Assembly (NCBI GenBank): GCA_038249195.1
Contig: JBBRWM010000011.1
Coordinates: forward strand, 5,410 to 69,409
Length of the DNA: 64,000 nt
Reading direction: 5' to 3'
Source of the DNA: Actinomycetota bacterium
GTDB taxonomy: Bacteria > Actinomycetota > UBA4738 > HRBIN12
The notes beneath the pieces were generated by a model. It had not been told where the DNA came from, did no database searches, and saw nothing but the letters and a program-made list of their open reading frames with translations. Positions 1 to 64,000 of the stretch are shown here, piece after piece (the first letter of the stretch is position 1; each line of letters opens with the position of its first letter). A program made the position numbers and the translations under genes.

Positions 1-1
1 G

Positions 2-424
2 GTGGACGACGCCATGAAGCTGCTCTCGGGCGACGGGTTCGTCTCCGCGGGCGGCGACGTGGCGGCCCGCGGCCCCCTCACGGTCGCGCTGCCGCACGAG
101 GGATCGATCACGCTGCATCGAGGGTCGCTCGCCACCAGTGGGACCGCCAAGCGGCGGTGGCTGCGCGGAGGCGTGCTCCAGCACCACCTGGTGGATCCTC
201 GGACCGGCCGCCCGTCGGCGTCGCCCTGGTCGTCGGTGACCGCGTGCGGGGCGACCTGCCTGGCGGCCGACGTCGCGGCCAAGGCCGGATTCCTCGCCGG
301 CGGCGGCGGTCCCGCCTGGCTCGAGGAGCACGGGATCCCCGCGCGCTTCGTCGGGCTCGACGGCGAGATCCGTGAGAACGGAAGCTGGGAACGCAGCATG
401 CGGGAGGCCGTCGCGTGCATCTGA
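2..424 (+). CDS. apbE: FAD:protein FMN transferase (ApbE family), C-terminal part; the 5' end lies outside the window
   Basis: The translation (..SLATSGTAKRRW..HHLVDPRTGRP..ADVAAKAGF..) matches the conserved C-terminal ApbE core. It overlaps the next ORF by 10 nt. Confidence 0.7.
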   Translation: MDDAMKLLSGDGFVSAGGDVAARGPLTVALPHEGSITLHRGSLATSGTAKRRWLRGGVLQHHLVDPRTGRPSASPWSSVTACGATCLAADVAAKAGFLAGGGGPAWLEEHGIPARFVGLDGEIRENGSWERSMREAVACI

Positions 425-1401
425 CGTCGAGCCCCATCGACTGGTACGCCGCTCGCGCCGGCGGCATCGTGGCCTACGTCCTGCTGTCGCTCAACGTCGC
501 GCTCGGGCTGGCGATGACGGGCAAGAAGAGGATGAAGCGTTGGCCGCGGTTCACGCTGGAAGACGTCCACCGCTTCACGGGCCTGCTCACGGGGACGTTC
601 GTGGTGCTGCACATCGTGGCGATCGCCATCGACGCGTACCTGCCGTTCTCGCTCGCATCGCTCGCCGTGCCGCTCCTGGCCTCGTATCGGCCGATCTGGA
701 CCGGCCTCGGGATCGTGGCCGCCGAGCTCCTGCTCGCGCTCGCCGTCACGAACCACTACCGCAACGCGAAGCTGAGCTACCGGTTCTGGCGACGGGCGCA
801 CTACGTGAACTTCGCGGTGTGGGCCGCCGCCACGCTGCACGGCGTCGGCTCAGGCACCGACCGCAGCACGCCGTGGATGATCGCGATCTTCGCGGCCGCC
901 GTGGGCAGTGTCTGCGGCCTGACCGTCTGGCGCGTGATCCGGCGTGCGGCGCCACGGCGATGGTCCCTTCGCACGGCACCGGTGATGGCCTCGGTGGTGG
1001 GGGTCGCGCTCGTCGCCTCGCTCGGTCTAGGCCCGCTGCGCTTCCGGCCTCATACGTGGAACGCGGCGACCTTCAGCGACTCGTTGAGCGGGCAGATCCT
1101 CACCGACGTGGGGGTGACCCGCGGGATCGTGTCGATGGCGGGCAACGGCTCGGGGCCTCAGCGCGTGCTCGTTCGCGCCGACCTGCTCGTGACCACGTCG
1201 AGCCTCGACTCGACCGAGTTCCAGATGGAGTACCTGCCGAGCGGGACCCTGTGCACCGGCTCGGTGACGCAGGTGCACGCGGCAAGCTTCGACGCCACCT
1301 GCTCCATGCCCAACGGCAGCCGGCGCTACGTGGCGGCGAGCTGGACGTCGCCGGGGGCCTCGGGCAGGTTCGAGGACGGCCTGATCACCTCACACGCGTG
1401 A
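415..1401 (+). CDS. Ferric-reductase-like transmembrane protein (MsrQ/FRE type) with an extra C-terminal soluble region
   Basis: Multiple hydrophobic helices carry His residues (HRFTG, LHIVAIAID, HYVNF, LHGVG). It is translationally coupled to the ApbE gene, a common pairing. Confidence 0.65.
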   Translation: MHLTSSPIDWYAARAGGIVAYVLLSLNVALGLAMTGKKRMKRWPRFTLEDVHRFTGLLTGTFVVLHIVAIAIDAYLPFSLASLAVPLLASYRPIWTGLGIVAAELLLALAVTNHYRNAKLSYRFWRRAHYVNFAVWAAATLHGVGSGTDRSTPWMIAIFAAAVGSVCGLTVWRVIRRAAPRRWSLRTAPVMASVVGVALVASLGLGPLRFRPHTWNAATFSDSLSGQILTDVGVTRGIVSMAGNGSGPQRVLVRADLLVTTSSLDSTEFQMEYLPSGTLCTGSVTQVHAASFDATCSMPNGSRRYVAASWTSPGASGRFEDGLITSHA

Positions 1402-1606
1402 TCGACGTCCCGATTCGGCGAGGGGCGGGGACCGTTGGGGGCTGGCGCGTGACGCTGTCCGCGGCGGTCCGCTGCGGGGAACGCTTCCCTCGCTTCGCGC
1501 GCCGCCTTCGGGCGCGCTTGCTCAGTCCAGATGTTCCCCTCTGCGGGCCGCCGCTCCCAGGGTCCTGACGGTTCCACCCTGGGTGCCCTCCGTTCGGTTG
1601 GATCGG

Positions 1607-2164
1607 TCAAGCCTGTCTGTTTCGAGCCTCCATCAGCTCGTGGAGCTTGCGGGTCACGCGGGCGTTGCGGATCGTCACCTGGGGGTAGAGGGGGTGCGCG
1701 CTCAGCTTGATCATGGCGGTGCGCGTGAGGGTGCTCATGGGTGCGGACCAGTAGACGGCGTGGGGGCTCGCGGCGACCGACTCGATGGCGGGGTCGACCT
1801 CGAGCCCGCCGATCAGGTCGTCGGGGGCGACGCCGTCGGTGAGGAAGATCACGTTATGGCGCACGGTGCGATCGTCGGGGTCCCAGTCGCTGGGCATCGC
1901 CGCCACGACCGCCGCCATCTCGGCGGTGTCGCGCACGACCACGCGCGCGCCGTATCCGAACGCCTCGGAGAGGTGGCGCTCGATGCGCGCGACGGCCGCC
2001 TTGCTCCGCTTCCTCGGGCTCTCCACGAGCACGTTCCCGGACTGGATGTGCGTCTGTGGGTCGCGGAATCCCATGGCGGCGAACTCGCCGCGCAGCGACG
2101 CCATCGGGATCACGTTCTTGCCGCCTACGTTGATCCCGCGAAGGAGCACGACCCAGGTCTCCAC
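1607..2164 (-). CDS. DUF1697 family protein
   Basis: The N-terminus VVLLRGINVGGKNVIPMASLR is the DUF1697 signature. The ORF is clean and protein-like. Confidence 0.75.
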   Translation of the reverse strand: METWVVLLRGINVGGKNVIPMASLRGEFAAMGFRDPQTHIQSGNVLVESPRKRSKAAVARIERHLSEAFGYGARVVVRDTAEMAAVVAAMPSDWDPDDRTVRHNVIFLTDGVAPDDLIGGLEVDPAIESVAASPHAVYWSAPMSTLTRTAMIKLSAHPLYPQVTIRNARVTRKLHELMEARNRQA

Positions 2165-2182
2165 GGTCTCCTTCGTCTCAGG

Positions 2183-3619
2183 TCACGGTCGTATCGGTGC
2201 CGAGGCGAGCTTCGCGCCGAGGTCACGGACGACCTGTGGCACCAGGTCCACGTCCTCCTCGCGGGTTCGCCAGTTCACGAGGGCCGGGCGGAACGCTACG
2301 CGGCCGCCATAGTCGGTCGAGCCGAAGAAGACGCGGCCGTCCACGAGCGCCGCCTCGCCGATCCGTCGGTTCAGGTCATCGAGCGCAGGACCGTCGGTGA
2401 AGCCGGGCGGGCGGTAGCGGAAGCAGACGATGTTCAGCGGCACGTCGGCGAGCCGCTCGAGGTCCGGCGCCTCGTCGACGGTGGCCGCGAGCCGCTGCGC
2501 GAGGTCGAGGTCGTGTTCTACGATCGCGCGGTGGCCCTCGCGACCGTACGCCCGCAGGGTCGCCCAGACCGGGAAGGCGCGCGCCCGCCGCGACATCTCT
2601 GGTCCGAGGTAGCCCCAGTTGGGCTGTGGGTCGTTGATGTCTGGGAGGTAGGCGGCGCCCGAGCCGAACACCGCGGGCAACAAGCTCGCGTCCCGCACGA
2701 ACGCGAACCCGTTCTCGTAGGGCACGTTCAACCACTTGTGGCCGTCGGCGATCACCGAGTCGGCGCGCTCGATCCCTTCGACCAGGTGCGCGGTGCGCGG
2801 CGAAAGGGCGGCGAACAGGCCGAAGGCCCCGTCCACGTGGAACCAGGCGCCGTTGCGTGACGCGAGCTCGGCCATCTCGAGGAGCGGGTCGAAGTCGCCC
2901 GCGTTCACCTCGCCGGCGCTGCCGATCACGATCGCAGGCTGCCCGTTCAGCTCGGCGAGCGCGGCCTCCATCGCGTCGAGGTCCACGCGCCCCACGGAAT
3001 CGCGGCTCAGTTGCCGCACGCGACCCCGGCCCACGCCAAGCATCCCGAGCGCCTTCACGTCGCTGGGGTGCGTGTAGCCGCCGCCGAGCACGCTGATAGG
3101 TGGCGCGGCGGCCAGCCCGAGCTCGTCCACGTCGATGCCGGCGCGCTCGGCGCACCACCGTCGGGCGCACCCGAGGGCTACGAAGTTGGCCATGGTGGCG
3201 CCGGTCGTGAGCACGCCGCCCCAGGCCGCCGGCAACCCGAACAGCTCCTTCAGCCATCCGATCGACACCTGCTCGAGCCGCCCCCCGAGGGGCGAGGAGA
3301 CCCAGGCGCCAGGGTTCTGATCGAGCGCGGAGGTCAGCCAGTCCGCACCCAGCGCGGCGGGCGTCGCCCCGCCGTCCACGAAGTGGAAGAACTTCGGCCC
3401 GGCGGAGTGCACCGCGCCGTCGATCCCGCCGAGCAACTCCTCGAGCGCCCCGACCGCCCCCACGCCTTGCTCGGGCAGCGGGCCCACGAAGCTCGCGGCG
3501 ATCTCCTCCGCGCGAGGATCGCGGACGGGACGGTCGTCCAGGCCGTGGAGGTACGTGGCGGCCTCGCGCGCGGCGAGGTCGATGACGGCGTCGAGCTCGG
3601 CGGGATCGGGACGGTCCAC
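2183..3619 (-). CDS. Pyridoxal-dependent (group II, aromatic-amino-acid type) decarboxylase
   Basis: Contains TTGATMANF, DGAFG and the PLP-lysine context SVIADGHKWLNVPY. It is 478 aa and lies 18 nt upstream of the DUF1697 gene. Confidence 0.85.
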   Translation of the reverse strand: MDRPDPAELDAVIDLAAREAATYLHGLDDRPVRDPRAEEIAASFVGPLPEQGVGAVGALEELLGGIDGAVHSAGPKFFHFVDGGATPAALGADWLTSALDQNPGAWVSSPLGGRLEQVSIGWLKELFGLPAAWGGVLTTGATMANFVALGCARRWCAERAGIDVDELGLAAAPPISVLGGGYTHPSDVKALGMLGVGRGRVRQLSRDSVGRVDLDAMEAALAELNGQPAIVIGSAGEVNAGDFDPLLEMAELASRNGAWFHVDGAFGLFAALSPRTAHLVEGIERADSVIADGHKWLNVPYENGFAFVRDASLLPAVFGSGAAYLPDINDPQPNWGYLGPEMSRRARAFPVWATLRAYGREGHRAIVEHDLDLAQRLAATVDEAPDLERLADVPLNIVCFRYRPPGFTDGPALDDLNRRIGEAALVDGRVFFGSTDYGGRVAFRPALVNWRTREEDVDLVPQVVRDLGAKLASAPIRP

Positions 3620-3629
3620 GCAGGCGATG

Positions 3630-4184
3630 CTACCGCGCGGATCCTCGGGCGCTGTATGCCCATAGAGCCCTGTCCAACAGCCGCAGCTTGGGAAGGGTCG
3701 TGTCGGGCAGATCGAGTCGATCCGCCAGCTCGCTACACACAGCGAGGTACAGGCCCAGGCTCACGTGTGGTCCACTCGAACGGAACGCTCCCGCGGCCTG
3801 CAGGGTCTCGGTCGCGCGCCAGTCGAACACCGTGAAGCGCACGGGATCCCAGACCGCGAGGATCGCCGACGCGATCGGCTCGCCGACCCCGGAGAGGCCC
3901 GTCAGCACCGATGCTCGTTCGACCGCATCGGGGGCGAACGCCAGCGACGTCACCGCGCGCACGCGTCTCGCGTCGTTCCGCTCGAGCCGCGAACGAGCGC
4001 GCGGGGACTTCCAGATCGCGATCGTCATGAACTCTCCGCGCGTGAGGTACCCGCGCGCTCGTATGGTCGCGGACCCGACGGAGAACAGCCGCTCCTCGAA
4101 CGCCGCCTCGGCGTCGGAGATGTCCGCCACGTATCGCTCGGCCCATCGCAGCACGAACGCCTCGTCGATCTTCAGCCGCCTCAC
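3630..4184 (-). CDS. Hypothetical protein, possibly HhH/OGG-fold-like
   Basis: Protein-like from VRRLKIDEAF onward. The GTG at 4184 is preceded by GGGAGG. The LSGVGEPIASAIL segment resembles a helix-hairpin-helix. The track ORF extends further upstream (to 4295) as Pro/Arg-rich sequence. Confidence 0.5.
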   Translation of the reverse strand: MRRLKIDEAFVLRWAERYVADISDAEAAFEERLFSVGSATIRARGYLTRGEFMTIAIWKSPRARSRLERNDARRVRAVTSLAFAPDAVERASVLTGLSGVGEPIASAILAVWDPVRFTVFDWRATETLQAAGAFRSSGPHVSLGLYLAVCSELADRLDLPDTTLPKLRLLDRALWAYSARGSAR

Positions 4185-4349
4185 GTCCCCTCCCGGTCCC
4201 TGCCTCGGCGAAGGGTAGCCCGGGTCCGGACGCGAGCGCCGCTCGGGGCCGTCGGTATCGTGTGGCGGGATACCCTCTGGCGAAGAGCGTCGCACGGCGA
4301 TCGGGGAGAACGTGTCCTTTCACGCGCACATCGACGAGGGCCCGACCGG

Positions 4350-5651
4350 ATGAGCGGGCGCCCACCGCTGTTCGAGCGAGTCGGGGTGCTGCGGCCGCTG
4401 CGCCACCGCGACTTCCGGCTGTTGTGGATCGGGCAGACCGTCTCCATGATCGGCGACGGGATCTACGTGTTCGCCGTGGCCTGGCTCGTCTACAAGGACC
4501 TGGAGGCGTCGCCGGCCGTGTTCTCGGCGGTGGGCATCGCGTGGACGCTGCCGCAGGTCCTCTTCCTGCTGGCGACGGGTGCGCTCTCGGATCGTATGGA
4601 TCGGCGGCACCTCATGATCATCGGGGATCTTCTGCGCCTCGTGGCGATCGGCGCGATCGGCATCGTGATCCTGATGGACGTGATCACCATCCCGCTGCTG
4701 ATCGGCCTCGTGTTCGTCTACGGCGCGGGGCAGGCCATCTTCTGGCCCGCCTTCAGCTCGATCGTCCCGATGATCGTGCCCGAGGATCAGCTGGTGCAGG
4801 CGAACTCGATCGGCTCGACGGTCAGGCCGTTCGCGATGATCGTGGTTGGTCCGCTGATCGGCGCCAGCGTGGTGGCATCCGTGGGCACCGGTTGGGCGTT
4901 CATCTTCGACGGCGTCACGTTCGTCGTGTCCGCCGCCTGCATCTGGATGATGGAGGTGCGCGCGGACCGCACAAACGATGAGGAGCCGACCGAGCTCTGG
5001 GCAGACGTCCGCGAGGGGATCGCCTACGTGCGCTCCACGCCCTGGATCAGATGGGGACTGCTGTGCGGTGCGGTCAGCCTGTTCTGTGTCTGGGGACCGT
5101 GGGAAACGCTCGTGCCGTTCGTGGTCACCGACCAGATGTCGGGGACCGAGCTCCAGCTTGCCCTCGTGTTCGGGGCGGGCGGCGTGGGATCCGTCATCGC
5201 GTCGTTGTACATGGCCCAGCGCGGCGGGCTGCCCCGCAGGCCGATCACGGTGATGTATGTGGCGTGGGCTGTCGGGATGGGCATGACCGCGGCGTTCGGG
5301 ATCGTGGCGAACATCCCCCAGGCGATGGCGGCGTCGTTCGTCGCGGAGAGCGCCATCTCGGTGCTGGTGGTGATCTGGTTCACGGCCATGCAGCGCCTCG
5401 TCCCCAACGAGATCTTGGGGCGGGTGTCTTCGCTCGACTGGATGATCTCGATCCTCGGCGCGCCCGTCTCGTTCCTGGTGGTTGGGCCGCTCGCGGCCGT
5501 CATCGGCGCCGACGACGTGCTGATCGTGGCGGGCGTCTTGGGCGCGGTGGCCACGATCGCGTTCATGCTCATGCCCGGAGCGCGCGACCCCGAGCGCGAC
5601 GGGTCACTCGAGCCGAGGTCGCGGGATCGGCCCGGCACGCCGGTGTCTTAG
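4350..5651 (+). CDS. MFS transporter (EntS/MFS_3-like)
   Basis: From the ATG at 4350 the sequence reads FRLLWIGQTVSMIGDGIY.. and continues with about 12 hydrophobic helices. The upstream part of track ORF 3765..5651 is not protein-like. Confidence 0.85.
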   Translation: MSGRPPLFERVGVLRPLRHRDFRLLWIGQTVSMIGDGIYVFAVAWLVYKDLEASPAVFSAVGIAWTLPQVLFLLATGALSDRMDRRHLMIIGDLLRLVAIGAIGIVILMDVITIPLLIGLVFVYGAGQAIFWPAFSSIVPMIVPEDQLVQANSIGSTVRPFAMIVVGPLIGASVVASVGTGWAFIFDGVTFVVSAACIWMMEVRADRTNDEEPTELWADVREGIAYVRSTPWIRWGLLCGAVSLFCVWGPWETLVPFVVTDQMSGTELQLALVFGAGGVGSVIASLYMAQRGGLPRRPITVMYVAWAVGMGMTAAFGIVANIPQAMAASFVAESAISVLVVIWFTAMQRLVPNEILGRVSSLDWMISILGAPVSFLVVGPLAAVIGADDVLIVAGVLGAVATIAFMLMPGARDPERDGSLEPRSRDRPGTPVS

Positions 5652-5686
5652 GTTGACGTTCTCGATGGCTGGATCGGCCCGTTCAC

Positions 5687-6193
5687 CTACGCATGATGCA
5701 CGCCGGCGCGCACCGCCGATACGTGCACGACGCCCTCGCACGGGAACATCGTCGCCGGGATGAACAGGGACGCGCCCGCGTTGGGCGGCGTGATCTGCGC
5801 GACGCTCGACGTGGGGCACGGGCCGCCGGAGGACACGTCGCTGTAACTCGTGCGGAACGTGGCGGACGCGCCGGGCGCGAGCCGCACGTTCTTGGGTCCG
5901 GGCGAGAGGTCGCGTCGCACGGTCGTGTGGATGGGGCGCCCGTCTTTGCCGAAGAGCTGGATGCGTGGGTAGCCCTTGAGCCTGCACATCGCGTGTGAGC
6001 GGTTCGTGAACACGAGGGCTCCGTAGATCGTGCCGGCGGCGCCCTGCGTCCCGTTGGATCGGACGCCGAGTTGGTTCCGTACACAGGTGGCCGGGGGGGA
6101 CTCCTGGGCATGCAGCGCCGCGAGCGCCGTCGGCATCGCGACGATTGCGGCGACCATGCCTGCGGCCGCCATGGTGGTTCGTCTCATGGCCAC
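5687..6193 (-). CDS. Secreted DUF4232 domain protein
   Basis: A signal peptide (MAAAGMVAAIVAMPTALAA) is followed by C..L....GAAG......FTN.S...C.L.GYP, the DUF4232 pattern. Confidence 0.7.
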   Translation of the reverse strand: MAMRRTTMAAAGMVAAIVAMPTALAALHAQESPPATCVRNQLGVRSNGTQGAAGTIYGALVFTNRSHAMCRLKGYPRIQLFGKDGRPIHTTVRRDLSPGPKNVRLAPGASATFRTSYSDVSSGGPCPTSSVAQITPPNAGASLFIPATMFPCEGVVHVSAVRAGVHHA

Positions 6194-6224
6194 GTCCCTT
6201 CCCTCGATCCATGTCCGTGACGAA

Positions 6225-6256
6225 ACGAAGTGAGGGGCCCCGGCCCCTCACTTCGT
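6225..6256 (-). terminator. Strong GC-rich hairpin (about 15-bp perfect inverted repeat), terminator-like on the minus strand
   Basis: ACGAAGTGAGGGGCC / GGCCCCTCACTTCGT with a tiny central loop. On the minus strand it is followed by TTCGTC. It lies just upstream of the DUF4232 start. Confidence 0.5.
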
Positions 6257-6632
6257 TCGTTCCTCCCGTGTGCCGGGCGTCGGGCGCATCGTCCCGGCTC
6301 ACGTTCGCAGCAATCGCGGCGCGTTGCGCGCCCTCAGAGTCCGGCGCACTGCCGAGCTTCTGACCACCGACCGCGTTGGGCTGGCCTCCGTCGGCCGGGT
6401 TCACCTGCTCGCGTGGCGAGTTGCCGTAGCACCGCAGGTCGCCGGTGGTCCAGTTCGTCTGCACCTCGTTCGTGTCCGGGTCGGTCGCGCTCTTGTTCTT
6501 CGTCCAGACCAGGTCCCCGCCGACATCGTTGCGGATGGCGCCGGCCCAGCCCACCGTGTCGTTCGTCGTGGTGGTCCCGCAGGGCGGAAATGGCCCGATC
6601 GAGTCGGGCGTGCACCCGAGCGCGATTTCTCG
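6257..6632 (-). pseudogene. Possible gene relic: a protein-like reading frame without a usable start or stop
   Basis: One frame reads ..ALGCTPDSIGPFPPCGTTTTNDTVGWAGAIRNDVGGDLVWTKNKSATDPDTNEVQTNWTTGDLRCYGNSPREQVNPADGG.. The only canonical start in it is the GTG at 6554 (track ORF 5604..6554), which cuts off the protein-like ALGC..TNDT N-terminal segment. The frame has no stop before it runs through the terminator hairpin and the whole DUF4232 gene. Confidence 0.25.
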
Positions 6633-6702
6633 CTAGGTCACCCCCTCCGCATCAGCCCGCGAATCGCTGTAGGTTGGGAGATTCGAGGGAAGGGGGAACC
6701 GA

Positions 6703-7089
6703 ATGGACAAGGTCGTGCACTTCGAGATCACGTTCGACGACCACGAGCGAGCCAAGGAGTTCTACGGCTCGGTCTTCGACTGGGAGCTCAGCGACAACGA
6801 CATGGGCAACGGGATGATCTACACCACCGCGACCACGGTCCCGATCGACGAGCAGATGCGACCCAAGGAGCCCGGCGCGATCAACGGCGGGTTCACGGGC
6901 CGCGGGTCGGAGACGCCGTATCCGGTGATCACGATCGGCGTCGACTCGATCGACGAGAGCCTCAAGAAGATCGAGGCCGGCGGCGGCAGCACGATCACGC
7001 CCCGCACGCCCATCCCGAACATGGGGGCCTTCGCGTACTTCAAGGACAGCGAGGGCAACACCGTGGGGTTGTTCGAAACCGCGATGTGA
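6703..7089 (+). CDS. VOC (glyoxalase/bleomycin-resistance) family protein
   Basis: VVHFEITFDD..AKEFY..VFDWE and ..GAFAYFKDSEGNTVGLFE are typical of small VOC proteins. Confidence 0.85.
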   Translation: MDKVVHFEITFDDHERAKEFYGSVFDWELSDNDMGNGMIYTTATTVPIDEQMRPKEPGAINGGFTGRGSETPYPVITIGVDSIDESLKKIEAGGGSTITPRTPIPNMGAFAYFKDSEGNTVGLFETAM

Positions 7090-7101
7090 CGGAGGCGACG
7101 A

Positions 7102-7134
7102 GGAAACCGCGGCGCAGGGAGGCGCCGCGGTTCC
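7102..7134. terminator. Hairpin between convergent genes (11-bp stem, AGGGAG loop)
   Basis: AACCGCGGCGC-agggag-GCGCCGCGGTT lies between the VOC stop (7089) and the DUF1059 stop (7180). Confidence 0.45.
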
Positions 7135-7179
7135 CGTCATCCGGCGCTCGGTCCGCGCCGCTTTGACGTCGATCCGAGA

Positions 7180-7332
7180 TCAGGCGCCGACCGGCTTGAG
7201 CTGGGCGATGACCTGCTCACGGGTAACGTCCATGCCGTGCTTGGCCGCCCCGTGCGCCTGGACAACGACGACGAGGTCATCCTCGATCCCGCGCGCGTAG
7301 AAGCCGCACTCGCAGGTGACTTCCTTGATCAT
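7180..7332 (-). CDS. DUF1059 family small protein (50 aa); not in the supplied track because it is under 60 aa
   Basis: Hand translation: MIKEVTCECGFYARGIEDDLVVVVQAHGAAKHGMDVTREQVIAQLKPVGA. A strong SD (AAGGAGGTGATCGC) sits directly before the ATG. Confidence 0.75.
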   Translation of the reverse strand: MIKEVTCECGFYARGIEDDLVVVVQAHGAAKHGMDVTREQVIAQLKPVGA

Positions 7333-7413
7333 GCGATCACCTCCTTGGGGCGGATACTAGGCAAGGGACGTTGGCGGAACGTTGGCGTCGTGCTCCCCGA
7401 TGGGACCACCTGC

Positions 7414-8178
7414 ATGGACGAGCCTCAGCTACGGATCTATCTCGTCGGCAACGTCGCGATCGAGCGCGGCGGCGTCCTGGTGGCCGAGAGCCGGTTCCCC
7501 GGCGGCCAGGGCCGGCTCGCCTTCGCGCTGCTCGCTTCGGAACGCCGCGACGCGCTGTCGACCGAGCACATCGCCGACGTCGTGTGGGACGGGATCCCGC
7601 CTACGGCGTGGGCCACGGCCCTGCGCGCGATCGTGAGCAAGCTGCGCGGCGTGCTCGCGCAGAGTGGAGCCGAGGCAACGATCGAGCATGCCTTCGGCTG
7701 CTACCAGCTGCGACTGCCCCCGGACGCTTGGATCGATGTCGAGGCCGCCGCGGCTGCGGCACACGACGCGGAGGCGGCGCTGCGATCCGGAGACCTCGCG
7801 GCCGCCAATGGGGAGGCGCTCGTCGCGAACGCGATCGCGCGACGACCGTTCCTCGAGGGCGCCGAGGGGGAGTGGGTGCAGCGAAAGCGGACGCAGCTGC
7901 GGACCATTCAGGTGCGAGCGTTGTCGTGCCGGGCCGAGATCGCGATCCGGCAAGGCGATCTCACGGGCGCCGCCGGGGACGCAGAGCGCATCATCGCGCT
8001 CGAGCCGTTCCGGGAGCGCGCGTACGTGACCCTCATGCGCGCGCACGTCGAGGCCGGCAACAACGCCGAGGCGCTCGCGACCTACGACCGCCTCCGCGAG
8101 ACGCTCGCCTCGGAGCTCGGCGCGAGCCCGTCTCCCGATTCCGCGGCCGCGTTCCTCGGCGTCCTTCGGGCGAACTGA
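7414..8178 (+). CDS. SARP/AfsR-family transcriptional regulator (winged-helix DNA-binding domain plus BTAD)
   Basis: LRIYLVGNVAIERGG..., the winged-helix segment WDG.PP..W...LR..VSKLR, and the BTAD helices ..RERAYVTLMRAHVEAGNNAEALATYDRLRETLASELGASPSP. Confidence 0.8.
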   Translation: MDEPQLRIYLVGNVAIERGGVLVAESRFPGGQGRLAFALLASERRDALSTEHIADVVWDGIPPTAWATALRAIVSKLRGVLAQSGAEATIEHAFGCYQLRLPPDAWIDVEAAAAAAHDAEAALRSGDLAAANGEALVANAIARRPFLEGAEGEWVQRKRTQLRTIQVRALSCRAEIAIRQGDLTGAAGDAERIIALEPFRERAYVTLMRAHVEAGNNAEALATYDRLRETLASELGASPSPDSAAAFLGVLRAN

Positions 8179-8221
8179 CCTCGTTCGCCGCGAGCCGTCA
8201 CGGATCCGGTTGGGTCCTGCG

Positions 8222-9124
8222 TCAGTCGGGCAGCACGAGGATGGGTTGGACCGCGGCGAGACCGGAGGCGAGCTCGTGCCAGGTCGATCCGGCGTCTTCG
8301 GAACCGAAGATGCGTCCGTCGGAGGTGCCGAACGCCGCGAACGATCCGTCGTTCAACGCATCCAGGCGATAGGTGTCGATGTTGTCGTCGAACCATCCAG
8401 GGAGCCCCGCCGTGCAGCGTTCGAACGAGCCGGCGGCGATGTCGCCCCTGTACACGGCGGCGCGACCACCACGCGGGCCGTTCGAGGCAGACACGAGGAG
8501 CGTGTCGCCGCAGACGACCACCGCGCGCGAGTACGGAGCGTCGAGCCCTTCGCTCCGCATCGTCCAGGTCGTACCGTGGTCCACGCTCGTCGCGAGCCCG
8601 CCGGCACAGGCGGCCAGGACGAAGCCCTCTGCGGTCGCGACCTGGTGGACGTCGGCGTCGATCTCGATCGTCGGGTTCCACGTGTGGCCACGGTCGCCCG
8701 TGTGGAGGATCCCCCCGACGTGCACGTTGACGTAGACGTCCTCGCCCCACTCAGACAGGGATCGGGTGGCGGGGGGTCCGCCCCAGGGTGTGTACCACTC
8801 GGAGCGACCTTCCGCGTCGTCGAACCCGACCACGGGCTCGAGCGTTTCGTCGGCGAGCCGGAACAGTCGAGCGTCCGACGAGCCGACATGGACGGCGTCG
8901 GTCATGGCGATGCAGGTCGCTTGATGGCCTTCCAGCGTGGCCACCAGCCGCCAGTCGGCCCCGGGTGCGTGCCAGACCTCCGATCGATCCACGATCGCCC
9001 AGAGCTCGGGGCCGTCGCGGACGATGGAGGTCACAGACCGACCGGCGAGTTGGGTAGGCCACGCGGGACCTCCGTCGCCGATCGCCTGGAGCCCGTCCCT
9101 GGTAGCAACCAGTATCCGGTGCAT
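8222..9124 (-). CDS. BNR/Asp-box repeat beta-propeller protein
   Basis: Repeated Asp-box-like S/T-x-D-x-G-x-T-W motifs (TGDRGHTW, SVDHGTTW, SEDAGSTW). Confidence 0.7.
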   Translation of the reverse strand: MHRILVATRDGLQAIGDGGPAWPTQLAGRSVTSIVRDGPELWAIVDRSEVWHAPGADWRLVATLEGHQATCIAMTDAVHVGSSDARLFRLADETLEPVVGFDDAEGRSEWYTPWGGPPATRSLSEWGEDVYVNVHVGGILHTGDRGHTWNPTIEIDADVHQVATAEGFVLAACAGGLATSVDHGTTWTMRSEGLDAPYSRAVVVCGDTLLVSASNGPRGGRAAVYRGDIAAGSFERCTAGLPGWFDDNIDTYRLDALNDGSFAAFGTSDGRIFGSEDAGSTWHELASGLAAVQPILVLPD

Positions 9125-9205
9125 CGCTCGATGTTCTCACGGGCTCGGGCGCAGCAACGATGTGAGGATCAGGTCCTTCTTCACCTCTGCCCGGCATCGG
9201 GCTTG

Positions 9206-9607
9206 CTAGGCGTCGTTTTTCCCGAGGGTTTCGTCGAACAGCTCGACGTACTCGTCCCCTTCGTGGTCGACGCCACCGGGGGCCGTGTCACGCACGCTCA
9301 CGGCTGCGTCCTCGGGCGCCACATAGGCCTCGCGCTGGGTCGTCGCCTCCGCCACCAGCTGGGCTTCGTCATCGACCGTGTCGGAATCTTCGATCGCGAG
9401 CTCGGTGTCGTTCTTGGGTGGGTCTGCGCGTTCCTCGGAGAGCCGCTGGTCCAGGGACTCGCCTCGCAGCTCTTCCTCCGCGGTCGTTCCGAACGACTCC
9501 GCGCCGAACGCGTGGTCGGCCTGCTCGATCATCGCCTCGAGATCCTCACCGGCGTCGTCCTCGGGGTCCACGTCGGCGTTCGGATCGACATCATCAGGAG
9601 TCGTCAT
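9206..9607 (-). CDS. Acidic hypothetical protein (DUF5709-like)
   Basis: A 133-aa, strongly Asp/Glu-rich ORF (..DDEAQLVAEATTQREAYVAPEDAAVSVRD..) with no competing ORF. Confidence 0.55.
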   Translation of the reverse strand: MTTPDDVDPNADVDPEDDAGEDLEAMIEQADHAFGAESFGTTAEEELRGESLDQRLSEERADPPKNDTELAIEDSDTVDDEAQLVAEATTQREAYVAPEDAAVSVRDTAPGGVDHEGDEYVELFDETLGKNDA

Positions 9608-9667
9608 GGCTCTTCCCTTCGGTTGCGTCCATGGTAGGGGGAACGGCGAAGGGCGCGAGCTGCGATC

Positions 9668-10264
9668 CTAGAGGATGAGCCCCTCGGGCAGAGGCACCGA
9701 CGCCATGAGGTCCTCAAGCTCCCACGCTGCCTCGACCGTGCGGACCCATTCGTAGCTGAGGCCCTTCGCCCCGAGAAACGTCACGCCCGCGGCGCGCATC
9801 CGCTCGATCCCGTCCTCGTGAGCGTCGCCGGGAGCCAGCACCGCGTCACGCACGACCACGACCCTGAATCCGCGGTCGAGGAGCCCTAAGGCCGACTGAG
9901 CCACGCACACGTCGGTCTCCATCCCGACGAGCACCGCCGTGCGCCGGCCCGTGGCTTCGACCGCCGCCAAGATCTCGGGGGCGTCGGCGAGACCGAACGT
10001 GGGCTTCGTGTGCCTGCGCGTCTCCTTCGGCAGGTGCGCGACGGCCTCGGGGAGCGTCGCACCGTTGCGGTCCGGCTCCTCCTCGGTGACCACCGTGGGG
10101 ACCCCGAGCAGGGTGGCGAGTGCGGCCACCCAGGCCACCCGCTGGACGAACGGTCCACGACCCTCGTCCTCGCCGAGCTTCGCGATGAACCCCGGCTGCA
10201 CGTCGATGACGCAGAGGAACGAGTCATCCACGTCGAGCAGACGCTCGCCCCTCCGCTCGCTCAT
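9668..10264 (-). CDS. Isochorismatase-family (cysteine) hydrolase
   Basis: FLCVIDVQPGF near the N-terminus and VLVGMETDVCVAQSA, which holds the catalytic Cys context. Confidence 0.8.
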   Translation of the reverse strand: MSERRGERLLDVDDSFLCVIDVQPGFIAKLGEDEGRGPFVQRVAWVAALATLLGVPTVVTEEEPDRNGATLPEAVAHLPKETRRHTKPTFGLADAPEILAAVEATGRRTAVLVGMETDVCVAQSALGLLDRGFRVVVVRDAVLAPGDAHEDGIERMRAAGVTFLGAKGLSYEWVRTVEAAWELEDLMASVPLPEGLIL

Positions 10265-10351
10265 CGACCTCCCACCCCCTACGGTCCTCTCATCCTAGGA
10301 AGGAGGATAGGATGCCCGCCCTGAGTGGCGTCCGCGACACATCCGCGGGCT

Positions 10352-11620
10352 TCACCAGTCGGGTCGCAAGGGCATGCGGCTGCGTCCTGCCGAGCTCCTC
10401 ACCGCGAGCACCTGGTGGACCTGGGTTTCTCCGGCCTCGAATCCGAGGGCGGAGGCGGCCATGTAGAGGTGCCAGATCCGCGCGCGCGGCCCGCCCACCT
10501 CGGCCACGGCTTCGTCCCAGTTGGCCTCGAGGTTCCCGACCCACGATCGCAGCGTGAGCCCGTAGTGCTCGCGCAGGTCCTCCACGTGGCGCACCTCGAG
10601 GCCGGCCACCCCGATCGTGGAGACCACGGACCCGACCTCGTGGAGTTCGCCGTCGGGAAAGACGTAGCGGTCCACGAAGCCCCTGCGTCGCAGGCGCGGC
10701 GGCGTCACGGGTGGGCGACGTCCCGGCCGCGCCCGCCGGCTCGCCGGGCGGGCGATCCCGTGGTTCAGCAGGCGGCCCTCGGGCCGTAGGAGTCGCACGA
10801 TCCCCCGGAAGTACAGGTCGAGGTGGCGGAGCCCGACGTGCTCGAACATGCCGATCGAGCTGATCGCGTCGAAGGGGCCGTCGCGCACGTCGCGATAGTC
10901 TTGCTCGCGGATCCGGACGCGATCGGCGAGTCCGGCCTCGGCGACCGCCTTGCGTCCCCAGTCGGCCTGCTCCCGCGAGAGCGTCACGCCGACGGCCTCC
11001 ACGCCGTGGCGGCGAGCGGCGTGCATGACCATGCCGCCCCAGCCGCACCCGATGTCGAGCAGGCGCATCCCCTCGCGGAGGCCGAGCTTGCGGCAGATCA
11101 GCTCGTACTTCGCGGCCTGAGCGTCCTCGAGTGTGTCCTCGGGGGTGGACCAGACCGCGCATGAGTACGTCATGGACGGCCCAAGGACGATGCGGTAGAA
11201 GGCGTTCGAGACGTCGTAGTGATGGGCGATGGCTGCGGCGTCGCGGTCCCGCGAGTGCCGCACGCCGTGCAGGCGAGCCTCCTCCCGCGGGGGCGCGAGC
11301 GGTCTCAGCGCGTCCAGTCCGGCGAGCTGAACCAGGCGGGCGATGTCGCGCGGAGGGATGCTCGCTTTGTTGAAGCGAGACCGGAGCGCGGCCAGCGCCT
11401 CGAAGATGTCGCCCTCGACGTCAAGGTCACCCGCCACATAGGCACGGCCCAGCCCGAGTTCGCCGGGGGCGGTGAGGATACGGCGGAGCGCGTCGGGGGA
11501 GCGGAACACCAGCGTCGCGCGCGCGTCGGCGGGACCGATCCGCTCCCCCTCGTAGGTCTCGACCGCGATGGGTACGTCGCCGAGCAGATCTTGGACGAAC
11601 GATGCCAGGGACGTCGACAT
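10352..11620 (-). CDS. cfa: Cyclopropane-fatty-acyl-phospholipid synthase family SAM-dependent methyltransferase
   Basis: HYDVSNAFYRIVLGPSMTYSCAVW, LLDIGCGWGG, and SIGMFEHVG. The ATG at 11620 is preceded by GGAGG with a 6-nt spacer. The track start at 11626 is a TTG two codons upstream. Confidence 0.85.
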   Translation of the reverse strand: MSTSLASFVQDLLGDVPIAVETYEGERIGPADARATLVFRSPDALRRILTAPGELGLGRAYVAGDLDVEGDIFEALAALRSRFNKASIPPRDIARLVQLAGLDALRPLAPPREEARLHGVRHSRDRDAAAIAHHYDVSNAFYRIVLGPSMTYSCAVWSTPEDTLEDAQAAKYELICRKLGLREGMRLLDIGCGWGGMVMHAARRHGVEAVGVTLSREQADWGRKAVAEAGLADRVRIREQDYRDVRDGPFDAISSIGMFEHVGLRHLDLYFRGIVRLLRPEGRLLNHGIARPASRRARPGRRPPVTPPRLRRRGFVDRYVFPDGELHEVGSVVSTIGVAGLEVRHVEDLREHYGLTLRSWVGNLEANWDEAVAEVGGPRARIWHLYMAASALGFEAGETQVHQVLAVRSSAGRSRMPLRPDW

Positions 11621-11676
11621 GGGCAACCTCCAGTCCGCGTATCCCTATCTCCTCACCACGACCCGATTCAGGCAAC

Positions 11677-11730
11677 CCCGTCTTTGGCCCGTCTTGGCCC
11701 GTCTTTGGCCCGTCTTTGGCCCGTCTTTGG
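11677..11730. repeat. Tandem direct repeat: five copies of an 11-bp unit CCCGTCTTTGG (the second copy is 10 bp)
   Basis: Read directly from the sequence. It lies 14 nt after the esterase stop and 57-110 nt upstream of the cfa ATG, and gives phased A3/T3 tracts. Confidence 0.9.
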
Positions 11731-11744
11731 CGCAACCTTCCCGA

Positions 11745-12770
11745 TCAGGCAGAGAGGTGCTCGGCGAGGTAGGCCAGGCCGAGCGGGTAGCGGTACTCGA
11801 TCGCCATGTGGGTGGCGTCGAAGAGCTCGAAGGAGACGTCGGTCACCCCGATCCCCTCGAGCTCGCGGCGGAAGGCCTCGGCACCCAGGTCGAGGAACCA
11901 CTCGTCCTTCTTCCCGGCGTCGATGTAGATGGCGCGCATCGACCGCAAGACGTCCGCATGGTCGCCCACCATGCGGACGGGGTCGTGCGTGAGCCATCGC
12001 TCCCAGACCTCGGGGATGAGCGCTCCGGTCGCGGGATCGAAGGGAAGCCTGACGGTGCCGTCGGGGTCGGCGGAGTAGCAGGCGGCCATGCACCACTCGT
12101 TCAGCAGGATGCCGTCGGATGGCTTCGCCATGGCGGGGCGGCTGCGGAAGTCCGCCCAGAACGTGTCGTAGGACCCCTCGTATTCGTCGCGGAGCGCGCG
12201 GGCGGCTTCGGGGAACTCGGGGAGGTAGCAGGCCTCGAACAACGCGTCGCCGGCGTGCGTGGCGAGGCCCCCCCACAGCTCGGGCCGGAGCATGGGCACG
12301 ACCATCGCTCCGTAGCCGCCGCTCGATTTCCCCTGGATGCCGCGATGCTCGCGGTCCGCGAACGTCCGGTAGCGCTCGTCCACGAACGGGACGAGCTCGT
12401 CGCACAGGTACGTGAGGTAGTTCCCCGTCCCGGGCGAGTCTAGGAACTGGCTCCCGCCGAGCGACGTCCAGCAGTCGACCCACACGATCACCACGGGCGG
12501 TGCCTCGCCGCGTGCGAAGAGGTCGTCCGCGAGCTCCGGGAAGTTCCGACGGAACGGGGAACGGTTCCGCCACATGTCGAGCTGGCCCGTGAGGCCCTGG
12601 ATCGCGTAGACGGAGGGGAACCGTGCCTCGGGGTCGTCGTCGTAGCCGGGCGGCAGATAGACCCAGAGCGGCCGCTCGTGCGGATCGCCGAGCGGGTTGC
12701 CGCGGAGCGCCTCGCTCGTGATCGTGTGCTCCTCGAAGCGACCTCGCGGCTCGAACGACCAAGGCTCCAC
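11745..12770 (-). CDS. Esterase family protein (enterochelin-esterase-like alpha/beta hydrolase)
   Basis: PSVYAIQGLTG, the GKSSGGYGA nucleophile elbow, and a C-terminal His region. The GTG at 12770 is preceded by AGGAGGAG. The longer track ORF (to 13133) is not protein-like upstream. Confidence 0.8.
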   Translation of the reverse strand: MEPWSFEPRGRFEEHTITSEALRGNPLGDPHERPLWVYLPPGYDDDPEARFPSVYAIQGLTGQLDMWRNRSPFRRNFPELADDLFARGEAPPVVIVWVDCWTSLGGSQFLDSPGTGNYLTYLCDELVPFVDERYRTFADREHRGIQGKSSGGYGAMVVPMLRPELWGGLATHAGDALFEACYLPEFPEAARALRDEYEGSYDTFWADFRSRPAMAKPSDGILLNEWCMAACYSADPDGTVRLPFDPATGALIPEVWERWLTHDPVRMVGDHADVLRSMRAIYIDAGKKDEWFLDLGAEAFRRELEGIGVTDVSFELFDATHMAIEYRYPLGLAYLAEHLSA

Positions 12771-12852
12771 GACCGACTCCTCCTGTCCGCCCCATGCATA
12801 CACTGGTCGAGATCGGGGAACGACGACGATAGTCGACCGAGAGGAGCACGTC

Positions 12853-13041
12853 ATGCAGTGTGGACACGAGGGCTGCAACTGCCAGGTCGGGGAGGCGGGC
12901 GAGTTCTGCAGCGACCACTGCCGCGAGCACGCGGGCGACGCGGGCCACCAAACGCACGCGTGCGGATGCGGACACGCAGACTGCCAGGCCGCCGGCGCGG
13001 ACGATCGCACGGAGCAGGATCTCCAAGCCGCGTTCGAGTAG
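12853..13041 (+). CDS. Metallothionein-like small Cys/His-rich protein (BmtA/SmtA-like)
   Basis: MQCGHEGCNCQVGEAGEFCSDHCREHAGDAGHQTHACGCGHADCQ.. has 8 Cys and 6 His in the first 45 residues. SD GAGAGGAG lies 6 nt before the ATG. Confidence 0.6.
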   Translation: MQCGHEGCNCQVGEAGEFCSDHCREHAGDAGHQTHACGCGHADCQAAGADDRTEQDLQAAFE

Positions 13042-13126
13042 GAACCCGGCCGGCGCCTCCGTACACTCCGCGGATGGGCGCTTGTCCCGTCTGAGGGCAA
13101 GGCCCCCCGGGAGTAGGGACCGAGCG

Positions 13127-13594
13127 ATGGCAACGACCGTGACGATCGACGGCCAGATCTACCGCAAGCGCGAGCCGCTCGGGGTGCTGGGCCTGTCGTT
13201 CATCACCTTGGGGATCTACTTCCTCTACTGGTACTACAAGGTGAACGACGAGCTCAAGCGCTTCGAGCACGACGACACGATCGGCCCGACGCGCTCGCTC
13301 ATGGCCCTGCTCTTCGGCTGGATCATCATCGTTCCGCCGTTCATCGCGATGTACAACACGGCCAAGCACGTCCGCACGATCGAGGAACGGCTGTCGCTCG
13401 TCTCCCAGCTCGAGCCCGCCCTCGTGATCGTGATCATGTTCCTGCTGAGCATCGGCAACGGGCTCTACGTCCAGGAACACCTGAACCGTATCTGGGACCG
13501 GACCGAAGGGGTCGGTGCCGCGGCACCGAAGCCGTTGCTCGGCCCCGGCGGGACGCCGGCTCCCCCGATGCCGATCCCGCCGACGGGCCTGTAG
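13127..13594 (+). CDS. DUF4234 domain membrane protein
   Basis: LGLSFITLGIYFLYWYYKVNDELKRF is the DUF4234 signature. Two hydrophobic helices and a Pro-rich tail. Confidence 0.7.
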   Translation: MATTVTIDGQIYRKREPLGVLGLSFITLGIYFLYWYYKVNDELKRFEHDDTIGPTRSLMALLFGWIIIVPPFIAMYNTAKHVRTIEERLSLVSQLEPALVIVIMFLLSIGNGLYVQEHLNRIWDRTEGVGAAAPKPLLGPGGTPAPPMPIPPTGL

Positions 13595-13623
13595 GCTGGC
13601 GCCGCGCAATGAGGAGGAAACGG

Positions 13624-14453
13624 ATGAAACGAGCGTCCTTGATGGCGGCCCTCGCGGGCGTGCTCGCGTTGACGATGGCCGCCCCGGCCACCGCGGCCAA
13701 GAACCCGGTGATCTTCAACAGCTCGCCCGCGCAACCGCCGGGCAACGTGCCGAGCTAGGCGTTCCAGGCGACGCAGACGTCCCAGTTCGGCGACGCGATC
13801 ACCAGTTCGCTCCCGGCAAGCGCATGCTCAAGAAGGTGACGGTCGTCATGAGCAACTGGGCGTGTGAGACCGGTCAGTGGTCTACGGGCACGTGCGTGAG
13901 CACACCGGGTAGCACGTTCATCCAGCCGATCCAGCTGAAGATCTACGCCGTGAGCGGGGCCGACCCCACCGTTCCCGGCGGGCTGCTCGCCAAGCGCACG
14001 AAGAAGTTCAAGATCAAGTTCCGCCCGTCCACCGATGCGACGAACTGCCCGGGTTCGCCGACCGCCTGGTACTCCACCGGCGACAAGAGGTGCCACAACG
14101 GGCTCGCGCAGAAGATCACGTTCAAGTTCGGAAGCCTGAACCTCAAGCTGCCGAAGAAGGTCGTCTACGGGGTGGTCTACAACACGAGCGGTTACGGGCC
14201 CCACCCCTACGGATACTCGACGGCCTGCGCCACGGATCCCGTCACGGGGTGTCCCTACGATGCCTTGAACGTGGGCGCAGCGGCCGGGGTGCCGAACCGA
14301 GGGCACGACCTGTACCCCGATGGGGTCTTCCTGGATTCCGCCACCGGATCGGTCCACTGCGACAACGGTATGGGAGGAACCGGCACGTTCCGCCTCGACG
14401 ACGGCTGCCGGACGGGCTACAACCCGCTCGTCCGGTTCGTCGCGAAGAAGTAG
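13624..14453 (+). pseudogene. Secreted Cys-containing protein whose signal peptide is cut off by an in-frame TAG and a 1-nt frameshift
   Basis: After SD GAGGAGG, ATG 13624 encodes MKRASLMAALAGVLALTMAAPATAAKNPV..GNVPS, then TAG at 13756. The same frame continues AFQATQTSQFGDAIT. The body (..FAPGKRMLKKVTVVMSNWACETGQW..VRFVAKK) is in the -1 neighbouring frame from about 13803. An intact sub-ORF runs 13824..14453. Confidence 0.6.
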
Positions 14454-14503
14454 CTCCTCTCGCGTCACCGACGGGCTCCGATCGACCCGCTGGGGCCGAC
14501 CTC

Positions 14504-14932
14504 CTAGTCCGTTGCGGGGCTGCCCTGGGCGAGGAGCCCGAGCCCGATGCCGAGCATCCACACGTCCTTGCTGACCGCGATCCCCGCTCGCGTCGGCCAG
14601 AAGCTGCCCGGTTCGTGCATGCTCGGCGTGCGCAGGTACATCGTGAGCAGGCTCCCGGCGAAGGCCGTGAGCGGCGCACCGGCGAGCCGGTCGGGGACGA
14701 ACGGCGCGAGCAGCGTGGCGCCGATGCCGATCTCGGCGAGGGCGAGCGCCCTGAGGAACTTCGGGGGCGGGACGTCGGCGAGGAACGGGAACGCCTCCGA
14801 GGCTCTCGCGTGAAGGCCCTGCGCCTGCTCGTCCCCCCCGTGCCATTTCTCCCAGCCCGAATGCAGGACGTAGGCGCCGGTGGCGACCCGGGTGGGAAGG
14901 TTGCGGAAGGCCATGCCCATGCACGCGAGCAT
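14504..14932 (-). CDS. Hypothetical membrane protein
   Basis: MLACMGMAFRNLPTRVATGAYVLHSGWEKW.. is followed by hydrophobic helices (LALAEIGIGATLLAPF, VWMLGIGLGLLA). The start is uncertain (14914-14932). Confidence 0.5.
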   Translation of the reverse strand: MLACMGMAFRNLPTRVATGAYVLHSGWEKWHGGDEQAQGLHARASEAFPFLADVPPPKFLRALALAEIGIGATLLAPFVPDRLAGAPLTAFAGSLLTMYLRTPSMHEPGSFWPTRAGIAVSKDVWMLGIGLGLLAQGSPATD

Positions 14933-15301
14933 ACGACCGGCCCCCTCGTTGCCTGCACCCGTCGAGATCACGCCTGGGGCGCCGGAACGCGAACGGGCCG
15001 GGCCAACTCGGGCCCGGCCTCGTTCGCTGGATCTCCTCACAGGCGCTGCGGCCTCGTACGAGGCTTCCTCCGGTAGACCAGCCGGAACCCGTGAGGTCGG
15101 TGAGCTGGTGTGGATTCTGCCGGTCTCCCGGCAAGCGGGCGGGGTGGTGGCCCCGGCCCGCGAGGGACGGCTCAGCAGCCAGTCACCTCGAGGGTCTCGT
15201 CTTGTTCATGCAAGCTGGACCACCTCCTTCCTCTCGTGCCCGTATGGTGCCGCAGGCGTGGCCGAAAGGCAATAACGAGGCGGTCTTCGCCCGATCGATC
15301 G

Positions 15302-16402
15302 TTACGGGCCTACGGGGGGAGCCGCCGTGGCCTGCGGGTCGGCGACGGGAGCGCTGCTCGTCGCGGCGGACACGGCCTCGGTCGGGGCCGATTCTCCGCT
15401 GGCGTTGGTTGCGATCACCCGGTAGTAGTACGTGGTGCCTCCCGTGAGGCCGACGTCGATGAACTGCGTCACGTCCTGGCCCGTCGTCGCGAGCGTCGTC
15501 CAGCCGGCATCGCCCACGAGCATCCGCTCCACCCGGTACCCGGTCTCGTTCCCGACGTTGGTCCAATCGAGCTCGATCTGGCTCGCGGAGAGCGCCACCG
15601 CGGTGAGCGGCGTGGGCGTGGCGGGTACGACGCTCGTGGTCGCCGACGCGACGCTCGAAGCCGAGGAATCGCCGCCCGGGTTCGTCGCGATCACGCGGTA
15701 GTAGTAGGTGGTGTCGGCCACGAGGCCCGTGTCGACGGCGGACGTTGCGTCCCGGCTCACCTTCGCGACGGGGGCCCAGCCCGTGACCCCGTTCGGCGAT
15801 CGTTCCACCCGGTAGCCGGATTCCCTCGGGACGTCGGCCCAGCGCACCCGGACCTGACGGGGGGAGATCGACACCGCGGTGACCATCGTCACCGCGGTCG
15901 GGGTGGAGGGCGCCGCCTGCCCCGCCGGCGGCGGCGTGCTCGCCGCCGCGGACGCTGGGGCCGGCGAGGCGCCGGGGCCACCGGCTCCGTCGCGCGCGTC
16001 CTCGGGCGTCTTGGGTGCCCGCCGGTTCGCTCCTGGTCCAGCCTGCGACGAGAGCGAGCCATCGGTCCCCGGGGAGGCGGCCACCTGCTCGACCCGCTGC
16101 GGGTGCAGCCCCCGGGTCACGATCCCGATCGCGGACGTAAGGGCCCCCCGACCCTGCGGGCTCGCCAGCGTCGTCGTCGCTGCCAACAGCACGGTCACGA
16201 ACACCACGCCCGCGAGGCGCCTGTGTCCCGCCCGCGGCGCCTCCCGCGCGCCACGACGTTGTGTACGCCAGATGCTCTCGAGCTCGCGGATCTCCCGACG
16301 CTTGCGGAAGGCGTCGAGCCAATTCGACAGGGCCAGCCCGCCCACGAGGAGCACGTTGAGCGCGACGATCGCGCCGATCACGATCAGGATGTTCCGTAGC
16401 AC
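15302..16402 (-). CDS. Membrane-anchored protein with two fibronectin type III domains
   Basis: An N-terminal TM helix, a Pro/Ala-rich linker, then two FN3 copies, each ending in TTYYYRVIATN. Confidence 0.8.
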   Translation of the reverse strand: MLRNILIVIGAIVALNVLLVGGLALSNWLDAFRKRREIRELESIWRTQRRGAREAPRAGHRRLAGVVFVTVLLAATTTLASPQGRGALTSAIGIVTRGLHPQRVEQVAASPGTDGSLSSQAGPGANRRAPKTPEDARDGAGGPGASPAPASAAASTPPPAGQAAPSTPTAVTMVTAVSISPRQVRVRWADVPRESGYRVERSPNGVTGWAPVAKVSRDATSAVDTGLVADTTYYYRVIATNPGGDSSASSVASATTSVVPATPTPLTAVALSASQIELDWTNVGNETGYRVERMLVGDAGWTTLATTGQDVTQFIDVGLTGGTTYYYRVIATNASGESAPTEAVSAATSSAPVADPQATAAPPVGP

Positions 16403-16484
16403 GGGTTAAACCCTACGGGAACCGGCGGCCCGCGCGCGGTCCGACGAGCGGCCTACAGCGCCGCATCGTCCACGGGTCACGTGT

Positions 16485-17134
16485 TCAGGCCCCCAGGCGG
16501 CCGTATCCCACCAGCCACCGGAGCTCGGGCTCCCGATCGAAGATCGCCACGCGCCCGCGCGAGGGTCGCGCCCCGATCTGACGATCGTCGTCGACCACCA
16601 TCGTGATGTCGTCGGCGCGCGGCCCGACCCCGTTGCGATCGGAGAAGTGGTAGAAGATGAAGTCGCCCGACTGCGTGTCGTCGTGATCGTGGAACGTCGT
16701 GACGCGGCCGTCGACACGGATCCCCTCGGACAGATGGGGGAGCGTGAGGCCCCGCGCCTCCTGAACCGCCCGCACCACCAGACCCGAACAGCCCCCGTCC
16801 GGGGGGAAGATGTGCCCGAAGACGTACTTCTCACCGAGGGCTCCTTCGCCGCGGTGACGGGCCGCGACTCCCGCCGGTCGTCGCGGATGATCCGCACCGC
16901 CACACCCGGCTCGTCGTGGTTCGATCCGCTGATCACGAACTTGTCGCCGAACGTGCCCTCGGCGAGCCGCTCCTGCAACAGGGTGAGGATCGCCGGGCGG
17001 GTGTGCTCCTGCTTCGGGTCGTCGTGGAAGTGGTAGGGCGGCGCGACCTGGTAGAGCCGGTGCCGGGCCAGATCGATCGCCTGCTCGGGCAGCGCGTGTC
17101 CCGGGTCGTGGAACCCCGTCCCGAAGGTCGTCAC
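16485..17134 (-). pseudogene. Frameshifted hypothetical protein; the C-terminal half has an NlpC/P60-like Cys motif
   Basis: GTG 17134 opens MTTFGTGFHDPGHALPEQ..RIIRDDRRESRPVTAAKEP. Sense then continues in another frame as LGEKYVFGHIFPPDGGCSGLVVRAVQEARGLTLP..GDFIFYHF..LVGYGRLGA. The switch is at a CCC run near 16835. Confidence 0.5.
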
Positions 17135-17223
17135 CTGGAAGCTCTTGGCGCTTATACTCCCGCTCGTTTCGCTTCTCTGCTCCCGCTGTCGGCGCCCCGT
17201 GCGCGTCGTCTCTGGTCGCTCCC

Positions 17224-18193
17224 CTACCCGAGCGGGGCGAGCAGAGATCCCTTCCCTTCGAACGCGAACAACAGGAGGTCGACCATCCGGAACGTAGTGG
17301 CATCCGGGCCGAGCGTCGGGTGCCACGTCGCGTCGCGCACGATCGACGTCTGGCTGCCTTCCATCGCCCGGTGGAAGGTCTCGGCGACGATCCGGGCGCC
17401 GACCCCCTTCAGCTTGCCTCCGTTGAGTTCGGCCTCGCGCAAGATGTAGAACCAAAGCGGCGTGTTCGTGACGATCGCGGTCCGCTGCTGGTCGGTGAGC
17501 CCCCCCGCGAGGCCCCGTTGTTCCCGTCCCGTACTTGCGCGTTGGTGAGCTTCGTCAGGGTGACGCCCCTGTGAAGCGGATGAAGGCGAGGTGCGTCTGG
17601 GCGACCGCGAGATTTCCGTCGTTGCGTGGCTCCGGGATGATCGCCTTGCGTTTCTGGGCGACCGTGGTCCCCTCCCCGCGGGGAAGGTCGAACCCTGCCT
17701 TCGCCGAGATCCCGCCCGATGCGACGGTCTTGCCCATCTTGAGGTGCAGTCCGTCGGCCTCGTAGAAGATGGCCGATCCGGGGTCCGCCGGCCCTGCGCC
17801 GTAGAGGGAATCCAGATCGAGGCTCGGCGAACGACCCTGCAACAGGTCGGCCGACGAGACGTTCTGACCGAGCATGACGTTGGTCTTGTCCGAGGTGAGG
17901 CCGTGGTCGGCGAATTGGCCGAGATACGTGAAGCCGGCCGGGCTCTGTGATTCCCCGCCCCCGGCCGTGACCATGGCGTTGCCGAGTTTCTTGCGATTGG
18001 CGTCGCTCAGTTGCCGATCGCTCCCTTTGGGTCCCATCCTCGTGAAGCGGAACGGCGGGTCCGCCGCAACGTCGGCGGCGAGGCTTCGCTCTCGGCCCCC
18101 CAGGCTTTCGGACAGGAGGCCCTCGCCGATGACGAAGTAACCCTCCGAGCCATGCCGTTCCACGTCGGCTCCCCCCGTGGGATCGAGAAACAC
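17224..18193 (-). pseudogene. Relic of an animal-haem-peroxidase-family gene (internal deletion plus frameshifts)
   Basis: The N-terminal 212 aa contain GFTYLGQFADHGLTSD, SLDLDSLYG and IIPEPRNDGNLAVAQTHLAFIRF, then a stop. The C-terminal block LTDQQRTAIVTNTPLWFYILREAELNGGKLKGVGARIVAETF..MVDLLLFAF follows only about 30 codons later in two other frames. One switch is at a G7 run. Confidence 0.55.
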
Positions 18194-18370
18194 GCCAGCG
18201 CGCCGCGGGCGGGCGCGGTGTCTGGTAACCGGCTATCAGCCGTGCGACCTACCGAACGTGGATCATGTTTTCCCCACAGCCCATCACGGACCTCTCGTCC
18301 CCCCGCCCGGGGGTGGACGCCTCGGCGGATCATGCGGTAGTGATGATGGGTCCGAGTGGGGGGGTCAGGT

Positions 18371-18766
18371 ATGAAGAAGATGTTCATCGCCACCGTGGTG
18401 TTGCTCACCGCACTGGCCGGCACGGCGTTCGCGGCCGCCGGCCCTATCACGAGGTTGGGGGTCGAACACAACGGCGTGGCGAACCCCGGCGGTTGTGACG
18501 TCGGCGCGGATGACGTGCATCCCACGGAGCTTCGGGTCGACTGCTCACCGAGGACGCATGCCACCGCGGGGGCTCGTGTCCGGTTCCGGTTCCTGAAGGA
18601 CGTGGGTGTCCTCGTTGGTCCGGCTACCGTCAAGGCCGATATCCATCAGATCTGGGGCAAGGCGTGTGAGTTCAGCTGGCGGGGACCGGTCCGCACGTTG
18701 CGCGTGGACGTGCCGTTGGGCAGCTACTGTCACATCCGTTCGGCGACCCTCGTGTCGCAACCGTAG
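18371..18766 (+). CDS. Small secreted hypothetical protein
   Basis: The signal peptide MKKMFIATVVLLTALAGTAFAAA is followed by a Cys-containing mature part. Confidence 0.6.
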   Translation: MKKMFIATVVLLTALAGTAFAAAGPITRLGVEHNGVANPGGCDVGADDVHPTELRVDCSPRTHATAGARVRFRFLKDVGVLVGPATVKADIHQIWGKACEFSWRGPVRTLRVDVPLGSYCHIRSATLVSQP

Positions 18767-18795
18767 ATCGACGCCGGGTCGGGGCCCACGTTGCG

Positions 18796-18824
18796 GAGAG
18801 CCGCGCGGGAGCCTCGCGGCTCTC
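18796..18824. terminator. Hairpin between convergent genes (10-bp stem)
   Basis: GAGAGCCGCG-cgggagcct-CGCGGCTCTC lies directly after the 18766 stop and touches the stop of the minus-strand gene. Confidence 0.4.
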
Positions 18825-19560
18825 ACGGCCTCGAGGGGCTCGGGAGGCCCTCGAGGACGGCGCCGCTGGGGAACCGTCGGGAGTCTCCGCCGCGGAAGAC
18901 GGTGACGCCGCCGGCGCCGAGGACCTCCCAGTGCTGCTCGCGCTCGATCGCGGCGGTGCGTTCGTCGATGCCCACGAGCACGACGTCGGGAGCCGGAGAG
19001 GCGGCGAGGGCGGGTCGGACCCAGCGTTGACCGAACGTGTCGAAGTGGGGGATCACCGCGACGCCCGGGACCAGTCCGAGCGCCGGCTTGAACCGACGCC
19101 GATCGTCACCGGGGTGGCGGTCGCGGATGAGCGTCCAGCCGCCCATCGCCATCGCCCCGGCCGACGAGCCGGCCAGCGCTGCGCCCCCGGCCCAGGAGGC
19201 CACGACCGCCTCCCACACCGGCGAACCCGAGAGAACGTCCGGCACGATGCCTGGATCGCCGCCCACGAGGTAGAAGAAGCGGCCTGCCCGCGCCTTCTCC
19301 ACGTTCGCGGGATCCTTGACTGCGCCCCGGGTCGTGGCCGGAAGCTGGTCCACCGCCAACCCCAGCTCCCGGAACCAGCTGCGGGCGTTGGCCACCGCCC
19401 GGTCGGGACCGTGGCGGGCGGCCGCGGTCGCGAGGATGTACGCGGCGCCACCTCGAGCCGCGTCCACCAGAACCCGGTCCTGCGGTTCATTGCCGGGGTT
19501 GAGCTCGTCGCCGCCCACGAGCGCGAGCGGTCCGGGTCCTCCACGATCGACGTCTGTCAT
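18823..19560 (-). CDS. Peptidase S51 / cyanophycinase-like (type 1 glutamine-amidotransferase-like fold) protein
   Basis: LALVGGDE, FYLVGGDP and the GSSAGAMAMG nucleophile-elbow-like motif. Confidence 0.6.
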   Translation of the reverse strand: MTDVDRGGPGPLALVGGDELNPGNEPQDRVLVDAARGGAAYILATAAARHGPDRAVANARSWFRELGLAVDQLPATTRGAVKDPANVEKARAGRFFYLVGGDPGIVPDVLSGSPVWEAVVASWAGGAALAGSSAGAMAMGGWTLIRDRHPGDDRRRFKPALGLVPGVAVIPHFDTFGQRWVRPALAASPAPDVVLVGIDERTAAIEREQHWEVLGAGGVTVFRGGDSRRFPSGAVLEGLPSPSRP

Positions 19561-19668
19561 GGTTCCAGGATGGCAGGCGGGCGTCCTCGCGACGCGCGAC
19601 GGGGCGGGCCGTTCCTCGCCCCAGCCCGTTTACGTCGGCCGGGCAGGGGGTACGAACTCGACGATCGG

Positions 19669-19887
19669 CTAGCTCGCCGACCGCAGCGCGGGGTCTTCGA
19701 GCGGCACGTAGATCTGCGAGACGGAACCAAGCGTGAACCCGCCACAGCGACATTCGGAGTACAGGCACCGGCGGTCGCCGTGATCTCCGTGCACGAACTC
19801 CGTGTGCTCGCACATCGTGCAGTAGACGCGGCGCGCATCCGAGGGGCGGGGCCGCAGGGTTCGTTGAGGATCGTCGACGGTCTCCAT
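19669..19887 (-). CDS. Small Cys/His-rich hypothetical protein (zinc-ribbon-like)
   Basis: METVDDP..VYCTMCEHTEFVHGDHGDRRCLYSECRCGG.. The start was chosen at the internal ATG. The upstream part of the track ORF is not protein-like. Confidence 0.4.
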   Translation of the reverse strand: METVDDPQRTLRPRPSDARRVYCTMCEHTEFVHGDHGDRRCLYSECRCGGFTLGSVSQIYVPLEDPALRSAS

Positions 19888-20065
19888 GGGTCTGGACCGT
19901 AGGGCATCTGGGGGGGAGCCCGCATCGGCCGAACGGCCATGTCCTCGTCGGTCCTTCGGCGGCGTCCGCTGATGAGACGCCGCGCCGATCGGCCTCAAAT
20001 GGGTGCCCGAGCCCATGGCGCCCCTACCGGTGGATCGGCGTCGGGATACGACGGTGCCAGCGGAC

Positions 20066-20875
20066 CTAGGCAGGGATCGGGGGCGTCCAGACGAATGGTG
20101 TGGTCGTGGTCACCGCGACGAACCCGAGTCGTTCGAGGATCGGCCGGCTGTCGGCCGAGGCGTCCACCTGGAGATAGCGGAAGCCTCTGTCCGCGGCCAG
20201 ATTCGCACGGTAGGCCACCATCGCGCGGTAGATGCCGCGGCCGCGCCACTGCGCCAGGGTGCCTCCCCCCCAGAGCGTCGCAAACCCCGTTCCCGAGACG
20301 AACCGCACCCAGCCGGCACCGGTGACCTCCGCGCCGGCCTCGGCGACCACGATCGTAATGGCGCCGGGATCGACGGAGCGTTCACCCTCGAGGCTCTCGG
20401 CGAGCCAGCTCTCGCGACCGTCCCGCCAGATCGCCTCCTCCATGGCGCCGATGCGATCGAGATCCGCGCGCTCCTGGACCTCTCGCAGCGTCACCTGCGG
20501 GGGCAGGATCACGTCACCGGTGACGGCGGCCACCGGCGCGATCACCACCGTCTCGCGATCCTCGGGCACGAATCCCGCCGCCATCAGGCGCTCCGCGAGG
20601 TCGGTCGGCCGGTCGTGCTCGTGCAACTTCCATTCGAACGGTTCGCGGCGCGCCGCGAAGATGCGCACCTGGCGGGCGATCAGCTCGTCGAGGTCGGCTC
20701 CGTCGAGTCCTGCCAGATCGCGATAGCCGACGAAGCCCCCGCCTGCGAAGCCAACGAAGCGCAGGAGGGGTCCGTCGCGCTCGACCTCGACGCCTCGCGG
20801 CAGTCGATCCGGCACAAGCTCGCGCAGTTCGGCGTCGTAACGGGCGAGCAGTTCGGCTGCGAGGCGGTGCGGCAC
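20066..20875 (-). CDS. GNAT family N-acetyltransferase
   Basis: The C-terminal GNAT core ..GAGWVRFVSGTGFATLWGGGTLAQWRGRGIYRAMVAYRANLAADRGFRYLQVDAS. The GTG start at 20875 is inferred. Confidence 0.7.
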   Translation of the reverse strand: MPHRLAAELLARYDAELRELVPDRLPRGVEVERDGPLLRFVGFAGGGFVGYRDLAGLDGADLDELIARQVRIFAARREPFEWKLHEHDRPTDLAERLMAAGFVPEDRETVVIAPVAAVTGDVILPPQVTLREVQERADLDRIGAMEEAIWRDGRESWLAESLEGERSVDPGAITIVVAEAGAEVTGAGWVRFVSGTGFATLWGGGTLAQWRGRGIYRAMVAYRANLAADRGFRYLQVDASADSRPILERLGFVAVTTTTPFVWTPPIPA

Positions 20876-20892
20876 GCGCCAGACTGTACGAG

Positions 20893-21759
20893 GTGGATGC
20901 TGGAGGGAGCCTCGCGCGATCGCGCCGATGGGTCGTCGCGTCGACGCTCGGGATCCTCGTGCCCGTCGCCCTCCTGGTTGGTTGCAGCGCGGCCGCCTCG
21001 CCGGACCCGGTCGCCCGCCCGATGGCCTCGTCTGCGGGCTCGACGCCGCCTCCTGGGGTCGGCGCCTGGCATCCGTCTTGGGTTCCGAGCTCGATGCCGT
21101 CCGAGCGCGGTCATCACGAACCCCCGCCACCGCCACCCCAGCACGCCGACCATGCCGGGATCCCCGTCGCCGACGTGCCCCGGCACGCGCTCACACCCGG
21201 GGCGAGGTTTCGCGTCGCCCCCGCGCAGATCTGCACGCCCGGCTACGCCTCGTCCGTCCGCGAGGTGTCCGACGCGTTGAAGGCGCGGGTCTACGAGCGC
21301 TATCACGTGGCGTGGGTCCCGTATCGGCACGAGGTCGATCACCTGATCTCCCTCGAGCTCGGCGGATCGAACGCCGTGGGGAACCTCTGGCCCGAGCCGT
21401 ACGCGGGTCGGTGGGGCGCCCGCACCAAGGATCTCCTGGAGAACCGACTGCACGACCTGGTCTGCTCGGGGCAGCTCTCCCTGCGCGCGGCGCAGCATCA
21501 GGAGGCGGGGGACTGGGTGGCGGCCTACCGCCGCTACGTTGGTGGAGCGCCGGGCGCGTCCGGGCAGGGCGCCTCGGGCGGTTCCGGCAACCCGAGCCCG
21601 GGTGGGTACTACGCCTCGCGGTATGCGAGCGCCACCACGATCTACTGCGCCGACGACCCGGCGTGGCGCACGTTGTCGAAGACCTATCTCGTGCATCTCT
21701 CCACCTGGGCCGTGGCGCGCCGCCGGTTCCCGTCCTACCACCTGCATCGGCCCTGCTGA
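20893..21759 (+). CDS. Lipoprotein with an HNH-nuclease-like domain
   Basis: Lipobox LLVGC after a basic/hydrophobic leader, a Pro-rich linker, and the HNH-like core YRHEVDHLISLELGGSNAVGNLWPEP. Confidence 0.7.
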   Translation: MDAGGSLARSRRWVVASTLGILVPVALLVGCSAAASPDPVARPMASSAGSTPPPGVGAWHPSWVPSSMPSERGHHEPPPPPPQHADHAGIPVADVPRHALTPGARFRVAPAQICTPGYASSVREVSDALKARVYERYHVAWVPYRHEVDHLISLELGGSNAVGNLWPEPYAGRWGARTKDLLENRLHDLVCSGQLSLRAAQHQEAGDWVAAYRRYVGGAPGASGQGASGGSGNPSPGGYYASRYASATTIYCADDPAWRTLSKTYLVHLSTWAVARRRFPSYHLHRPC

Positions 21760-21774
21760 CGAGCCACGATGGGG

Positions 21775-22632
21775 TCAGTCCGCCAGGCGCTCCTCGAGGA
21801 GCTCCACGATCGGCCACGCTCCCTCCGACGTGTTTGAGATCACCGTGAAGGTGCTCGTGGTGGCCGGATCGTGCATGCTGCGGAACGAGACGCCCGCGTC
21901 GTAGCCCTCCAACATCACGACGTCGGTCGACGAATGCAGCCAGAACCCGAGGCCGTAGCGCTTCTCTTCCCTCGGCACGGCGCTCCGCGGTCGCACCATC
22001 TCGCGCACCCACCCGTCCGAGACGATCCGGCCGGCGAACAGCGCATCCCAGAAGGCGCGGATGTCCGCGACGGTGGAGTAGATGCCGCCGTCCCCGCCGC
22101 CGCGCACCCCCAGGTGGAAGACGTTCGTCCGGGGCGCATCGACGGCGAGGTACCCGAGGGCCGCGCCGCCCGGCAGCTCGTCGGAGCGCAGGAACTACGT
22201 GTCGCCCATCCCCGCCGGCTCGCACACGCGGCGTCGCACGAGCTCGTGGAACGGCTCTCCGCTCGTGCGTTCGGCGATCAAGGCGAGCACGACGTAGCCG
22301 CCGTTGCAGTAGGTGAACCGTTCGCCCGGCGGGAACACCTGCGCGTGCTCGCCGAGCACCCCGAGGTACCCCTCGGTCGTCGCGAGCTCCTGCACGGGAA
22401 CCGGCATCACGTAGTCGGTGATGTCCTCGTACGCCTCCTCGTCGAAGTAGTCGCCGATCCCCGACCGGTGCGCGAGGAGCTGTTCGATCGTCGCGTGGTC
22501 GTCGATGAGGGGAAGATCCTCGCCGAGCACGGATCGCGCCGTGGTCGCCAGATCGAGTGAGCCATCCTCGATCAGGCTCATCACGGCGAGCGCCGTCAAG
22601 CCCTTGGTGCCGCTCGCGATGCCGACCCTACG
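21775..22632 (-). pseudogene. Beta-lactamase-related serine hydrolase relic (5'-truncated, with an in-frame TAG)
   Basis: The frame opens 4 codons before the S-x-x-K motif (RRVGIASGTKGLTALAV) immediately after the stop of the upstream methyltransferase. An in-frame TAG at 22195-22197 (..AGMGDT*FLRSDELPG..) splits it into track ORFs 22195..22599 and 21775..22107. Confidence 0.65.
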
Positions 22633-23700
22633 CTAGGGGCGCAGCAGGTACAGGCGGAACGCGTCGTGGTCGATCGGGAGCACGTCGAAGCGCGTGAATC
22701 CCCCCGCCTCGGCGTAGCCGCGTAGCGTCTCGGGGCGCATCACGGTGCCGGTTCCTGCGGAGGGTCTGGCCGCCATCCCCGACGGCAGGCAGTCGAACAC
22801 GCTCCAGCCGTAGAAGTAGGACTCGAGATCGTGTTGGGCACCGTCGAAGGCGTCGCGGGTCCGTTCGTCCACGACGAGCATCGCGCCGTCATCGGCGAGG
22901 GCCCGCCGCGCCGCGCCCAGCACGGACACGGGATCGCTCATGTCGTGCACGCACTCGAACGCCATCGCGATATCGGCGGGGCCCTCGATCGATGATGCGT
23001 CCACTGCGTGGAACCGCACGCGGTCCTCGAGGCCCATCTCGGCCGCGTGCATCCTCGCGCGCTCCACCGAGAGCAGGTCCGAGTCGAACCCGTCGACCTG
23101 CGCATGTGGATACGCGCGCGCGACCGCGATGGAGGACCAGCCCTGCCCGCAACCGACGTCGATGACGCGTGCCGGGGCGGAGCGAAGCCGGGCATGGATC
23201 GGCTCGATGGCGGGCAGCCATTCGCCGGGCAGGGTCGTGAGCAGCACGGGCCGGTTGGCGTCGCCTTGCCCGTCGATGTTCTCCTCGCCGAAGGCCTCGT
23301 AGGGCAGTCCTCCTCCGTGACGGAAGGCCTCGATGACGTGATCGACCACGCCGCGGAGGCTGGCGAGCTGCTTGATCGAGGCGCCGGCGTAGGCGAGCGA
23401 GTCGCGGTCCAGCAACACCTCCGCGTGGCGCGCCGACAGGGAGAACGTGTGCGGCGTCCCGCGGGTATCGGCCTCGAGCAGTCCGTTCGTCGCCTGCTGC
23501 TCCAACCACTCGCGCGCATACCGCTCGTCGATCCCGGCCCGTGAGGCGAGCTCCTCGGAGCTCAGCCCCTCGTTGTCCCGGAGCTCGTCATACAGACCCA
23601 GCCGGAGCCCGACGTACATCGAGAGGATCCGGAAGTAGCCCAGGGAGGACTCGAAGACCAGATCGGCGGCGTCGGGGCGCGTATCCGCGGGGTCGGTCAT
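22633..23700 (-). CDS. Class I SAM-dependent methyltransferase with an N-terminal winged-helix/dimerisation domain
   Basis: VIDVGCGQGWSS (motif I), DGFDSD, and AMAFECVHDM. 355 aa. Confidence 0.85.
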   Translation of the reverse strand: MTDPADTRPDAADLVFESSLGYFRILSMYVGLRLGLYDELRDNEGLSSEELASRAGIDERYAREWLEQQATNGLLEADTRGTPHTFSLSARHAEVLLDRDSLAYAGASIKQLASLRGVVDHVIEAFRHGGGLPYEAFGEENIDGQGDANRPVLLTTLPGEWLPAIEPIHARLRSAPARVIDVGCGQGWSSIAVARAYPHAQVDGFDSDLLSVERARMHAAEMGLEDRVRFHAVDASSIEGPADIAMAFECVHDMSDPVSVLGAARRALADDGAMLVVDERTRDAFDGAQHDLESYFYGWSVFDCLPSGMAARPSAGTGTVMRPETLRGYAEAGGFTRFDVLPIDHDAFRLYLLRP

Positions 23701-23825
23701 GCGTCGACCCTACCCGTGCCGGGGTCGCGCTGGAAAGCTCGGCCGGGGCTTCCCGGCCTATCCTGTCTCCCGTCGGCGCCCGGCAGGCGGGCACAGCCCG
23801 CCAAGGAGAACGAAGGAGCCATCGC

Positions 23826-24782
23826 GTGACGCACTTCGGATTGCAGCTGCCGAGTTTCACCTTCGCCGACGTCTCCGACGACACGCTCTTCGAGCGGATC
23901 ACCGAGATCGCCCTCGCGGCCGAGGAGGCCGGGTTCGATTCGTTCTGGGTGATGGATCACTACCACCAGATCGCCAACATCGGGCCGACGAACGATCCCA
24001 TGCTCGAGGCGTACACGCTGCTTGGCGGGGTCGCCGCCCGAACGTCGCGGATCCAGCTCGGCGCGATGGTCACCGGCGTCACGTATCGCAATCCCGCGTT
24101 CCTCGCGAAGGTCGTTACGACCTTGGACGTGATCTCCTCGGGCCGCGCGATCCTGGGGATCGGCGCCGCGTGGAACGAAGAGGAGTCACGCGCCTATGGC
24201 TATCCCTGGCCGTCGGCGGGTGAGCGGTTCGAGCGCCTGGAGGACGCGCTGCGGATCTGCCGGTCCATGTTCACCCAGCGCGAGTCGACGGTCCAAGGAT
24301 CCGTGCACCACGTGGAGGGCGCGATGAACGTCCCGCAGCCGGTCCGGCCGGGCGGTCCCGCCATCCTGATCGGCGGCGGCGGGGAGAAGAAGACGCTTCG
24401 ACTCACGGCGCGCTACGCGGACATGTGGAACGGGTTCGGCGACCCGGGGACGATCCACCACAAACTCGAGGTGCTCGCGGAGCATTGCGAGGCCGAGGGT
24501 CGGGATCGATCCGAGATCATTGCCACGCGGCTGGGGACGCTGATCGTCGGCGACACCGCCGAGGAGGCGGATCGCCGCTGAAGGGCGTGGCAACGCGACC
24601 GCGGGGTCGATGACGACGGCCTGGCCATGCGCCTCGTCTGGGGCGACCGCGACGCCGTCGGCGAACAGGCGCAGTCGTTCCTCGACGCGGGCCTCCAGGG
24701 TCTCGTCTTCAATATGCCCGCGGGCTCGACCGTGGACGATGTGCACCGTGCCGGGGAGGCACTCGCCGGGTTGCGCACCTGA
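23826..24782 (+). pseudogene. LLM-class F420-dependent oxidoreductase interrupted by an in-frame TGA
   Basis: GTG 23826 follows GAAGGAG. FGLQLPSF.., FDSFWVMDHY, and ILGIGAAWNEEE are present. TGA at 24579-24581 is followed in the same frame by RAWQRDRGVDDDGLAMRLVWGDRDAVGEQAQSFLDAGLQGLVFNMPAG.., the expected family C-terminus, ending at TGA 24780-24782. Confidence 0.7.
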
Positions 24783-24950
24783 TCGCTCACCGCACGACGC
24801 GATACGTGAGGTGGGTGACCCCATGTTCCTGCCCATGATGGTCGCCCCGATGTTCTCGGATGCGCCCGCGAGGACCTCGTTGGACGCGTTGACCTCGCCA
24901 CCGCCCTGACCGTGGGACGAGCGCCACGCCTCAAGCCCGAAGATCCATCC

Positions 24951-25487
24951 CTATCCTTCGATCGCGTCCTCGTTCGACCCGATGGCTCCCGTCTCGATCG
25001 ACCGTGCGAGCCGGTCGAGGAAGGGAGCCTGCGCAGCCTTGATCTTGCGGTGGGCCCTCTCCAGCTTGAACCACGCCACGCGATCGATCTCGGGGAACAC
25101 CTCGATCCTGCCGGAGCCAGGCGGCCATGGCATCTCGAACGTGTTGCTCACCGCCGCCGCAGGATCCACGTCTCCTTGCAGCGCCCACGCCACCACGACC
25201 TTTCCGGACTTCTGACGGATGTCGCCGAGTTCGAAGAGGGAGGCCTCGGGGGCGATCGGGTGGCCCGTCTCCTCCGCGAACTCACGGCGAGCCACGGCCT
25301 CGAGCTCCTCGCCCGGCTCTGATTCCCCCTTGAGCACCGTCCAGTCGCCGTCGTCCTTGCGCGCGAAGTAGGGGCCGCCGGGGTGACCCAGCAGCACCTC
25401 CAGGCCCGCTTCCCGAGCGCGCCACATCAAGATGCCGGCGCTGCGTCTGCCCGTCTTGTTCACTTTCGGCTTGCGAGGGTGCGCCAT
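24951..25487 (-). CDS. NUDIX hydrolase
   Basis: LLGHPGGPYF..WTVLKGESEPGEELEAVARREFAEETG is the Nudix box. Start at ATG 25487. Confidence 0.8.
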   Translation of the reverse strand: MAHPRKPKVNKTGRRSAGILMWRAREAGLEVLLGHPGGPYFARKDDGDWTVLKGESEPGEELEAVARREFAEETGHPIAPEASLFELGDIRQKSGKVVVAWALQGDVDPAAAVSNTFEMPWPPGSGRIEVFPEIDRVAWFKLERAHRKIKAAQAPFLDRLARSIETGAIGSNEDAIEG

Positions 25488-25583
25488 CGCGTGATGATGG
25501 CATCCACGCGGACCGGTGGCGACCGCCGACGGCGCCCGGATCCAACGACACCCGTGCCGCGGCCGGCTCGCTACGCTGGCGAC

Positions 25584-26822
25584 GTGGTTCCCCACCGCCG
25601 ACCGGGCGTTGCCGTGCGTCGACGCCGTGCCTTCGTCGGGCTGGTCGGCGTCCTGCTGCTGCTCGTCCTGGGCCTCACGCTGTTCGCGCCGAGGTCCTCA
25701 CAGGCGCCGTCGAGTGCCGACGCGCCGACGGGAGGCACCGACGGCTCGCCGGACCCCGGAGGGGCCGCATCGTCGATGCCGCCCGCGTACCTTGCCTGGA
25801 TGTCGGGGGGCTTCCCGCCCGATCTCCGTCGACGCGTCGACGCGTTGCCCGCGCTCGGGCGATCGGTCGTGATCGCCGGCGACACGTTGTGGATGACCGC
25901 GTCGCGCGACGCCGGCGGTACGGTGGTCGACCGCCCGACGTCCCCCTTCGCCGTGCCGATCGATGCCTTCGCGGTGAGCCCCGACACCTACGCCCCGTTC
26001 CTCCCCGCCGACGTCCGGGATCGGGTCGTGCACGTGCTCGATGCGGGGCACGCGGTCCTGGGCGCATCCAGCGCCGGTCTGCGAACGCTCGGCCCCGGCG
26101 GCTCGATGACGTTCGGGGCACACACCGTCAAGGTCGGCGCCGTCGTGCCCGACGCCGCGGTGGGCTGGAGCGAGATGATGGTCTCGCGGGAGGTGGGGAT
26201 CGCCCTGGGGATCACCGACGAGCGCTACCTCTTGGCGCAGCCCGATGGCACGCCCTCCGAAGCCACGTTCGAGCGATGGGTCGGTGGCCTGCTGCCCCGT
26301 GGCACGTCCCTTCGCGTCGTGGCCCCGGGCGGCAGCCGATACATGCGCGTGGGCAGCGGCGTGAACCCCCCGGTCGTGCTGAAGCAGACGTTCGGAGAGT
26401 TCAGCGCCCATCCGCAGGCCGACCCCGCCTACCTCACGGAAGACCCGTCGTGGGTGCACGCGCACATCCAGACCCGCACCGTGCCGCTACTGGGCCGGAT
26501 CACCTGCAACCGGCGGCTGTTCCCGGCGCTGATCGCGGCCCTCGACGACGTGCAGCGGGCGAGGCTGGGCGGCCTGATCCACACGAACTCCGGATGCTGG
26601 AACGCCCGCACGGTGGCGCGCAGCCCAACCGCTCCACCCTCCGACCATGCCTACGGCGCCGCTGTGGACATCAACGCTCCGGAGAACGCGTACGGCGCGA
26701 CGCCCTCGATGGATCCGCGGATCGTCCGGATCTTCCGCGCCCACGGGTTCAACTGGGGCGGTGCGTTCTTGATCCCCGACGGCATGCACTTCGAGTTCGG
26801 GAAGCCCGACCCCGAGACATGA
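25584..26822 (+). CDS. M15 family metallopeptidase (VanY/D-Ala-D-Ala carboxypeptidase-like), membrane-anchored
   Basis: SDHAYGAAVDIN and DGMHFEF are the zinc ligands. The N-terminal TM helix is VGLVGVLLLLVLGLTLF. The start is uncertain (25494, 25584 or 25614). Confidence 0.75.
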   Translation: MVPHRRPGVAVRRRRAFVGLVGVLLLLVLGLTLFAPRSSQAPSSADAPTGGTDGSPDPGGAASSMPPAYLAWMSGGFPPDLRRRVDALPALGRSVVIAGDTLWMTASRDAGGTVVDRPTSPFAVPIDAFAVSPDTYAPFLPADVRDRVVHVLDAGHAVLGASSAGLRTLGPGGSMTFGAHTVKVGAVVPDAAVGWSEMMVSREVGIALGITDERYLLAQPDGTPSEATFERWVGGLLPRGTSLRVVAPGGSRYMRVGSGVNPPVVLKQTFGEFSAHPQADPAYLTEDPSWVHAHIQTRTVPLLGRITCNRRLFPALIAALDDVQRARLGGLIHTNSGCWNARTVARSPTAPPSDHAYGAAVDINAPENAYGATPSMDPRIVRIFRAHGFNWGGAFLIPDGMHFEFGKPDPET

Positions 26823-28099
26823 GTCGACGACGCTGGACCTCGGTCGCGGCCCTGTTCGCGCTCGCCGCCTGCACATCGGCGACCGCCGGGCGGGACCCGA
26901 CGCCGACCACCGAGCCGGTGCCCAGGCCGACCGCGACGGTCGCCGCACCGTCCGTCGGATCGCCCACGCCCACTCCCTCGGCGATCACCACCCGGACCGT
27001 CACGGCGGACTGGACGCGGGCGATCGACGCCGCAGTCGGGGGTCGCGACGTCTCGGTTGCCGTGGGCGTGAACGACCGGATCTTGTTCGAGCATGCCGGC
27101 GAGGAGCCACGGATCCCGGCTTCGAACCAGAAACTCCTGACCTCGATGGCCGCGTTGGCCATCTTCGGCCCCGATCATCGGTTCCCGACCGTCGCCGCCG
27201 CCCGTCGTCCGATCGGGGCGGGTGTGGTCCGCGGCGACCTCTGGCTCGTGGGATCCGGCGATCCTGAGCTGGACGCCGCGTCCTTGGCGCGGCTCGCCGA
27301 CGCCGTTTCCTCTGCAGGGGTATCGCGCATCACCGGCGGCGTGATCGGCGACACGTCGGCGTTCTCCCGAGCGTGGTGGGCGCCCGGATGGGTGCCGGGG
27401 CTCTCGCGGAGCTACGTGACGCGGACGACCGCGCTCGCCTTCGACGGGAACGTCGGCAGGGGGCTTCCCGAGGCAGCGGCGGCGGCCGCGCTCACGGCCG
27501 CCCTGCGCGGTCGAGGCATCGCGGTCGCCCACGACCCTGCGGCCGGCGTGGCGCCCACGGACCTTCACGCGGTGGCCCTCACACGATCCCGGCTGCTGCG
27601 AGACCTCCTCGCGGTGCAGAACCATGGCTCGGTGAACTTCTACGCCGAGACCCTCCTGAAGGCGATCGGTGCCGCGGCGAACCACGGCGCCGGCTCGACG
27701 GCCGGAGGCGCCGAAGCCGTGGCTGCGTGGGCGGGGTCGCTCGGTGTGGCGGCCCGGGTCGAGGACGGTTCCGGGCTCTCCCATCAGGACCTGGTCTCGG
27801 CGCGAGGGCTCGCGACCTTGCTCCTGCTCGCTCAAGATCTGCCCTGGGGACGTGCCCTCGACGCCTCGCTCGCCCCATCCGGCCAGGGCACGATGGAGGG
27901 CAGGCTCGTCGGCGTCCCCGTCCGCGCCAAGACGGGGACCCTCTTCGAGACGCCGGTCTCGGCGTTGTCCGGCTACGTCACCGACGCGGGCGGCGCCAGG
28001 GTCGCGTTCTCGGTGATCTCCCGCGGACTCGACAAGGGCACGGCCGTCGCCATCGAGGACGCCATCGTGCGCACCCTCGCAGGCGCTCACGTCGCGTGA
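26819..28099 (+). CDS. dacB: D-alanyl-D-alanine carboxypeptidase/endopeptidase (PBP4 family, peptidase S13) lipoprotein
   Basis: Lipobox LAAC, SNQK (S-x-x-K), and KTGT. The start overlaps the previous stop as ATGA. Confidence 0.85.
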   Translation: MSRRRWTSVAALFALAACTSATAGRDPTPTTEPVPRPTATVAAPSVGSPTPTPSAITTRTVTADWTRAIDAAVGGRDVSVAVGVNDRILFEHAGEEPRIPASNQKLLTSMAALAIFGPDHRFPTVAAARRPIGAGVVRGDLWLVGSGDPELDAASLARLADAVSSAGVSRITGGVIGDTSAFSRAWWAPGWVPGLSRSYVTRTTALAFDGNVGRGLPEAAAAAALTAALRGRGIAVAHDPAAGVAPTDLHAVALTRSRLLRDLLAVQNHGSVNFYAETLLKAIGAAANHGAGSTAGGAEAVAAWAGSLGVAARVEDGSGLSHQDLVSARGLATLLLLAQDLPWGRALDASLAPSGQGTMEGRLVGVPVRAKTGTLFETPVSALSGYVTDAGGARVAFSVISRGLDKGTAVAIEDAIVRTLAGAHVA

Positions 28100-28139
28100 G
28101 CCGCGGGCCCGTTGGCCCCGCAGCGGCCATACTGCAGAC

Positions 28140-29303
28140 ATGTTCCGGATGGCGGTGGGCCACAGCGACGACATCGACGCCGACGTTGCCGCGCGCGTCA
28201 TCGTCGATCAATGCCTCGAGGGGCTCGACGGCCTCGAGCCGAAAGCCGGCCTCCTCTTCTCCGCATGGGAATCCGACCACGAGGTGGTGCTCAGCAGCGT
28301 CAGGGAGCGCGTGCCGGGCATCGAGCTCATCGGCTCGACCTCCTCGGGCGAGATGTCTTCGGAGATGGGCTACCAGGAGGACTCCATCACCCTCGCGTTG
28401 TTCGCCTCCGACGAAGTGGACATCACCGGCGGTGTGGCCGAGCGCCTATGGGACGACGTGCCGGGCGCCGCTCGCTCGGCGGTCGAGCAGGCCCGGAACA
28501 AGACGGAGAAGGAGCCCCGGCTATGCATCGTTACCCCGTCGATCGGCGGAGACGTGCGGGCGCTGCTCGACGCGCTGCGGGGGACGCTTGGTCCGGACGT
28601 GCCCGTGATCGGGGGCGGAGCGGCACCGCGATCGAATCGCCATCCCGCCGGGGACAGCTGGCAGTTCTTCGGCAACCGGGTCGTGACCGACGCCGTTCCC
28701 CTTCTGCTCCTCTCGGGACCCCTCGCCTACTCATTCGGGACGGATGCGGGTTGGCGCCCGGTCGGACCGAGGGGCCGCGTCACCGACGTGTCGGGTGGCA
28801 CGGTGCGCGAGATCGACGGCAGGCCCGCCCTCGCCTTCTACGAGCGGTACTTGGGCGAGGGGTTCGAGCCTGCGTTCGCGACCCCCCTCGCCGTGTTCGA
28901 TGAGGGTTCCGAGCGGTTCTACCTTCGCGCGCCCGTGCGTCATGATCAAGGAACGGGAGCCGTCACGGTGAGCGGCGACGTGCAGGAAGGCGCCGAGGTT
29001 CAGCTGACGACGGCGGCTACCGACGAGATCTTCGACGGCGCCCGCTCCGCGTTGTCGCAGGCGATGGACCAGTTCCCCGACGGCGGGAAGCCCGAGGCGG
29101 CCTTGATCTTCTCCTGCGCGATCCGCAAGTACCTCCTTGGCACGCGCACGGGCACGGAGTACGAGATCCTTCGCCAGATGCTGGGCGACGGCGTCCCCGT
29201 GTGCGGGTTCTACTCATTCGGAGAGATCGCACCGCTCGATGAAGGCGGAGAGGCCCGCTACCACAACGAGACGATGGTCGCCTTGCTCATGGGCACGAAC
29301 TAG
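28140..29303 (+). CDS. FIST N/C-domain sensory protein
   Basis: 387 aa with the typical FIST layout (..GLLFSAWESD.., IGGGAA.., ALIFSCAIRKYLLG.., GFYSFGEIAP). Confidence 0.8.
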   Translation: MFRMAVGHSDDIDADVAARVIVDQCLEGLDGLEPKAGLLFSAWESDHEVVLSSVRERVPGIELIGSTSSGEMSSEMGYQEDSITLALFASDEVDITGGVAERLWDDVPGAARSAVEQARNKTEKEPRLCIVTPSIGGDVRALLDALRGTLGPDVPVIGGGAAPRSNRHPAGDSWQFFGNRVVTDAVPLLLLSGPLAYSFGTDAGWRPVGPRGRVTDVSGGTVREIDGRPALAFYERYLGEGFEPAFATPLAVFDEGSERFYLRAPVRHDQGTGAVTVSGDVQEGAEVQLTTAATDEIFDGARSALSQAMDQFPDGGKPEAALIFSCAIRKYLLGTRTGTEYEILRQMLGDGVPVCGFYSFGEIAPLDEGGEARYHNETMVALLMGTN

Positions 29304-29308
29304 CCGCC

Positions 29309-30094
29309 GTGCCCGATCCGAGCCCCGACCCGGATCTCACGAAGCAGATCCGGGTGCTCGCCCGCAAGCTCGAGCGACTGCAGACGAACACGCGCCAGCT
29401 CGAAGAGATCCGTGATGTGAACTCGAGGCTCCTGTCGAACCTCATGCACGAGCTCGACGAGGAGCGCACCCGATCCACCGAGCTTCTCCTGAACATCCTT
29501 CCGCGGCAGATCGTCGACCGTCTGGACCGCGGTGAGTCACTCATCGCGGATCGGTACGACGACGTGTCGGTCTTGATGAGCGATCTCGTTGGCTTCACGA
29601 GGATCTCTTCCCAACTGGCTCCCGATGTCTTGGTGACGGAGTTGAACCGGTTGTTCTCGGAGTTCGACGCCCTCTGCGCCTCGAGCGGGATGGAGAAGAT
29701 CAAGACGATCGGGGACGCATACATGGCGGTGGGAGGGCTTCCCGGCACCCGCGGCGATCACGTCGCCGCGGCCGCCGACATGGCGCTCCTGATGGTGGAC
29801 GCGCTCCACCGGATGAACGAGACCACGAAGCGAGGATGGCGGATCCGCATCGGCGTGCACACGGGCCAGGCCGTCGCAGGCGTGATCGGTAGTTGGAAGT
29901 TCGCGTACGACGTGTGGGGCGACACCGTGAACATGGCGAGCAGGCTCGAGTCGTCGTCGCTGCCAGATCGGATCCAGATCTCGTCGTCGGTGGTTGAGGC
30001 CCTTGGGACGGCGTACGTGGTCGAGGCCCGCGGCAGGATCGACCTCAAGGGCAAGGGGCAGACGGAAACGTCCTTCCTGATCGGTCGGCGGTAG
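29309..30094 (+). CDS. Class III adenylate cyclase with an N-terminal coiled-coil (signalling helix)
   Basis: VLMSDLVGFT, KTIGDAYMAV, GVHTGQAVAGVIG, and YDVWGDTVNMASRLES. The Lys/Asp specificity pair suggests ATP as substrate. It starts 5 nt after the FIST stop. Confidence 0.85.
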   Translation: MPDPSPDPDLTKQIRVLARKLERLQTNTRQLEEIRDVNSRLLSNLMHELDEERTRSTELLLNILPRQIVDRLDRGESLIADRYDDVSVLMSDLVGFTRISSQLAPDVLVTELNRLFSEFDALCASSGMEKIKTIGDAYMAVGGLPGTRGDHVAAAADMALLMVDALHRMNETTKRGWRIRIGVHTGQAVAGVIGSWKFAYDVWGDTVNMASRLESSSLPDRIQISSSVVEALGTAYVVEARGRIDLKGKGQTETSFLIGRR

Positions 30095-30098
30095 CCGA

Positions 30099-30539
30099 TC
30101 AGTCGTCCGGGGAGGTTCCGGAGCGGTAGACGTGGGCGGCGGCGCGAAGCGTGTCCACCAGCACGTCCAGCGGCGCGTTCTTCTCGATGAGGTTGGCGGC
30201 GCCCACGAACTCCGCGGCCCACCGCGACCCTTGCTCCGAGTACGCGGTCAAGATGACGACCTGGGTGCGCGGCTCCTGCGCCTTGATCATCACCGTGGCT
30301 TCCAGGCCGTCGATCTCCGGCATCCGCAGGTCCAGCAAGACGACCTCCGGGTGCAGCGAGGCCACCTTGTCCCCGGCCTCCGCGCCGTTGCGCGCGTCGC
30401 CGACGACATCGAAGCCGAACGCGGGCAGGCTGTCGCGCAGCACGAGCATCGTCTGGCTGTCGTCGTCGGCGATCAGCAGCCGGATGGGATCCTCGAGGAA
30501 CTCGGCCTCTTCGTGCGACGGGTCGACGGGCATGGCCAC
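30099..30539 (-). CDS. Single-domain response regulator (CheY-like receiver)
   Basis: LLIADDD, VLLDLRMPEIDG (phospho-acceptor Asp), VVILTAY, and IEKN. No output domain. Confidence 0.85.
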   Translation of the reverse strand: MAMPVDPSHEEAEFLEDPIRLLIADDDSQTMLVLRDSLPAFGFDVVGDARNGAEAGDKVASLHPEVVLLDLRMPEIDGLEATVMIKAQEPRTQVVILTAYSEQGSRWAAEFVGAANLIEKNAPLDVLVDTLRAAAHVYRSGTSPDD

Positions 30540-30775
30540 ACCTCGTTCGCGATCCGACCTTCGGGTCGCTCCCTCAAACGGTCGACATCACTCGGCGTGG
30601 TCTTTAGTCGGGACGCCGCCGGATCGGCGCCCGGTCGGTGTGTCCCGCGTCGGCCCGCGCCGGCCATCGCGGTTCGGCGTCGGTCCTCTGGGGGACTTGC
30701 GAATCACGACGTTGGCCGACTGTTCGGGTCGGCCCTCGAGCCTAGGCTCAGGTGACCGGCTCGAGCGGAGGCTCC

Positions 30776-31411
30776 GTGGCCGAAGGACGAACGCGCAGCG
30801 CCCAGCCGGCCGTCCACAAGGCGGCTTGGGACGATGACATCGAACGGCTCTTCGAAGCCTGGCTCAGACGGGTGGCGGCGGCCGAGGCCGGCCACCGGCA
30901 GTCCTCGGACCGGCTCCGTCGCGGTTCCTTGCTGCTCGGGATCCCCGTCGTCGTCCTTACCACGATCGTGGGCACGAGCGTGTTCGCCTCGCTCAACACG
31001 GCCGATGTGCAGATCGGCCTCCGAGCCCTGGTCGGTTCGCTGAGCATCCTCGCCGCGGCGCTCTCGAGCCTGCAGACGTTCCTGCGACTCGGGACGCGGG
31101 CCGAGGCTCATCGGATCGCAGCGTTCCGCTACGAGACGCTCCGACGCGACATGACCCAGGAGCTCGCGATCCCTCGGGCCTCGCGGGCCGACGCCGTGCA
31201 TCAGCTCGACGGTGTGCGTCTCCGCTTGGACCGCTACGCGAAGGAGTCGCCGACCATCGACGAGCGGCGTTGGGCGAAGCTCGAGCACCAGTTCCACCTG
31301 TCGAAGGTGCCGCCGGATCCGCAGTGGGCCGATCGGAAGATCCGGATCCCCGAGCCGGAACCCGCCGCGAGCGACGAGGGTACGCAGGGAGGAGCCGGCC
31401 ATGGATTGTGA
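30776..31411 (+). CDS. SLATT-like (DUF4231-like) two-transmembrane protein
   Basis: An N-terminal helix (WLRRVAAAEAGHRQSSDRLRR), two TM helices (LLLGIPVVVLTTIVGTSVFASL and LRALVGSLSILAAALSSLQTFL), then RAEAHRIAAFRYETLRRD. The GTG at 30776 follows GCGGAGG; an alternative GTG is at 30752. Confidence 0.6.
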   Translation: MAEGRTRSAQPAVHKAAWDDDIERLFEAWLRRVAAAEAGHRQSSDRLRRGSLLLGIPVVVLTTIVGTSVFASLNTADVQIGLRALVGSLSILAAALSSLQTFLRLGTRAEAHRIAAFRYETLRRDMTQELAIPRASRADAVHQLDGVRLRLDRYAKESPTIDERRWAKLEHQFHLSKVPPDPQWADRKIRIPEPEPAASDEGTQGGAGHGL

Positions 31412-32423
31412 CCTTGTGCTCGAGGGCGGGGGCGTGAAGGGCATCGGGCTCGTGGGGGCGTTCACGGAACTGCGGAACGCCCGCTACGCCGTGCACCGGG
31501 TCGCGGGAACGTCGGCGGGCGCCATCGTGGGCGCGCTCATCGCGTCCGGCATGGGGCCGGAGGAGCTGCAGCGCGTCATGCGGACCGTCGATTACGGACG
31601 GTTCCAGGACGAGGGCTTCATCGATCATCTCGGCCTCGTCGGCAAGGGCCTGTCGATCCTATTCGAGAAGGGGATCTACGAGGGCCGCTACCTGGTGGCG
31701 TGGCTTGATGGGCTCCTCGCCGGCCTCGGCCACCGCACGTTCGGGGACCTGCGCATCGACGATCCCAACTCGTCGCTCCCGCCCGAGAAGGCGTACAAAC
31801 TCGTCGTGATGACGTCGGACGTCACGCGGGGGGAGCTGGTGCGCCTTCCCTGGGATTACCCGAGGTACGGTCTCAAAGCCGACGATCAGCTGGTGGCCGA
31901 CGCCGTGCGCGCATCCATGTCGATCCCGTTCTTCTACGAGCCGCTCCGTTTCACCGGCCGCGACGCGGCCGGTGAAGCTGTGCACTCCTACATGGTGGAC
32001 GGCGGGATGCTCTCGAACTTCCCGATCGAGGTGTTCGACCGCACCGACGGCAAGCCACCGCGCTGGCCGACCTTCGGGATCAAGCTCTCGGCCAAGCCCG
32101 CGGCGGCGGTCCTTCAGCGATTCGACGTGAAGGGAACGTTGGGGTTGGCGCGTGCCATGGTGGGGACGATGACGAACTTCCACGACCAGATGCACATCGA
32201 CGATCCGTCGGTCCTGGCTCGCACGATGTTCGTGGACACGGTGCAGGTGAAGGCGACCGATTTCGATATCGACACGGCCACGCAGGACGAGCTCTTCGTG
32301 AACGGGCGCCGAGGAGCGCAGAAGTTCTTGGCGGAGTGGGATTTCGAGCGGTACGTGACGCAGTTCCGATCGGCCGATACGATCGATCTCACGTCCCATG
32401 AGACCCCGGTCCAGGCCGGCTGA
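31401..32423 (+). CDS. Patatin-like phospholipase
   Basis: LEGGGVKGIG (oxyanion hole), AGTSAGA (G-x-S-x-G), and VDGGMLSN (DGG). The ATG follows GGGAGGAG and overlaps the SLATT-like ORF by 11 nt. Confidence 0.9.
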   Translation: MDCDLVLEGGGVKGIGLVGAFTELRNARYAVHRVAGTSAGAIVGALIASGMGPEELQRVMRTVDYGRFQDEGFIDHLGLVGKGLSILFEKGIYEGRYLVAWLDGLLAGLGHRTFGDLRIDDPNSSLPPEKAYKLVVMTSDVTRGELVRLPWDYPRYGLKADDQLVADAVRASMSIPFFYEPLRFTGRDAAGEAVHSYMVDGGMLSNFPIEVFDRTDGKPPRWPTFGIKLSAKPAAAVLQRFDVKGTLGLARAMVGTMTNFHDQMHIDDPSVLARTMFVDTVQVKATDFDIDTATQDELFVNGRRGAQKFLAEWDFERYVTQFRSADTIDLTSHETPVQAG

Positions 32424-32512
32424 GCCGCGGAGGTTCGACCATCGCGAGCCGCTCGATCCCCGGCTTCCTACCCAGCACGTCGGGGTTCCGATTCGCGAAC
32501 GACTTCCCCCAC

Positions 32513-33136
32513 GTGCCCGTTCGGCACATCGGGATCCCCGGCGTCATCAGCCTCCCCATCGGCGACGCCTCGAACGGGCTGTGCGGCGGCATGGCGTTCG
32601 CCGCGCGCGACTATTTCGAAGCCGAGCGACCTCCGCCGCCGGACGAGGTCGCTCCCGGGAGCGGGCCGCTGTTCGACTACCTCTGCGAACGCCTCTTCGA
32701 CAGCTTCGATCTGCCGTGGGGTCCCGCACGATATCTGGAGCTGATGAGCCCGCTGCTGCCCGACGGCGAATCGCTGTGGAGTCGCGTGGGCTTGGTGCCG
32801 CACGGGCGGGCGTGGCGCATGGTGCACGGGGAGTGGCCCAAGGTTCGGGCGGCCCTCGATGCCGGGCAGCCCGCGACGCTCGGTCTCATCAAGGTCAGAT
32901 CATCCGATCCGCGGCAGCTGAAGCAGGACCATCAGGTGCTGGCCTACGGGTATTCCGAGGAAGGAGGGGCCCTCACCCTGCGGGTCTATGACCCTAACCG
33001 GCCAGGGCGCGACGACGTGACACTGACCCTCGACCTCGAGGACGGGGTCGATCCGGCTACGTTCGGCGCCTCGGACCTGCGCGAGCCGGTCTTCGCGTTC
33101 TTCCGCGTCGCCTACGAGTTGGCTACCCCTCCCTGA
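32513..33136 (+). CDS. Hypothetical protein with a papain-fold (C39-like) Cys/His arrangement
   Basis: NGLCGGMAFAARDYF (candidate nucleophile) and DHQVLAYGYSEEGGALTLRVYDPN (candidate His/Asp region). The coding-like frame is open from 32402. A possible ATC start at 32441 lies 6 nt after GGAGGT. Confidence 0.6.
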   Translation: MPVRHIGIPGVISLPIGDASNGLCGGMAFAARDYFEAERPPPPDEVAPGSGPLFDYLCERLFDSFDLPWGPARYLELMSPLLPDGESLWSRVGLVPHGRAWRMVHGEWPKVRAALDAGQPATLGLIKVRSSDPRQLKQDHQVLAYGYSEEGGALTLRVYDPNRPGRDDVTLTLDLEDGVDPATFGASDLREPVFAFFRVAYELATPP

Positions 33137-33163
33137 GCGACCTCTCGTGCAGGGGGTTCCCTC

Positions 33164-33775
33164 CTACTCCGCGGAGCGCTGCTTGCGATCCGGGCGGACG
33201 TAGTCCTCCTCGGACTCGTTCCACACCTCGCCCACGTTCTCCACGTTGAACCCGTACTCGAACACGAGCGTGCCGCCGTAGGCCGCGCCGAACAGCACGC
33301 ATGCTCCCGCCAGGACCGACAACACGAGCCACCCGAGCTGGGTTTGTGCCCGGTCGAAGTCCGTGATCCGCAGCACGAGGTTCACGATCGTGAGGAGGGT
33401 CACCGTGATCATCACCGTGGCGTGCCAGTTGATCGTTCGCCAGACCTGGGTGTGTTTGGCGCGCCCGATCGGCCCCGACTTTCGGTCGCGCGGGATCCCC
33501 TTCCACCAGTCGAAGAACCCGGTGAGCACCGCGCCCAGGCTGACGATGAACCCCGCCACCATCACGAAGGTCGCGGCGGCGAAGAAGTCCTGCGCCTTCG
33601 GATCGTGCGCGCTCGAGACGTAGGAGATCAGGTCGAAAACCGCGGCGAGCGCGTAGCACGCGATGGGGAAGTCGGTCAGCGGAGGATGCGACGGCTTGCC
33701 CGTGAACCCCCGCACCCCTTGGAACCGGCGACCCTTCAGGCGCAACGTGGGTCGGATCGAGTAGAGCTTCGGCAT
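33164..33775 (-). CDS. DUF2231 domain membrane protein
   Basis: HPPLTDFPIACYALAAVFDL, followed by further helices. Confidence 0.7.
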   Translation of the reverse strand: MPKLYSIRPTLRLKGRRFQGVRGFTGKPSHPPLTDFPIACYALAAVFDLISYVSSAHDPKAQDFFAAATFVMVAGFIVSLGAVLTGFFDWWKGIPRDRKSGPIGRAKHTQVWRTINWHATVMITVTLLTIVNLVLRITDFDRAQTQLGWLVLSVLAGACVLFGAAYGGTLVFEYGFNVENVGEVWNESEEDYVRPDRKQRSAE

Positions 33776-33908
33776 GATCCCTCCTCTCAGGGCGACGCGA
33801 GGAGGAACCCCCTCGACCGTCCGCATCATGGCATGAACGGTTGGGGTAGCCTCGACGAGGATGTCGTGGTCGTCGAGGCCGCGGCGGCTCGAGAACGGAG
33901 GTGCACCG

Positions 33909-34289
33909 GTGCGCTGGGTCGTGACGTTCGCATTCGTGCTAGGACTGCTTGCGACGCCCGTGGTGGCGCAGGCGCATCATCGGCCCACCAGCTATTGCAG
34001 TCCCACCGGCGACATCTGCCAGAGCACGACGAAGGTCCACGGGATCCGAACCCTGCGGATCTCGCTCGCCGCCCGCTACTTCGGGAGGTACCGCCTCTGC
34101 GTGACGGCGCCCGACGACACCACCGTGTGCAGGAGGTTCCGCGTCCACAGGCATGGCCCGATCTGGTCGTCATCGATCAAGTGGGCGGCGCAGTTCCCCC
34201 CGAGTGGCCACGGCAAGTACGAGGTGGCGTGGAGATCATTGCCGAGCAACGCCCGGGTGGGCAGGATCCTCGGCTTCCACGTCATCTGA
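33909..34289 (+). CDS. Small secreted hypothetical protein
   Basis: The GTG follows GGAGGTG. The signal peptide is (M)RWVVTFAFVLGLLATPVVAQA, and the mature part contains Cys. Confidence 0.55.
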   Translation: MRWVVTFAFVLGLLATPVVAQAHHRPTSYCSPTGDICQSTTKVHGIRTLRISLAARYFGRYRLCVTAPDDTTVCRRFRVHRHGPIWSSSIKWAAQFPPSGHGKYEVAWRSLPSNARVGRILGFHVI

Positions 34290-34354
34290 GGACCGGGTGG
34301 TGGCGGGGCTCTTGGTCCGATGACCGTGGCGACCGCCACTGGAAGGAGCGTCCC

Positions 34355-34807
34355 ATGAGCAAGAAGCCCAGGCCCATCCTCATGCCGAGTGAGGTCTCAA
34401 GCAGGGTTGGGTTCTTCGACCGATTCGCGGGACTGTCCGCCAAGCTCGCCAGTCGCGCCCCTTTCTTCGCCTTCTGCCTGCTGCTCGTCTTCCTGTGGCT
34501 GATCCAGGGCGTGGCCCTCATCGTCTCCAAGGGGACGCACGCGTTCCTCGACCCCCAGTATCAGCTGGAGATCAACACAACGACGACGATCGTGACGTTC
34601 CTGATGGTCGCCCTGCTGCAGAACAGCCAGACACGAACGGATCAGGCCACGCAACACAAGCTCAATGCCATCGCCGACGGTCTCGCCGACCTGATGAAGC
34701 ATCTGGCGGACGAGCACCCGGATTCCTCCCTCGACAAGGACATGAGGGAGCTGCGAACGTCGGTGGGCCTCGAGACCCGAGAGAGCACGTCCAAGCACAA
34801 CCGTTGA
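34355..34807 (+). CDS. Low-affinity iron permease family protein
   Basis: YQLEINTTTTIVTFLMVALLQNSQTRTDQATQHKLNAI is the family signature. SD GGAAGGAG. Confidence 0.75.
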   Translation: MSKKPRPILMPSEVSSRVGFFDRFAGLSAKLASRAPFFAFCLLLVFLWLIQGVALIVSKGTHAFLDPQYQLEINTTTTIVTFLMVALLQNSQTRTDQATQHKLNAIADGLADLMKHLADEHPDSSLDKDMRELRTSVGLETRESTSKHNR

Positions 34808-34869
34808 GCTCGGCGAGGGCGCGCGGCGGCCCTGCACGGCGGTCGCCCGGCGGGCGTTTGGGGGCCGGC

Positions 34870-35703
34870 CTAGGCCCTGACCGGATGGGCCATCGGCGGG
34901 ACGTCCGCGCGCCCCTTCGCGTGCTTGGCCTCGTACATGAGCTCATCGGCCTTTCCGACCAGGTCATCGATGGAGCCCACGGCGTGGTCGAGCTGGATGA
35001 TCCCCACGCTGAAGTCGACGCCGACGGGCACCAGCTCCGAGCGGACGCGCGAGACGACGGTCTCGGCTCCATCGCGATCGGTATGGGGCAGGAGCACCAC
35101 GAACTCGTCGCCGCCGATGCGCGCGACGAGGTCGGAAGGTCGCAATGACGTGCCGAGAGCGGAGGCCACCGACCGCAGCAACTGGTCACCGGCGGCGTGG
35201 CCACGTTCGTCGTTGATCCGCTTGAAGTTGTCCAGATCGAGATAGATGAGTGACAGCGGCCCTCCGTAGCGACGCGACGAGTACATCTCCCTCTGGGCCA
35301 CCTCCTCGAACCACCGGAAGTTCGCCACGCCCGTGAGCGGGTCGGTACGCGCGAGTGCTCGCTCCGTCTGGTGAGCGGTTCGGAGTCGCGACACGACGAT
35401 CACCACGACGACGAACACGCCCAGACGGGTCCCCGCGTTCCACACGGGGTACAGGCTGTGCGTCCCGCCGCTCGCGAGATCGCCGAGCAATCCCGCGGCC
35501 GCGCAGACGCCCGCCATCGCGAGGCCGTAGGCGCATCCCGCGTACGCGGTGGCGAGCAGAACGGGAGCGAGGTAGATGAGCGCGAAGCTGAGGTAGACGC
35601 CGGTGGCGAAGTCGATCCAGCCGATGGCGACCGCCATGACCAAGGCCACGCCGAGGATGGCGACCGGGGACCGCCGAGCGAAGGAACGATCGAGAGCGTT
35701 CAT
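34870..35703 (-). CDS. Membrane-anchored diguanylate cyclase (GGDEF)
   Basis: DPLTGVANFR, DLDNFKRINDERGHAAGD, and RIGGDEF, with an RPSD (RxxD I-site) 5 residues upstream. N-terminal hydrophobic helices. Confidence 0.9.
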   Translation of the reverse strand: MNALDRSFARRSPVAILGVALVMAVAIGWIDFATGVYLSFALIYLAPVLLATAYAGCAYGLAMAGVCAAAGLLGDLASGGTHSLYPVWNAGTRLGVFVVVVIVVSRLRTAHQTERALARTDPLTGVANFRWFEEVAQREMYSSRRYGGPLSLIYLDLDNFKRINDERGHAAGDQLLRSVASALGTSLRPSDLVARIGGDEFVVLLPHTDRDGAETVVSRVRSELVPVGVDFSVGIIQLDHAVGSIDDLVGKADELMYEAKHAKGRADVPPMAHPVRA

Positions 35704-35825
35704 CTGCGTACTAGGCGCTATCGACGCGCTCCGGACCCTCCTTGACGGACGTTCCGGGCTCGACGCGGGCGGCTGGGTCGCGGTACGGTCCCCGCCTGAT
35801 CGCTGCCCGCAGGATGGAGGCCGCT

Positions 35826-36110
35826 ATGTACGGAACCGTGGCTCGCTCGCGAGTCAAGCCCGAGGATCGAGGGGCCTTGCGCAAGGTCTTCGAGCGGCAG
35901 AACACCGACGAGACGCCCGCGGGGTTCGTGGCCGCCTACACGCTCTTCGAGAACGACAGCGACGTCGCGTGGCTATTCGCCGTCTTCGAGGACCGGGCCA
36001 CGTACGACGCGAACGCCGACGACCCACGTCAGAACGAACGGTTCATGGAGTATCGCGCGCTCATGGAAGAGGACCCTGAGTGGCACGACGGGGAGATCGA
36101 GGGCATGTAG
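35826..36110 (+). CDS. Small ABM-like (antibiotic-biosynthesis-monooxygenase fold) protein
   Basis: MYGTVARSRVKPEDRGALRKVFE..AWLFAVFEDRATYDANADDP.. The family call is weak. Confidence 0.5.
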   Translation: MYGTVARSRVKPEDRGALRKVFERQNTDETPAGFVAAYTLFENDSDVAWLFAVFEDRATYDANADDPRQNERFMEYRALMEEDPEWHDGEIEGM

Positions 36111-36195
36111 CGCGCCCCGAGCCTGCCGCCCGGGGCCCGTTGATCGGCCCGGGTGGCGAGCTCACGGCCTCAGGCGTGCGCCCATACTGGCGGGC

Positions 36196-36624
36196 ATGTC
36201 CGGTCCGCTTCGCATCACCCGCTCCGTAGTCGTCCCCGAACGAGAGCTGCGGTGGCGGTTCAGTCGATCTTCGGGGCCCGGCGGGCAGTCTGTGAACACG
36301 GCCGACTCGCGCGTGGAGCTCAGCCTCGACCTCGCGACGACGACGGCGCTGGGTCCGACGCAGCGCGCCCGAGCGATGGATCGCCTGGCCGGCAGGCTGG
36401 TCGACGGGGTGCTCACGGTCACCGCCTCCGAGCATCGCTCGCAGCTGCGCAACCGCGAGGCCGCGCGGGAACGGCTCGCCGCGACGATCGCCTCGGCCCT
36501 GGCGCCGCCCCTGCCGAAACGACGGCCCACGCGTGCGAGCAAGGGTTCGGTGCAGCGTCGCCTCGATGCGAAGCGGCGTCGCGCACGAACGAAGAGCCTG
36601 CGTCGAGTGGACGACCCCGATTGA
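36196..36624 (+). CDS. arfB: Alternative ribosome-rescue factor ArfB (peptidyl-tRNA hydrolase)
   Basis: SGPGGQSVNT (GGQ motif) and a basic C-terminal tail KRRPTRASKGSVQRRLDAKRRRARTK. Confidence 0.85.
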   Translation: MSGPLRITRSVVVPERELRWRFSRSSGPGGQSVNTADSRVELSLDLATTTALGPTQRARAMDRLAGRLVDGVLTVTASEHRSQLRNREAARERLAATIASALAPPLPKRRPTRASKGSVQRRLDAKRRRARTKSLRRVDDPD

Positions 36625-36769
36625 ATCAGCGGACCGGCTCCGCGACCGAGGAGAAAGGGCCCGCCTGCAGCGGCTGACCCGCAACGTGTTGCACCGGATG
36701 CTGCGCGGCTGAGGGCCGCACCCTCGTCGAAGGCGGGCGGTCCTCGTTCGGCTCACGTGGAGGGCCTCG

Positions 36770-37390
36770 ATGGCCGATACTGCTCCCATGGAACGACGGG
36801 TCGGCCTCCTGCTCGCGCTCTGCGCCACGCTGTTCGTCATCCCCGCTCCGGCCTCCGCGAGCCTCACGTTCGCCTCCGCGACCCGAGCGGGCGCCGCCGC
36901 GGCGCCCGAGTACCAACCTGACGCGCGGATCAAGCTCTGCGGGCTCAGCACCGGCTGCACGATCGATCCGCTGCCGCACCCGTGGCACGGGAACGACGTC
37001 TACAACACGACCGGTGCCAAGCAGAAGGTGAGCGTGCGCATCGACGACGGCGAGGGCGTCCGTTTCTGGATCCTGCTGCAGAACGACGGAACGCTCGCCG
37101 ACACGTTCACGCTGCACGGCTGCAAGGGCAACCCGCGTTTCCGCATCAACGCCGTGATGATCGGAAAGCACAAGGTGCCCGACTGGCGCGCCAAGAACAT
37201 CACCAAGGGATTCACGCGAGGAACGTACACGTGGGCCGCCCCCGGGTCGGACACGAAGAAGAACCTCGTGCTCACGCTGAACATCGTGACGAAGACGCCC
37301 GGCCTGCGGTATCGGTGCCCGATCACGGTGGTCTCGGGGGGTCCGAGCCCGGTGAAGGACACCGTGGTCGCCGTGATGACCACCTACTGA
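36770..37390 (+). CDS. Secreted hypothetical protein
   Basis: SD GGAGGG, the signal peptide ..RRVGLLLALCATLFVIPAPASA, and a beta-rich Cys-containing body. Confidence 0.6.
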   Translation: MADTAPMERRVGLLLALCATLFVIPAPASASLTFASATRAGAAAAPEYQPDARIKLCGLSTGCTIDPLPHPWHGNDVYNTTGAKQKVSVRIDDGEGVRFWILLQNDGTLADTFTLHGCKGNPRFRINAVMIGKHKVPDWRAKNITKGFTRGTYTWAAPGSDTKKNLVLTLNIVTKTPGLRYRCPITVVSGGPSPVKDTVVAVMTTY

Positions 37391-37391
37391 G

Positions 37392-37844
37392 ATGACACCG
37401 TTGCGGTCCGGCGCCGTCGCCCCCGCGGTTCCCGGCGTAGCGTTCGGCGAGGGCCCGGTTGGCCTCTTCTTCTTCAAGGTCACGTGTCCCACGTGCCAAC
37501 TGGCGGCGCCCACGATGCGCGCATTCGAGCGTGCCTTCCCGGGGCGTGTGATCGCCGTCGGGCAGGATCGCTCATCGGATCTGGAAGATTTCCGGCGGAC
37601 GTACGGGATGGAGATCCGCGCCGTTGAGGACGCGCCCCCCTACGTGGTGTCCGACGCTTACGGGATCGTGTCCGTGCCGACCCTGTTCTTGATCGGCGAG
37701 GACGGGATCGTCCTGAGATCCGTGGGCTCCTGGGACCGCACGGGATTCAACCTGGTGGCGGAGACGATGGGAGAGCTCGTGGGCTCGGCAGCGCCCGTCA
37801 TCTCGACTCCGGACGACGGTCTCCCGGCTTTCAAGCCCGGCTGA
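37392..37844 (+). CDS. Thioredoxin-like (TlpA/redoxin) protein
   Basis: FFFKVTCPTCQ (CxxC) and SVPTLFLIGEDG. It starts 1 nt after the previous stop. Confidence 0.7.
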   Translation: MTPLRSGAVAPAVPGVAFGEGPVGLFFFKVTCPTCQLAAPTMRAFERAFPGRVIAVGQDRSSDLEDFRRTYGMEIRAVEDAPPYVVSDAYGIVSVPTLFLIGEDGIVLRSVGSWDRTGFNLVAETMGELVGSAAPVISTPDDGLPAFKPG

Positions 37845-37887
37845 GGCGGGCGCAACGCGCATCCGGTCTGAGTGCGAACGAGGGGGC

Positions 37888-39306
37888 ATGGACGAGTCGT
37901 TGTGCTTCATGACGGCCACGGAGCTCGCGCGCCGGATCCACGGGGGCGAGCTGTCCGCCCGCGAGGTCCTCGCCGCCCACCTCGAACAGATCGAACGTTT
38001 CAACGAGGCGGTGAACGCGATCGTGACGCTGTTGCCCGAGCGCGCGGAGGCCGCGGCGCGTGCGGCCGACGACGCGTTCGCCCGCGGTCTGGCGGTGGGT
38101 CCGCTCCACGGGCTTCCCATCGCTCACAAGGACCTCGCGCTCACCGCCGGGATACGCACCACGATGGGGTCGCCGATCTTCGTCGATCACGTGCCCGAGG
38201 AGGATGCCCTCTTCGTCGAGCGGACCCGTTCCTCCGGGGCCATCGTGGTGGGCAAGACGAACACGCCGGAGTTCGGGGCCGGCTCGCATACGTTCAACCC
38301 CGTCTTCGGGCTGACGCGGAACCCGTACGACCTCGGCAGATCGGCAGGCGGGTCCTCCGGTGGGGCCGCCGCCGCGTTGGCGTGCGGTCTCGTTCCCCTC
38401 GCCGACGGCAGCGACCTCGGCGGCTCGCTGCGGAACCCCGCCAGCTTCTGCAACGTGGTGGGGTTCCGCCCGTCACCGGGCCGGGTGCCGGTGTGGCCGG
38501 CCGAAGACCCCGGCGATCTCCTCGGCGTCGAGGGGCCGATGGCGCGCACGGTTGCCGACGCGGCGCTGCTCCTGTCCGTCATGGCGGGCCCCGATCCGCG
38601 CGTGCCGATCTCGCTTCCCGAGCCGGGTTCCCTCTTCGCGCCGCCGCTCCGGCAGGGAGACCGGGGCGTGATCGCGTGGGCGCCCGGGGCCGGAGCAACG
38701 ATGCCCGTCGACCACGAGATCGAACCCATCCTCGAGGGGCAACGCGAGGTGTTCGAGGCCTTGGGTTGGCGTACCGAGCGCGCCTTCCCGGATCTGTCCG
38801 ACGCGCGCCGCGTGTTCCTCGTGAAGCGGGCGCTCGCGTATCGGGCGCTGGGGCCGCTGATGGACGAGCATCCCGGACAGATGAAGGCGACGGTGGTGTG
38901 GAACATCGAAGAAGGCCGCCGTCTCACCGCGGGGGACCTCGCCGAAGCCGAGCGGCTGCACGCCGGTATCCGATCGCGTATCGCGGTCTTCTTCGAACGC
39001 TTCGACGTCTTGGTCATGCCGGCGGCGCAGGTCCTGCCCTTCGACGCGGAGGTCGAGTACCCCACCGAGATCGACGGCCATCCCATGCAGACCTACGTGG
39101 ACTGGATGGAATGCTGCTGGTGCATCACCGTGACCGGGTCGCCGGCCATCTCGATCCCGTGCGGGTTCACGGCCGCTGGGCTTCCCGTGGGCGTGCAGAT
39201 CGTGGGGCGGCCCGGAGAGGATCTGCGCGTGCTGCAGCTGGCGGAGGCATTCGAGGCCGCGACCGGCGTGGGAGCGCGCCGCCCGCCGCTGGTCTCCTCC
39301 GGCTAG
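37888..39306 (+). CDS. Amidase (amidase-signature family)
   Basis: GLPIAHKDL, GGSSGGAAAALA and DLGGSLRNPASFC. Confidence 0.9.
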   Translation: MDESLCFMTATELARRIHGGELSAREVLAAHLEQIERFNEAVNAIVTLLPERAEAAARAADDAFARGLAVGPLHGLPIAHKDLALTAGIRTTMGSPIFVDHVPEEDALFVERTRSSGAIVVGKTNTPEFGAGSHTFNPVFGLTRNPYDLGRSAGGSSGGAAAALACGLVPLADGSDLGGSLRNPASFCNVVGFRPSPGRVPVWPAEDPGDLLGVEGPMARTVADAALLLSVMAGPDPRVPISLPEPGSLFAPPLRQGDRGVIAWAPGAGATMPVDHEIEPILEGQREVFEALGWRTERAFPDLSDARRVFLVKRALAYRALGPLMDEHPGQMKATVVWNIEEGRRLTAGDLAEAERLHAGIRSRIAVFFERFDVLVMPAAQVLPFDAEVEYPTEIDGHPMQTYVDWMECCWCITVTGSPAISIPCGFTAAGLPVGVQIVGRPGEDLRVLQLAEAFEAATGVGARRPPLVSSG

Positions 39307-39319
39307 GCCGAGGCCGCTC

Positions 39320-40303
39320 CTAGGGGTGGGCGAGGCGGGAGAGCAGCTCGTCGCGGATCGAGGCCCGTGTGCCGAAGACCAGCAGGAACAAGGCCTCGCG
39401 TGCGAGCCGCTGCGCGTGATGGTCCCGCAGGATCCCGCGGCCGCCCTCCGTGACCGTCAACGCGCCCGCGGCCCGCAGGGCGAGCTCCGCGACGCGGGCG
39501 CGTGCCGCGGGGAGGGAGTCGGGTCCACCCGCGTCGAGCTCCGCGCGCACCTCTGTCAGCTCGTGGTCGAGCGCGGACGGACCGATGAGCGCGCAGCAAC
39601 GCGAGATCACCCCGAGGGCGAGCGAACCGTTCGTCCGTAACCCTTCGGGGTCGCGCGCGAGCACGGCGTCGAGGGGCTCGGTCTCGACGATGCGCGCAAG
39701 GGGTACGGGATGATCCTGGAACCGCAGGGTCACGGTGCCGCTCGCGTCGGCCGCCACGGTGCGTTGCCGCACCACATCGATCGTGGCCGCCTGCTCGGCG
39801 TCCATCAGCACGCGCACCACCTCGTCTCCGTCGCGCGCTGCCACGAGCACGACGTCGATCAAGCCCCAACCCGTGACCCAAGGGGCCTCGCCGTTCAACA
39901 CGAGGCCGCCCCCGGTGCGCTCGGCCGTGAGCACGGGCGGGCCGGCGCGTTCGCCCGCCCGCGCGATCCCCGCACGGACCACACCCCGGGTGAGCGGCTC
40001 GAGCCACGCGTCGCGGACCTCCGGCGGAGCCGTCGCCACCGCGCGCACGGGGTTGTGGTGCTGGATCCACACGAAGGTGGTGCTGAGGCAGCCGGACGCG
40101 AGCGCCTCGATCACCTCGTTCGCCGAGGCGCGGCCGAGTTCGAGCCCTCCGACATCGCGCGGCGCGGCCATCCCGTAGAGCCCCGCCTCAGCAAGGGCGT
40201 CGAGGTTCCCGACCGGGACGAGATCCGCAGCGTCGGTCGACAGCGCCGCCGGGAAGAGCAGCTCATCTGCGAGCCTGCGCGCACGGTCCGAAGCGGTGGT
40301 CAC
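39320..40303 (-). CDS. Acyl-CoA dehydrogenase family protein
   Basis: The domain order is typical of ACADs (LAEAGLYGM.., NGEAPWVTGWG, a C-terminal helical domain). The GTG start at 40303 is inferred; the track start is 40339. Confidence 0.7.
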   Translation of the reverse strand: MTTASDRARRLADELLFPAALSTDAADLVPVGNLDALAEAGLYGMAAPRDVGGLELGRASANEVIEALASGCLSTTFVWIQHHNPVRAVATAPPEVRDAWLEPLTRGVVRAGIARAGERAGPPVLTAERTGGGLVLNGEAPWVTGWGLIDVVLVAARDGDEVVRVLMDAEQAATIDVVRQRTVAADASGTVTLRFQDHPVPLARIVETEPLDAVLARDPEGLRTNGSLALGVISRCCALIGPSALDHELTEVRAELDAGGPDSLPAARARVAELALRAAGALTVTEGGRGILRDHHAQRLAREALFLLVFGTRASIRDELLSRLAHP

Positions 40304-40387
40304 GTCGGGACGGTAGCGAGGGCAACGAGCGAACGGCAACGAGCCGCCGCCGGGACCGGGGCGCGACGCGGGTAGGCTTCACCCCCC

Positions 40388-40936
40388 ATGCACCCCGACC
40401 CCGAGCCGAACGCGATCACGACGGAGCGCCCGACCCTGCATCGCTCCGTCGCCGAAGACGCCGAGGACATCTCGTCCTACCGAAGCGACCCCGACGTCCA
40501 CCGGTACCAGGGTTGGGAGCGCACCGATCCCGATGGCATCCGCACGGAGATCGTGGAGATGGCCGAGCGCGCTCCCGGCGAGCTCGGCGGATGGGTCCAG
40601 TTCTCGGTGCGGGAACGCGAGAAGGGCACGCTGGTGGGCGACGTTGGCCTGAGTCCCGCCGACGAACCGGACGTGATCAAGGTGGGCTACACGATGGCGC
40701 CGGCGTTCCAGGGGCGTGGATACGCCACCGAGGCCGTGGCCGCGCTGGTCGGCTACGCGTTCGGGACGCTCGAGGCCGACGTGGTGCGCGCCTACGCCAG
40801 CGTGGAGAACGTCCCGTCGATCCGCGTGGCCGAGAAGGTCGGGATGAAGCTCGTCGAGCGGTTCGAACACGTCTACGGCGACGAGGTTTGGCACGGCGTG
40901 CGCTACGAGATCCGCCGCGAGGACTTCCGGGCCTGA
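40388..40936 (+). CDS. GNAT family N-acetyltransferase (RimJ/RimL-like)
   Basis: VGDVGL..., FQGRGYATEAVAALVGYAF, and NVPSIRVAEKVGM. Confidence 0.85.
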   Translation: MHPDPEPNAITTERPTLHRSVAEDAEDISSYRSDPDVHRYQGWERTDPDGIRTEIVEMAERAPGELGGWVQFSVREREKGTLVGDVGLSPADEPDVIKVGYTMAPAFQGRGYATEAVAALVGYAFGTLEADVVRAYASVENVPSIRVAEKVGMKLVERFEHVYGDEVWHGVRYEIRREDFRA

Positions 40937-40941
40937 GGTCG

Positions 40942-41568
40942 CTATCGAGTCTGCGTGCTCACGCGGGCATCGTCGACGGCCGCGACGAGATCGCCGGCCC
41001 GCTTGCGCAGGGAGGCGCACGTCTGCACGAGCTCCGTCCTGCGCTCGGTCTCGCCGATCGCGAACGCGTTGATCTCGATGTCGGCGAGCGCCGCTAACGT
41101 CGCCGCCTGGAGGGACGCCGCCGCGCTCAAGCCGTCGGCGGCCGTGTTGGCGTCACCGAGGCGCGTGACCTCCTCCGCCAGGCCCAGCAGATAGACGGAA
41201 CGGCGTGCGATCTGGAGCTGGCCATCGATGGTCGCCTCCAACGCGTCGCGGAGCCGCACGAGACGCGCCGTCCGGGCGTCGTCGGGATCGGCCCGCGTCC
41301 GGAGGATCCCGAGGAACGACGCGTAGGCTTCCGCGTTCGTGTCGGCGAGCTGCAGGAAACTCCCTCGCCCCACGTCCGCTTCGTCCTGGATCTCCAGCAT
41401 CCGGGCCCCGCCGGGTTGGGTCCCCAGCCGCTTCAACGTCCGGCGTGCGACCGCGCCCACGAGCGCCGCCCCCGCGGCGCCGGCGAGGGCCGCGAAGACC
41501 TCGCTGGCCGGCGCCACGAGATCCGAGGCCAGAGCATCCAGCCACAAGTCGATCGGTTCTCCCACCAT
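40942..41568 (-). CDS. Cyclodeaminase/cyclohydrolase (FTCD C-terminal-like) family protein
   Basis: All-helical. ALASDLVAPASEVFAALAGAAGAALVGAVARRT resembles the family N-terminus. Confidence 0.6.
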   Translation of the reverse strand: MVGEPIDLWLDALASDLVAPASEVFAALAGAAGAALVGAVARRTLKRLGTQPGGARMLEIQDEADVGRGSFLQLADTNAEAYASFLGILRTRADPDDARTARLVRLRDALEATIDGQLQIARRSVYLLGLAEEVTRLGDANTAADGLSAAASLQAATLAALADIEINAFAIGETERRTELVQTCASLRKRAGDLVAAVDDARVSTQTR

Positions 41569-41662
41569 CACGTGCCGCGTCGTCACGCGGCCAGCGTCCA
41601 CTGGGCGCATGCCCCCGTCAAGCAGGCCGGCGTGGGCTCATCCGCCCGACCATGTATACGCG

Positions 41663-42805
41663 TCACACGAGAGCGGCGCCGGTCTCGGGGGCGATCCGTA
41701 CGACCGAACGGACGACTTCCCCCGCGAGCATGGCCCGCACGCCCTCGGCCAGGTCGTCGTCGGTGAGGCGGAGCTCCCGCGTCACCATCGCGTCCAGGTC
41801 GAGGCGGCCGTCCAGGGACCATCCCAGCCACGTGGTGAAGTCCTCGACCAGGGGATCGCCGCCGTCGGTGACGCGAAGCTCGATCTTGTTCGGGTACGCG
41901 GCGCGGTCGCCCCCGCTCCAGTTCAGCGTGACCTCGCTCGAGGGCGGCGGCACCCCTATGGCGACGGCGATGCCGCCACGGGCGAGCATCGAGACGGCCT
42001 GGCTCACCACCGCCGGCGCCCCCGTGGCCTCGAAGGCGTGATCGACGCCCTCGCCGTCGGTCAGCTCACGAACCGCCGATACGGGATCCGTCGCCGACGC
42101 GTCGACCACGTCGGCGGCGCCCAAGCCGAGCGCCGCATCGAGCTTGCCCCGCACAAGGTCGACCGCGATCGCACGCCTGGCGCCGCAGACCAGCGAGCCC
42201 TGCAACGCCGCGAGGCCGATCCCGCCGAGGCCGATGACGGCAACGGTCGACCCGGCTCGGACCTGCGCGGTGTTCACGGCCGCGCCCACGCCGGTGGAGA
42301 CTCCGCACCCGAGCAGACACACGCGGGCGAGGTCGGCCTCGCGCGGGACCGGGATCGCCTGCGCTTCGTGCACCACCGTGTGCGTGGCCAGCGTTCCAAG
42401 CGAGAGCGTCCCGGCCAGGGGTTCGCCGCCGGCCGCGAGGCGCAACCGTGGCGGCTGGACCCAGGCGTGGTCGCACTTGCGTGGCCTGCCGGAGCGGCAC
42501 GGGCGACAGCGCCCGCACGGCACGGCCCAGGCCAAGACCACGCGGGTCCCCGGCGCGAGCCCCCGCACCCCAGGGCCCACCTGTTGCACCACGCCTGCGC
42601 CTTCGTGCCCGAGCAGCATCGGGAAGGGGGCGCCCCAGTTGCCGTGCTGGGTGGCCCAGTGGTCGCTGTGGCATATGCCGCTCGCCACCAAGCGCACGAG
42701 GGCCTCGCCGCGGCCCGGAGGGTCGAGCAGGAAGGGCTCCAGTCGGGGCGCTTGCCCACGGGCTCGGACCACGGCGCCCAGGCCCTCCACCTGCTCGGCG
42801 GCCAC
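41663..42805 (-). CDS. Zinc-dependent alcohol dehydrogenase (class III-like)
   Basis: GICHSDH, GHEGAGVV, the CGRCRPCRSG structural-zinc loop, and VIGLGGIGLAA. The GTG at 42805 follows GAGGGGAG. Confidence 0.85.
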   Translation of the reverse strand: MAAEQVEGLGAVVRARGQAPRLEPFLLDPPGRGEALVRLVASGICHSDHWATQHGNWGAPFPMLLGHEGAGVVQQVGPGVRGLAPGTRVVLAWAVPCGRCRPCRSGRPRKCDHAWVQPPRLRLAAGGEPLAGTLSLGTLATHTVVHEAQAIPVPREADLARVCLLGCGVSTGVGAAVNTAQVRAGSTVAVIGLGGIGLAALQGSLVCGARRAIAVDLVRGKLDAALGLGAADVVDASATDPVSAVRELTDGEGVDHAFEATGAPAVVSQAVSMLARGGIAVAIGVPPPSSEVTLNWSGGDRAAYPNKIELRVTDGGDPLVEDFTTWLGWSLDGRLDLDAMVTRELRLTDDDLAEGVRAMLAGEVVRSVVRIAPETGAALV

Positions 42806-42944
42806 GATGAGCTCCCCTCGTCTGCGCTGATGGCGACTGTAACAGCGGCGCCGGTGACGCCGAGACGGCGCCGGGCGAGACGAGCGAGGTTCGCCGGGCC
42901 GCGTTATCCTTCGCGCCACGCTTGACCCTGAGGAAGGAGCTGTC

Positions 42945-43196
42945 ATGGATGACGAGCTGATGGATGCCGCCGCCGGAGCCGCGGAGGACGCGGTGGAAAA
43001 GGCCGAGGTGGCCGACGCCCTGCACGCCGACGCCATGGACAAGGCCGAGGCCGCCGTGGAGCTCGAGGCGGCCGCCGAGGAGCTGGCGAGTGAGGCCGTG
43101 GTGGAGGAGACCGTGGCGGAGGATCTTGGGGCGACGGCGATAGGCGACGCGGAGGCCGCAACGATGTTGGCCGATGCCGCCGAGGACGACGCCTAA
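42945..43196 (+). CDS. Hyper-acidic Ala/Glu/Asp-rich small protein
   Basis: The ATG is preceded by GGAAGGAG. By hand count the 83 aa include 29 Ala, 27 Asp+Glu, 2 Lys and 0 Arg. Confidence 0.55.
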   Translation: MDDELMDAAAGAAEDAVEKAEVADALHADAMDKAEAAVELEAAAEELASEAVVEETVAEDLGATAIGDAEAATMLADAAEDDA

Positions 43197-43285
43197 GGGT
43201 CGGCCGTTTGGGGCTTCCTTTGCGGCCTGCCTAGGCCATAGGATGTCGGCCGATGGCCGTCCCCCGCGGCCGAGAGGTGGCATCC

Positions 43286-44140
43286 ATGAGGAAGATCCCG
43301 GTTGCACTCACCGCGGCACTGTCGATTCTGCTCGTTCTGGCTGCGGCGGCGCCTCCCGCGTCGGGCGGCGTCGAGCGGCCTCGCGACGCCACCGTCACGA
43401 TCGCGGCGGCGGGCGATATCGCGCTGTCGGGCCACGTCGGCAAGAACCAGAAGCAGACGGCGGCCCTCATCACCGATCGCATCCACCCCGCCGAGGTGTT
43501 GGTGCTGGGGGATGCGCAGTATGAGAAGGGGGAGTACGCCCAGTTCCAGAAGTCCTACGACCCCACGTGGGGCGCGTTCAAGAACATCACGGCGCCGGCG
43601 CTGGGGAACCACGAATACGAGACGAAGAACGCGAGCGGTTACTTCCAGTACTTCGCCGCGCAGCTCGCGGGTCGCGGAGCGGCCGCCTCAGACCCGCAGC
43701 GCGGCTACTACAGCTTCGATCTCGGCTCATGGCACATCGTGGCGCTCAACTCGAACTGCAAGTTCGCGAGCTGCCCCGCGCAGGTCACCTGGTTGAAGAA
43801 CGACCTGGCGGCCGACGGCCATCTGTGCGAGCTGGTCTTCTACCACCATCCCTCGGAGGGAACCTTCCCGAAGGCGGCAGCGCAGTCGGGCGCCGATCTC
43901 ATCCTCGCGGGGCACAAGCACACCTACGAGCGGTGGGACAACTACAAGGGCCTCCACATCCGCCGACTCATCGTGGGCACGGGCGGGCGTTCGGCGGGGA
44001 CGCCGTCTGGCAAGGCCGACGCCGGGTTCAAGGGGTATGGCGTCATGCAGCTGGACCTCAGCCCGTCGGCATACACATGGAAGTTCATCGACGTGAATGG
44101 GACCGTGCGCGATTCCGGATCGGATTCCTGCTCGGCCTGA
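43286..44140 (+). CDS. Secreted metallophosphoesterase (calcineurin-like)
   Basis: Signal peptide MRKIPVALTAALSILLVLAAAA, plus AAGDIA, LGDAQYE, GNHEY, and GHKHTYER. Confidence 0.8.
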   Translation: MRKIPVALTAALSILLVLAAAAPPASGGVERPRDATVTIAAAGDIALSGHVGKNQKQTAALITDRIHPAEVLVLGDAQYEKGEYAQFQKSYDPTWGAFKNITAPALGNHEYETKNASGYFQYFAAQLAGRGAAASDPQRGYYSFDLGSWHIVALNSNCKFASCPAQVTWLKNDLAADGHLCELVFYHHPSEGTFPKAAAQSGADLILAGHKHTYERWDNYKGLHIRRLIVGTGGRSAGTPSGKADAGFKGYGVMQLDLSPSAYTWKFIDVNGTVRDSGSDSCSA

Positions 44141-44159
44141 CCCCGCCGCACCGGCTAGG

Positions 44160-45284
44160 GTGTTCGCCGTGGATAGCGACGAAGAACGTATCGCCCTGTT
44201 CCTGGACTACGAGAACCTGGCCATCGGCGCGCGCGACAACCTGGGGCTCTCGTTCGATCTGCGGCCCGTCCTCGACGCGCTCGCGGTGCGCGGACGCGTG
44301 ATCGCGCGCAGGGCCTACGCGGATTGGTCGTACTTCGACGAGGACCGGCGCATGCTCACCCGCAACCATGTGGAGCTGATCGAGATCCCGCAACGGATGG
44401 GCGCCTCACGCAAGAACGCGGGAGACGTGAAGCTCGCCGTGGATGCGCTCGAGATGGCGTTCGAGCGCGACTTCGTCACCACGTTCGTGATCTGCACCGG
44501 CGACAGCGACCTGACGCCGCTCGTGCACAAGCTGCGCGAGCTCGACAAGCGCGTGATCGGCGTGGGGATCAAGGACTCCACCTCCGCCCTCCTGCCACCC
44601 GCCTGCGACGAGTTCCTGTTCTACGAATCGCTCGACGGTGTCGACGTTCATGCGGGCGGGGGACGCCGGCGCCGGGGCTCGGGACGCGGCGGATCGGGCT
44701 CCGGCGATCGGGGTGCCCACGGCCCCGAACTCGTGGTCGAGGCCCCAGCCGAGGCCATGGATGACGACGAGCACGAGGTGAGTGGATCCCCCGGCGACGT
44801 GAATCAGCTCGCGATCTTGATCGCGCAGACGCTCGCCGGGCTCCAGCGTTCCTCCAACGGCCCTGTGCGCGCGTCCTCGATCAAGCGCGCGTTGCTGCGC
44901 AAGGACCCGACCTTCAGCGAGGACGATTTCGGGTTCCGCGCGTTCGGTGAGCTCCTGCGCCATCTCGCGGACCAAAACCTCGTGGAGCTGAGCGAGAGCT
45001 CCGCCAATGGGGATCCCGAGGTGACCCTCCCCTCGCGCGGGGGGGAAACGGAGGCGTTCGCGCTGCTGCAGCAGGTCGTCGCCGACCTGCAGGCCGACGG
45101 TGACGCCCCGTTGCTGTCGGGTCTGAAGAACCAGGTGCGCAAGGTCGAGCCTGACTTCAGCGAAAAGAAGTTCGGATACCGGGGGTTCTTGCAGTTCTGC
45201 AAGGCCGCGGAGACCGAGGGTCTCGTAACACTGGCATGGGACCCGGATGCCGAGGACTACGTCATCGAGGCGACGGCGGGCTGA
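44160..45284 (+). CDS. NYN (LabA-like) nuclease-domain protein with C-terminal OST-HTH/LOTUS domains
   Basis: IALFLDYENL, GASRKNAGDVKLAVDA, and CTGDSDLTPLVHKLRE. A Gly/Arg linker is followed by two LOTUS-like repeats (FGFRAFGELLRHL.. and FGYRGFLQFCKAA..). Confidence 0.8.
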   Translation: MFAVDSDEERIALFLDYENLAIGARDNLGLSFDLRPVLDALAVRGRVIARRAYADWSYFDEDRRMLTRNHVELIEIPQRMGASRKNAGDVKLAVDALEMAFERDFVTTFVICTGDSDLTPLVHKLRELDKRVIGVGIKDSTSALLPPACDEFLFYESLDGVDVHAGGGRRRRGSGRGGSGSGDRGAHGPELVVEAPAEAMDDDEHEVSGSPGDVNQLAILIAQTLAGLQRSSNGPVRASSIKRALLRKDPTFSEDDFGFRAFGELLRHLADQNLVELSESSANGDPEVTLPSRGGETEAFALLQQVVADLQADGDAPLLSGLKNQVRKVEPDFSEKKFGYRGFLQFCKAAETEGLVTLAWDPDAEDYVIEATAG

Positions 45285-45303
45285 CGCCGACCCTGCGCAG
45301 GGC

Positions 45304-48087
45304 ATGAAGACGGCGCTCACACGAAGGGGCGGGAGCGCCGTCATCCCGAACGGCCGCCCCGCGTGGCGCTCGGCGCCCACCCGCCTCCTGCATCGACCGG
45401 CGCTGTTCGTGGCGCTGGCGCTCGGCGGGATCCTCGTCACGGTCACGGTGGCGGCGGCGCCCCTGTTCGTGGCGGCCTCGGAGAGTCAGCTCCTGAACGC
45501 GGCCATCGCGAACCCGACGTTCACGCGCTACCGCGTGGGCATCACGTACGACGCAGCCAACGTGGGGTTCGAGGCGCGCGCGCCCGACGGGGGATCGCTC
45601 ACGCAGGAACGGGGGGCGGCGTTCGCCGCGGAGGCCGCCAAGGAGCCGGTGCTGGGTCCCACGCTCGCGAGCATAGCGGCACCGCCCGTGCGCGTGACCG
45701 ACGACACCGGAAAGGACCCGTCGACGGGGCCGATCAGCGGCCGGCTGTACGCGGGGGACCGCGCGCTCGAACACGTTCAGATCCTGGCCGGGCCCAACGG
45801 GAACGGCATCTGGCTGCCCGACCTCATCGCCAAAGCGACAGGCGTTCGTCCCGGTGACGCGGTGCTCCTGCACGCCGGCCGCCGGGTCGCCCGTGCGCGG
45901 GTGGCCGGCATCCTCCGAGCGGTCTACGCCGCGCCGCCCGACGGCTACTGGCAGCCGTGGACGCCCGACATCTATCTCCCGTGCCCCGACTGCGCACTGC
46001 CCCCCCAGTTCATCATCGCCGACACGGATCGCCTGATGCGGCTCCAGGATCAACTGGGACGCCGGTCGGTCGATCAAGCCTGGCAGGCGCCCGTTCGCGC
46101 CGAGCCGGAGCTCACGGTGAGCGAGGCCCATGGGCTCGCGGCGTTCGCATCCGACCTCGAAACGCGCATGCAGCGCGGCAGCGAACAGCCCACCTCCACC
46201 CGCCTCGGCGGGTTGTTCGAGTGTTGCGGAACGGTGTTCACGGCCCGACCCAATGGGCGCTTCGACGCGACGTCATACTCCCGTTTCCGCAGCGGGAGCG
46301 GCGCCGTGGTCACGATCGTGGATCAGCGGACGCCGGCGGTCCGAGGCCCGGTCTCGGTCCTGCTCGTCGCGGGGCTCGCGATCGCGTTCGCGGCCATCGC
46401 CGCCGCCGCCGCCTTCGCGGTTGCGTCGCGCCCCGACGAGACGGGCCTGTTGCGCGCGCGAGGCTGGAGCCCGCTGCGGGTGGGCGCGCGAACCTCGGTC
46501 GAGGCGGCCGTGCCCATCGCGGTCGGTACCGTGGGCGGCTTCGCGCTGGCGTCCGCCCTCATGGCGGCGTTCGGGCCCTCGGGTGCCGTGGGGGCGGCGG
46601 CGCAACGCATCGCGGTGGCCGGCTCCCTCGCCGCCGCCGGCGGTTCGCTGCTCCTCGTCGGTGGTGTCTCCGGTGCCCTGTTCGCGTCCAGCCACGAGCA
46701 CAAGGAGCGGCTCACGCGGCTCGTGATGTGGTTCCCCTGGGAGCTGCTGGCGTTCGCGGCGGCCTGGGCGCTCGGCCGATCGCTGGCTACGCGGGGCGGG
46801 ATCGTCCAGGCGGGTGCCGTGAACTCGCCCAGGGCCGCCGTGTTCCTGTACCCGCTTGCCCTGGCCCTCGGTGTGGGGATCTTGAGCGCGAGGATCGTGG
46901 CGGTCGTGGTCATGCGTCGCGCGCGATCCGGCAAGGGCGACCGTGTGACCGCGGGTTGGCTCACCGTGCGACGCGTGGCTGCCTCCCACCGGCTCGGCGT
47001 CGTCTTCGTGGTGGCGACGGCGCTCGCGGTTGCGGTCTTCGTCTCTGCCCAGGGACTCGTGACGTCCCTCCAGACCACCGTCGAGGCCAAGGCGAAGGTC
47101 TTCGTCGGCAGCGACGTCCAGGTCCAGACCGTGCCCGGAGCAACGGCTCCCTCGTCGTTCCCCTTCCCGATCACGGAGGTCCAGCGCGTCACGCAGGCGG
47201 GGACCTTCGACGGGGGCGAGGAGTACGACCTGCTGGTGGTCGACCCTTCGACGTTCGAGTCCGCCGCGTACTGGAACGGCGCGTTTTCCGGCCGGCCGCT
47301 CTCGCAGCTGCTGAGCGCGATCGCCACCGAGGGTTCCGCACGGGTGCCGATCCTGCTCGTGAACGGCACCGGCGCCGACCCCTCGAGGATGAGCCTGGGC
47401 GGCGTCGAGGTCCCCGTGGACGTCGTGGGCACGGCGGACGCCTTCCCGGGCGCATCCTCCCAGCAACAGATGGTCGTGATGGCGGCGGACGCGGTGCAGC
47501 CGGCGTTCCACGTAGATCCCTATCGGGTCACCTCCTCGTACGCCACGACGGAGTTCTGGATCCGCGGCAACCAGGAGCAGATCCGCTCCGACGTGGGTGG
47601 GGCGGGCCTGCAGGCGTACCTCGTGCTGCCCGCTCACGAGGTCGAGGACATCCCTATCGTGGTCGCCGCCGTGAACACGCTGCTCGTGCTCGACGTCCTC
47701 GGGCTCGTGGCGCTCCTGTTGGTCGTCCTGCTCGCCATCGTGTACCTGCAGGCCCGGCAGCGTTCCCGCGTGATGGCCTCCGCGCTGTCGAGCCGCATGG
47801 GGATCTCCGCGCGAACGATGCGCCTCGCGTTGGTGCTCGAGCTCGGCGGCCTGCTGCTCCTGGCGCTCGCCGCCGGGGCGCTCGCGGGGTTGGTCACGCT
47901 GCCGACGGTGCTCGATGCGATCGCGCCGCTGCCGTCCATCCCGCCACGCAGCATCGTGGTCGCGCCGTGGGGTGCGCTGATCGCTGCGGCGGCGTTGCTC
48001 GGCGTCGCGGCCCTCGTTGGCGGGCGGCTCGCCGATCGGGCGGCACGGCGCGAGTCCTTGGGAGAGGTGATGCGCGTTGCCGGCTGA
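45304..48087 (+). CDS. Large FtsX-like ABC transporter permease
   Basis: 927 aa with an N-terminal TM helix, a large extracytoplasmic region, and two clusters of TM helices typical of duplicated FtsX modules. Confidence 0.8.
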   Translation: MKTALTRRGGSAVIPNGRPAWRSAPTRLLHRPALFVALALGGILVTVTVAAAPLFVAASESQLLNAAIANPTFTRYRVGITYDAANVGFEARAPDGGSLTQERGAAFAAEAAKEPVLGPTLASIAAPPVRVTDDTGKDPSTGPISGRLYAGDRALEHVQILAGPNGNGIWLPDLIAKATGVRPGDAVLLHAGRRVARARVAGILRAVYAAPPDGYWQPWTPDIYLPCPDCALPPQFIIADTDRLMRLQDQLGRRSVDQAWQAPVRAEPELTVSEAHGLAAFASDLETRMQRGSEQPTSTRLGGLFECCGTVFTARPNGRFDATSYSRFRSGSGAVVTIVDQRTPAVRGPVSVLLVAGLAIAFAAIAAAAAFAVASRPDETGLLRARGWSPLRVGARTSVEAAVPIAVGTVGGFALASALMAAFGPSGAVGAAAQRIAVAGSLAAAGGSLLLVGGVSGALFASSHEHKERLTRLVMWFPWELLAFAAAWALGRSLATRGGIVQAGAVNSPRAAVFLYPLALALGVGILSARIVAVVVMRRARSGKGDRVTAGWLTVRRVAASHRLGVVFVVATALAVAVFVSAQGLVTSLQTTVEAKAKVFVGSDVQVQTVPGATAPSSFPFPITEVQRVTQAGTFDGGEEYDLLVVDPSTFESAAYWNGAFSGRPLSQLLSAIATEGSARVPILLVNGTGADPSRMSLGGVEVPVDVVGTADAFPGASSQQQMVVMAADAVQPAFHVDPYRVTSSYATTEFWIRGNQEQIRSDVGGAGLQAYLVLPAHEVEDIPIVVAAVNTLLVLDVLGLVALLLVVLLAIVYLQARQRSRVMASALSSRMGISARTMRLALVLELGGLLLLALAAGALAGLVTLPTVLDAIAPLPSIPPRSIVVAPWGALIAAAALLGVAALVGGRLADRAARRESLGEVMRVAG

Positions 48088-49495
48088 TTTGGCTCGGGGA
48101 ACGGCGATCCTGTTCGACGGCGTCGTGCGCTCCTACCCGGCGCCCACCGGAGCGGTACGGGCGCTACGGGACGTCACGGGCGCCCTGCCTCGAGCGGCGG
48201 TGAGCGCGGTCGTCGGGCCCTCGGGCAGCGGGAAGTCCTCCTTGCTTCGCATCATCGCCGGCATGGACCGCCCGAGCTCCGGGTCGGTGGCCGTGGAGGG
48301 CTTGGACGTGGGCGCGGCGTCCGCCCGGGCGCGGAGGCGGCTGCTGCGCGACGTGGTCGGCTACGTCTACCAGCGGCCCGCCGCCAACTTCCTGACGGAC
48401 CTCACGGTGGCCCAGCACCTGCGCATGGCGGCCGGCGCGGATCGCGATGGGGACGACCTCCTCGCGATCCTCCGCAAGCTCGGTATCGAGGATCGCGCGG
48501 ATCATCGACCGGAGGAGCTGTCCGGGGGAGAGCAGCAGCGCGCCGCGTTCGCGCAGGCGCTGGCCTCCGGTGCTCGCGTCGTCGTGGCCGACGAGCCGAC
48601 GGCCGAACTCGACCGTGGGTCGAGCGCCCTCGTGATCGAACGGCTGCACGACCTGGCGGCGGACGGCGTGACAGTGGTGATCGCCACGCACGACCCCGAC
48701 GTCATCGCCGCCGCCGAGCACCGGCTGGAGCTCGAGCACGGGCGGGTGCGGGAGGCCGGGGGGCGGGGCTCGCCCGACCCCGAGGCGCCGGCACCGGGGA
48801 CGGTCCTGCGGTGGCCGGGTCGCGATCTACCCACGTGGATGGCGGGATCCGGCGGGGCAGCGCTCGAGGTCGTGGGGGTTTCGAAGGCCTACGGTCACGG
48901 CGACGAGATCGTGCATGCGCTGCGCGACGTGAGCCTCGTCGCGGGTGCCGGCGAGCTCGTCGGGCTGGTGGGTCGGTCGGGATCGGGCAAGACCACGCTG
49001 CTGAACATCGCCGGCGGGTGGGAGCGGGCCGACGAGGGCTCCGTGAGCGTGCCCTCCGGATCGTCTACCCCGTGGGCCGACGTCGCGTACGTCCCCCAGC
49101 GACTCGGGCTGATGGACGAGCTCCGGATCCGCGAGAACGTCGAGTACCCGGCGCGCCTCGCGGGGCAATTGGAGGAGCGACGCCCCCTGATCGACGGGTT
49201 GCTGCAGACCTTGGGGCTCGATGAGCTCGGTGAACGATACCCGCGCGAGGCGTCGTTGGGGGAGCAACAGCGCACGGCCCTGGCGCGGGCGTTGGTGATG
49301 GGTCCGGCCCTCCTGCTCGCGGACGAGCCCACGGGACACCAGGACGCGGGATGGTCCCGCCGGATCCTCGCCGTCCTCGCGGATGCCGCCGCCTCGGGGT
49401 CCTGCTGCGTCATCGCGACGCACGACGCGGAGCTGGCGCCCCTCCTGCACCGCGTCGTGGCGATGGCCGACGGGGCCATCGGGTCGCCCGCCTGA
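48077..49495 (+). CDS. ABC transporter ATP-binding protein with two fused nucleotide-binding domains
   Basis: Two Walker A motifs (GPSGSGKSS, GRSGSGKTT), two signature motifs (LSGGEQQR, the degenerate ASLGEQQR), and two Walker B motifs (VVVADEPT, LLLADEPT). The TTG start overlaps the permease end. Confidence 0.85.
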   Translation: MPADLARGTAILFDGVVRSYPAPTGAVRALRDVTGALPRAAVSAVVGPSGSGKSSLLRIIAGMDRPSSGSVAVEGLDVGAASARARRRLLRDVVGYVYQRPAANFLTDLTVAQHLRMAAGADRDGDDLLAILRKLGIEDRADHRPEELSGGEQQRAAFAQALASGARVVVADEPTAELDRGSSALVIERLHDLAADGVTVVIATHDPDVIAAAEHRLELEHGRVREAGGRGSPDPEAPAPGTVLRWPGRDLPTWMAGSGGAALEVVGVSKAYGHGDEIVHALRDVSLVAGAGELVGLVGRSGSGKTTLLNIAGGWERADEGSVSVPSGSSTPWADVAYVPQRLGLMDELRIRENVEYPARLAGQLEERRPLIDGLLQTLGLDELGERYPREASLGEQQRTALARALVMGPALLLADEPTGHQDAGWSRRILAVLADAAASGSCCVIATHDAELAPLLHRVVAMADGAIGSPA

Positions 49496-49499
49496 GGCG

Positions 49500-49916
49500 T
49501 CAGACCGCGCGTACGAGCGCGACCACCGGGATCACGCGGTCGGTCTTCTGCTCGTACTCGGCGAACTGCGGGTAGGCGGCCGCCTGCCGAGCGAAGAGGG
49601 CATCGCGGTCCGCGCCCTGCACGATCTCGACCTTGACGCCGAACCGTTCCGTGCCGACCTCCACCGTCGCCTCGGGGTTCGCCACGAGGTTCCGGTACCA
49701 GTCCGGGTCCGCGGGCGCCCCTGCCTTGGAGGCGAACACGACGAAACGATCGCCGTCGGGCAGGTACATCACCGGCGTGGTGTGCTGTCGCCCGGTCTTG
49801 GCACCTGTGCTGGTGAGCAGGAGCAGCGGGGCCCCCTCGAACGGGCCGCCGACGACGCCGTCGTGGGCTCGGAACTCTTCGATGATGCCGGTGTTCCAAT
49901 CGCGGGCCTCTGCCAT
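49500..49916 (-). CDS. Deazaflavin (F420H2)-dependent nitroreductase family protein (Ddn-like)
   Basis: NTGIIEEFRAHDGVVGGPFEGAPLLLLTSTGAKTGRQHTTPVMY..DPDWYRNLVANP..RVIPVVAL. Confidence 0.85.
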   Translation of the reverse strand: MAEARDWNTGIIEEFRAHDGVVGGPFEGAPLLLLTSTGAKTGRQHTTPVMYLPDGDRFVVFASKAGAPADPDWYRNLVANPEATVEVGTERFGVKVEIVQGADRDALFARQAAAYPQFAEYEQKTDRVIPVVALVRAV

Positions 49917-49959
49917 GGAACGTCTCCTTCACACGGGCCGGAAGCCCGCCACGCTAGCA

Positions 49960-50166
49960 CTACGGCGAACCGCTGAGCCGGTCGCTCGCCAGCAGGCGGG
50001 CCTCCTCCAGCCGCGTGCGGTCGACGAAGAGCCGAACGCCGTGCTCCCAGATCCAGCTGATCGCTCCGGGCGACTTGGACCACCACACGATGTCGGCTCC
50101 CTCGAGGGCTTCCGCGATCTGCTCGGCGTGCGCGAGCGTGAATTCACCGAGGTAGGTGGTACGCAT
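49960..50166 (-). CDS. Small hypothetical protein
   Basis: MRTTYLGEFTLAHAEQIAEALEGADIVWWSK.. is protein-like. The start is uncertain. Confidence 0.35.
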   Translation of the reverse strand: MRTTYLGEFTLAHAEQIAEALEGADIVWWSKSPGAISWIWEHGVRLFVDRTRLEEARLLASDRLSGSP

Positions 50167-50314
50167 GTGCGGCGGCACACGCTCGAGTCCTGGCATGCGT
50201 TCGAGGATACGCTCAGCCAGCACCGCCGGGCGCACCGCCGGGCGCCGCGGGCGGCCCACGCGTTCAAGCGCCGGGCCCGGCTTGGTCGCCCCAGCCGATC
50301 AGGCTCGGGATCAC

Positions 50315-50821
50315 CTAGCTACCGCCGGTGACGATGAACTCGCCGGTTTGGGCGTCCATGCCGGTCACCAAGCTGGAACCTGCACACGAGGGCAGTGACC
50401 CTCCGGGAGGCAGCGAGGGGCCGGCCACCGGGGTGCACATACCTCCCCAGTCGACGTCGTAGTACAGGTTGGTCCCCTTGCCCCAGTGGAGGTCGGCGGC
50501 GTTCGCCGATCCGAGCGTCACCTGCACCGTCTGCGCGTCTGGAGGAATGGCGTATCCGGCAGCACGCCGCAGCGCCTCGTCGAAGGAGATGATGCCGGTG
50601 AGATCCATCCCGTCCACGGAGCCGAACGCTCCGGAGGTCTGCCCGTGGATGAGGGTCACGTCTGGCAGCCGCGTCGGCTCGCATCTCCGGACGAGTTGAG
50701 CGCAAGACGTCGGCCCGGGTGATGTCGACGTTCCTTCACCTTCCACCATGCCGCACGAGGCGAGCATCATCGCCGCGATCGACGCGACGTCAGCGAGTAA
50801 CCGCACACTCAGCCTCCCCAT
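50315..50821 (-). CDS. Hypothetical lipoprotein
   Basis: The leader ends in the lipobox MLASC. The mature part is protein-like. Confidence 0.55.
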   Translation of the reverse strand: MGRLSVRLLADVASIAAMMLASCGMVEGEGTSTSPGPTSCAQLVRRCEPTRLPDVTLIHGQTSGAFGSVDGMDLTGIISFDEALRRAAGYAIPPDAQTVQVTLGSANAADLHWGKGTNLYYDVDWGGMCTPVAGPSLPPGGSLPSCAGSSLVTGMDAQTGEFIVTGGS

Positions 50822-50928
50822 GATGGAGTCTGACGTTCACACGTGCAGGAGTCGTTCCCGCGGGCACGAGGCGCCGATGCGTCTTCCGTCCAGACTGAGG
50901 CTGTCGTCTACGGGGACATGTGTATGCA

Positions 50929-51273
50929 CTAGCGGGTCTCTTCGTGACGACCCTGTACGGCAGAGGCAGCGAAGAGCGCCAGGAAGGCGGACCACACCAC
51001 TAACCCGCCGTCGTGGATGCCCAAGACCAAGTCCGCGATCACGACGACCGAGGCCAGGTCCAGGCCCGCCCACCAGGCCCACAAGAACTCGATCCAGAGG
51101 CACACACCAACGAAGACGTAGACCACCCCCAGCGTGAGGAGGATCAGCCCGTCCTGCCCGGTCCTCGGCGTGGTCTGGTGGCCGCTGTTGATTCCCGCGA
51201 GGGCAGCGCCGAGGCCCGCCAGCGCGAAGATGACCGAAAGCACCTGGGTCGCTCGGCCGAACTTCGGTCGCAT
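50929..51273 (-). CDS. Small hypothetical membrane protein
   Basis: MRPKFGRATQVLSVIFALAGLGAALAG.. with 3-4 hydrophobic helices. Confidence 0.5.
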   Translation of the reverse strand: MRPKFGRATQVLSVIFALAGLGAALAGINSGHQTTPRTGQDGLILLTLGVVYVFVGVCLWIEFLWAWWAGLDLASVVVIADLVLGIHDGGLVVWSAFLALFAASAVQGRHEETR

Positions 51274-51406
51274 GATCTGTTGGTATCGGCGGTCCGCCCC
51301 AGTCCCATGAGTTCGCTCAACTCGGGTCCCCATCGAGCGAAAGGGCGCTATCGCTCTCGAGCGTTCACCCGAGGATCCGCGTGGAGCGGGCGAGTAGCAT
51401 CGCGGC

Positions 51407-51684
51407 GTGAAGCTGCGACGTCCTGCCTCGCCCATCCCCTCGGGCGTAGCGATGCTCTGTCCGGCGCTCGCGCTGGCGCTCTCCGCCTGCTCGTCGAGGG
51501 ATCCGACCGCACCCGAAGGCATCTTCCTCCCTCGCCTGACGGGCGCGCCACCGCACTACGGCGCGGCCGCGGTCGAGGGAACGCTCGTCGAAGACCACGG
51601 CTGCCTCGAACTCGCGGATCTGTCTCTGTCGGCGGAGTTCGCCTCGCCGAGTCCGGGCGCAGTGGGAGCCGGAGAACGGAGGAC
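51407..51684 (+). pseudogene. Lipoprotein gene remnant (signal peptide plus about 55 mature residues, then non-protein-like sequence)
   Basis: (M)KLRRPASPIPSGVAMLCPALALALSACSSRDPTAPEGIFLPRLTG..EGTLVEDHGCLELADLS, after which the frame degenerates into Arg/Ser/Pro sequence that overlaps the next genes. Confidence 0.3.
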
Positions 51685-51921
51685 ATCAACACGGCCGAGT
51701 ACGCACCGCCCTGGCCGAAGCAGGGTCCGGCATCGTATTTCCCGTCCATCGAGAAGAAGTACGGGCGCTCCATCGCGGAGTGGCAGCGGATCATCGCGGG
51801 ATGTGGCCTCAGCAAGCACATGGCCATCGTGGGGTACCTCAAGTCCGAGTACGGCATGGGACACGGGCACGCCAACGCGCTCGTCGGTTGGACGCTCGCC
51901 GGCAACGTCGCTCGTCCTTAA
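51685..51921 (+). CDS. DUF4287 domain protein lacking a canonical start codon
   Basis: GPASYFPSIEKKYGRSIAEWQRII..KHMAIVGYLKSEYGMGHGHANALVGW is the DUF4287 core. No ATG/GTG/TTG lies in frame upstream of it. An ATC at 51685 follows GGAGAACGGAGG. Confidence 0.5.
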   Translation: MNTAEYAPPWPKQGPASYFPSIEKKYGRSIAEWQRIIAGCGLSKHMAIVGYLKSEYGMGHGHANALVGWTLAGNVARP

Positions 51922-52032
51922 GAAGCGCTCGCGGGGAGTCCGCGCCCGGGGCCTCGATGCGGACGAACGGTGCGAAGGCGTTCGCCAGAGCGGTCGCCGC
52001 GTAAGCTCGGGGATTGGGCGACGGGAGCGGCG

Positions 52033-52530
52033 ATGGCGATCAAGCGGATGAACCACGCGGTCCTGTATGTGCGGGACGCTCAGCGCACGTACGCGTTCTA
52101 TCGCGACGTGCTCGGGTTCCGCCTCGTGTCGGAGATCCCTCAGGCGGGCGCGGTATTCATGCAGGCACCGGCCTCCACGAACGACCATGACCTCGCGCTC
52201 TTCACGATCGGCGAGGACGCCGCGGACTCCAACGCCGGCCGGGGCGAGGTCGGTCTCTACCACATCGCGTGGGAGGTGCAGACGCTGGGAGACCTGCAGG
52301 AGATCGCGGCGAGGCTCGCCGATGCGGGTGCCTTGGTGGGCGCCACCGATCACGCCACCACGAAAGCGCTGTACGCCAAGGATCCCGACGGGCTCGAGTT
52401 CGAGGTCTGCTGGATCCTGCCGGAGCGGTTCATCACCGACGACGTGGAGTCCGCCAAGACGCGGATGCGGCCCCTCGATCTCGCGTCCGATGTCGAGCGG
52501 TACGGCGCGGACACGCCGAGCGGTCGTTGA
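52033..52530 (+). CDS. VOC family protein (glyoxalase/extradiol-dioxygenase-like)
   Basis: MNHAVLYVRDAQRTYAFYRDVLGF, HDLALF, LYHIAWEV, and LYAKDPDGLEFEV. Confidence 0.8.
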   Translation: MAIKRMNHAVLYVRDAQRTYAFYRDVLGFRLVSEIPQAGAVFMQAPASTNDHDLALFTIGEDAADSNAGRGEVGLYHIAWEVQTLGDLQEIAARLADAGALVGATDHATTKALYAKDPDGLEFEVCWILPERFITDDVESAKTRMRPLDLASDVERYGADTPSGR

Positions 52531-52697
52531 GCCTGGGGGACGCGTCCTCGGGGCGTTGAACCAGAGGCACGGGACCCGAGGGCGCGAGCTAAGGGCACGG
52601 GACCCCCCCCACACAGCGGCAGATCCTCCTCGTTCTCGACCTGCGTGATCGTTGCCACGGACGGAAGGCCGGAGCCACGCGAGGGCCTGAGGTGGGA

Positions 52698-53384
52698 TCA
52701 GATGCGCGGGAGGGTTGCGATCCCGGAGACCGCGAACACCAGCAACACGGCCGCGATCGCCCCGGCGGTCACGCGCACGGCTCGGAACTCGAATCGCTGT
52801 GCCACCGCGACGAGGAACAGCACGGTCGCGAGCAGCACGGTCTGGCGGACGTAACGGTCGGCGGTCTCTCGCGCCGCCGTGCCCTCCGCGAAGGCGGCGC
52901 TCGCCTGGTCGTTCAAGACGTCGGCCTTCTCGCTCAGGGAGTTGTGGTACTGGGGCATGAAGGTCGGCCCCGGGGCCGTGTCCGGGTTCTTGAAGGGATG
53001 CGTCGCGACCCACGCGTCGAAGGCGACCTTGAATTCCGGACTGAAGCGCCGGACGTAGAGCTGGGCTACCTCGTGGTCGCCCGTCTGCTCCTCGGCGATC
53101 CACGTGTTGAACGTCACGACGTCGAGCAGCTTCTGATCTCGACCGTCCACGTCCGCGGCGTCGGCCTCGATCCGCAGGCGCGACGAGGTCCCGTAGAGGT
53201 ACGACTGGCGTCCGTCCCAACGGGCCGCCTGGTATCCGCTCCAGGCCGTGGCCACGGCAACGACGGCCAGGAGGATGACCTCCATGATCTCGGACACCTC
53301 CTTCCAACCACGACGACGCCGCGCCGCCTCGTGGTGCGATTCGCTCAACTTGTGAGCGACCTCGACGTTCATCCCCTCGGGCAT
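52698..53384 (-). CDS. DUF4337-like membrane protein
   Basis: The ATG follows AGGAGGTG. It has an N-terminal charged helix, a TM helix (VILLAVVAVATAW), a helical middle, and two C-terminal TM helices. Confidence 0.65.
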   Translation of the reverse strand: MPEGMNVEVAHKLSESHHEAARRRRGWKEVSEIMEVILLAVVAVATAWSGYQAARWDGRQSYLYGTSSRLRIEADAADVDGRDQKLLDVVTFNTWIAEEQTGDHEVAQLYVRRFSPEFKVAFDAWVATHPFKNPDTAPGPTFMPQYHNSLSEKADVLNDQASAAFAEGTAARETADRYVRQTVLLATVLFLVAVAQRFEFRAVRVTAGAIAAVLLVFAVSGIATLPRI

Positions 53385-53444
53385 CGCCACCTCCTGGCCG
53401 AGCAGCGTAGCGGAGGAGGGGGAGTCGTCCTGTACGCTAGTGAG

Positions 53445-53654
53445 GTGCCAGACAGCGCGGGGAAGCGGCAACGTCGTGAAGTGAAGGCGAAGAAGGCCGC
53501 CGCCATCGAGGAACGGCGCCTCGCGCGCAGGAAGCGCGACGAGGACCGCGCCGCAGGTCTCATCGAACCCGGGACCCCGATCGAGGAGGCCGAGGATCCA
53601 CTCGGACTCCCGGCCGAGGAACCGCAGAGCGATCGGAACGGCACGGAGCCCTAA
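53445..53654 (+). CDS. Possible small highly charged protein upstream of the helicase
   Basis: (V)PDSAGKRQRREVKAKKAAAIEERRLARRKRDEDRAAGLIEPGTPIEEAEDPLGLPAEEPQSDRNGTEP ends in TAA, which is rare here. No convincing SD. Confidence 0.3.
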   Translation: MPDSAGKRQRREVKAKKAAAIEERRLARRKRDEDRAAGLIEPGTPIEEAEDPLGLPAEEPQSDRNGTEP

Positions 53655-53790
53655 GGGCTCGTTGCAAGCCGACGTCGCCGGCCCGTGGGCCGGCAAGGAA
53701 TCATCCAACAGCGCCCACGAAGGACCTCCGCTGTGGAACGAGGCATCGAAGCACTCGACGCCCACAGAGGAACGAGCCGAGGAGGCTGTT

Positions 53791-55052
<1,262 letters not shown>

Positions 55053-55056
<4 letters not shown>

Positions 55057-55505
55057 GCCTGGTGCTCGGTCGGGCGGGTCACGTCGGCGACGTCCGCGCG
55101 GAGTTCGGCGAGCAACGCGTCGGCATCGACGTGGAGGTTCACGCCCCGGGCTCCGCCCCCGATCGCCACGAGCCCACGCCCCCGCACGGCCGCGTCCGCT
55201 ACCACGGGCCAGGCCACGCGTGAGCCGAAGGGCGTGATCGCTCCGCGTTGATAGCCCGTGGCCGCCCTTGCCTCATCCGCGTCGGGCAGCGATAGACGCT
55301 TCGCGCCGAGGTGGGCGCGGAGCCGGGGCCAGTCGATCTGGCGCCCGGCGGGGACCAGCACGAAGACGTAGTCCTCGACCCCGCGCCGGATCACGATCGT
55401 GCGCAGCAGCCGGTCGAGGGAGATCCCCTGCAGGGCCGCGCTCTGTTCTGCGCTCGTGGGCGCCTGCGTCCGCGACACCGAGAACGCGAGCGACGATCCG
55501 ATCAT
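55053..55505 (-). CDS. YbaK/EbsC-family aminoacyl-tRNA deacylase
   Basis: ..YVFVLVPAGRQIDWPRLRAHLGAKRLSLPDADEARAATGYQRGAITPFG.. The start is inferred. Confidence 0.7.
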
Positions 55506-55605
55506 GGCGCGGGTGGCCGGTGTCGGCGGGTCGATCCCAGGACCGGTCAGCGGGGACACGTAGCCCAGACTAACGCTGAGCGTGCGCCGCGCCGATAGGA
55601 CGTGC

Positions 55606-56532
55606 ATGTCGTTCACCGCGCTGGTCCTGCTGGCCTGGGTCGTCGCCGTGCTTGTCCTCGTTGCCGTCCTGATCGGACCCAAGTTCGTGCGGCAGCAACG
55701 ATTCAAGCGACGCTACGACGCCGCGTCCGTGACCTCCCGCGGCGTGTACAAGTGGAAGACGCTGCTCCCGCCGATCCTCCTCTTGGCGGCGGCGGCCTGC
55801 CTCGCGCTGGCGTTCGGGCAGTTCCGCCTGAGCAGGCAAGCCAAGGAAGCCACCGTGGTGATGGCGATCGATGTCTCCGATTCCATGGACCAGACCGACG
55901 TCCTGCCCAGCCGCATCGCGGCGGCGCAGCACGCCGCGCAGGCATTCGTGCAGAAGCTCCCCGAGGGCTATCGGGTCGGGCTCGTGACGTTCGCGGGGAA
56001 GGCGCGCGTGCTCGTGACCCCGTCGTCGAACCGCGGGCCGCTCGACGGGGCCATCGCGTCGCTCACGACGAGCCGCGGGACCGTGATCGGTGACGGGCTC
56101 TCGTCGGCGCTCGACGCCATCGAGGCGGACCGAAGCGCCAATGGCGACGCGGCCGCGGCCGTCGTGCTGCTTTCCGACGGCGCGGACACGGGCAGCCAGG
56201 TGACCCCGCAGCAGGCCGCGGAGCGCGCGCGCTCGATGGAGGTCCCGGTCTTCACGGTGGTCTTGCGAGGGACGGAGCGCCCCGAGGTGCCCGCCGCATC
56301 GGCCTCCCCCGCGGCCGGCGGGAGCCTGTTGGAAGAGCTGTCAGCGAGCACCGAGGCACAGACCTTCTCGGCGCAGTCCGCGGGCGAGTTGACGAAGGTC
56401 TACCAAACGCTCGGCGCGCAGCTGTCCTACGACCTGGCGGTGGGCGGCTCGGCCAAGGCGTTCTTGCTCCTCGCGGCCCTCCTCGGGGTGGCGGCGGGGC
56501 TGGCCGCGCTCGCCATATCCAAGACCGAGTAG
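55606..56532 (+). CDS. Membrane-anchored von Willebrand factor A (BatA-like) protein
   Basis: N- and C-terminal TM helices. MIDAS motif VMAIDVSDSM, plus VVLLSDGADT. Confidence 0.8.
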   Translation: MSFTALVLLAWVVAVLVLVAVLIGPKFVRQQRFKRRYDAASVTSRGVYKWKTLLPPILLLAAAACLALAFGQFRLSRQAKEATVVMAIDVSDSMDQTDVLPSRIAAAQHAAQAFVQKLPEGYRVGLVTFAGKARVLVTPSSNRGPLDGAIASLTTSRGTVIGDGLSSALDAIEADRSANGDAAAAVVLLSDGADTGSQVTPQQAAERARSMEVPVFTVVLRGTERPEVPAASASPAAGGSLLEELSASTEAQTFSAQSAGELTKVYQTLGAQLSYDLAVGGSAKAFLLLAALLGVAAGLAALAISKTE

Positions 56533-56535
56533 TTC

Positions 56536-56715
56536 CTAGCGGTAGGAGAGCCCCCACTGCTCGCGCTCACGTCGAGCGAGCTCCTGGACGGCCGCGCGCA
56601 CGGCGTCGTCTTGGGGGTTGTCTGCGAGCCACGCTCGTGCTTCGGCGAACGCGGAGGCGATGTCGTTGGGGGAGGTGGCGCCCGACATCAGCGCCAATAC
56701 GTCGTTGTGATCCAT
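56536..56715 (-). CDS. Small hypothetical protein
   Basis: MDHNDVLALMSGATSPNDIASAFAEARAWLADNPQDDAVRAAVQELARREREQWGLSYR is helical and protein-like. Confidence 0.35.
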   Translation of the reverse strand: MDHNDVLALMSGATSPNDIASAFAEARAWLADNPQDDAVRAAVQELARREREQWGLSYR

Positions 56716-56790
56716 ACCTACCTTTGTACCCGCAGAACGCGGTCGCGCGTGGGATATGAGCCCGTTTCCACACCACCGACACAACTTCGT

Positions 56791-57747
56791 TCAGCCGCAG
56801 GGGGTGCGCATGTGGTTGTGGTTCGTGACGAAGATCGGCCGCCCCTGGCCATCCGTACCGATGGTGTGGACCGTGTAGGTGCCTTTGTGGCGGGCGCACC
56901 CGGTTCGGAAGCGCGCCACGCCCCAGCTCCCATCGGCGCGCACTCGCGTTTCGAAGATCGGGTTGTCCGTGGTCCCGGTCCAGTTCAACCCCACCCGGGT
57001 CCCCGGCAGGAATCCGACGCCATCCGCCCGCCAGTGCATGGGTCGCACGTTCCCGGAGAACGTGTAGCACGTGAACCACGTGGAAAAGATCGCCACGGAT
57101 GTCGGGAATCGCTGCGTGGGAGATGACGTGCGCACCTTGTAGAAGCCGGAGGGGACGTTCGGTTGCACGTAGTGGCCCGCGACCGATCCGAACCGGTCGG
57201 TGCTCACGACCTTCGCCGTGACCGTGTCGCCGGCGCCGGACAACAGGAACACGCGGATGCGCTCCCGGGCGGGGTAGCCCGTGAGGTCGAAGGCCGCGGT
57301 GTAAGAGCTCCTCGATTGCAGCCGCTGCTGGGCGCAGACCCGGTCGAAGGGCGCCAGCTGCGTATCACCTTGCCGCAGCCGTTCCCTGATCGTGAAGGTG
57401 ACGGCCGCCGACCGGCGCCCCGATGCGTCAACGGCGGATATCAGGTGAGCGCCGCCGGGGTTGCGAGGAACCGTGAAGGCGACGCTGAAGGTGCCCGAGC
57501 GCGTCGTGGTCGTGGACGCCACCTTGACGGCGCCGCGGACCCGGTCCTGGAAGTGCACCGAGACCTTCCGGCGGTGTGCGAATCCACGCCCATGGACCGT
57601 GACCTTCGCTCCGACCGGTCCCACCGACCGCGACAGCGAGATCGACGGATGATGCGCGGAGGCGGAGGCGGAGGCCGGCGAGGCCAGTGCCGGGGCGATG
57701 CACGTCCCCAGGAGCGCGATCGCGAGGAGGGTTCGGATCCGGATCAT
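56791..57747 (-). CDS. Secreted hypothetical protein with Ig-like (IPT/TIG-like) repeats
   Basis: Signal peptide MIRIRTLLAIALLGTCIAPALA, followed by beta-rich repeats (GAKVTVHGRGF.., VTAKVVSTDRFGS..). Confidence 0.6.
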   Translation of the reverse strand: MIRIRTLLAIALLGTCIAPALASPASASASAHHPSISLSRSVGPVGAKVTVHGRGFAHRRKVSVHFQDRVRGAVKVASTTTTRSGTFSVAFTVPRNPGGAHLISAVDASGRRSAAVTFTIRERLRQGDTQLAPFDRVCAQQRLQSRSSYTAAFDLTGYPARERIRVFLLSGAGDTVTAKVVSTDRFGSVAGHYVQPNVPSGFYKVRTSSPTQRFPTSVAIFSTWFTCYTFSGNVRPMHWRADGVGFLPGTRVGLNWTGTTDNPIFETRVRADGSWGVARFRTGCARHKGTYTVHTIGTDGQGRPIFVTNHNHMRTPCG

Positions 57748-57772
57748 GGCTGGATAGTATCCCCGCTCAGCG

Positions 57773-58597
57773 CTACAGCGTCTGCGGGCCTGAGCGCTCG
57801 AGCCAGGTCGTCAGCGGCTCGAAGCCCGTGCGCAGGAGGAACTGGTGGCCGCCGCCGGGCACCTCGAGCCGATCGGCGGCTGGGAGAAACGAGGCCCAGG
57901 CCTCCTGTGCCCGGATGGGGACCCGGTGGTCGTCTGCGGCGTTTACCAGCAGCGCGGGCGGCGCCGGGTCCATCCGAGCCAGGGCACCGACCTCCTCACG
58001 GATCGAGGGGTCGGACAGGAGCGAGGCCAGGGTCCAGGCGCGGGCACGCACGGTGGGCCGTGCGAAGTCCATCACCACGGCGGCCGAATACCCCCGAGCG
58101 AGTCCCACGGGGAGCGCGACCAGCGGCCAGACCAGCCGGGCCGTGGCAGCCAGGCCGCGTCGTCCGAGGGAGGGTCGCATCTCCCTTGGGTCGCGTGGCC
58201 CGAGGTGCGCCCCCGTCGGGAACGGGGTGGCCGCGAGGGCGAGGGCTCGCACCCGGCGCGGATCGCGGACGCACCACAGGGCCCCGAGCACCCCGCCCAG
58301 CGAATGGCCCACCACGGCGAGCGGTCCCGACGACGAGGCGTCGGCGACCACGGCATCCAGGTCGCCGAGGTGGAAGGCGCGGTCGTAGTCGAGTTCGGGC
58401 TTGTCGGACCCCCCGAACCCGCCCAGGTCCGGCGCGATCACGGTGTATCGGTCGCCCAGCTGGTCGGCGAGCCCCTGCCAGTAGCGGCCGGACCCGCCGA
58501 GGCCGTGGATCGCCAACACCGCCGGTCCCGAGCCCGCGGACCAGACGCGCATGCGACCCCATGGCCGCGCGAGGTCGTGACGTCGCAGTCGCGTCAT
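57773..58597 (-). CDS. Alpha/beta hydrolase
   Basis: VLAIHGLGGSGRYW, the GHSLGG nucleophile elbow, and a C-terminal GGGHQF. Confidence 0.85.
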   Translation of the reverse strand: MTRLRRHDLARPWGRMRVWSAGSGPAVLAIHGLGGSGRYWQGLADQLGDRYTVIAPDLGGFGGSDKPELDYDRAFHLGDLDAVVADASSSGPLAVVGHSLGGVLGALWCVRDPRRVRALALAATPFPTGAHLGPRDPREMRPSLGRRGLAATARLVWPLVALPVGLARGYSAAVVMDFARPTVRARAWTLASLLSDPSIREEVGALARMDPAPPALLVNAADDHRVPIRAQEAWASFLPAADRLEVPGGGHQFLLRTGFEPLTTWLERSGPQTL

Positions 58598-58619
58598 CGC
58601 CCGCCCGGAACTTCGGACG

Positions 58620-60113
58620 CTAGTACCCCGGCTCGGCGACCAGGCGCCCGCTGGCGACCTCGGCCTGCATCGCCGCGTAGTCCTTCTCGTTCTGGGCCGC
58701 GTAGGCGGTCGCGAAGTCGGCCATCGCACGGTCGAGCGCGTCGCCCTTGCCCATGTAGGCCGCGATGGCGATGCGGTCGCCCGACCGAGCGTGAGCCCGC
58801 GCCAGGGTCCACCCGCACATGTGGGCATACAGCGCCATCCCCTCGGGCGCCATCGCATCGATCACCGCCGAGCCCTTCCAGTCCCGGAGCTGACGAACGT
58901 AGAAGTCCCGCTCCACCCCGTCCATCCCGGTGACGTGCTCCCATCCCAGGAAGATGTCGCTGGTCGTCTGCATCAGGCGCTGCCCCGCCACCACGCGCCG
59001 CCCGTGGTTCGCGAATGCGCTCTTGCCGACGAACCGCTCCAACACCGATTCCTGCGCCTCCTTCATCTGCAGGAACAGCGGGTCCTGAGCGTCGCGCCCG
59101 AGGAGGAGCCCGATCCAAGCCCTGGTGCCCACGCTGCCGACGCCGACCACTTTCCGCGCGATCTGCACCATCCGGAATTGCTCCAGCAGGTGGCGCCGAT
59201 CGGTTTCGAGCGTCTTGCGGTAGCCCCGGAGCAGCCGGTGGAGCAGATGCTCCATGCCCTGGCGGGCCTCCTCGTCGAGCAGATCCTCCAGCGGGACGAT
59301 CAGCGGTGGCTGCGCCACGATACGGGGCTCGCCGCCGGAGGGATCCGTGAGCTTGGTAAGGACCTGCAGGCTGTCGCGCGTCCGGGCCTTCGCGACGTTC
59401 TTCTCGACACGCTTCACCTCTTTGCGGTCGACGGAGGCGGCCATCGCCTTCACGTACGCATCGAGATCGAGATGCTGGTACCAGACGGCGAGGTTCCCCA
59501 TCTGCGAGAACTCCCGCATGGCCTCGCGGTAGGCGCGGGCAGCCTTCAAAACGACCCGGCGTCGATCGGCGTCATCGAACTCGTTATCGCGCCCGGCGAT
59601 CTCCAAGCTGGCGACGAGCCGCTTCAGGTCCCACTCCCATGGCCCCGGCAGGGTCTCGTCGAAGTCGTTGATGTCGAAGATCAGGTTGCGCTCCGGGGAG
59701 CCGAAGGCCCCGAAGTTCGACAAGTGGGCGTCGCCGCATATCTGAGCCCGGAGCCCGGAGTCGGGGGTGCCGTCGAGGTCCGACGCCATGATCAAGGCCG
59801 CGCCCCGGTAGAACGTGAAGGCGGAGACACCCATGCGTCCGTACCGGATCGGGAGGAGTTCGGGGACGCGATCGCGGCCCTGCGCTTCGAGCAACGCGAT
59901 CGGATCGGGCCGGCTGTCCGAAGGGACGAACTCGCCGTGGCTCTCCCGCGGCACGTCGGCACGGGCGACCTTGCCCCGCGCGGCCCGCTCTGCGGGCGTC
60001 GGGTGTGGCACGCGGGATTGGCCGGGGTAGCGACGCCCCGCTTCGCTCCGGTCTGGGGTCTCGCTCTCTTCGGGGCCGGTCGATCCTTCGTCGGTATGCG
60101 TTGACACGGTCAT
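58620..60113 (-). CDS. DUF2252 domain protein
   Basis: LLPIRYGRM, FTFYRGAALIMASDL, ICGDAHLSNFG, and IFDINDFDETLPGPWEWDLKRL. The ATG follows GAGGAAGGG. Confidence 0.8.
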   Translation of the reverse strand: MTVSTHTDEGSTGPEESETPDRSEAGRRYPGQSRVPHPTPAERAARGKVARADVPRESHGEFVPSDSRPDPIALLEAQGRDRVPELLPIRYGRMGVSAFTFYRGAALIMASDLDGTPDSGLRAQICGDAHLSNFGAFGSPERNLIFDINDFDETLPGPWEWDLKRLVASLEIAGRDNEFDDADRRRVVLKAARAYREAMREFSQMGNLAVWYQHLDLDAYVKAMAASVDRKEVKRVEKNVAKARTRDSLQVLTKLTDPSGGEPRIVAQPPLIVPLEDLLDEEARQGMEHLLHRLLRGYRKTLETDRRHLLEQFRMVQIARKVVGVGSVGTRAWIGLLLGRDAQDPLFLQMKEAQESVLERFVGKSAFANHGRRVVAGQRLMQTTSDIFLGWEHVTGMDGVERDFYVRQLRDWKGSAVIDAMAPEGMALYAHMCGWTLARAHARSGDRIAIAAYMGKGDALDRAMADFATAYAAQNEKDYAAMQAEVASGRLVAEPGY

Positions 60114-60185
60114 CCCTTCCTCGTGCGCCGGGCTGGATACCCGTCCGTCGTCCGGTTTTCGTATCACATCATCGGCAGAACCGCC

Positions 60186-60788
60186 TCATCCCAGCGGCGT
60201 CAGGCGCTCGATCTCCGCCACGACACGTTCGAGCTCGTCGATCATCGAACTCTCGAAGCCGATCGCCCTCCTGGATCTGAACGCGTCCACCAGGCCGCGG
60301 TAGTACTGCAGCTGGAACGCCGCTCCGGTGTTGAACCGGTTCCAGACCCCGGGGCCTTCGTCTCGGAGGTCCCGCAGGATGCTGCGCGCATTGTGCAGTT
60401 TGTCCGAGAGCGACACCCGCAGCCCGGCGAGGGTCTCCGCCTCCCGAAGATGCGCCACGTAGCGATCCTTCCGCACCTGCGAGGGCGGTGGGTCGACCTC
60501 GAGGTGGTCGGTGCAGAACGCGACCAATAGCCTGACATCAGGTCCGAACCGGGTCTCGATCTCGTCGAGGCGGCCGGCGGGTCCTTCCTCGGTGGGGTGA
60601 TCCTCGGCGGCATCGTGCAGGAGCCCCGCCATCGCCTGCGTCTCGTCGCCACCGTCTTCGAGCACGAGCGCTGCGACGCTCAGCAGGTGGGTCAGATACG
60701 CCACGTCGCTTCCCTTGCGGCGGTCGTCACGATGCAAGGCGGACGCGTACGCGTACGCCTCGTCGAAGCGTTCCGTCAGCGCGCCCAC
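60186..60788 (-). CDS. HD domain protein (SpoT/RelA-type HD hydrolase-like)
   Basis: YLTHLLSVAALV, AGLLHDAAED, and SDKLHN. Confidence 0.8.
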   Translation of the reverse strand: MGALTERFDEAYAYASALHRDDRRKGSDVAYLTHLLSVAALVLEDGGDETQAMAGLLHDAAEDHPTEEGPAGRLDEIETRFGPDVRLLVAFCTDHLEVDPPPSQVRKDRYVAHLREAETLAGLRVSLSDKLHNARSILRDLRDEGPGVWNRFNTGAAFQLQYYRGLVDAFRSRRAIGFESSMIDELERVVAEIERLTPLG

Positions 60789-60840
60789 CGTTCCCCCCGT
60801 CTCCAGCAGAGCCTACGCGAGGACGCGGGAGGGGAACGAC

Positions 60841-61092
60841 CTAGGAGGCAGGGCGGAGCACGGGGGCGTTGTGCTCCCCGGTGTCGAGGATGCCGTCGAG
60901 GTCGGCCTCGGCCAACAGCGCGGCCTCACCGCACGGCACCTCGACGTCCCCAGGACCTGGACCGTCGGCGAGCGCGAAGGAGACGCCCGCCTGCCCGCGA
61001 ACCAGCCTGATACGGGCGTCGGGATCGAAGCGTCTCGCGGCCCTCTGGGCTTGCACGACTGCCTCGATCGCGCGTTCGGTGGGTCGGATCAC
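60841..61092 (-). CDS. Small hypothetical protein (HesB/IscA-like fold suspected)
   Basis: MIRPTERAIEAVVQAQRAA..IRLVRGQAGVSFALADGPGPGDVEV.. resembles Cys-less HesB-like proteins. The call is weak. Confidence 0.4.
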   Translation of the reverse strand: MIRPTERAIEAVVQAQRAARRFDPDARIRLVRGQAGVSFALADGPGPGDVEVPCGEAALLAEADLDGILDTGEHNAPVLRPAS

Positions 61093-61198
61093 CGCCCGAT
61101 GCTACTCCGCACCGGCTCGCCGAGGCGAGTGGCGCGGAGGACACGGGCCGGCCGGGACCTCGGCCGGGGAGGGGCCGGCATCCGGTACGGTCGAACGC

Positions 61199-62131
61199 AT
61201 GGCCGCCACGCTCACCGAGCGCTCCGAACGTCGTTCGCTGGGGATCGCTGCGGTCGCGCTCACCACGGTGATCTGGGGGCTCGTCCCGCTCGTCCTGCGC
61301 CGCATCGCGATGCCCACCTTGGCGTTCGCCTCGTATCGGCTGTGGATGGGGGTGCTCGTCTACGCGGCGGTCTTCGCCGTCACGGGGCGACGGCCCTCAT
61401 GGCGCGTCCTGAAGATCTGCGCGCTCGGCGGCGTGTTCTTCGGCGCCGACGTGTTCCTGAGCTTCACCTCGTTCCGACTCACCAGCATCGCGAACGCCAC
61501 GATCATCGCCGCGCTCGCGCCCGTGTTCATCACCCTCGGCGCGGCCCGGTGGTTCGGCGAGCGGGTGCAGCGCCGCGACGTCCTCTTCGTGGCGTTGTCG
61601 TTCGCCGGGGTCGTGGCTGTGGCGGTCGGCTCGGCGGGATCGCCGTCGTGGAGCCCGCTCGGCGACCTGGCGGCGCTCGCCAGCGTGTTCAGTTGGACCG
61701 CGTACTGGCTGTTCTCCAAGCGCGCTCGGGCCTCGGTGGGCGCCCTTGAGTACATGGCGCACGTCATGTTCGTGGCGGCGATCATGATCACGGCGCTGGG
61801 GTTCGCGACGGGGACGGACATGGCCCCGCCGCGCGGCATGGACTGGGTCTGGGTCTGGCTGGTTACCATCTTCGCCGGCGCCGTGGGCCACTCGTTCATC
61901 GCCTGGTCGCACCATCACGTGGAGGCGTGGCTGGCGGCCTTGATCACGCAGTGCCAGCCCGTCGTGGCCACGGTGGCAGCCTGGGTGGTCTTCGGCGAGG
62001 TCCTCACGCCGATCGCGCTCGCCGGGGCCGGCGTGGTCCTGGTGGCTACCGCGGCGATCCTCGTCCGTGGCGCGTTGCGCCGCCCCGACGGCCCTGACGA
62101 TCCCACGGAGATCCCCGCCCCCGGCGGCTAG
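61199..62131 (+). CDS. DMT (EamA) family transporter
   Basis: About ten hydrophobic helices in two EamA-like halves. Confidence 0.85.
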   Translation: MAATLTERSERRSLGIAAVALTTVIWGLVPLVLRRIAMPTLAFASYRLWMGVLVYAAVFAVTGRRPSWRVLKICALGGVFFGADVFLSFTSFRLTSIANATIIAALAPVFITLGAARWFGERVQRRDVLFVALSFAGVVAVAVGSAGSPSWSPLGDLAALASVFSWTAYWLFSKRARASVGALEYMAHVMFVAAIMITALGFATGTDMAPPRGMDWVWVWLVTIFAGAVGHSFIAWSHHHVEAWLAALITQCQPVVATVAAWVVFGEVLTPIALAGAGVVLVATAAILVRGALRRPDGPDDPTEIPAPGG

Positions 62132-62159
62132 GCCCTTTGCGCCATCGTCGCCGGCGAGC

Positions 62160-63788
62160 TCAGCGGCGCTTGTGGTCGCGCAGCACCCGATGCGCCGCCA
62201 CGTAGCCGGGCGCCCCCGTGACGCCTCCACCCGGATGCACGCCGGCGCCGCACAGGTAGAGGCCCTCCACGGGGGTGCGGTAGTGCGACCAGCCCGGCAC
62301 GGGCCGCATGAAGAAGAGCTGCTCGATGTTGAGATCGCCGTGAAAGATGTTGCCCTCCGTGAGGCCGTACGTGCGCTCGAGGTCGAGCGGGGTCACCACC
62401 TGCATCGCTTGCACGGCGGCCGGCACGTTGGGCGCGTACCGCGCCACCTTGGCCAAGACACGTTCGCCCAGGAGGTCGCGGTGACGATCCCAGGTGCCGT
62501 CGCGTAGCTCATAGGGGACGTACTGCACGAAGCAGGTCATGACGTGGGTGCCCTCGGGGGCGAGCGACGGATCGACGTTGGAGGCCACGACGCAGTCGAC
62601 CCACAGGTCATCGGGGATCTCGCCCCACTTCGCGATGTCGTACATGCGCTCGGCCCCCTCGAGGGTGGGCACGAGCGTGGCGAGCGAGCGCCGGTTGGCG
62701 TCGGCGTCGGCCGGCATGCCCGTGAAGCGCGGCTCTTCCCCCAGCGCGAGGTTCACCTTCGCGCACGGGCCCGACATCTTGATGGCCTCGACGCCGCGCC
62801 GGTAGTCCTCGGGGACCTCGTTCGCGTCCACGAGGCCGAGGATCGTGCGCTTGGGGTCGGCGTTCGATACCACCACGCGTGCGCGCACCTCCGTCCCGTC
62901 TTCGAGTACCACGCCGATGGCGCGGCCGTTCGTTGCGAGGATGCGCTGCACGGGCGTACCCGTGCGGATCTCGGCCCCGTGCTCGCGGGCGGCGTCCGCG
63001 ATCGCCGTCGTGATCGCCCCCATGCCTCCCATCACGTGTCCGTAGAAGCCCTGGATCGCATCGTCGCCGCCCGAGAGCATGTGGAACATCAGGCCGATCG
63101 CGGTCCCCGGGCGATACGGCGGGGCGTGCATGCCGTACACGTTGTTGGCCAGGTACATCCGTTTGACGTACTCGGACTCGAAGTTCCGGTCGAGGAACTC
63201 GCCGAGCGAACCCGTGAGGAACGAGGCGAGGCCGGTGATGTCGTTCCCGTCGATGGTGCGGAAGCGCTTGAAGAGGCGGCGCCCTTCCTGGAGCCGGGCC
63301 CACCCCCTGGCGTGCACATCGGGCGGCTCTTCCAGGAAGAAGGGCTGCAGGTAGCGAACGAGCTGCCTGAGCCGCTTGTCCACCTCGTCGAACCTGGCCG
63401 CGTCGGCGGCCGAGAGCTTCGCGATCTCCGCCATGGTCCGTGCGTGCTCGGTCCACCAGGGCAGCACCGTCCCCTCCTCGAACACCGACTGGAGGCCGGG
63501 CTCGCACGCCACCATCTTCAGTCCCCGCCGTCCGAGCTCCAGGTCGCGGATCACCTCCGGCCGCAACATGGATGCGATGTAGGACGTCGTGGAGGCGCGG
63601 ACGCCCGGGGCGATCTCCTCGGTCACGCACGCGCCGCCCACGATCTCCCGACGCTCGAGGACCAGCGTTCGCATGCCGCCGCGGGCGAGGTAGGCCGCCG
63701 CCGTGAGTCCGTTGTGCCCCCCGCCGACCACGATGGCGTCGTACCGGCTTCGGCTCACGTTCGTCGATCCCTCCCCAGCTCGTTCCAT
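62160..63788 (-). CDS. Phytoene-desaturase-family NAD(P)/FAD-dependent oxidoreductase (CrtI-like)
   Basis: YDAIVVGGGHNGLTAAAYLARGG (dinucleotide fold) and C-terminal LYLCGAGVHPGGGVTGAPG. The ATG lies 1 nt after the upstream TGA. Confidence 0.85.
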   Translation of the reverse strand: MERAGEGSTNVSRSRYDAIVVGGGHNGLTAAAYLARGGMRTLVLERREIVGGACVTEEIAPGVRASTTSYIASMLRPEVIRDLELGRRGLKMVACEPGLQSVFEEGTVLPWWTEHARTMAEIAKLSAADAARFDEVDKRLRQLVRYLQPFFLEEPPDVHARGWARLQEGRRLFKRFRTIDGNDITGLASFLTGSLGEFLDRNFESEYVKRMYLANNVYGMHAPPYRPGTAIGLMFHMLSGGDDAIQGFYGHVMGGMGAITTAIADAAREHGAEIRTGTPVQRILATNGRAIGVVLEDGTEVRARVVVSNADPKRTILGLVDANEVPEDYRRGVEAIKMSGPCAKVNLALGEEPRFTGMPADADANRRSLATLVPTLEGAERMYDIAKWGEIPDDLWVDCVVASNVDPSLAPEGTHVMTCFVQYVPYELRDGTWDRHRDLLGERVLAKVARYAPNVPAAVQAMQVVTPLDLERTYGLTEGNIFHGDLNIEQLFFMRPVPGWSHYRTPVEGLYLCGAGVHPGGGVTGAPGYVAAHRVLRDHKRR

Positions 63789-63789
63789 C

Positions 63790-64000
63790 TCAATGGGTGC
63801 CCGCGCTGGAAGCATCGGGCACCATCCGGTCACGCTCGAAACGATCGGGCGCGAAGGGCGCGATCAGATCCGGCGTGCGTCCTGTCGCGATCATCTCGGC
63901 CATCGTGCGCCCGAAGATGGGGGACCCCTTGAACCCCCACGTGCCCATCCCGGCCATCAAGAAGAAGTTGCGGACCTCCGTTTCCCCCAGCAGCGGCGAC
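63790..64000 (-). CDS. FAD-dependent oxidoreductase (DAO/sarcosine-oxidase-beta-like), C-terminal end only; the gene continues beyond the window
   Basis: Hand translation: ..NFFLMAGMGTWGFKGSPIFGRTMAEMIATGRTPDLIAPFAPDRFERDRMVPDASSAGTH*. Confidence 0.55.
   Translation of the reverse strand, partial: SPLLGETEVRNFFLMAGMGTWGFKGSPIFGRTMAEMIATGRTPDLIAPFAPDRFERDRMVPDASSAGTH

Follow-up and report, generated by a model that had tools for sequence, protein, structure and literature searches.

What a membrane protein, a phospholipase and a papain-fold protein might do together is the question raised by three genes at positions 30776–33136 of the window, i.e., the 64,000 nt stretch of actinomycetotal DNA analysed here (contig JBBRWM010000011.1). 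An earlier note on this DNA had described them as two effector-type genes and a peptidase-fold gene that match no named defence system, and this agrees with the PADLOC models, in which only generic effector profiles are matched. The SLATT-patatin-ORF3 operon has the look of a self-destruct or lysis module that has yet to be named; activation by proteolysis, the second idea of the earlier note, is less probable.

Layout of the locus

The three tightly packed ORFs were confirmed at the positions first assigned to them, all on the same strand, and each shows a coding-type GC3 of 0.84–0.88 (Table 1). They form one operon, in which ORF1 and ORF2 overlap by 11 nt, 17 nt separate ORF2 from ORF3, and every gene has its own SD. 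An Rfam scan of the window and of the region upstream of ORF1 found no riboswitch or other RNA, and a scan for consensus promoters and terminators was uninformative in the local DNA, which is 70% GC.

Table 1. Coordinates of the cassette, its start signals and catalytic codons, and the genes upstream of it.
Feature	Position	Strand	Remarks
FIST sensor gene (context, link unproven)	28140–29303	+	Pfam FIST and FIST_C
Class III nucleotidyl cyclase (context, link unproven)	29309–30094	+	Guanylate_cyc 2.7e-57
Orphan response-regulator receiver gene (context)	30099–30539	-	Pfam Response_reg 1.3e-20; divergent from ORF1
SD of ORF1, GGAGG	30767–30771	+	4 nt ahead of GTG; read from sequence
ORF1, SLATT_4 two-TM membrane protein	30776–31411	+	211 aa, GTG start
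SD of ORF2, GGGAGGAG	31387–31394	+	within 3′ end of ORF1; read from sequence
ORF2, patatin-like phospholipase	31401–32423	+	340 aa, ATG start, Pfam PF01734
Ser38 codon of ORF2	31512–31514	+	
SD of ORF3, GGAGG	32429–32433	+	7 nt spacer to ATC
ORF3, papain-fold Cys-His-Asp family (predicted hydrolase)	32441–33136	+	231 aa, ATC start
Cys48 codon of ORF3	32582–32584	+	
His164 codon of ORF3	32930–32932	+	
Asp184 codon of ORF3	32990–32992	+	
Asn186 codon of ORF3	32996–32998	+	

The SLATT protein and the patatin

The SLATT architecture proposed for ORF1 is borne out by NCBIfam SLATT_4 (NF033632; 106 bits against a cut-off of 55, E 1.6e-30); with Pfam SLATT_4 (PF18186) the score is 20.5 bits, under the gathering score of 27, and the PADLOC CBASS '2TM effector' model is matched at 3.5e-15. 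Hydropathy gives two TM segments (TM1, about aa 49–74; TM2, about aa 80–103), and the alignment shows a conserved charged helix (R..YE.LRR) downstream of them. Two motifs C-terminal to the TM helices, LQTF.R and RY..LRR, are invariant, and the C-terminal tail is variable and proline-rich. Pore formation by SLATT proteins is a published prediction, and to our knowledge they are not a recognised holin family. SLATT domains were reportedly defined by Burroughs et al. in NAR in 2015; no SMODS/SLOG gene lies beside ORF1 in the window neighbourhood, where the sole candidate for such a partner is the upstream class III cyclase operon. No SLATT homologues were found in phage genomes by tblastn, and in the only two viral contigs found to encode a related SLATT_4 the gene sits beside DUF2971 in a low-GC island, outside any lysis cassette, so that the phage searches give no support for a holin role of SLATT.

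ORF2 had been read as a complete patatin that overlaps ORF1 and has an SD of its own, and this is upheld: Pfam Patatin (PF01734) is matched at E 1.1e-32 (114.3 bits, gathering score 27.7), with the motifs GGGVKG (residues 9–14), GTSAG (Ser38) and DGG (Asp200) intact. In 34 homologues no variation was seen at G9–G14, Ser38 or Asp200, and patatin identity is 71–86% over more than 100 clusters. The hydropathy profile shows neither a signal peptide nor a TM segment; judged by sequence, ORF1 and ORF2 are a translationally coupled pair, with ORF2 a predicted cytoplasmic phospholipase. The PADLOC 'phospholipase effector' models match ORF2 at 1.3e-10, the CBASS phospholipase CapV equivalog NF041079 (CBASS_lipase) gives 22.4 bits, far under its cut-off of 200, and no CD-NTase gene was found among the window neighbours. 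PlpD, CapV and CapE were matched by Foldseek, CapV and CapE over their full length, but this ranking cannot settle how CapV-like the patatin is because its AlphaFold model is poor (pLDDT 60, C-terminal third <50).

The start codon of ORF3

A gap of 17–89 nt had been given before ORF3; the lower figure is correct and the upper one is not, the start being the ATC at 32441. Homologues are about 231 aa long, their starts align with this codon, and it is conserved as ATC in 16 loci, whereas use of the first canonical start (GTG, 32513) would drop the family-invariant residues F9, F18 and N20. Homologue length and the invariant N-terminal residues therefore place the start at the ATC. Initiation at AUC in E. 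coli is about 1–2% of the AUG level (bioRxiv 10.1101/063800), and a conserved weak start would fit scarce production of a dangerous protein. It represents a rare natural non-canonical bacterial start kept across species, and could be regulatory in itself. Fusion of patatin to ORF3 by a −1 frameshift was rejected, since the sequence lacks a slippery heptamer and, in three loci (L009, L035 and L024), the ATC is preceded at 21–24 nt by an in-frame stop, with no alternative start between.

ORF3 represents a large, predicted papain-fold family

The Cys and His motifs first noticed in ORF3 are present (NGLCGGM and DHQVLAYGY...YDPN), and their predicted catalytic residues are near-invariant among domain matches from diverse relatives (Cys48 in 141/143, His164 in 146/147, Asp184 in 143/147 and Asn186 in 146/146). 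An AlphaFold model (pLDDT 87.5) has papain topology, with a helix at 48–60 and strands at 164–174 and 177–183, and in this model the predicted protein has the conserved layout of papain-like (clan CA) enzymes, i.e., a Cys at the start of a helix, a His on a strand, then Asp/Asn. The earlier description as a C39-like papain-fold peptidase thus holds for the topology, but membership of C39/BtrH_N is supported by no profile match. The best PDB match by Foldseek is the C-terminal toxin domain of a T6SS antibacterial effector (E 6e-3, prob 1.0), followed by weak matches (E > 0.05) to C1 papains, xylellain and staphopain, and viral fold matches include a mycobacteriophage Lysin A; with TM-scores of just 0.2–0.38, these similarities are weak and generically papain-like.

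Profile searches with ORF3 returned no Pfam match at E ≤ 1 and none in NCBIfam, PADLOC or PHROG, and no PDB sequence was matched at E ≤ 10. Sequence searches found no homologues in GenBank phages or IMG/VR, kinship to known peptidoglycan hydrolases was not detectable, and no curated papain-fold family (C39-like, BtrH_N, etc.) recurs among 115 diverse members carrying the ORF3 domain. In a 50%-identity representative library, 2050 matches at E ≤ 0.001 were found, with no curated annotation, and by these searches the family appears to be previously unannotated. Fusions of the domain are mainly to carbohydrate-binding modules, B_lectin in 14 of the 115 members, and others to Ricin_B, fascin-like beta-trefoil, DUF346, FG-GAP, fucose lectin and, in one member, PASTA, which argues for a glycoconjugate target over one specific partner protein. 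Relatives with B_lectin, ricin, aegerolysin or crystallin modules carry no signal peptides. The domain is additionally fused to STAND (nSTAND1-Trypsin-WD40) and KAP NTPases.

Conservation and exchange of partners

The three genes are co-conserved, a point that the earlier note had proposed to test, but not as an obligatory triad, ORF3 occurring also alone, with GH25 or with CHAT-STAND genes. A patatin gene lies within 3 kb of ORF3 in 18 of 40 ORF3-anchored species-representative loci, and 14 of those have SLATT too. Patatin follows SLATT in 17 of 21 SLATT relatives (≥55% identity), and ORF3 accompanies nine of the 12 SLATT-patatin pairs that have enough flanking sequence. Two gene orders are seen, SLATT-PAT-ORF3 and ORF3-SLATT-PAT; the cassette occupies 10 or more synteny contexts, and one syntenic position is common to 12 loci. 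About one-third of ORF3 genes lack all such partners in their vicinity, in one genome ORF3 is separated from the pair by about 45 kb, and pairs without ORF3 exist. On these comparisons, SLATT-patatin is the tight core of the cassette and ORF3 an add-on at either side. The cassette appears twice within one MAG (L014 and L033), but the two contigs have the same flanking genes and so may be co-binned strain variants, and this apparent duplication was disregarded.

Related cassettes carry other enzymes. Two loci (L002 and L021) combine a SLATT-like protein, a signal-less GH25 muramidase and ORF3, another (L129) has an M15_4/PG_binding_1 protein with ORF3, SLATT and patatin, and a fourth (L050) has a SLATT (62% identical), a C1-like papain peptidase, an M15_4/PG_binding_1 protein and a TM-patatin-like protein. 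Kinship between the ORF3 family and this C1-like peptidase was rejected (hhalign probability 0.2%). The GH25 and M15 proteins match phage endolysin PHROGs, and signal peptides were found neither in these enzymes and the C1-like peptidase nor in ORF2 and ORF3, a pattern that follows holin-endolysin logic. CHAT-STAND genes adjoin the ORF3 gene in at least five contexts, and at one locus (L131) it adjoins Trypco1, PNP and SLATT_4 genes. No conserved sensor or trigger gene accompanies the cassette among the compared loci, and no conserved immunity-like gene lies beside ORF3 among the loci examined.

Genomic neighbourhood

No defence genes were found at the window locus, which sits among ordinary chromosomal genes and not in a defence island, a setting that the earlier note had entertained. 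Genes for cell-wall enzymes (M15_4, PBP4-like) are among the neighbours, as are others for c-di-GMP or cNMP signalling, and there are no phage or prophage genes near the cassette in the window.

An operon of FIST and cyclase genes ends 680 nt upstream of ORF1 on the same strand, and a receiver gene in the opposite orientation sits between cyclase and cassette. The earlier statement that a nucleotidyltransferase partner is absent was too strong, since this FIST-linked class III cyclase could generate a nucleotide, the functional link being putative. The cyclase scores 194 bits against Guanylate_cyc and 50 bits, a generic match, against the PycC HMM. Cyclases of four architectures occur one to two genes from cassettes with the PAT-ORF3 order (the window and L005; L009 and L035; L006, L007, L028 and L031; L004), and others near GH25-ORF3 loci; at about 30% identity these cyclases are not orthologues of each other, and none is nearby in the 12-locus ORF3-first clade. 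Pfam, PADLOC and NCBIfam profiles detected neither a cNMP-binding nor a SAVED domain in ORF1–3, nor any other of the known ligand domains. Membership of Pycsar was rejected, the only sign of it being the generic PycC match and ORF1–3 having no cNMP-binding domain.

Function of the cassette

The reading preferred here, tentatively and with a little less than even confidence, is that the cassette is a regulated envelope-demolition module that kills or lyses the cell: SLATT would form a holin-like gate, patatin would act as the lipase, and ORF3 would be a hydrolase directed at the wall or at glycoconjugates. Such a module would most likely be of the abortive-infection or programmed-lysis type, in uncultured soil Actinomycetota. 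On a trigger, the SLATT protein would open or perturb the membrane in a holin-like manner, and patatin would hydrolyse membrane phospholipids. ORF3, presumed to be a cytoplasmic enzyme translated from its weak AUC start, would then reach and cleave an envelope substrate linked to glycan, for which the peptide moiety of peptidoglycan is the most plausible candidate. The exchange of partners (GH25, M15, C1 papain) points to the envelope, and together with the lectin fusions favours ORF3 as an executioner hydrolase over a dedicated activator. Against death or lysis stand the location outside a defence island, the lack of a conserved trigger gene, the often partnerless ORF3 with its weak fold matches and no phage homologues, and the placement of viral SLATT_4 outside lysis cassettes.

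Strong protein conservation and the syntenic position shared by 12 loci are more suggestive of vertical, housekeeping inheritance than of a fast-moving defence gene, and the pair could instead turn over or remodel membrane lipids while ORF3 processes wall or lipoprotein in growth, division or differentiation, with no role in conflict or suicide. Constant protein lengths and the ordinary window neighbours, with their cell-wall and c-di-GMP/cNMP genes and no defence genes, are consistent with this. It is nonetheless unlikely: none of the three proteins has an export signal, yet their presumed substrates lie outside or within the membrane; SLATT and patatin are elsewhere known or predicted conflict-system effectors; CHAT-STAND, nSTAND1 and KAP NTPases are linked to ORF3 or its domain, which is also found near Trypco1; the cassette contexts are many and ORF3 genes are not always with it; and a housekeeping enzyme would not usually keep so weak a start codon. 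Bacterial gasdermins are switched on by proteases, and ORF3 might similarly be a regulatory cysteine protease that activates SLATT or patatin by cleavage. Its papain-type catalytic set, its tight adjacency to patatin or SLATT, the C1 papain-family peptidase in the equivalent slot of L050, and a removable candidate in the proline-rich SLATT tail all suit this idea, as would low expression from AUC for a catalytic activator. That ORF3 is often without SLATT or patatin (alone, with GH25, with CHAT-STAND, or some 45 kb off), that the pair occurs without ORF3, and that the mostly lectin-fused domain argues for a glycoconjugate target make it decidedly improbable.

A cyclic nucleotide made by the neighbouring class III cyclase, here FIST-regulated, might gate SLATT and/or patatin in a Pycsar- or CBASS-like way; this concerns the trigger alone and is compatible with envelope demolition. 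Beside the proximity of the same-strand FIST and cyclase operon, the four cyclase architectures near PAT-ORF3-order cassettes and those near GH25-ORF3 loci, and the PycC match, it can call on CapV and CapE, nucleotide-activated patatins equal in size to ORF2, and on PMC7159879, where SLATT is predicted to be nucleotide-responsive. The proposal is nevertheless quite doubtful, as no ligand domain is detectable in ORF1–3, the cyclases are non-orthologous and apparently numerous in these genomes, the ORF3-first clade has none nearby, the PycC match is far weaker than that to generic Guanylate_cyc, and the opposite-strand receiver gene intervenes. Alternatively, ORF3 could be an antibacterial, bacteriocin-like toxin domain, freed when SLATT and patatin (or SLATT and GH25) lyse some of the producers. 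Colicins and tailocins are released by lysis genes, the top PDB fold match is a T6SS antibacterial toxin domain, and the signal-less relatives carry modules (B_lectin, ricin, aegerolysin, crystallin) typical of lectin-like bacteriocins and toxins. With a weak fold match, no conserved immunity-like gene, no targeting module on the window ORF3 and an AUC start that is odd for a cargo protein, such a release system is highly improbable. Very unlikely, too, is a chromosomal, phage-independent autolysis device in which SLATT is the holin for signal-less lipid and wall hydrolases and the AUC-restrained executioner ORF3 is set free by lost start-codon fidelity (e.g., when IF3 activity drops or infection puts translation under stress). 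The module would then be a suicide switch that senses the state of translation, with a new family of papain-fold wall hydrolases at its centre.

Should the preferred reading of a death or lysis module be correct, the known bacterial conflict systems would gain an effector operon with neither a name nor a sensor, from a large group of uncultured soil Actinomycetota, and the 2050-match papain-fold family would receive its first functional context. The long-held prediction that membranes are permeabilised by SLATT domains could also be put to a concrete test.

Comparison with known systems

No description of the SLATT-patatin-ORF3 triad came up in a literature search. Both effector domain types of the cassette, patatin (CapV/CapE) and 2TM/SLATT, occur in CBASS, and its patatin equals CapV in size, with a full-length alignment that rests on a low-confidence model. 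Unlike CBASS, the cassette has no CD-NTase/SMODS gene, no SAVED or other ligand-sensing domain and no signal generator, and it encodes two effectors together plus a third enzyme. In common with bacterial gasdermin and protease modules, a candidate membrane permeabiliser stands beside a cysteine-type peptidase family that is also found with STAND/repeat sensors; however, there is no gasdermin fold, and ORF3 is often without the membrane protein.

For the NTP-dependent conflict systems of multicellular bacteria, the effectors listed by Kaur, Burroughs, Iyer & Aravind (2020; PMC7159879) include SLATT, lysozyme and 'papain-like peptidoglycan peptidase' domains. The resemblance lies in the ORF3 genes by CHAT-STAND and Trypco1 and in the domain's fusion to nSTAND1-Trypsin-WD40 and KAP NTPase, whereas NTPase, vWA-MoxR, GTPase and EAD components are all missing from the cassette in the window.

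From phage holin-endolysin(-lipase) cassettes, such as the holin/LysA/LysB of mycobacteriophages, the cassette differs in being chromosomal with no surrounding phage genes, in an ORF3 without phage homologues, and in its lipase, which is a patatin while LysB is cutinase-like; the sole muralytic candidate in the window is ORF3, a putative one. The arrangement is nevertheless alike, with a small two-TM protein beside predicted signal-less envelope hydrolases and a lipolytic enzyme. Related cassettes (L002, L021, L050 and L129) bear GH25 or M15/PG_binding enzymes matching endolysin PHROGs, and the ORF3 domain, like the catalytic domains of endolysins, is combined with many different binding modules.

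Gene content of the cassette

Three ORFs on the same strand, all with the GC3 of coding sequence (0.84–0.88), fill positions 30776–33136 of the window, where overall GC is about 70%; the earlier note had placed them correctly. Their coordinates, and those of related loci (L-numbers), are listed below.

Location of the cassette genes, their surroundings and features of related loci
Feature	Locus	Position	Strand	Details
Peptidase_M15_4 protein	window	25383–26822		hydrophobic N-terminal segment
M15_4 gene and PBP4-like D-Ala-D-Ala carboxypeptidase ORF	window	25383–28099		~3–5 kb upstream of cassette
FIST sensor and class III nucleotidyl cyclase operon; orphan receiver gene	window	28140–30539	+; − (divergent receiver)	immediately upstream of cassette
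ORF1 (SLATT)	window	30776–31411	+	GTG start, GGAGG 4 nt upstream; 211 aa
ORF2 (patatin)	window	31401–32423	+	340 aa; 11-nt overlap with ORF1; SD GGGAGGAG 6 nt before ATG
ORF3 (predicted papain fold)	window	32441–33136	+	ATC start, GGAGG upstream with 7-nt spacer; 231 aa
ORF3 SD and ATC	window	32429–32443		ATC also in L003–L007, L009–L011, L024, L028, L030, L031, L035, L046, L047
DUF2231 membrane protein; Fet4-like iron permease ORF; membrane GGDEF diguanylate cyclase	window	33164–35703	−; +; −	downstream of cassette
Four-gene cassette	L050 (also L051)	491–5620
ORF3 beside CHAT and AAA_16 STAND gene	L125–L128	1260–6693		also L018, L036, L027, L019, L022
Glycosyltransferase, GT4-conflict (PF20706) match	L132	9384–10895		~2.4 kb from SLATT-patatin pair lacking ORF3
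SLATT_4 (39% identity)	L133/L134	~4500–10500		IMG/VR contigs

ORF1 had been read as a SLATT protein, and this is confirmed by NCBIfam SLATT_4 (106 bits, cut-off 55, E = 1.6e-30). It also matches the PADLOC '2TM effector' models (3.5e-15), and is sub-threshold with Pfam SLATT_4 alone (20.5 bits vs 27). Hydropathy gives two hydrophobic segments (approximately aa 49–74 and 80–103), and the conserved motifs LQTF.R and RY..LRR lie C-terminal to both. A family of unknown function, phrog_36926, is matched at 2.3e-29.

The description of ORF2 as a complete patatin stands, given its match to PF01734 (1.1e-32) and motifs GGGVKG, GTSAG (Ser38) and DGG (Asp200) that are invariant across 34 homologues. No TM segment or signal peptide was found in it. 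Among solved structures it is closest in sequence to PlpD, VipD and ExoU, with a CBASS lipase matching weakly, and it falls far under the cut-off of the CBASS_lipase equivalog (22 bits vs 200). ORF2 is a generic bacterial patatin.

Start codon of ORF3

The third gene had been recognised correctly, but its start is better placed at the ATC than at GTG 32513, the first canonical start. The full 231-aa translation aligns with ORF3 relatives, and the ATC, which lies behind a strong SD, is kept in 16 loci whose ORF3 proteins are just 54–93% identical to that of the window. Several of these have an in-frame stop 21–48 nt upstream of the ATC, with no canonical start between. Differences between loci in codons 8–24 are mostly synonymous, and F9, F18 and N20, which precede the GTG, show little or no variation in the whole family. 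The conserved ATC, upstream stops, synonymous changes and conserved residues together indicate that translation of ORF3 begins at AUC. ORF3-first or solo loci mostly have ATG or GTG starts. In E. coli, AUC initiates at about 1–2% of AUG, and non-canonical starts have been confirmed for just two native genes, infC and pcnB, both with AUU (bioRxiv 10.1101/063800).

Family and predicted fold of ORF3

About 2050 relatives of ORF3 came out of a search through 5.8 billion proteins; almost all of them are 'hypothetical proteins' of about 231 aa from Actinomycetota MAGs. No match was found in Pfam, NCBIfam, PADLOC, PHROGs, PDB sequences, GenBank phages or IMG/VR, and the proposed C39-like assignment did not hold, there being no demonstrable membership in that or any other curated family.

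The AlphaFold model, built from a 52-sequence input, is confident (pLDDT 87.5, pTM 0.87). In it, Cys48 heads helix 48–60, His164 opens strand 164–174, and Asp184 and Asn186 directly follow strand 177–183, so that the candidate catalytic residues are predicted to sit in the papain arrangement. Among 159 domain hits (150 representatives at 50% clustering), Cys48 is conserved in 141/143, His164 in 146/147, Asp184 in 143/147 and Asn186 in 146/146. Conservation and model together point to an active-looking papain-fold enzyme. The best Foldseek match in the PDB is the C-terminal toxin domain of a Bacteroides T6SS effector (9jdd_A), although weak (E 6e-3, prob 1.0, TM 0.32–0.38), followed by weak matches to C1 papains, xylellain and staphopain. 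Viral models matched, again weakly, include a mycobacteriophage Lysin A (E 0.028) and an AvrRpt2-like protease. These predicted likenesses are weak yet thematically consistent.

Linkage of the three genes

The closest relatives of the window are uncultured Actinomycetota MAGs from soil. One 2.66-Mb contig (L005, 'uncultured Actinomycetes bacterium MFD04944.bin.1.51') is syntenic with it, at 93–97% protein identity for the genes compared.

Neighbours within 3 kb of ORF3 were scored at 40 species-representative loci from GTDB genomes. Patatin and SLATT both occur at 14, patatin without SLATT at four, SLATT without patatin at two (one with GH25), a CHAT-STAND gene at five (one with GH25) and a cyclase only at one; the other 14 have none of these. 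In metagenome contigs with enough downstream sequence, 17 of the 21 SLATT relatives of at least 55% identity have patatin next, and ORF3 is present at 9 of the 12 SLATT-patatin pairs with room to see it. Neither patatin nor ORF3 lies beside any of 37 SLATT paralogues of less than 45% identity. Both sets of counts bear out the expected co-conservation.

The cassette is found in two gene orders: SLATT-PAT-ORF3, the order of the window, and ORF3-SLATT-PAT. By synteny, its 26 loci form 10 groups. One of these, with 12 loci, has the look of vertical inheritance; the window-type order turns up in at least seven different contexts. On OY969934.1 a SLATT-patatin pair (L132) lacks ORF3, and a solo ORF3 (L023) lies about 45 kb away. 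The counts, the two orders and this separation indicate that SLATT and patatin form a tight, translationally coupled core, with ORF3 a frequent yet detachable third component. The domain identities are established, as are the tight packing and co-conservation of the genes, their permuted order, the partner swaps and the fusions; the three genes very probably constitute one functional module.

One MAG (CAVUTN01) carries two ORF3-SLATT-PAT cassettes (L014, L033), the second fragmented; since the same genes flank both, this may reflect strain variants binned together, or an error of assembly, and not a true duplication. Frameshift-like breaks in patatin were seen at several Microflora Danica (MFD) MAG loci (L004, L014, L031).

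Partner exchange and domain fusions

In L002 and L021, a SLATT-like protein (33% identical to ORF1) is followed by a GH25 muramidase, which opens straight with its catalytic domain and has no signal peptide, and then by ORF3 after 3–4 nt. L125–L128 and L018 have a CHAT-AAA_16 STAND protein, GH25 and ORF3 in that order. L129 carries ORF3, SLATT (57% identical to ORF1), patatin and an M15_4 + PG_binding_1 gene. L050 and L051 combine SLATT (62% identical to ORF1) with a C1-like papain peptidase (18.3 bits, under the threshold of 20.7), M15_4 + PG_binding_1 and a patatin-like protein of 779 aa whose central region is hydrophobic and TM-like; the C-terminal part of the L050 C1-like ORF looks frameshifted. 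Papain-fold peptidases from two sequence-unrelated families hold equivalent positions. At L131, patatin-ORF3 and a BTAD-SLATT_4-unknown-PNP operon are divergently arranged, and CHAT and Trypco1 genes lie next to them. Both the GH25 and the M15 proteins have matches among phage endolysin PHROGs. Across these loci, a two-TM SLATT is repeatedly encoded together with cytoplasmic enzymes that destroy membrane lipid or peptidoglycan.

At L125–L128, L018, L036, L027, L019 and L022, ORF3, sometimes preceded by a GH25 without signal peptide, directly adjoins a CHAT (caspase-like) + AAA_16 STAND protein of about 1230 aa, which suggests that it also works with STAND-type sensors, as their effector or partner. 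Cyclase-STAND genes occur near GH25-ORF3 loci. Related SLATT_4 genes were found in IMG/VR only on L133/L134, in an island of 35–42% GC within DNA of about 60% GC, beside DUF2971 and unknown genes.

A survey of 115 diverse, mostly multidomain ORF3 relatives found chiefly carbohydrate-binding or beta-propeller/beta-trefoil partners: B_lectin (14 members), N_BRCA1_IG (5), DUF346, FG-GAP and DUF7910/fascin (4 each), Ricin_B and Aegerolysin (3 each), MIR and Crystallin (2 each), and Fucose lectin, CARDB and PASTA (1 each). One relative is Trypsin-nSTAND1-ORF3 domain-WD40 (2675 aa) and another KAP NTPase-ORF3 domain. No obvious signal peptide was seen in eight fusion proteins inspected. With such varied partners, the domain behaves like a portable catalytic 'warhead' joined to targeting or sensor modules, the same mix-and-match use as in endolysin catalytic domains, polymorphic toxins and conflict-system effectors.

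Proposed function and alternatives

The reading that fits best, held at slightly less than even confidence, is that the cassette is an envelope-demolition effector causing cell death or lysis. Pore formation, substrates, death phenotype and trigger are what we infer: SLATT would provide a membrane gate or lesion, as a holin analogue; patatin would break down phospholipids; and ORF3, once within reach, would hydrolyse an envelope substrate linked to glycan, for which peptidoglycan peptides are the most plausible candidate. Initiation at AUC would keep this third enzyme scarce, and the outcome would resemble abortive infection or programmed lysis.

Housekeeping remodelling of the envelope would suit the strong sequence conservation, the one widely shared syntenic site and the ordinary neighbours in the window, but it is unlikely, since export signals are missing, the start codon of ORF3 is weak and there are links to CHAT, STAND and Trypco1. 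It is doubtful that ORF3 is a protease activating SLATT or patatin: it adjoins them, and a C1 peptidase substitutes for it in a related cassette, but it is often independent of the pair and its domain is fused to lectins. A bacteriocin-like toxin and release module is highly improbable.

A cNMP trigger, compatible with envelope demolition, is suggested by the FIST-cyclase operon ending 680 nt upstream and by the non-orthologous cyclases of four architectures (L004, L006-type, L009-type) that flank window-type cassettes. Against it, no ligand-binding domain could be detected, cyclases are missing from the ORF3-first clade, and the match of the window cyclase to PADLOC PycC is generic (50 bits); such a trigger is again rather unlikely. 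The M15_4 and PBP4-like genes near the window cassette are probably there by coincidence. DUF2231 also adjoins the L030 cassette, on the side opposite to that in the window.

Comparison with known systems

Apart from the start of ORF3, the observations of the earlier note hold, and its interpretation as a conflict or abortive-infection module is partly supported. CBASS membership was ruled out (no CD-NTase, and a patatin under the equivalog cut-off), as was a phage lysis cassette (no phage context); Pycsar and gasdermin identities were rejected. No description of the triad was found in literature on SLATT with patatin or holin, or on patatin/2TM/cysteine-protease anti-phage systems. Components are common to the cassette and NTP-dependent conflict systems, for which SLATT, lysozyme and 'papain-like peptidoglycan peptidase' are listed as effectors (Kaur et al. 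2020, PMC7159879). The cassette puts familiar effector building blocks into an arrangement that has no name, and its ORF3 comes from a large unannotated family. By analogy, it would work most like a holin-endolysin-lipase lysis cassette combined with membrane effectors of the CBASS type, an extension of the effector logic already known and not a break with it.
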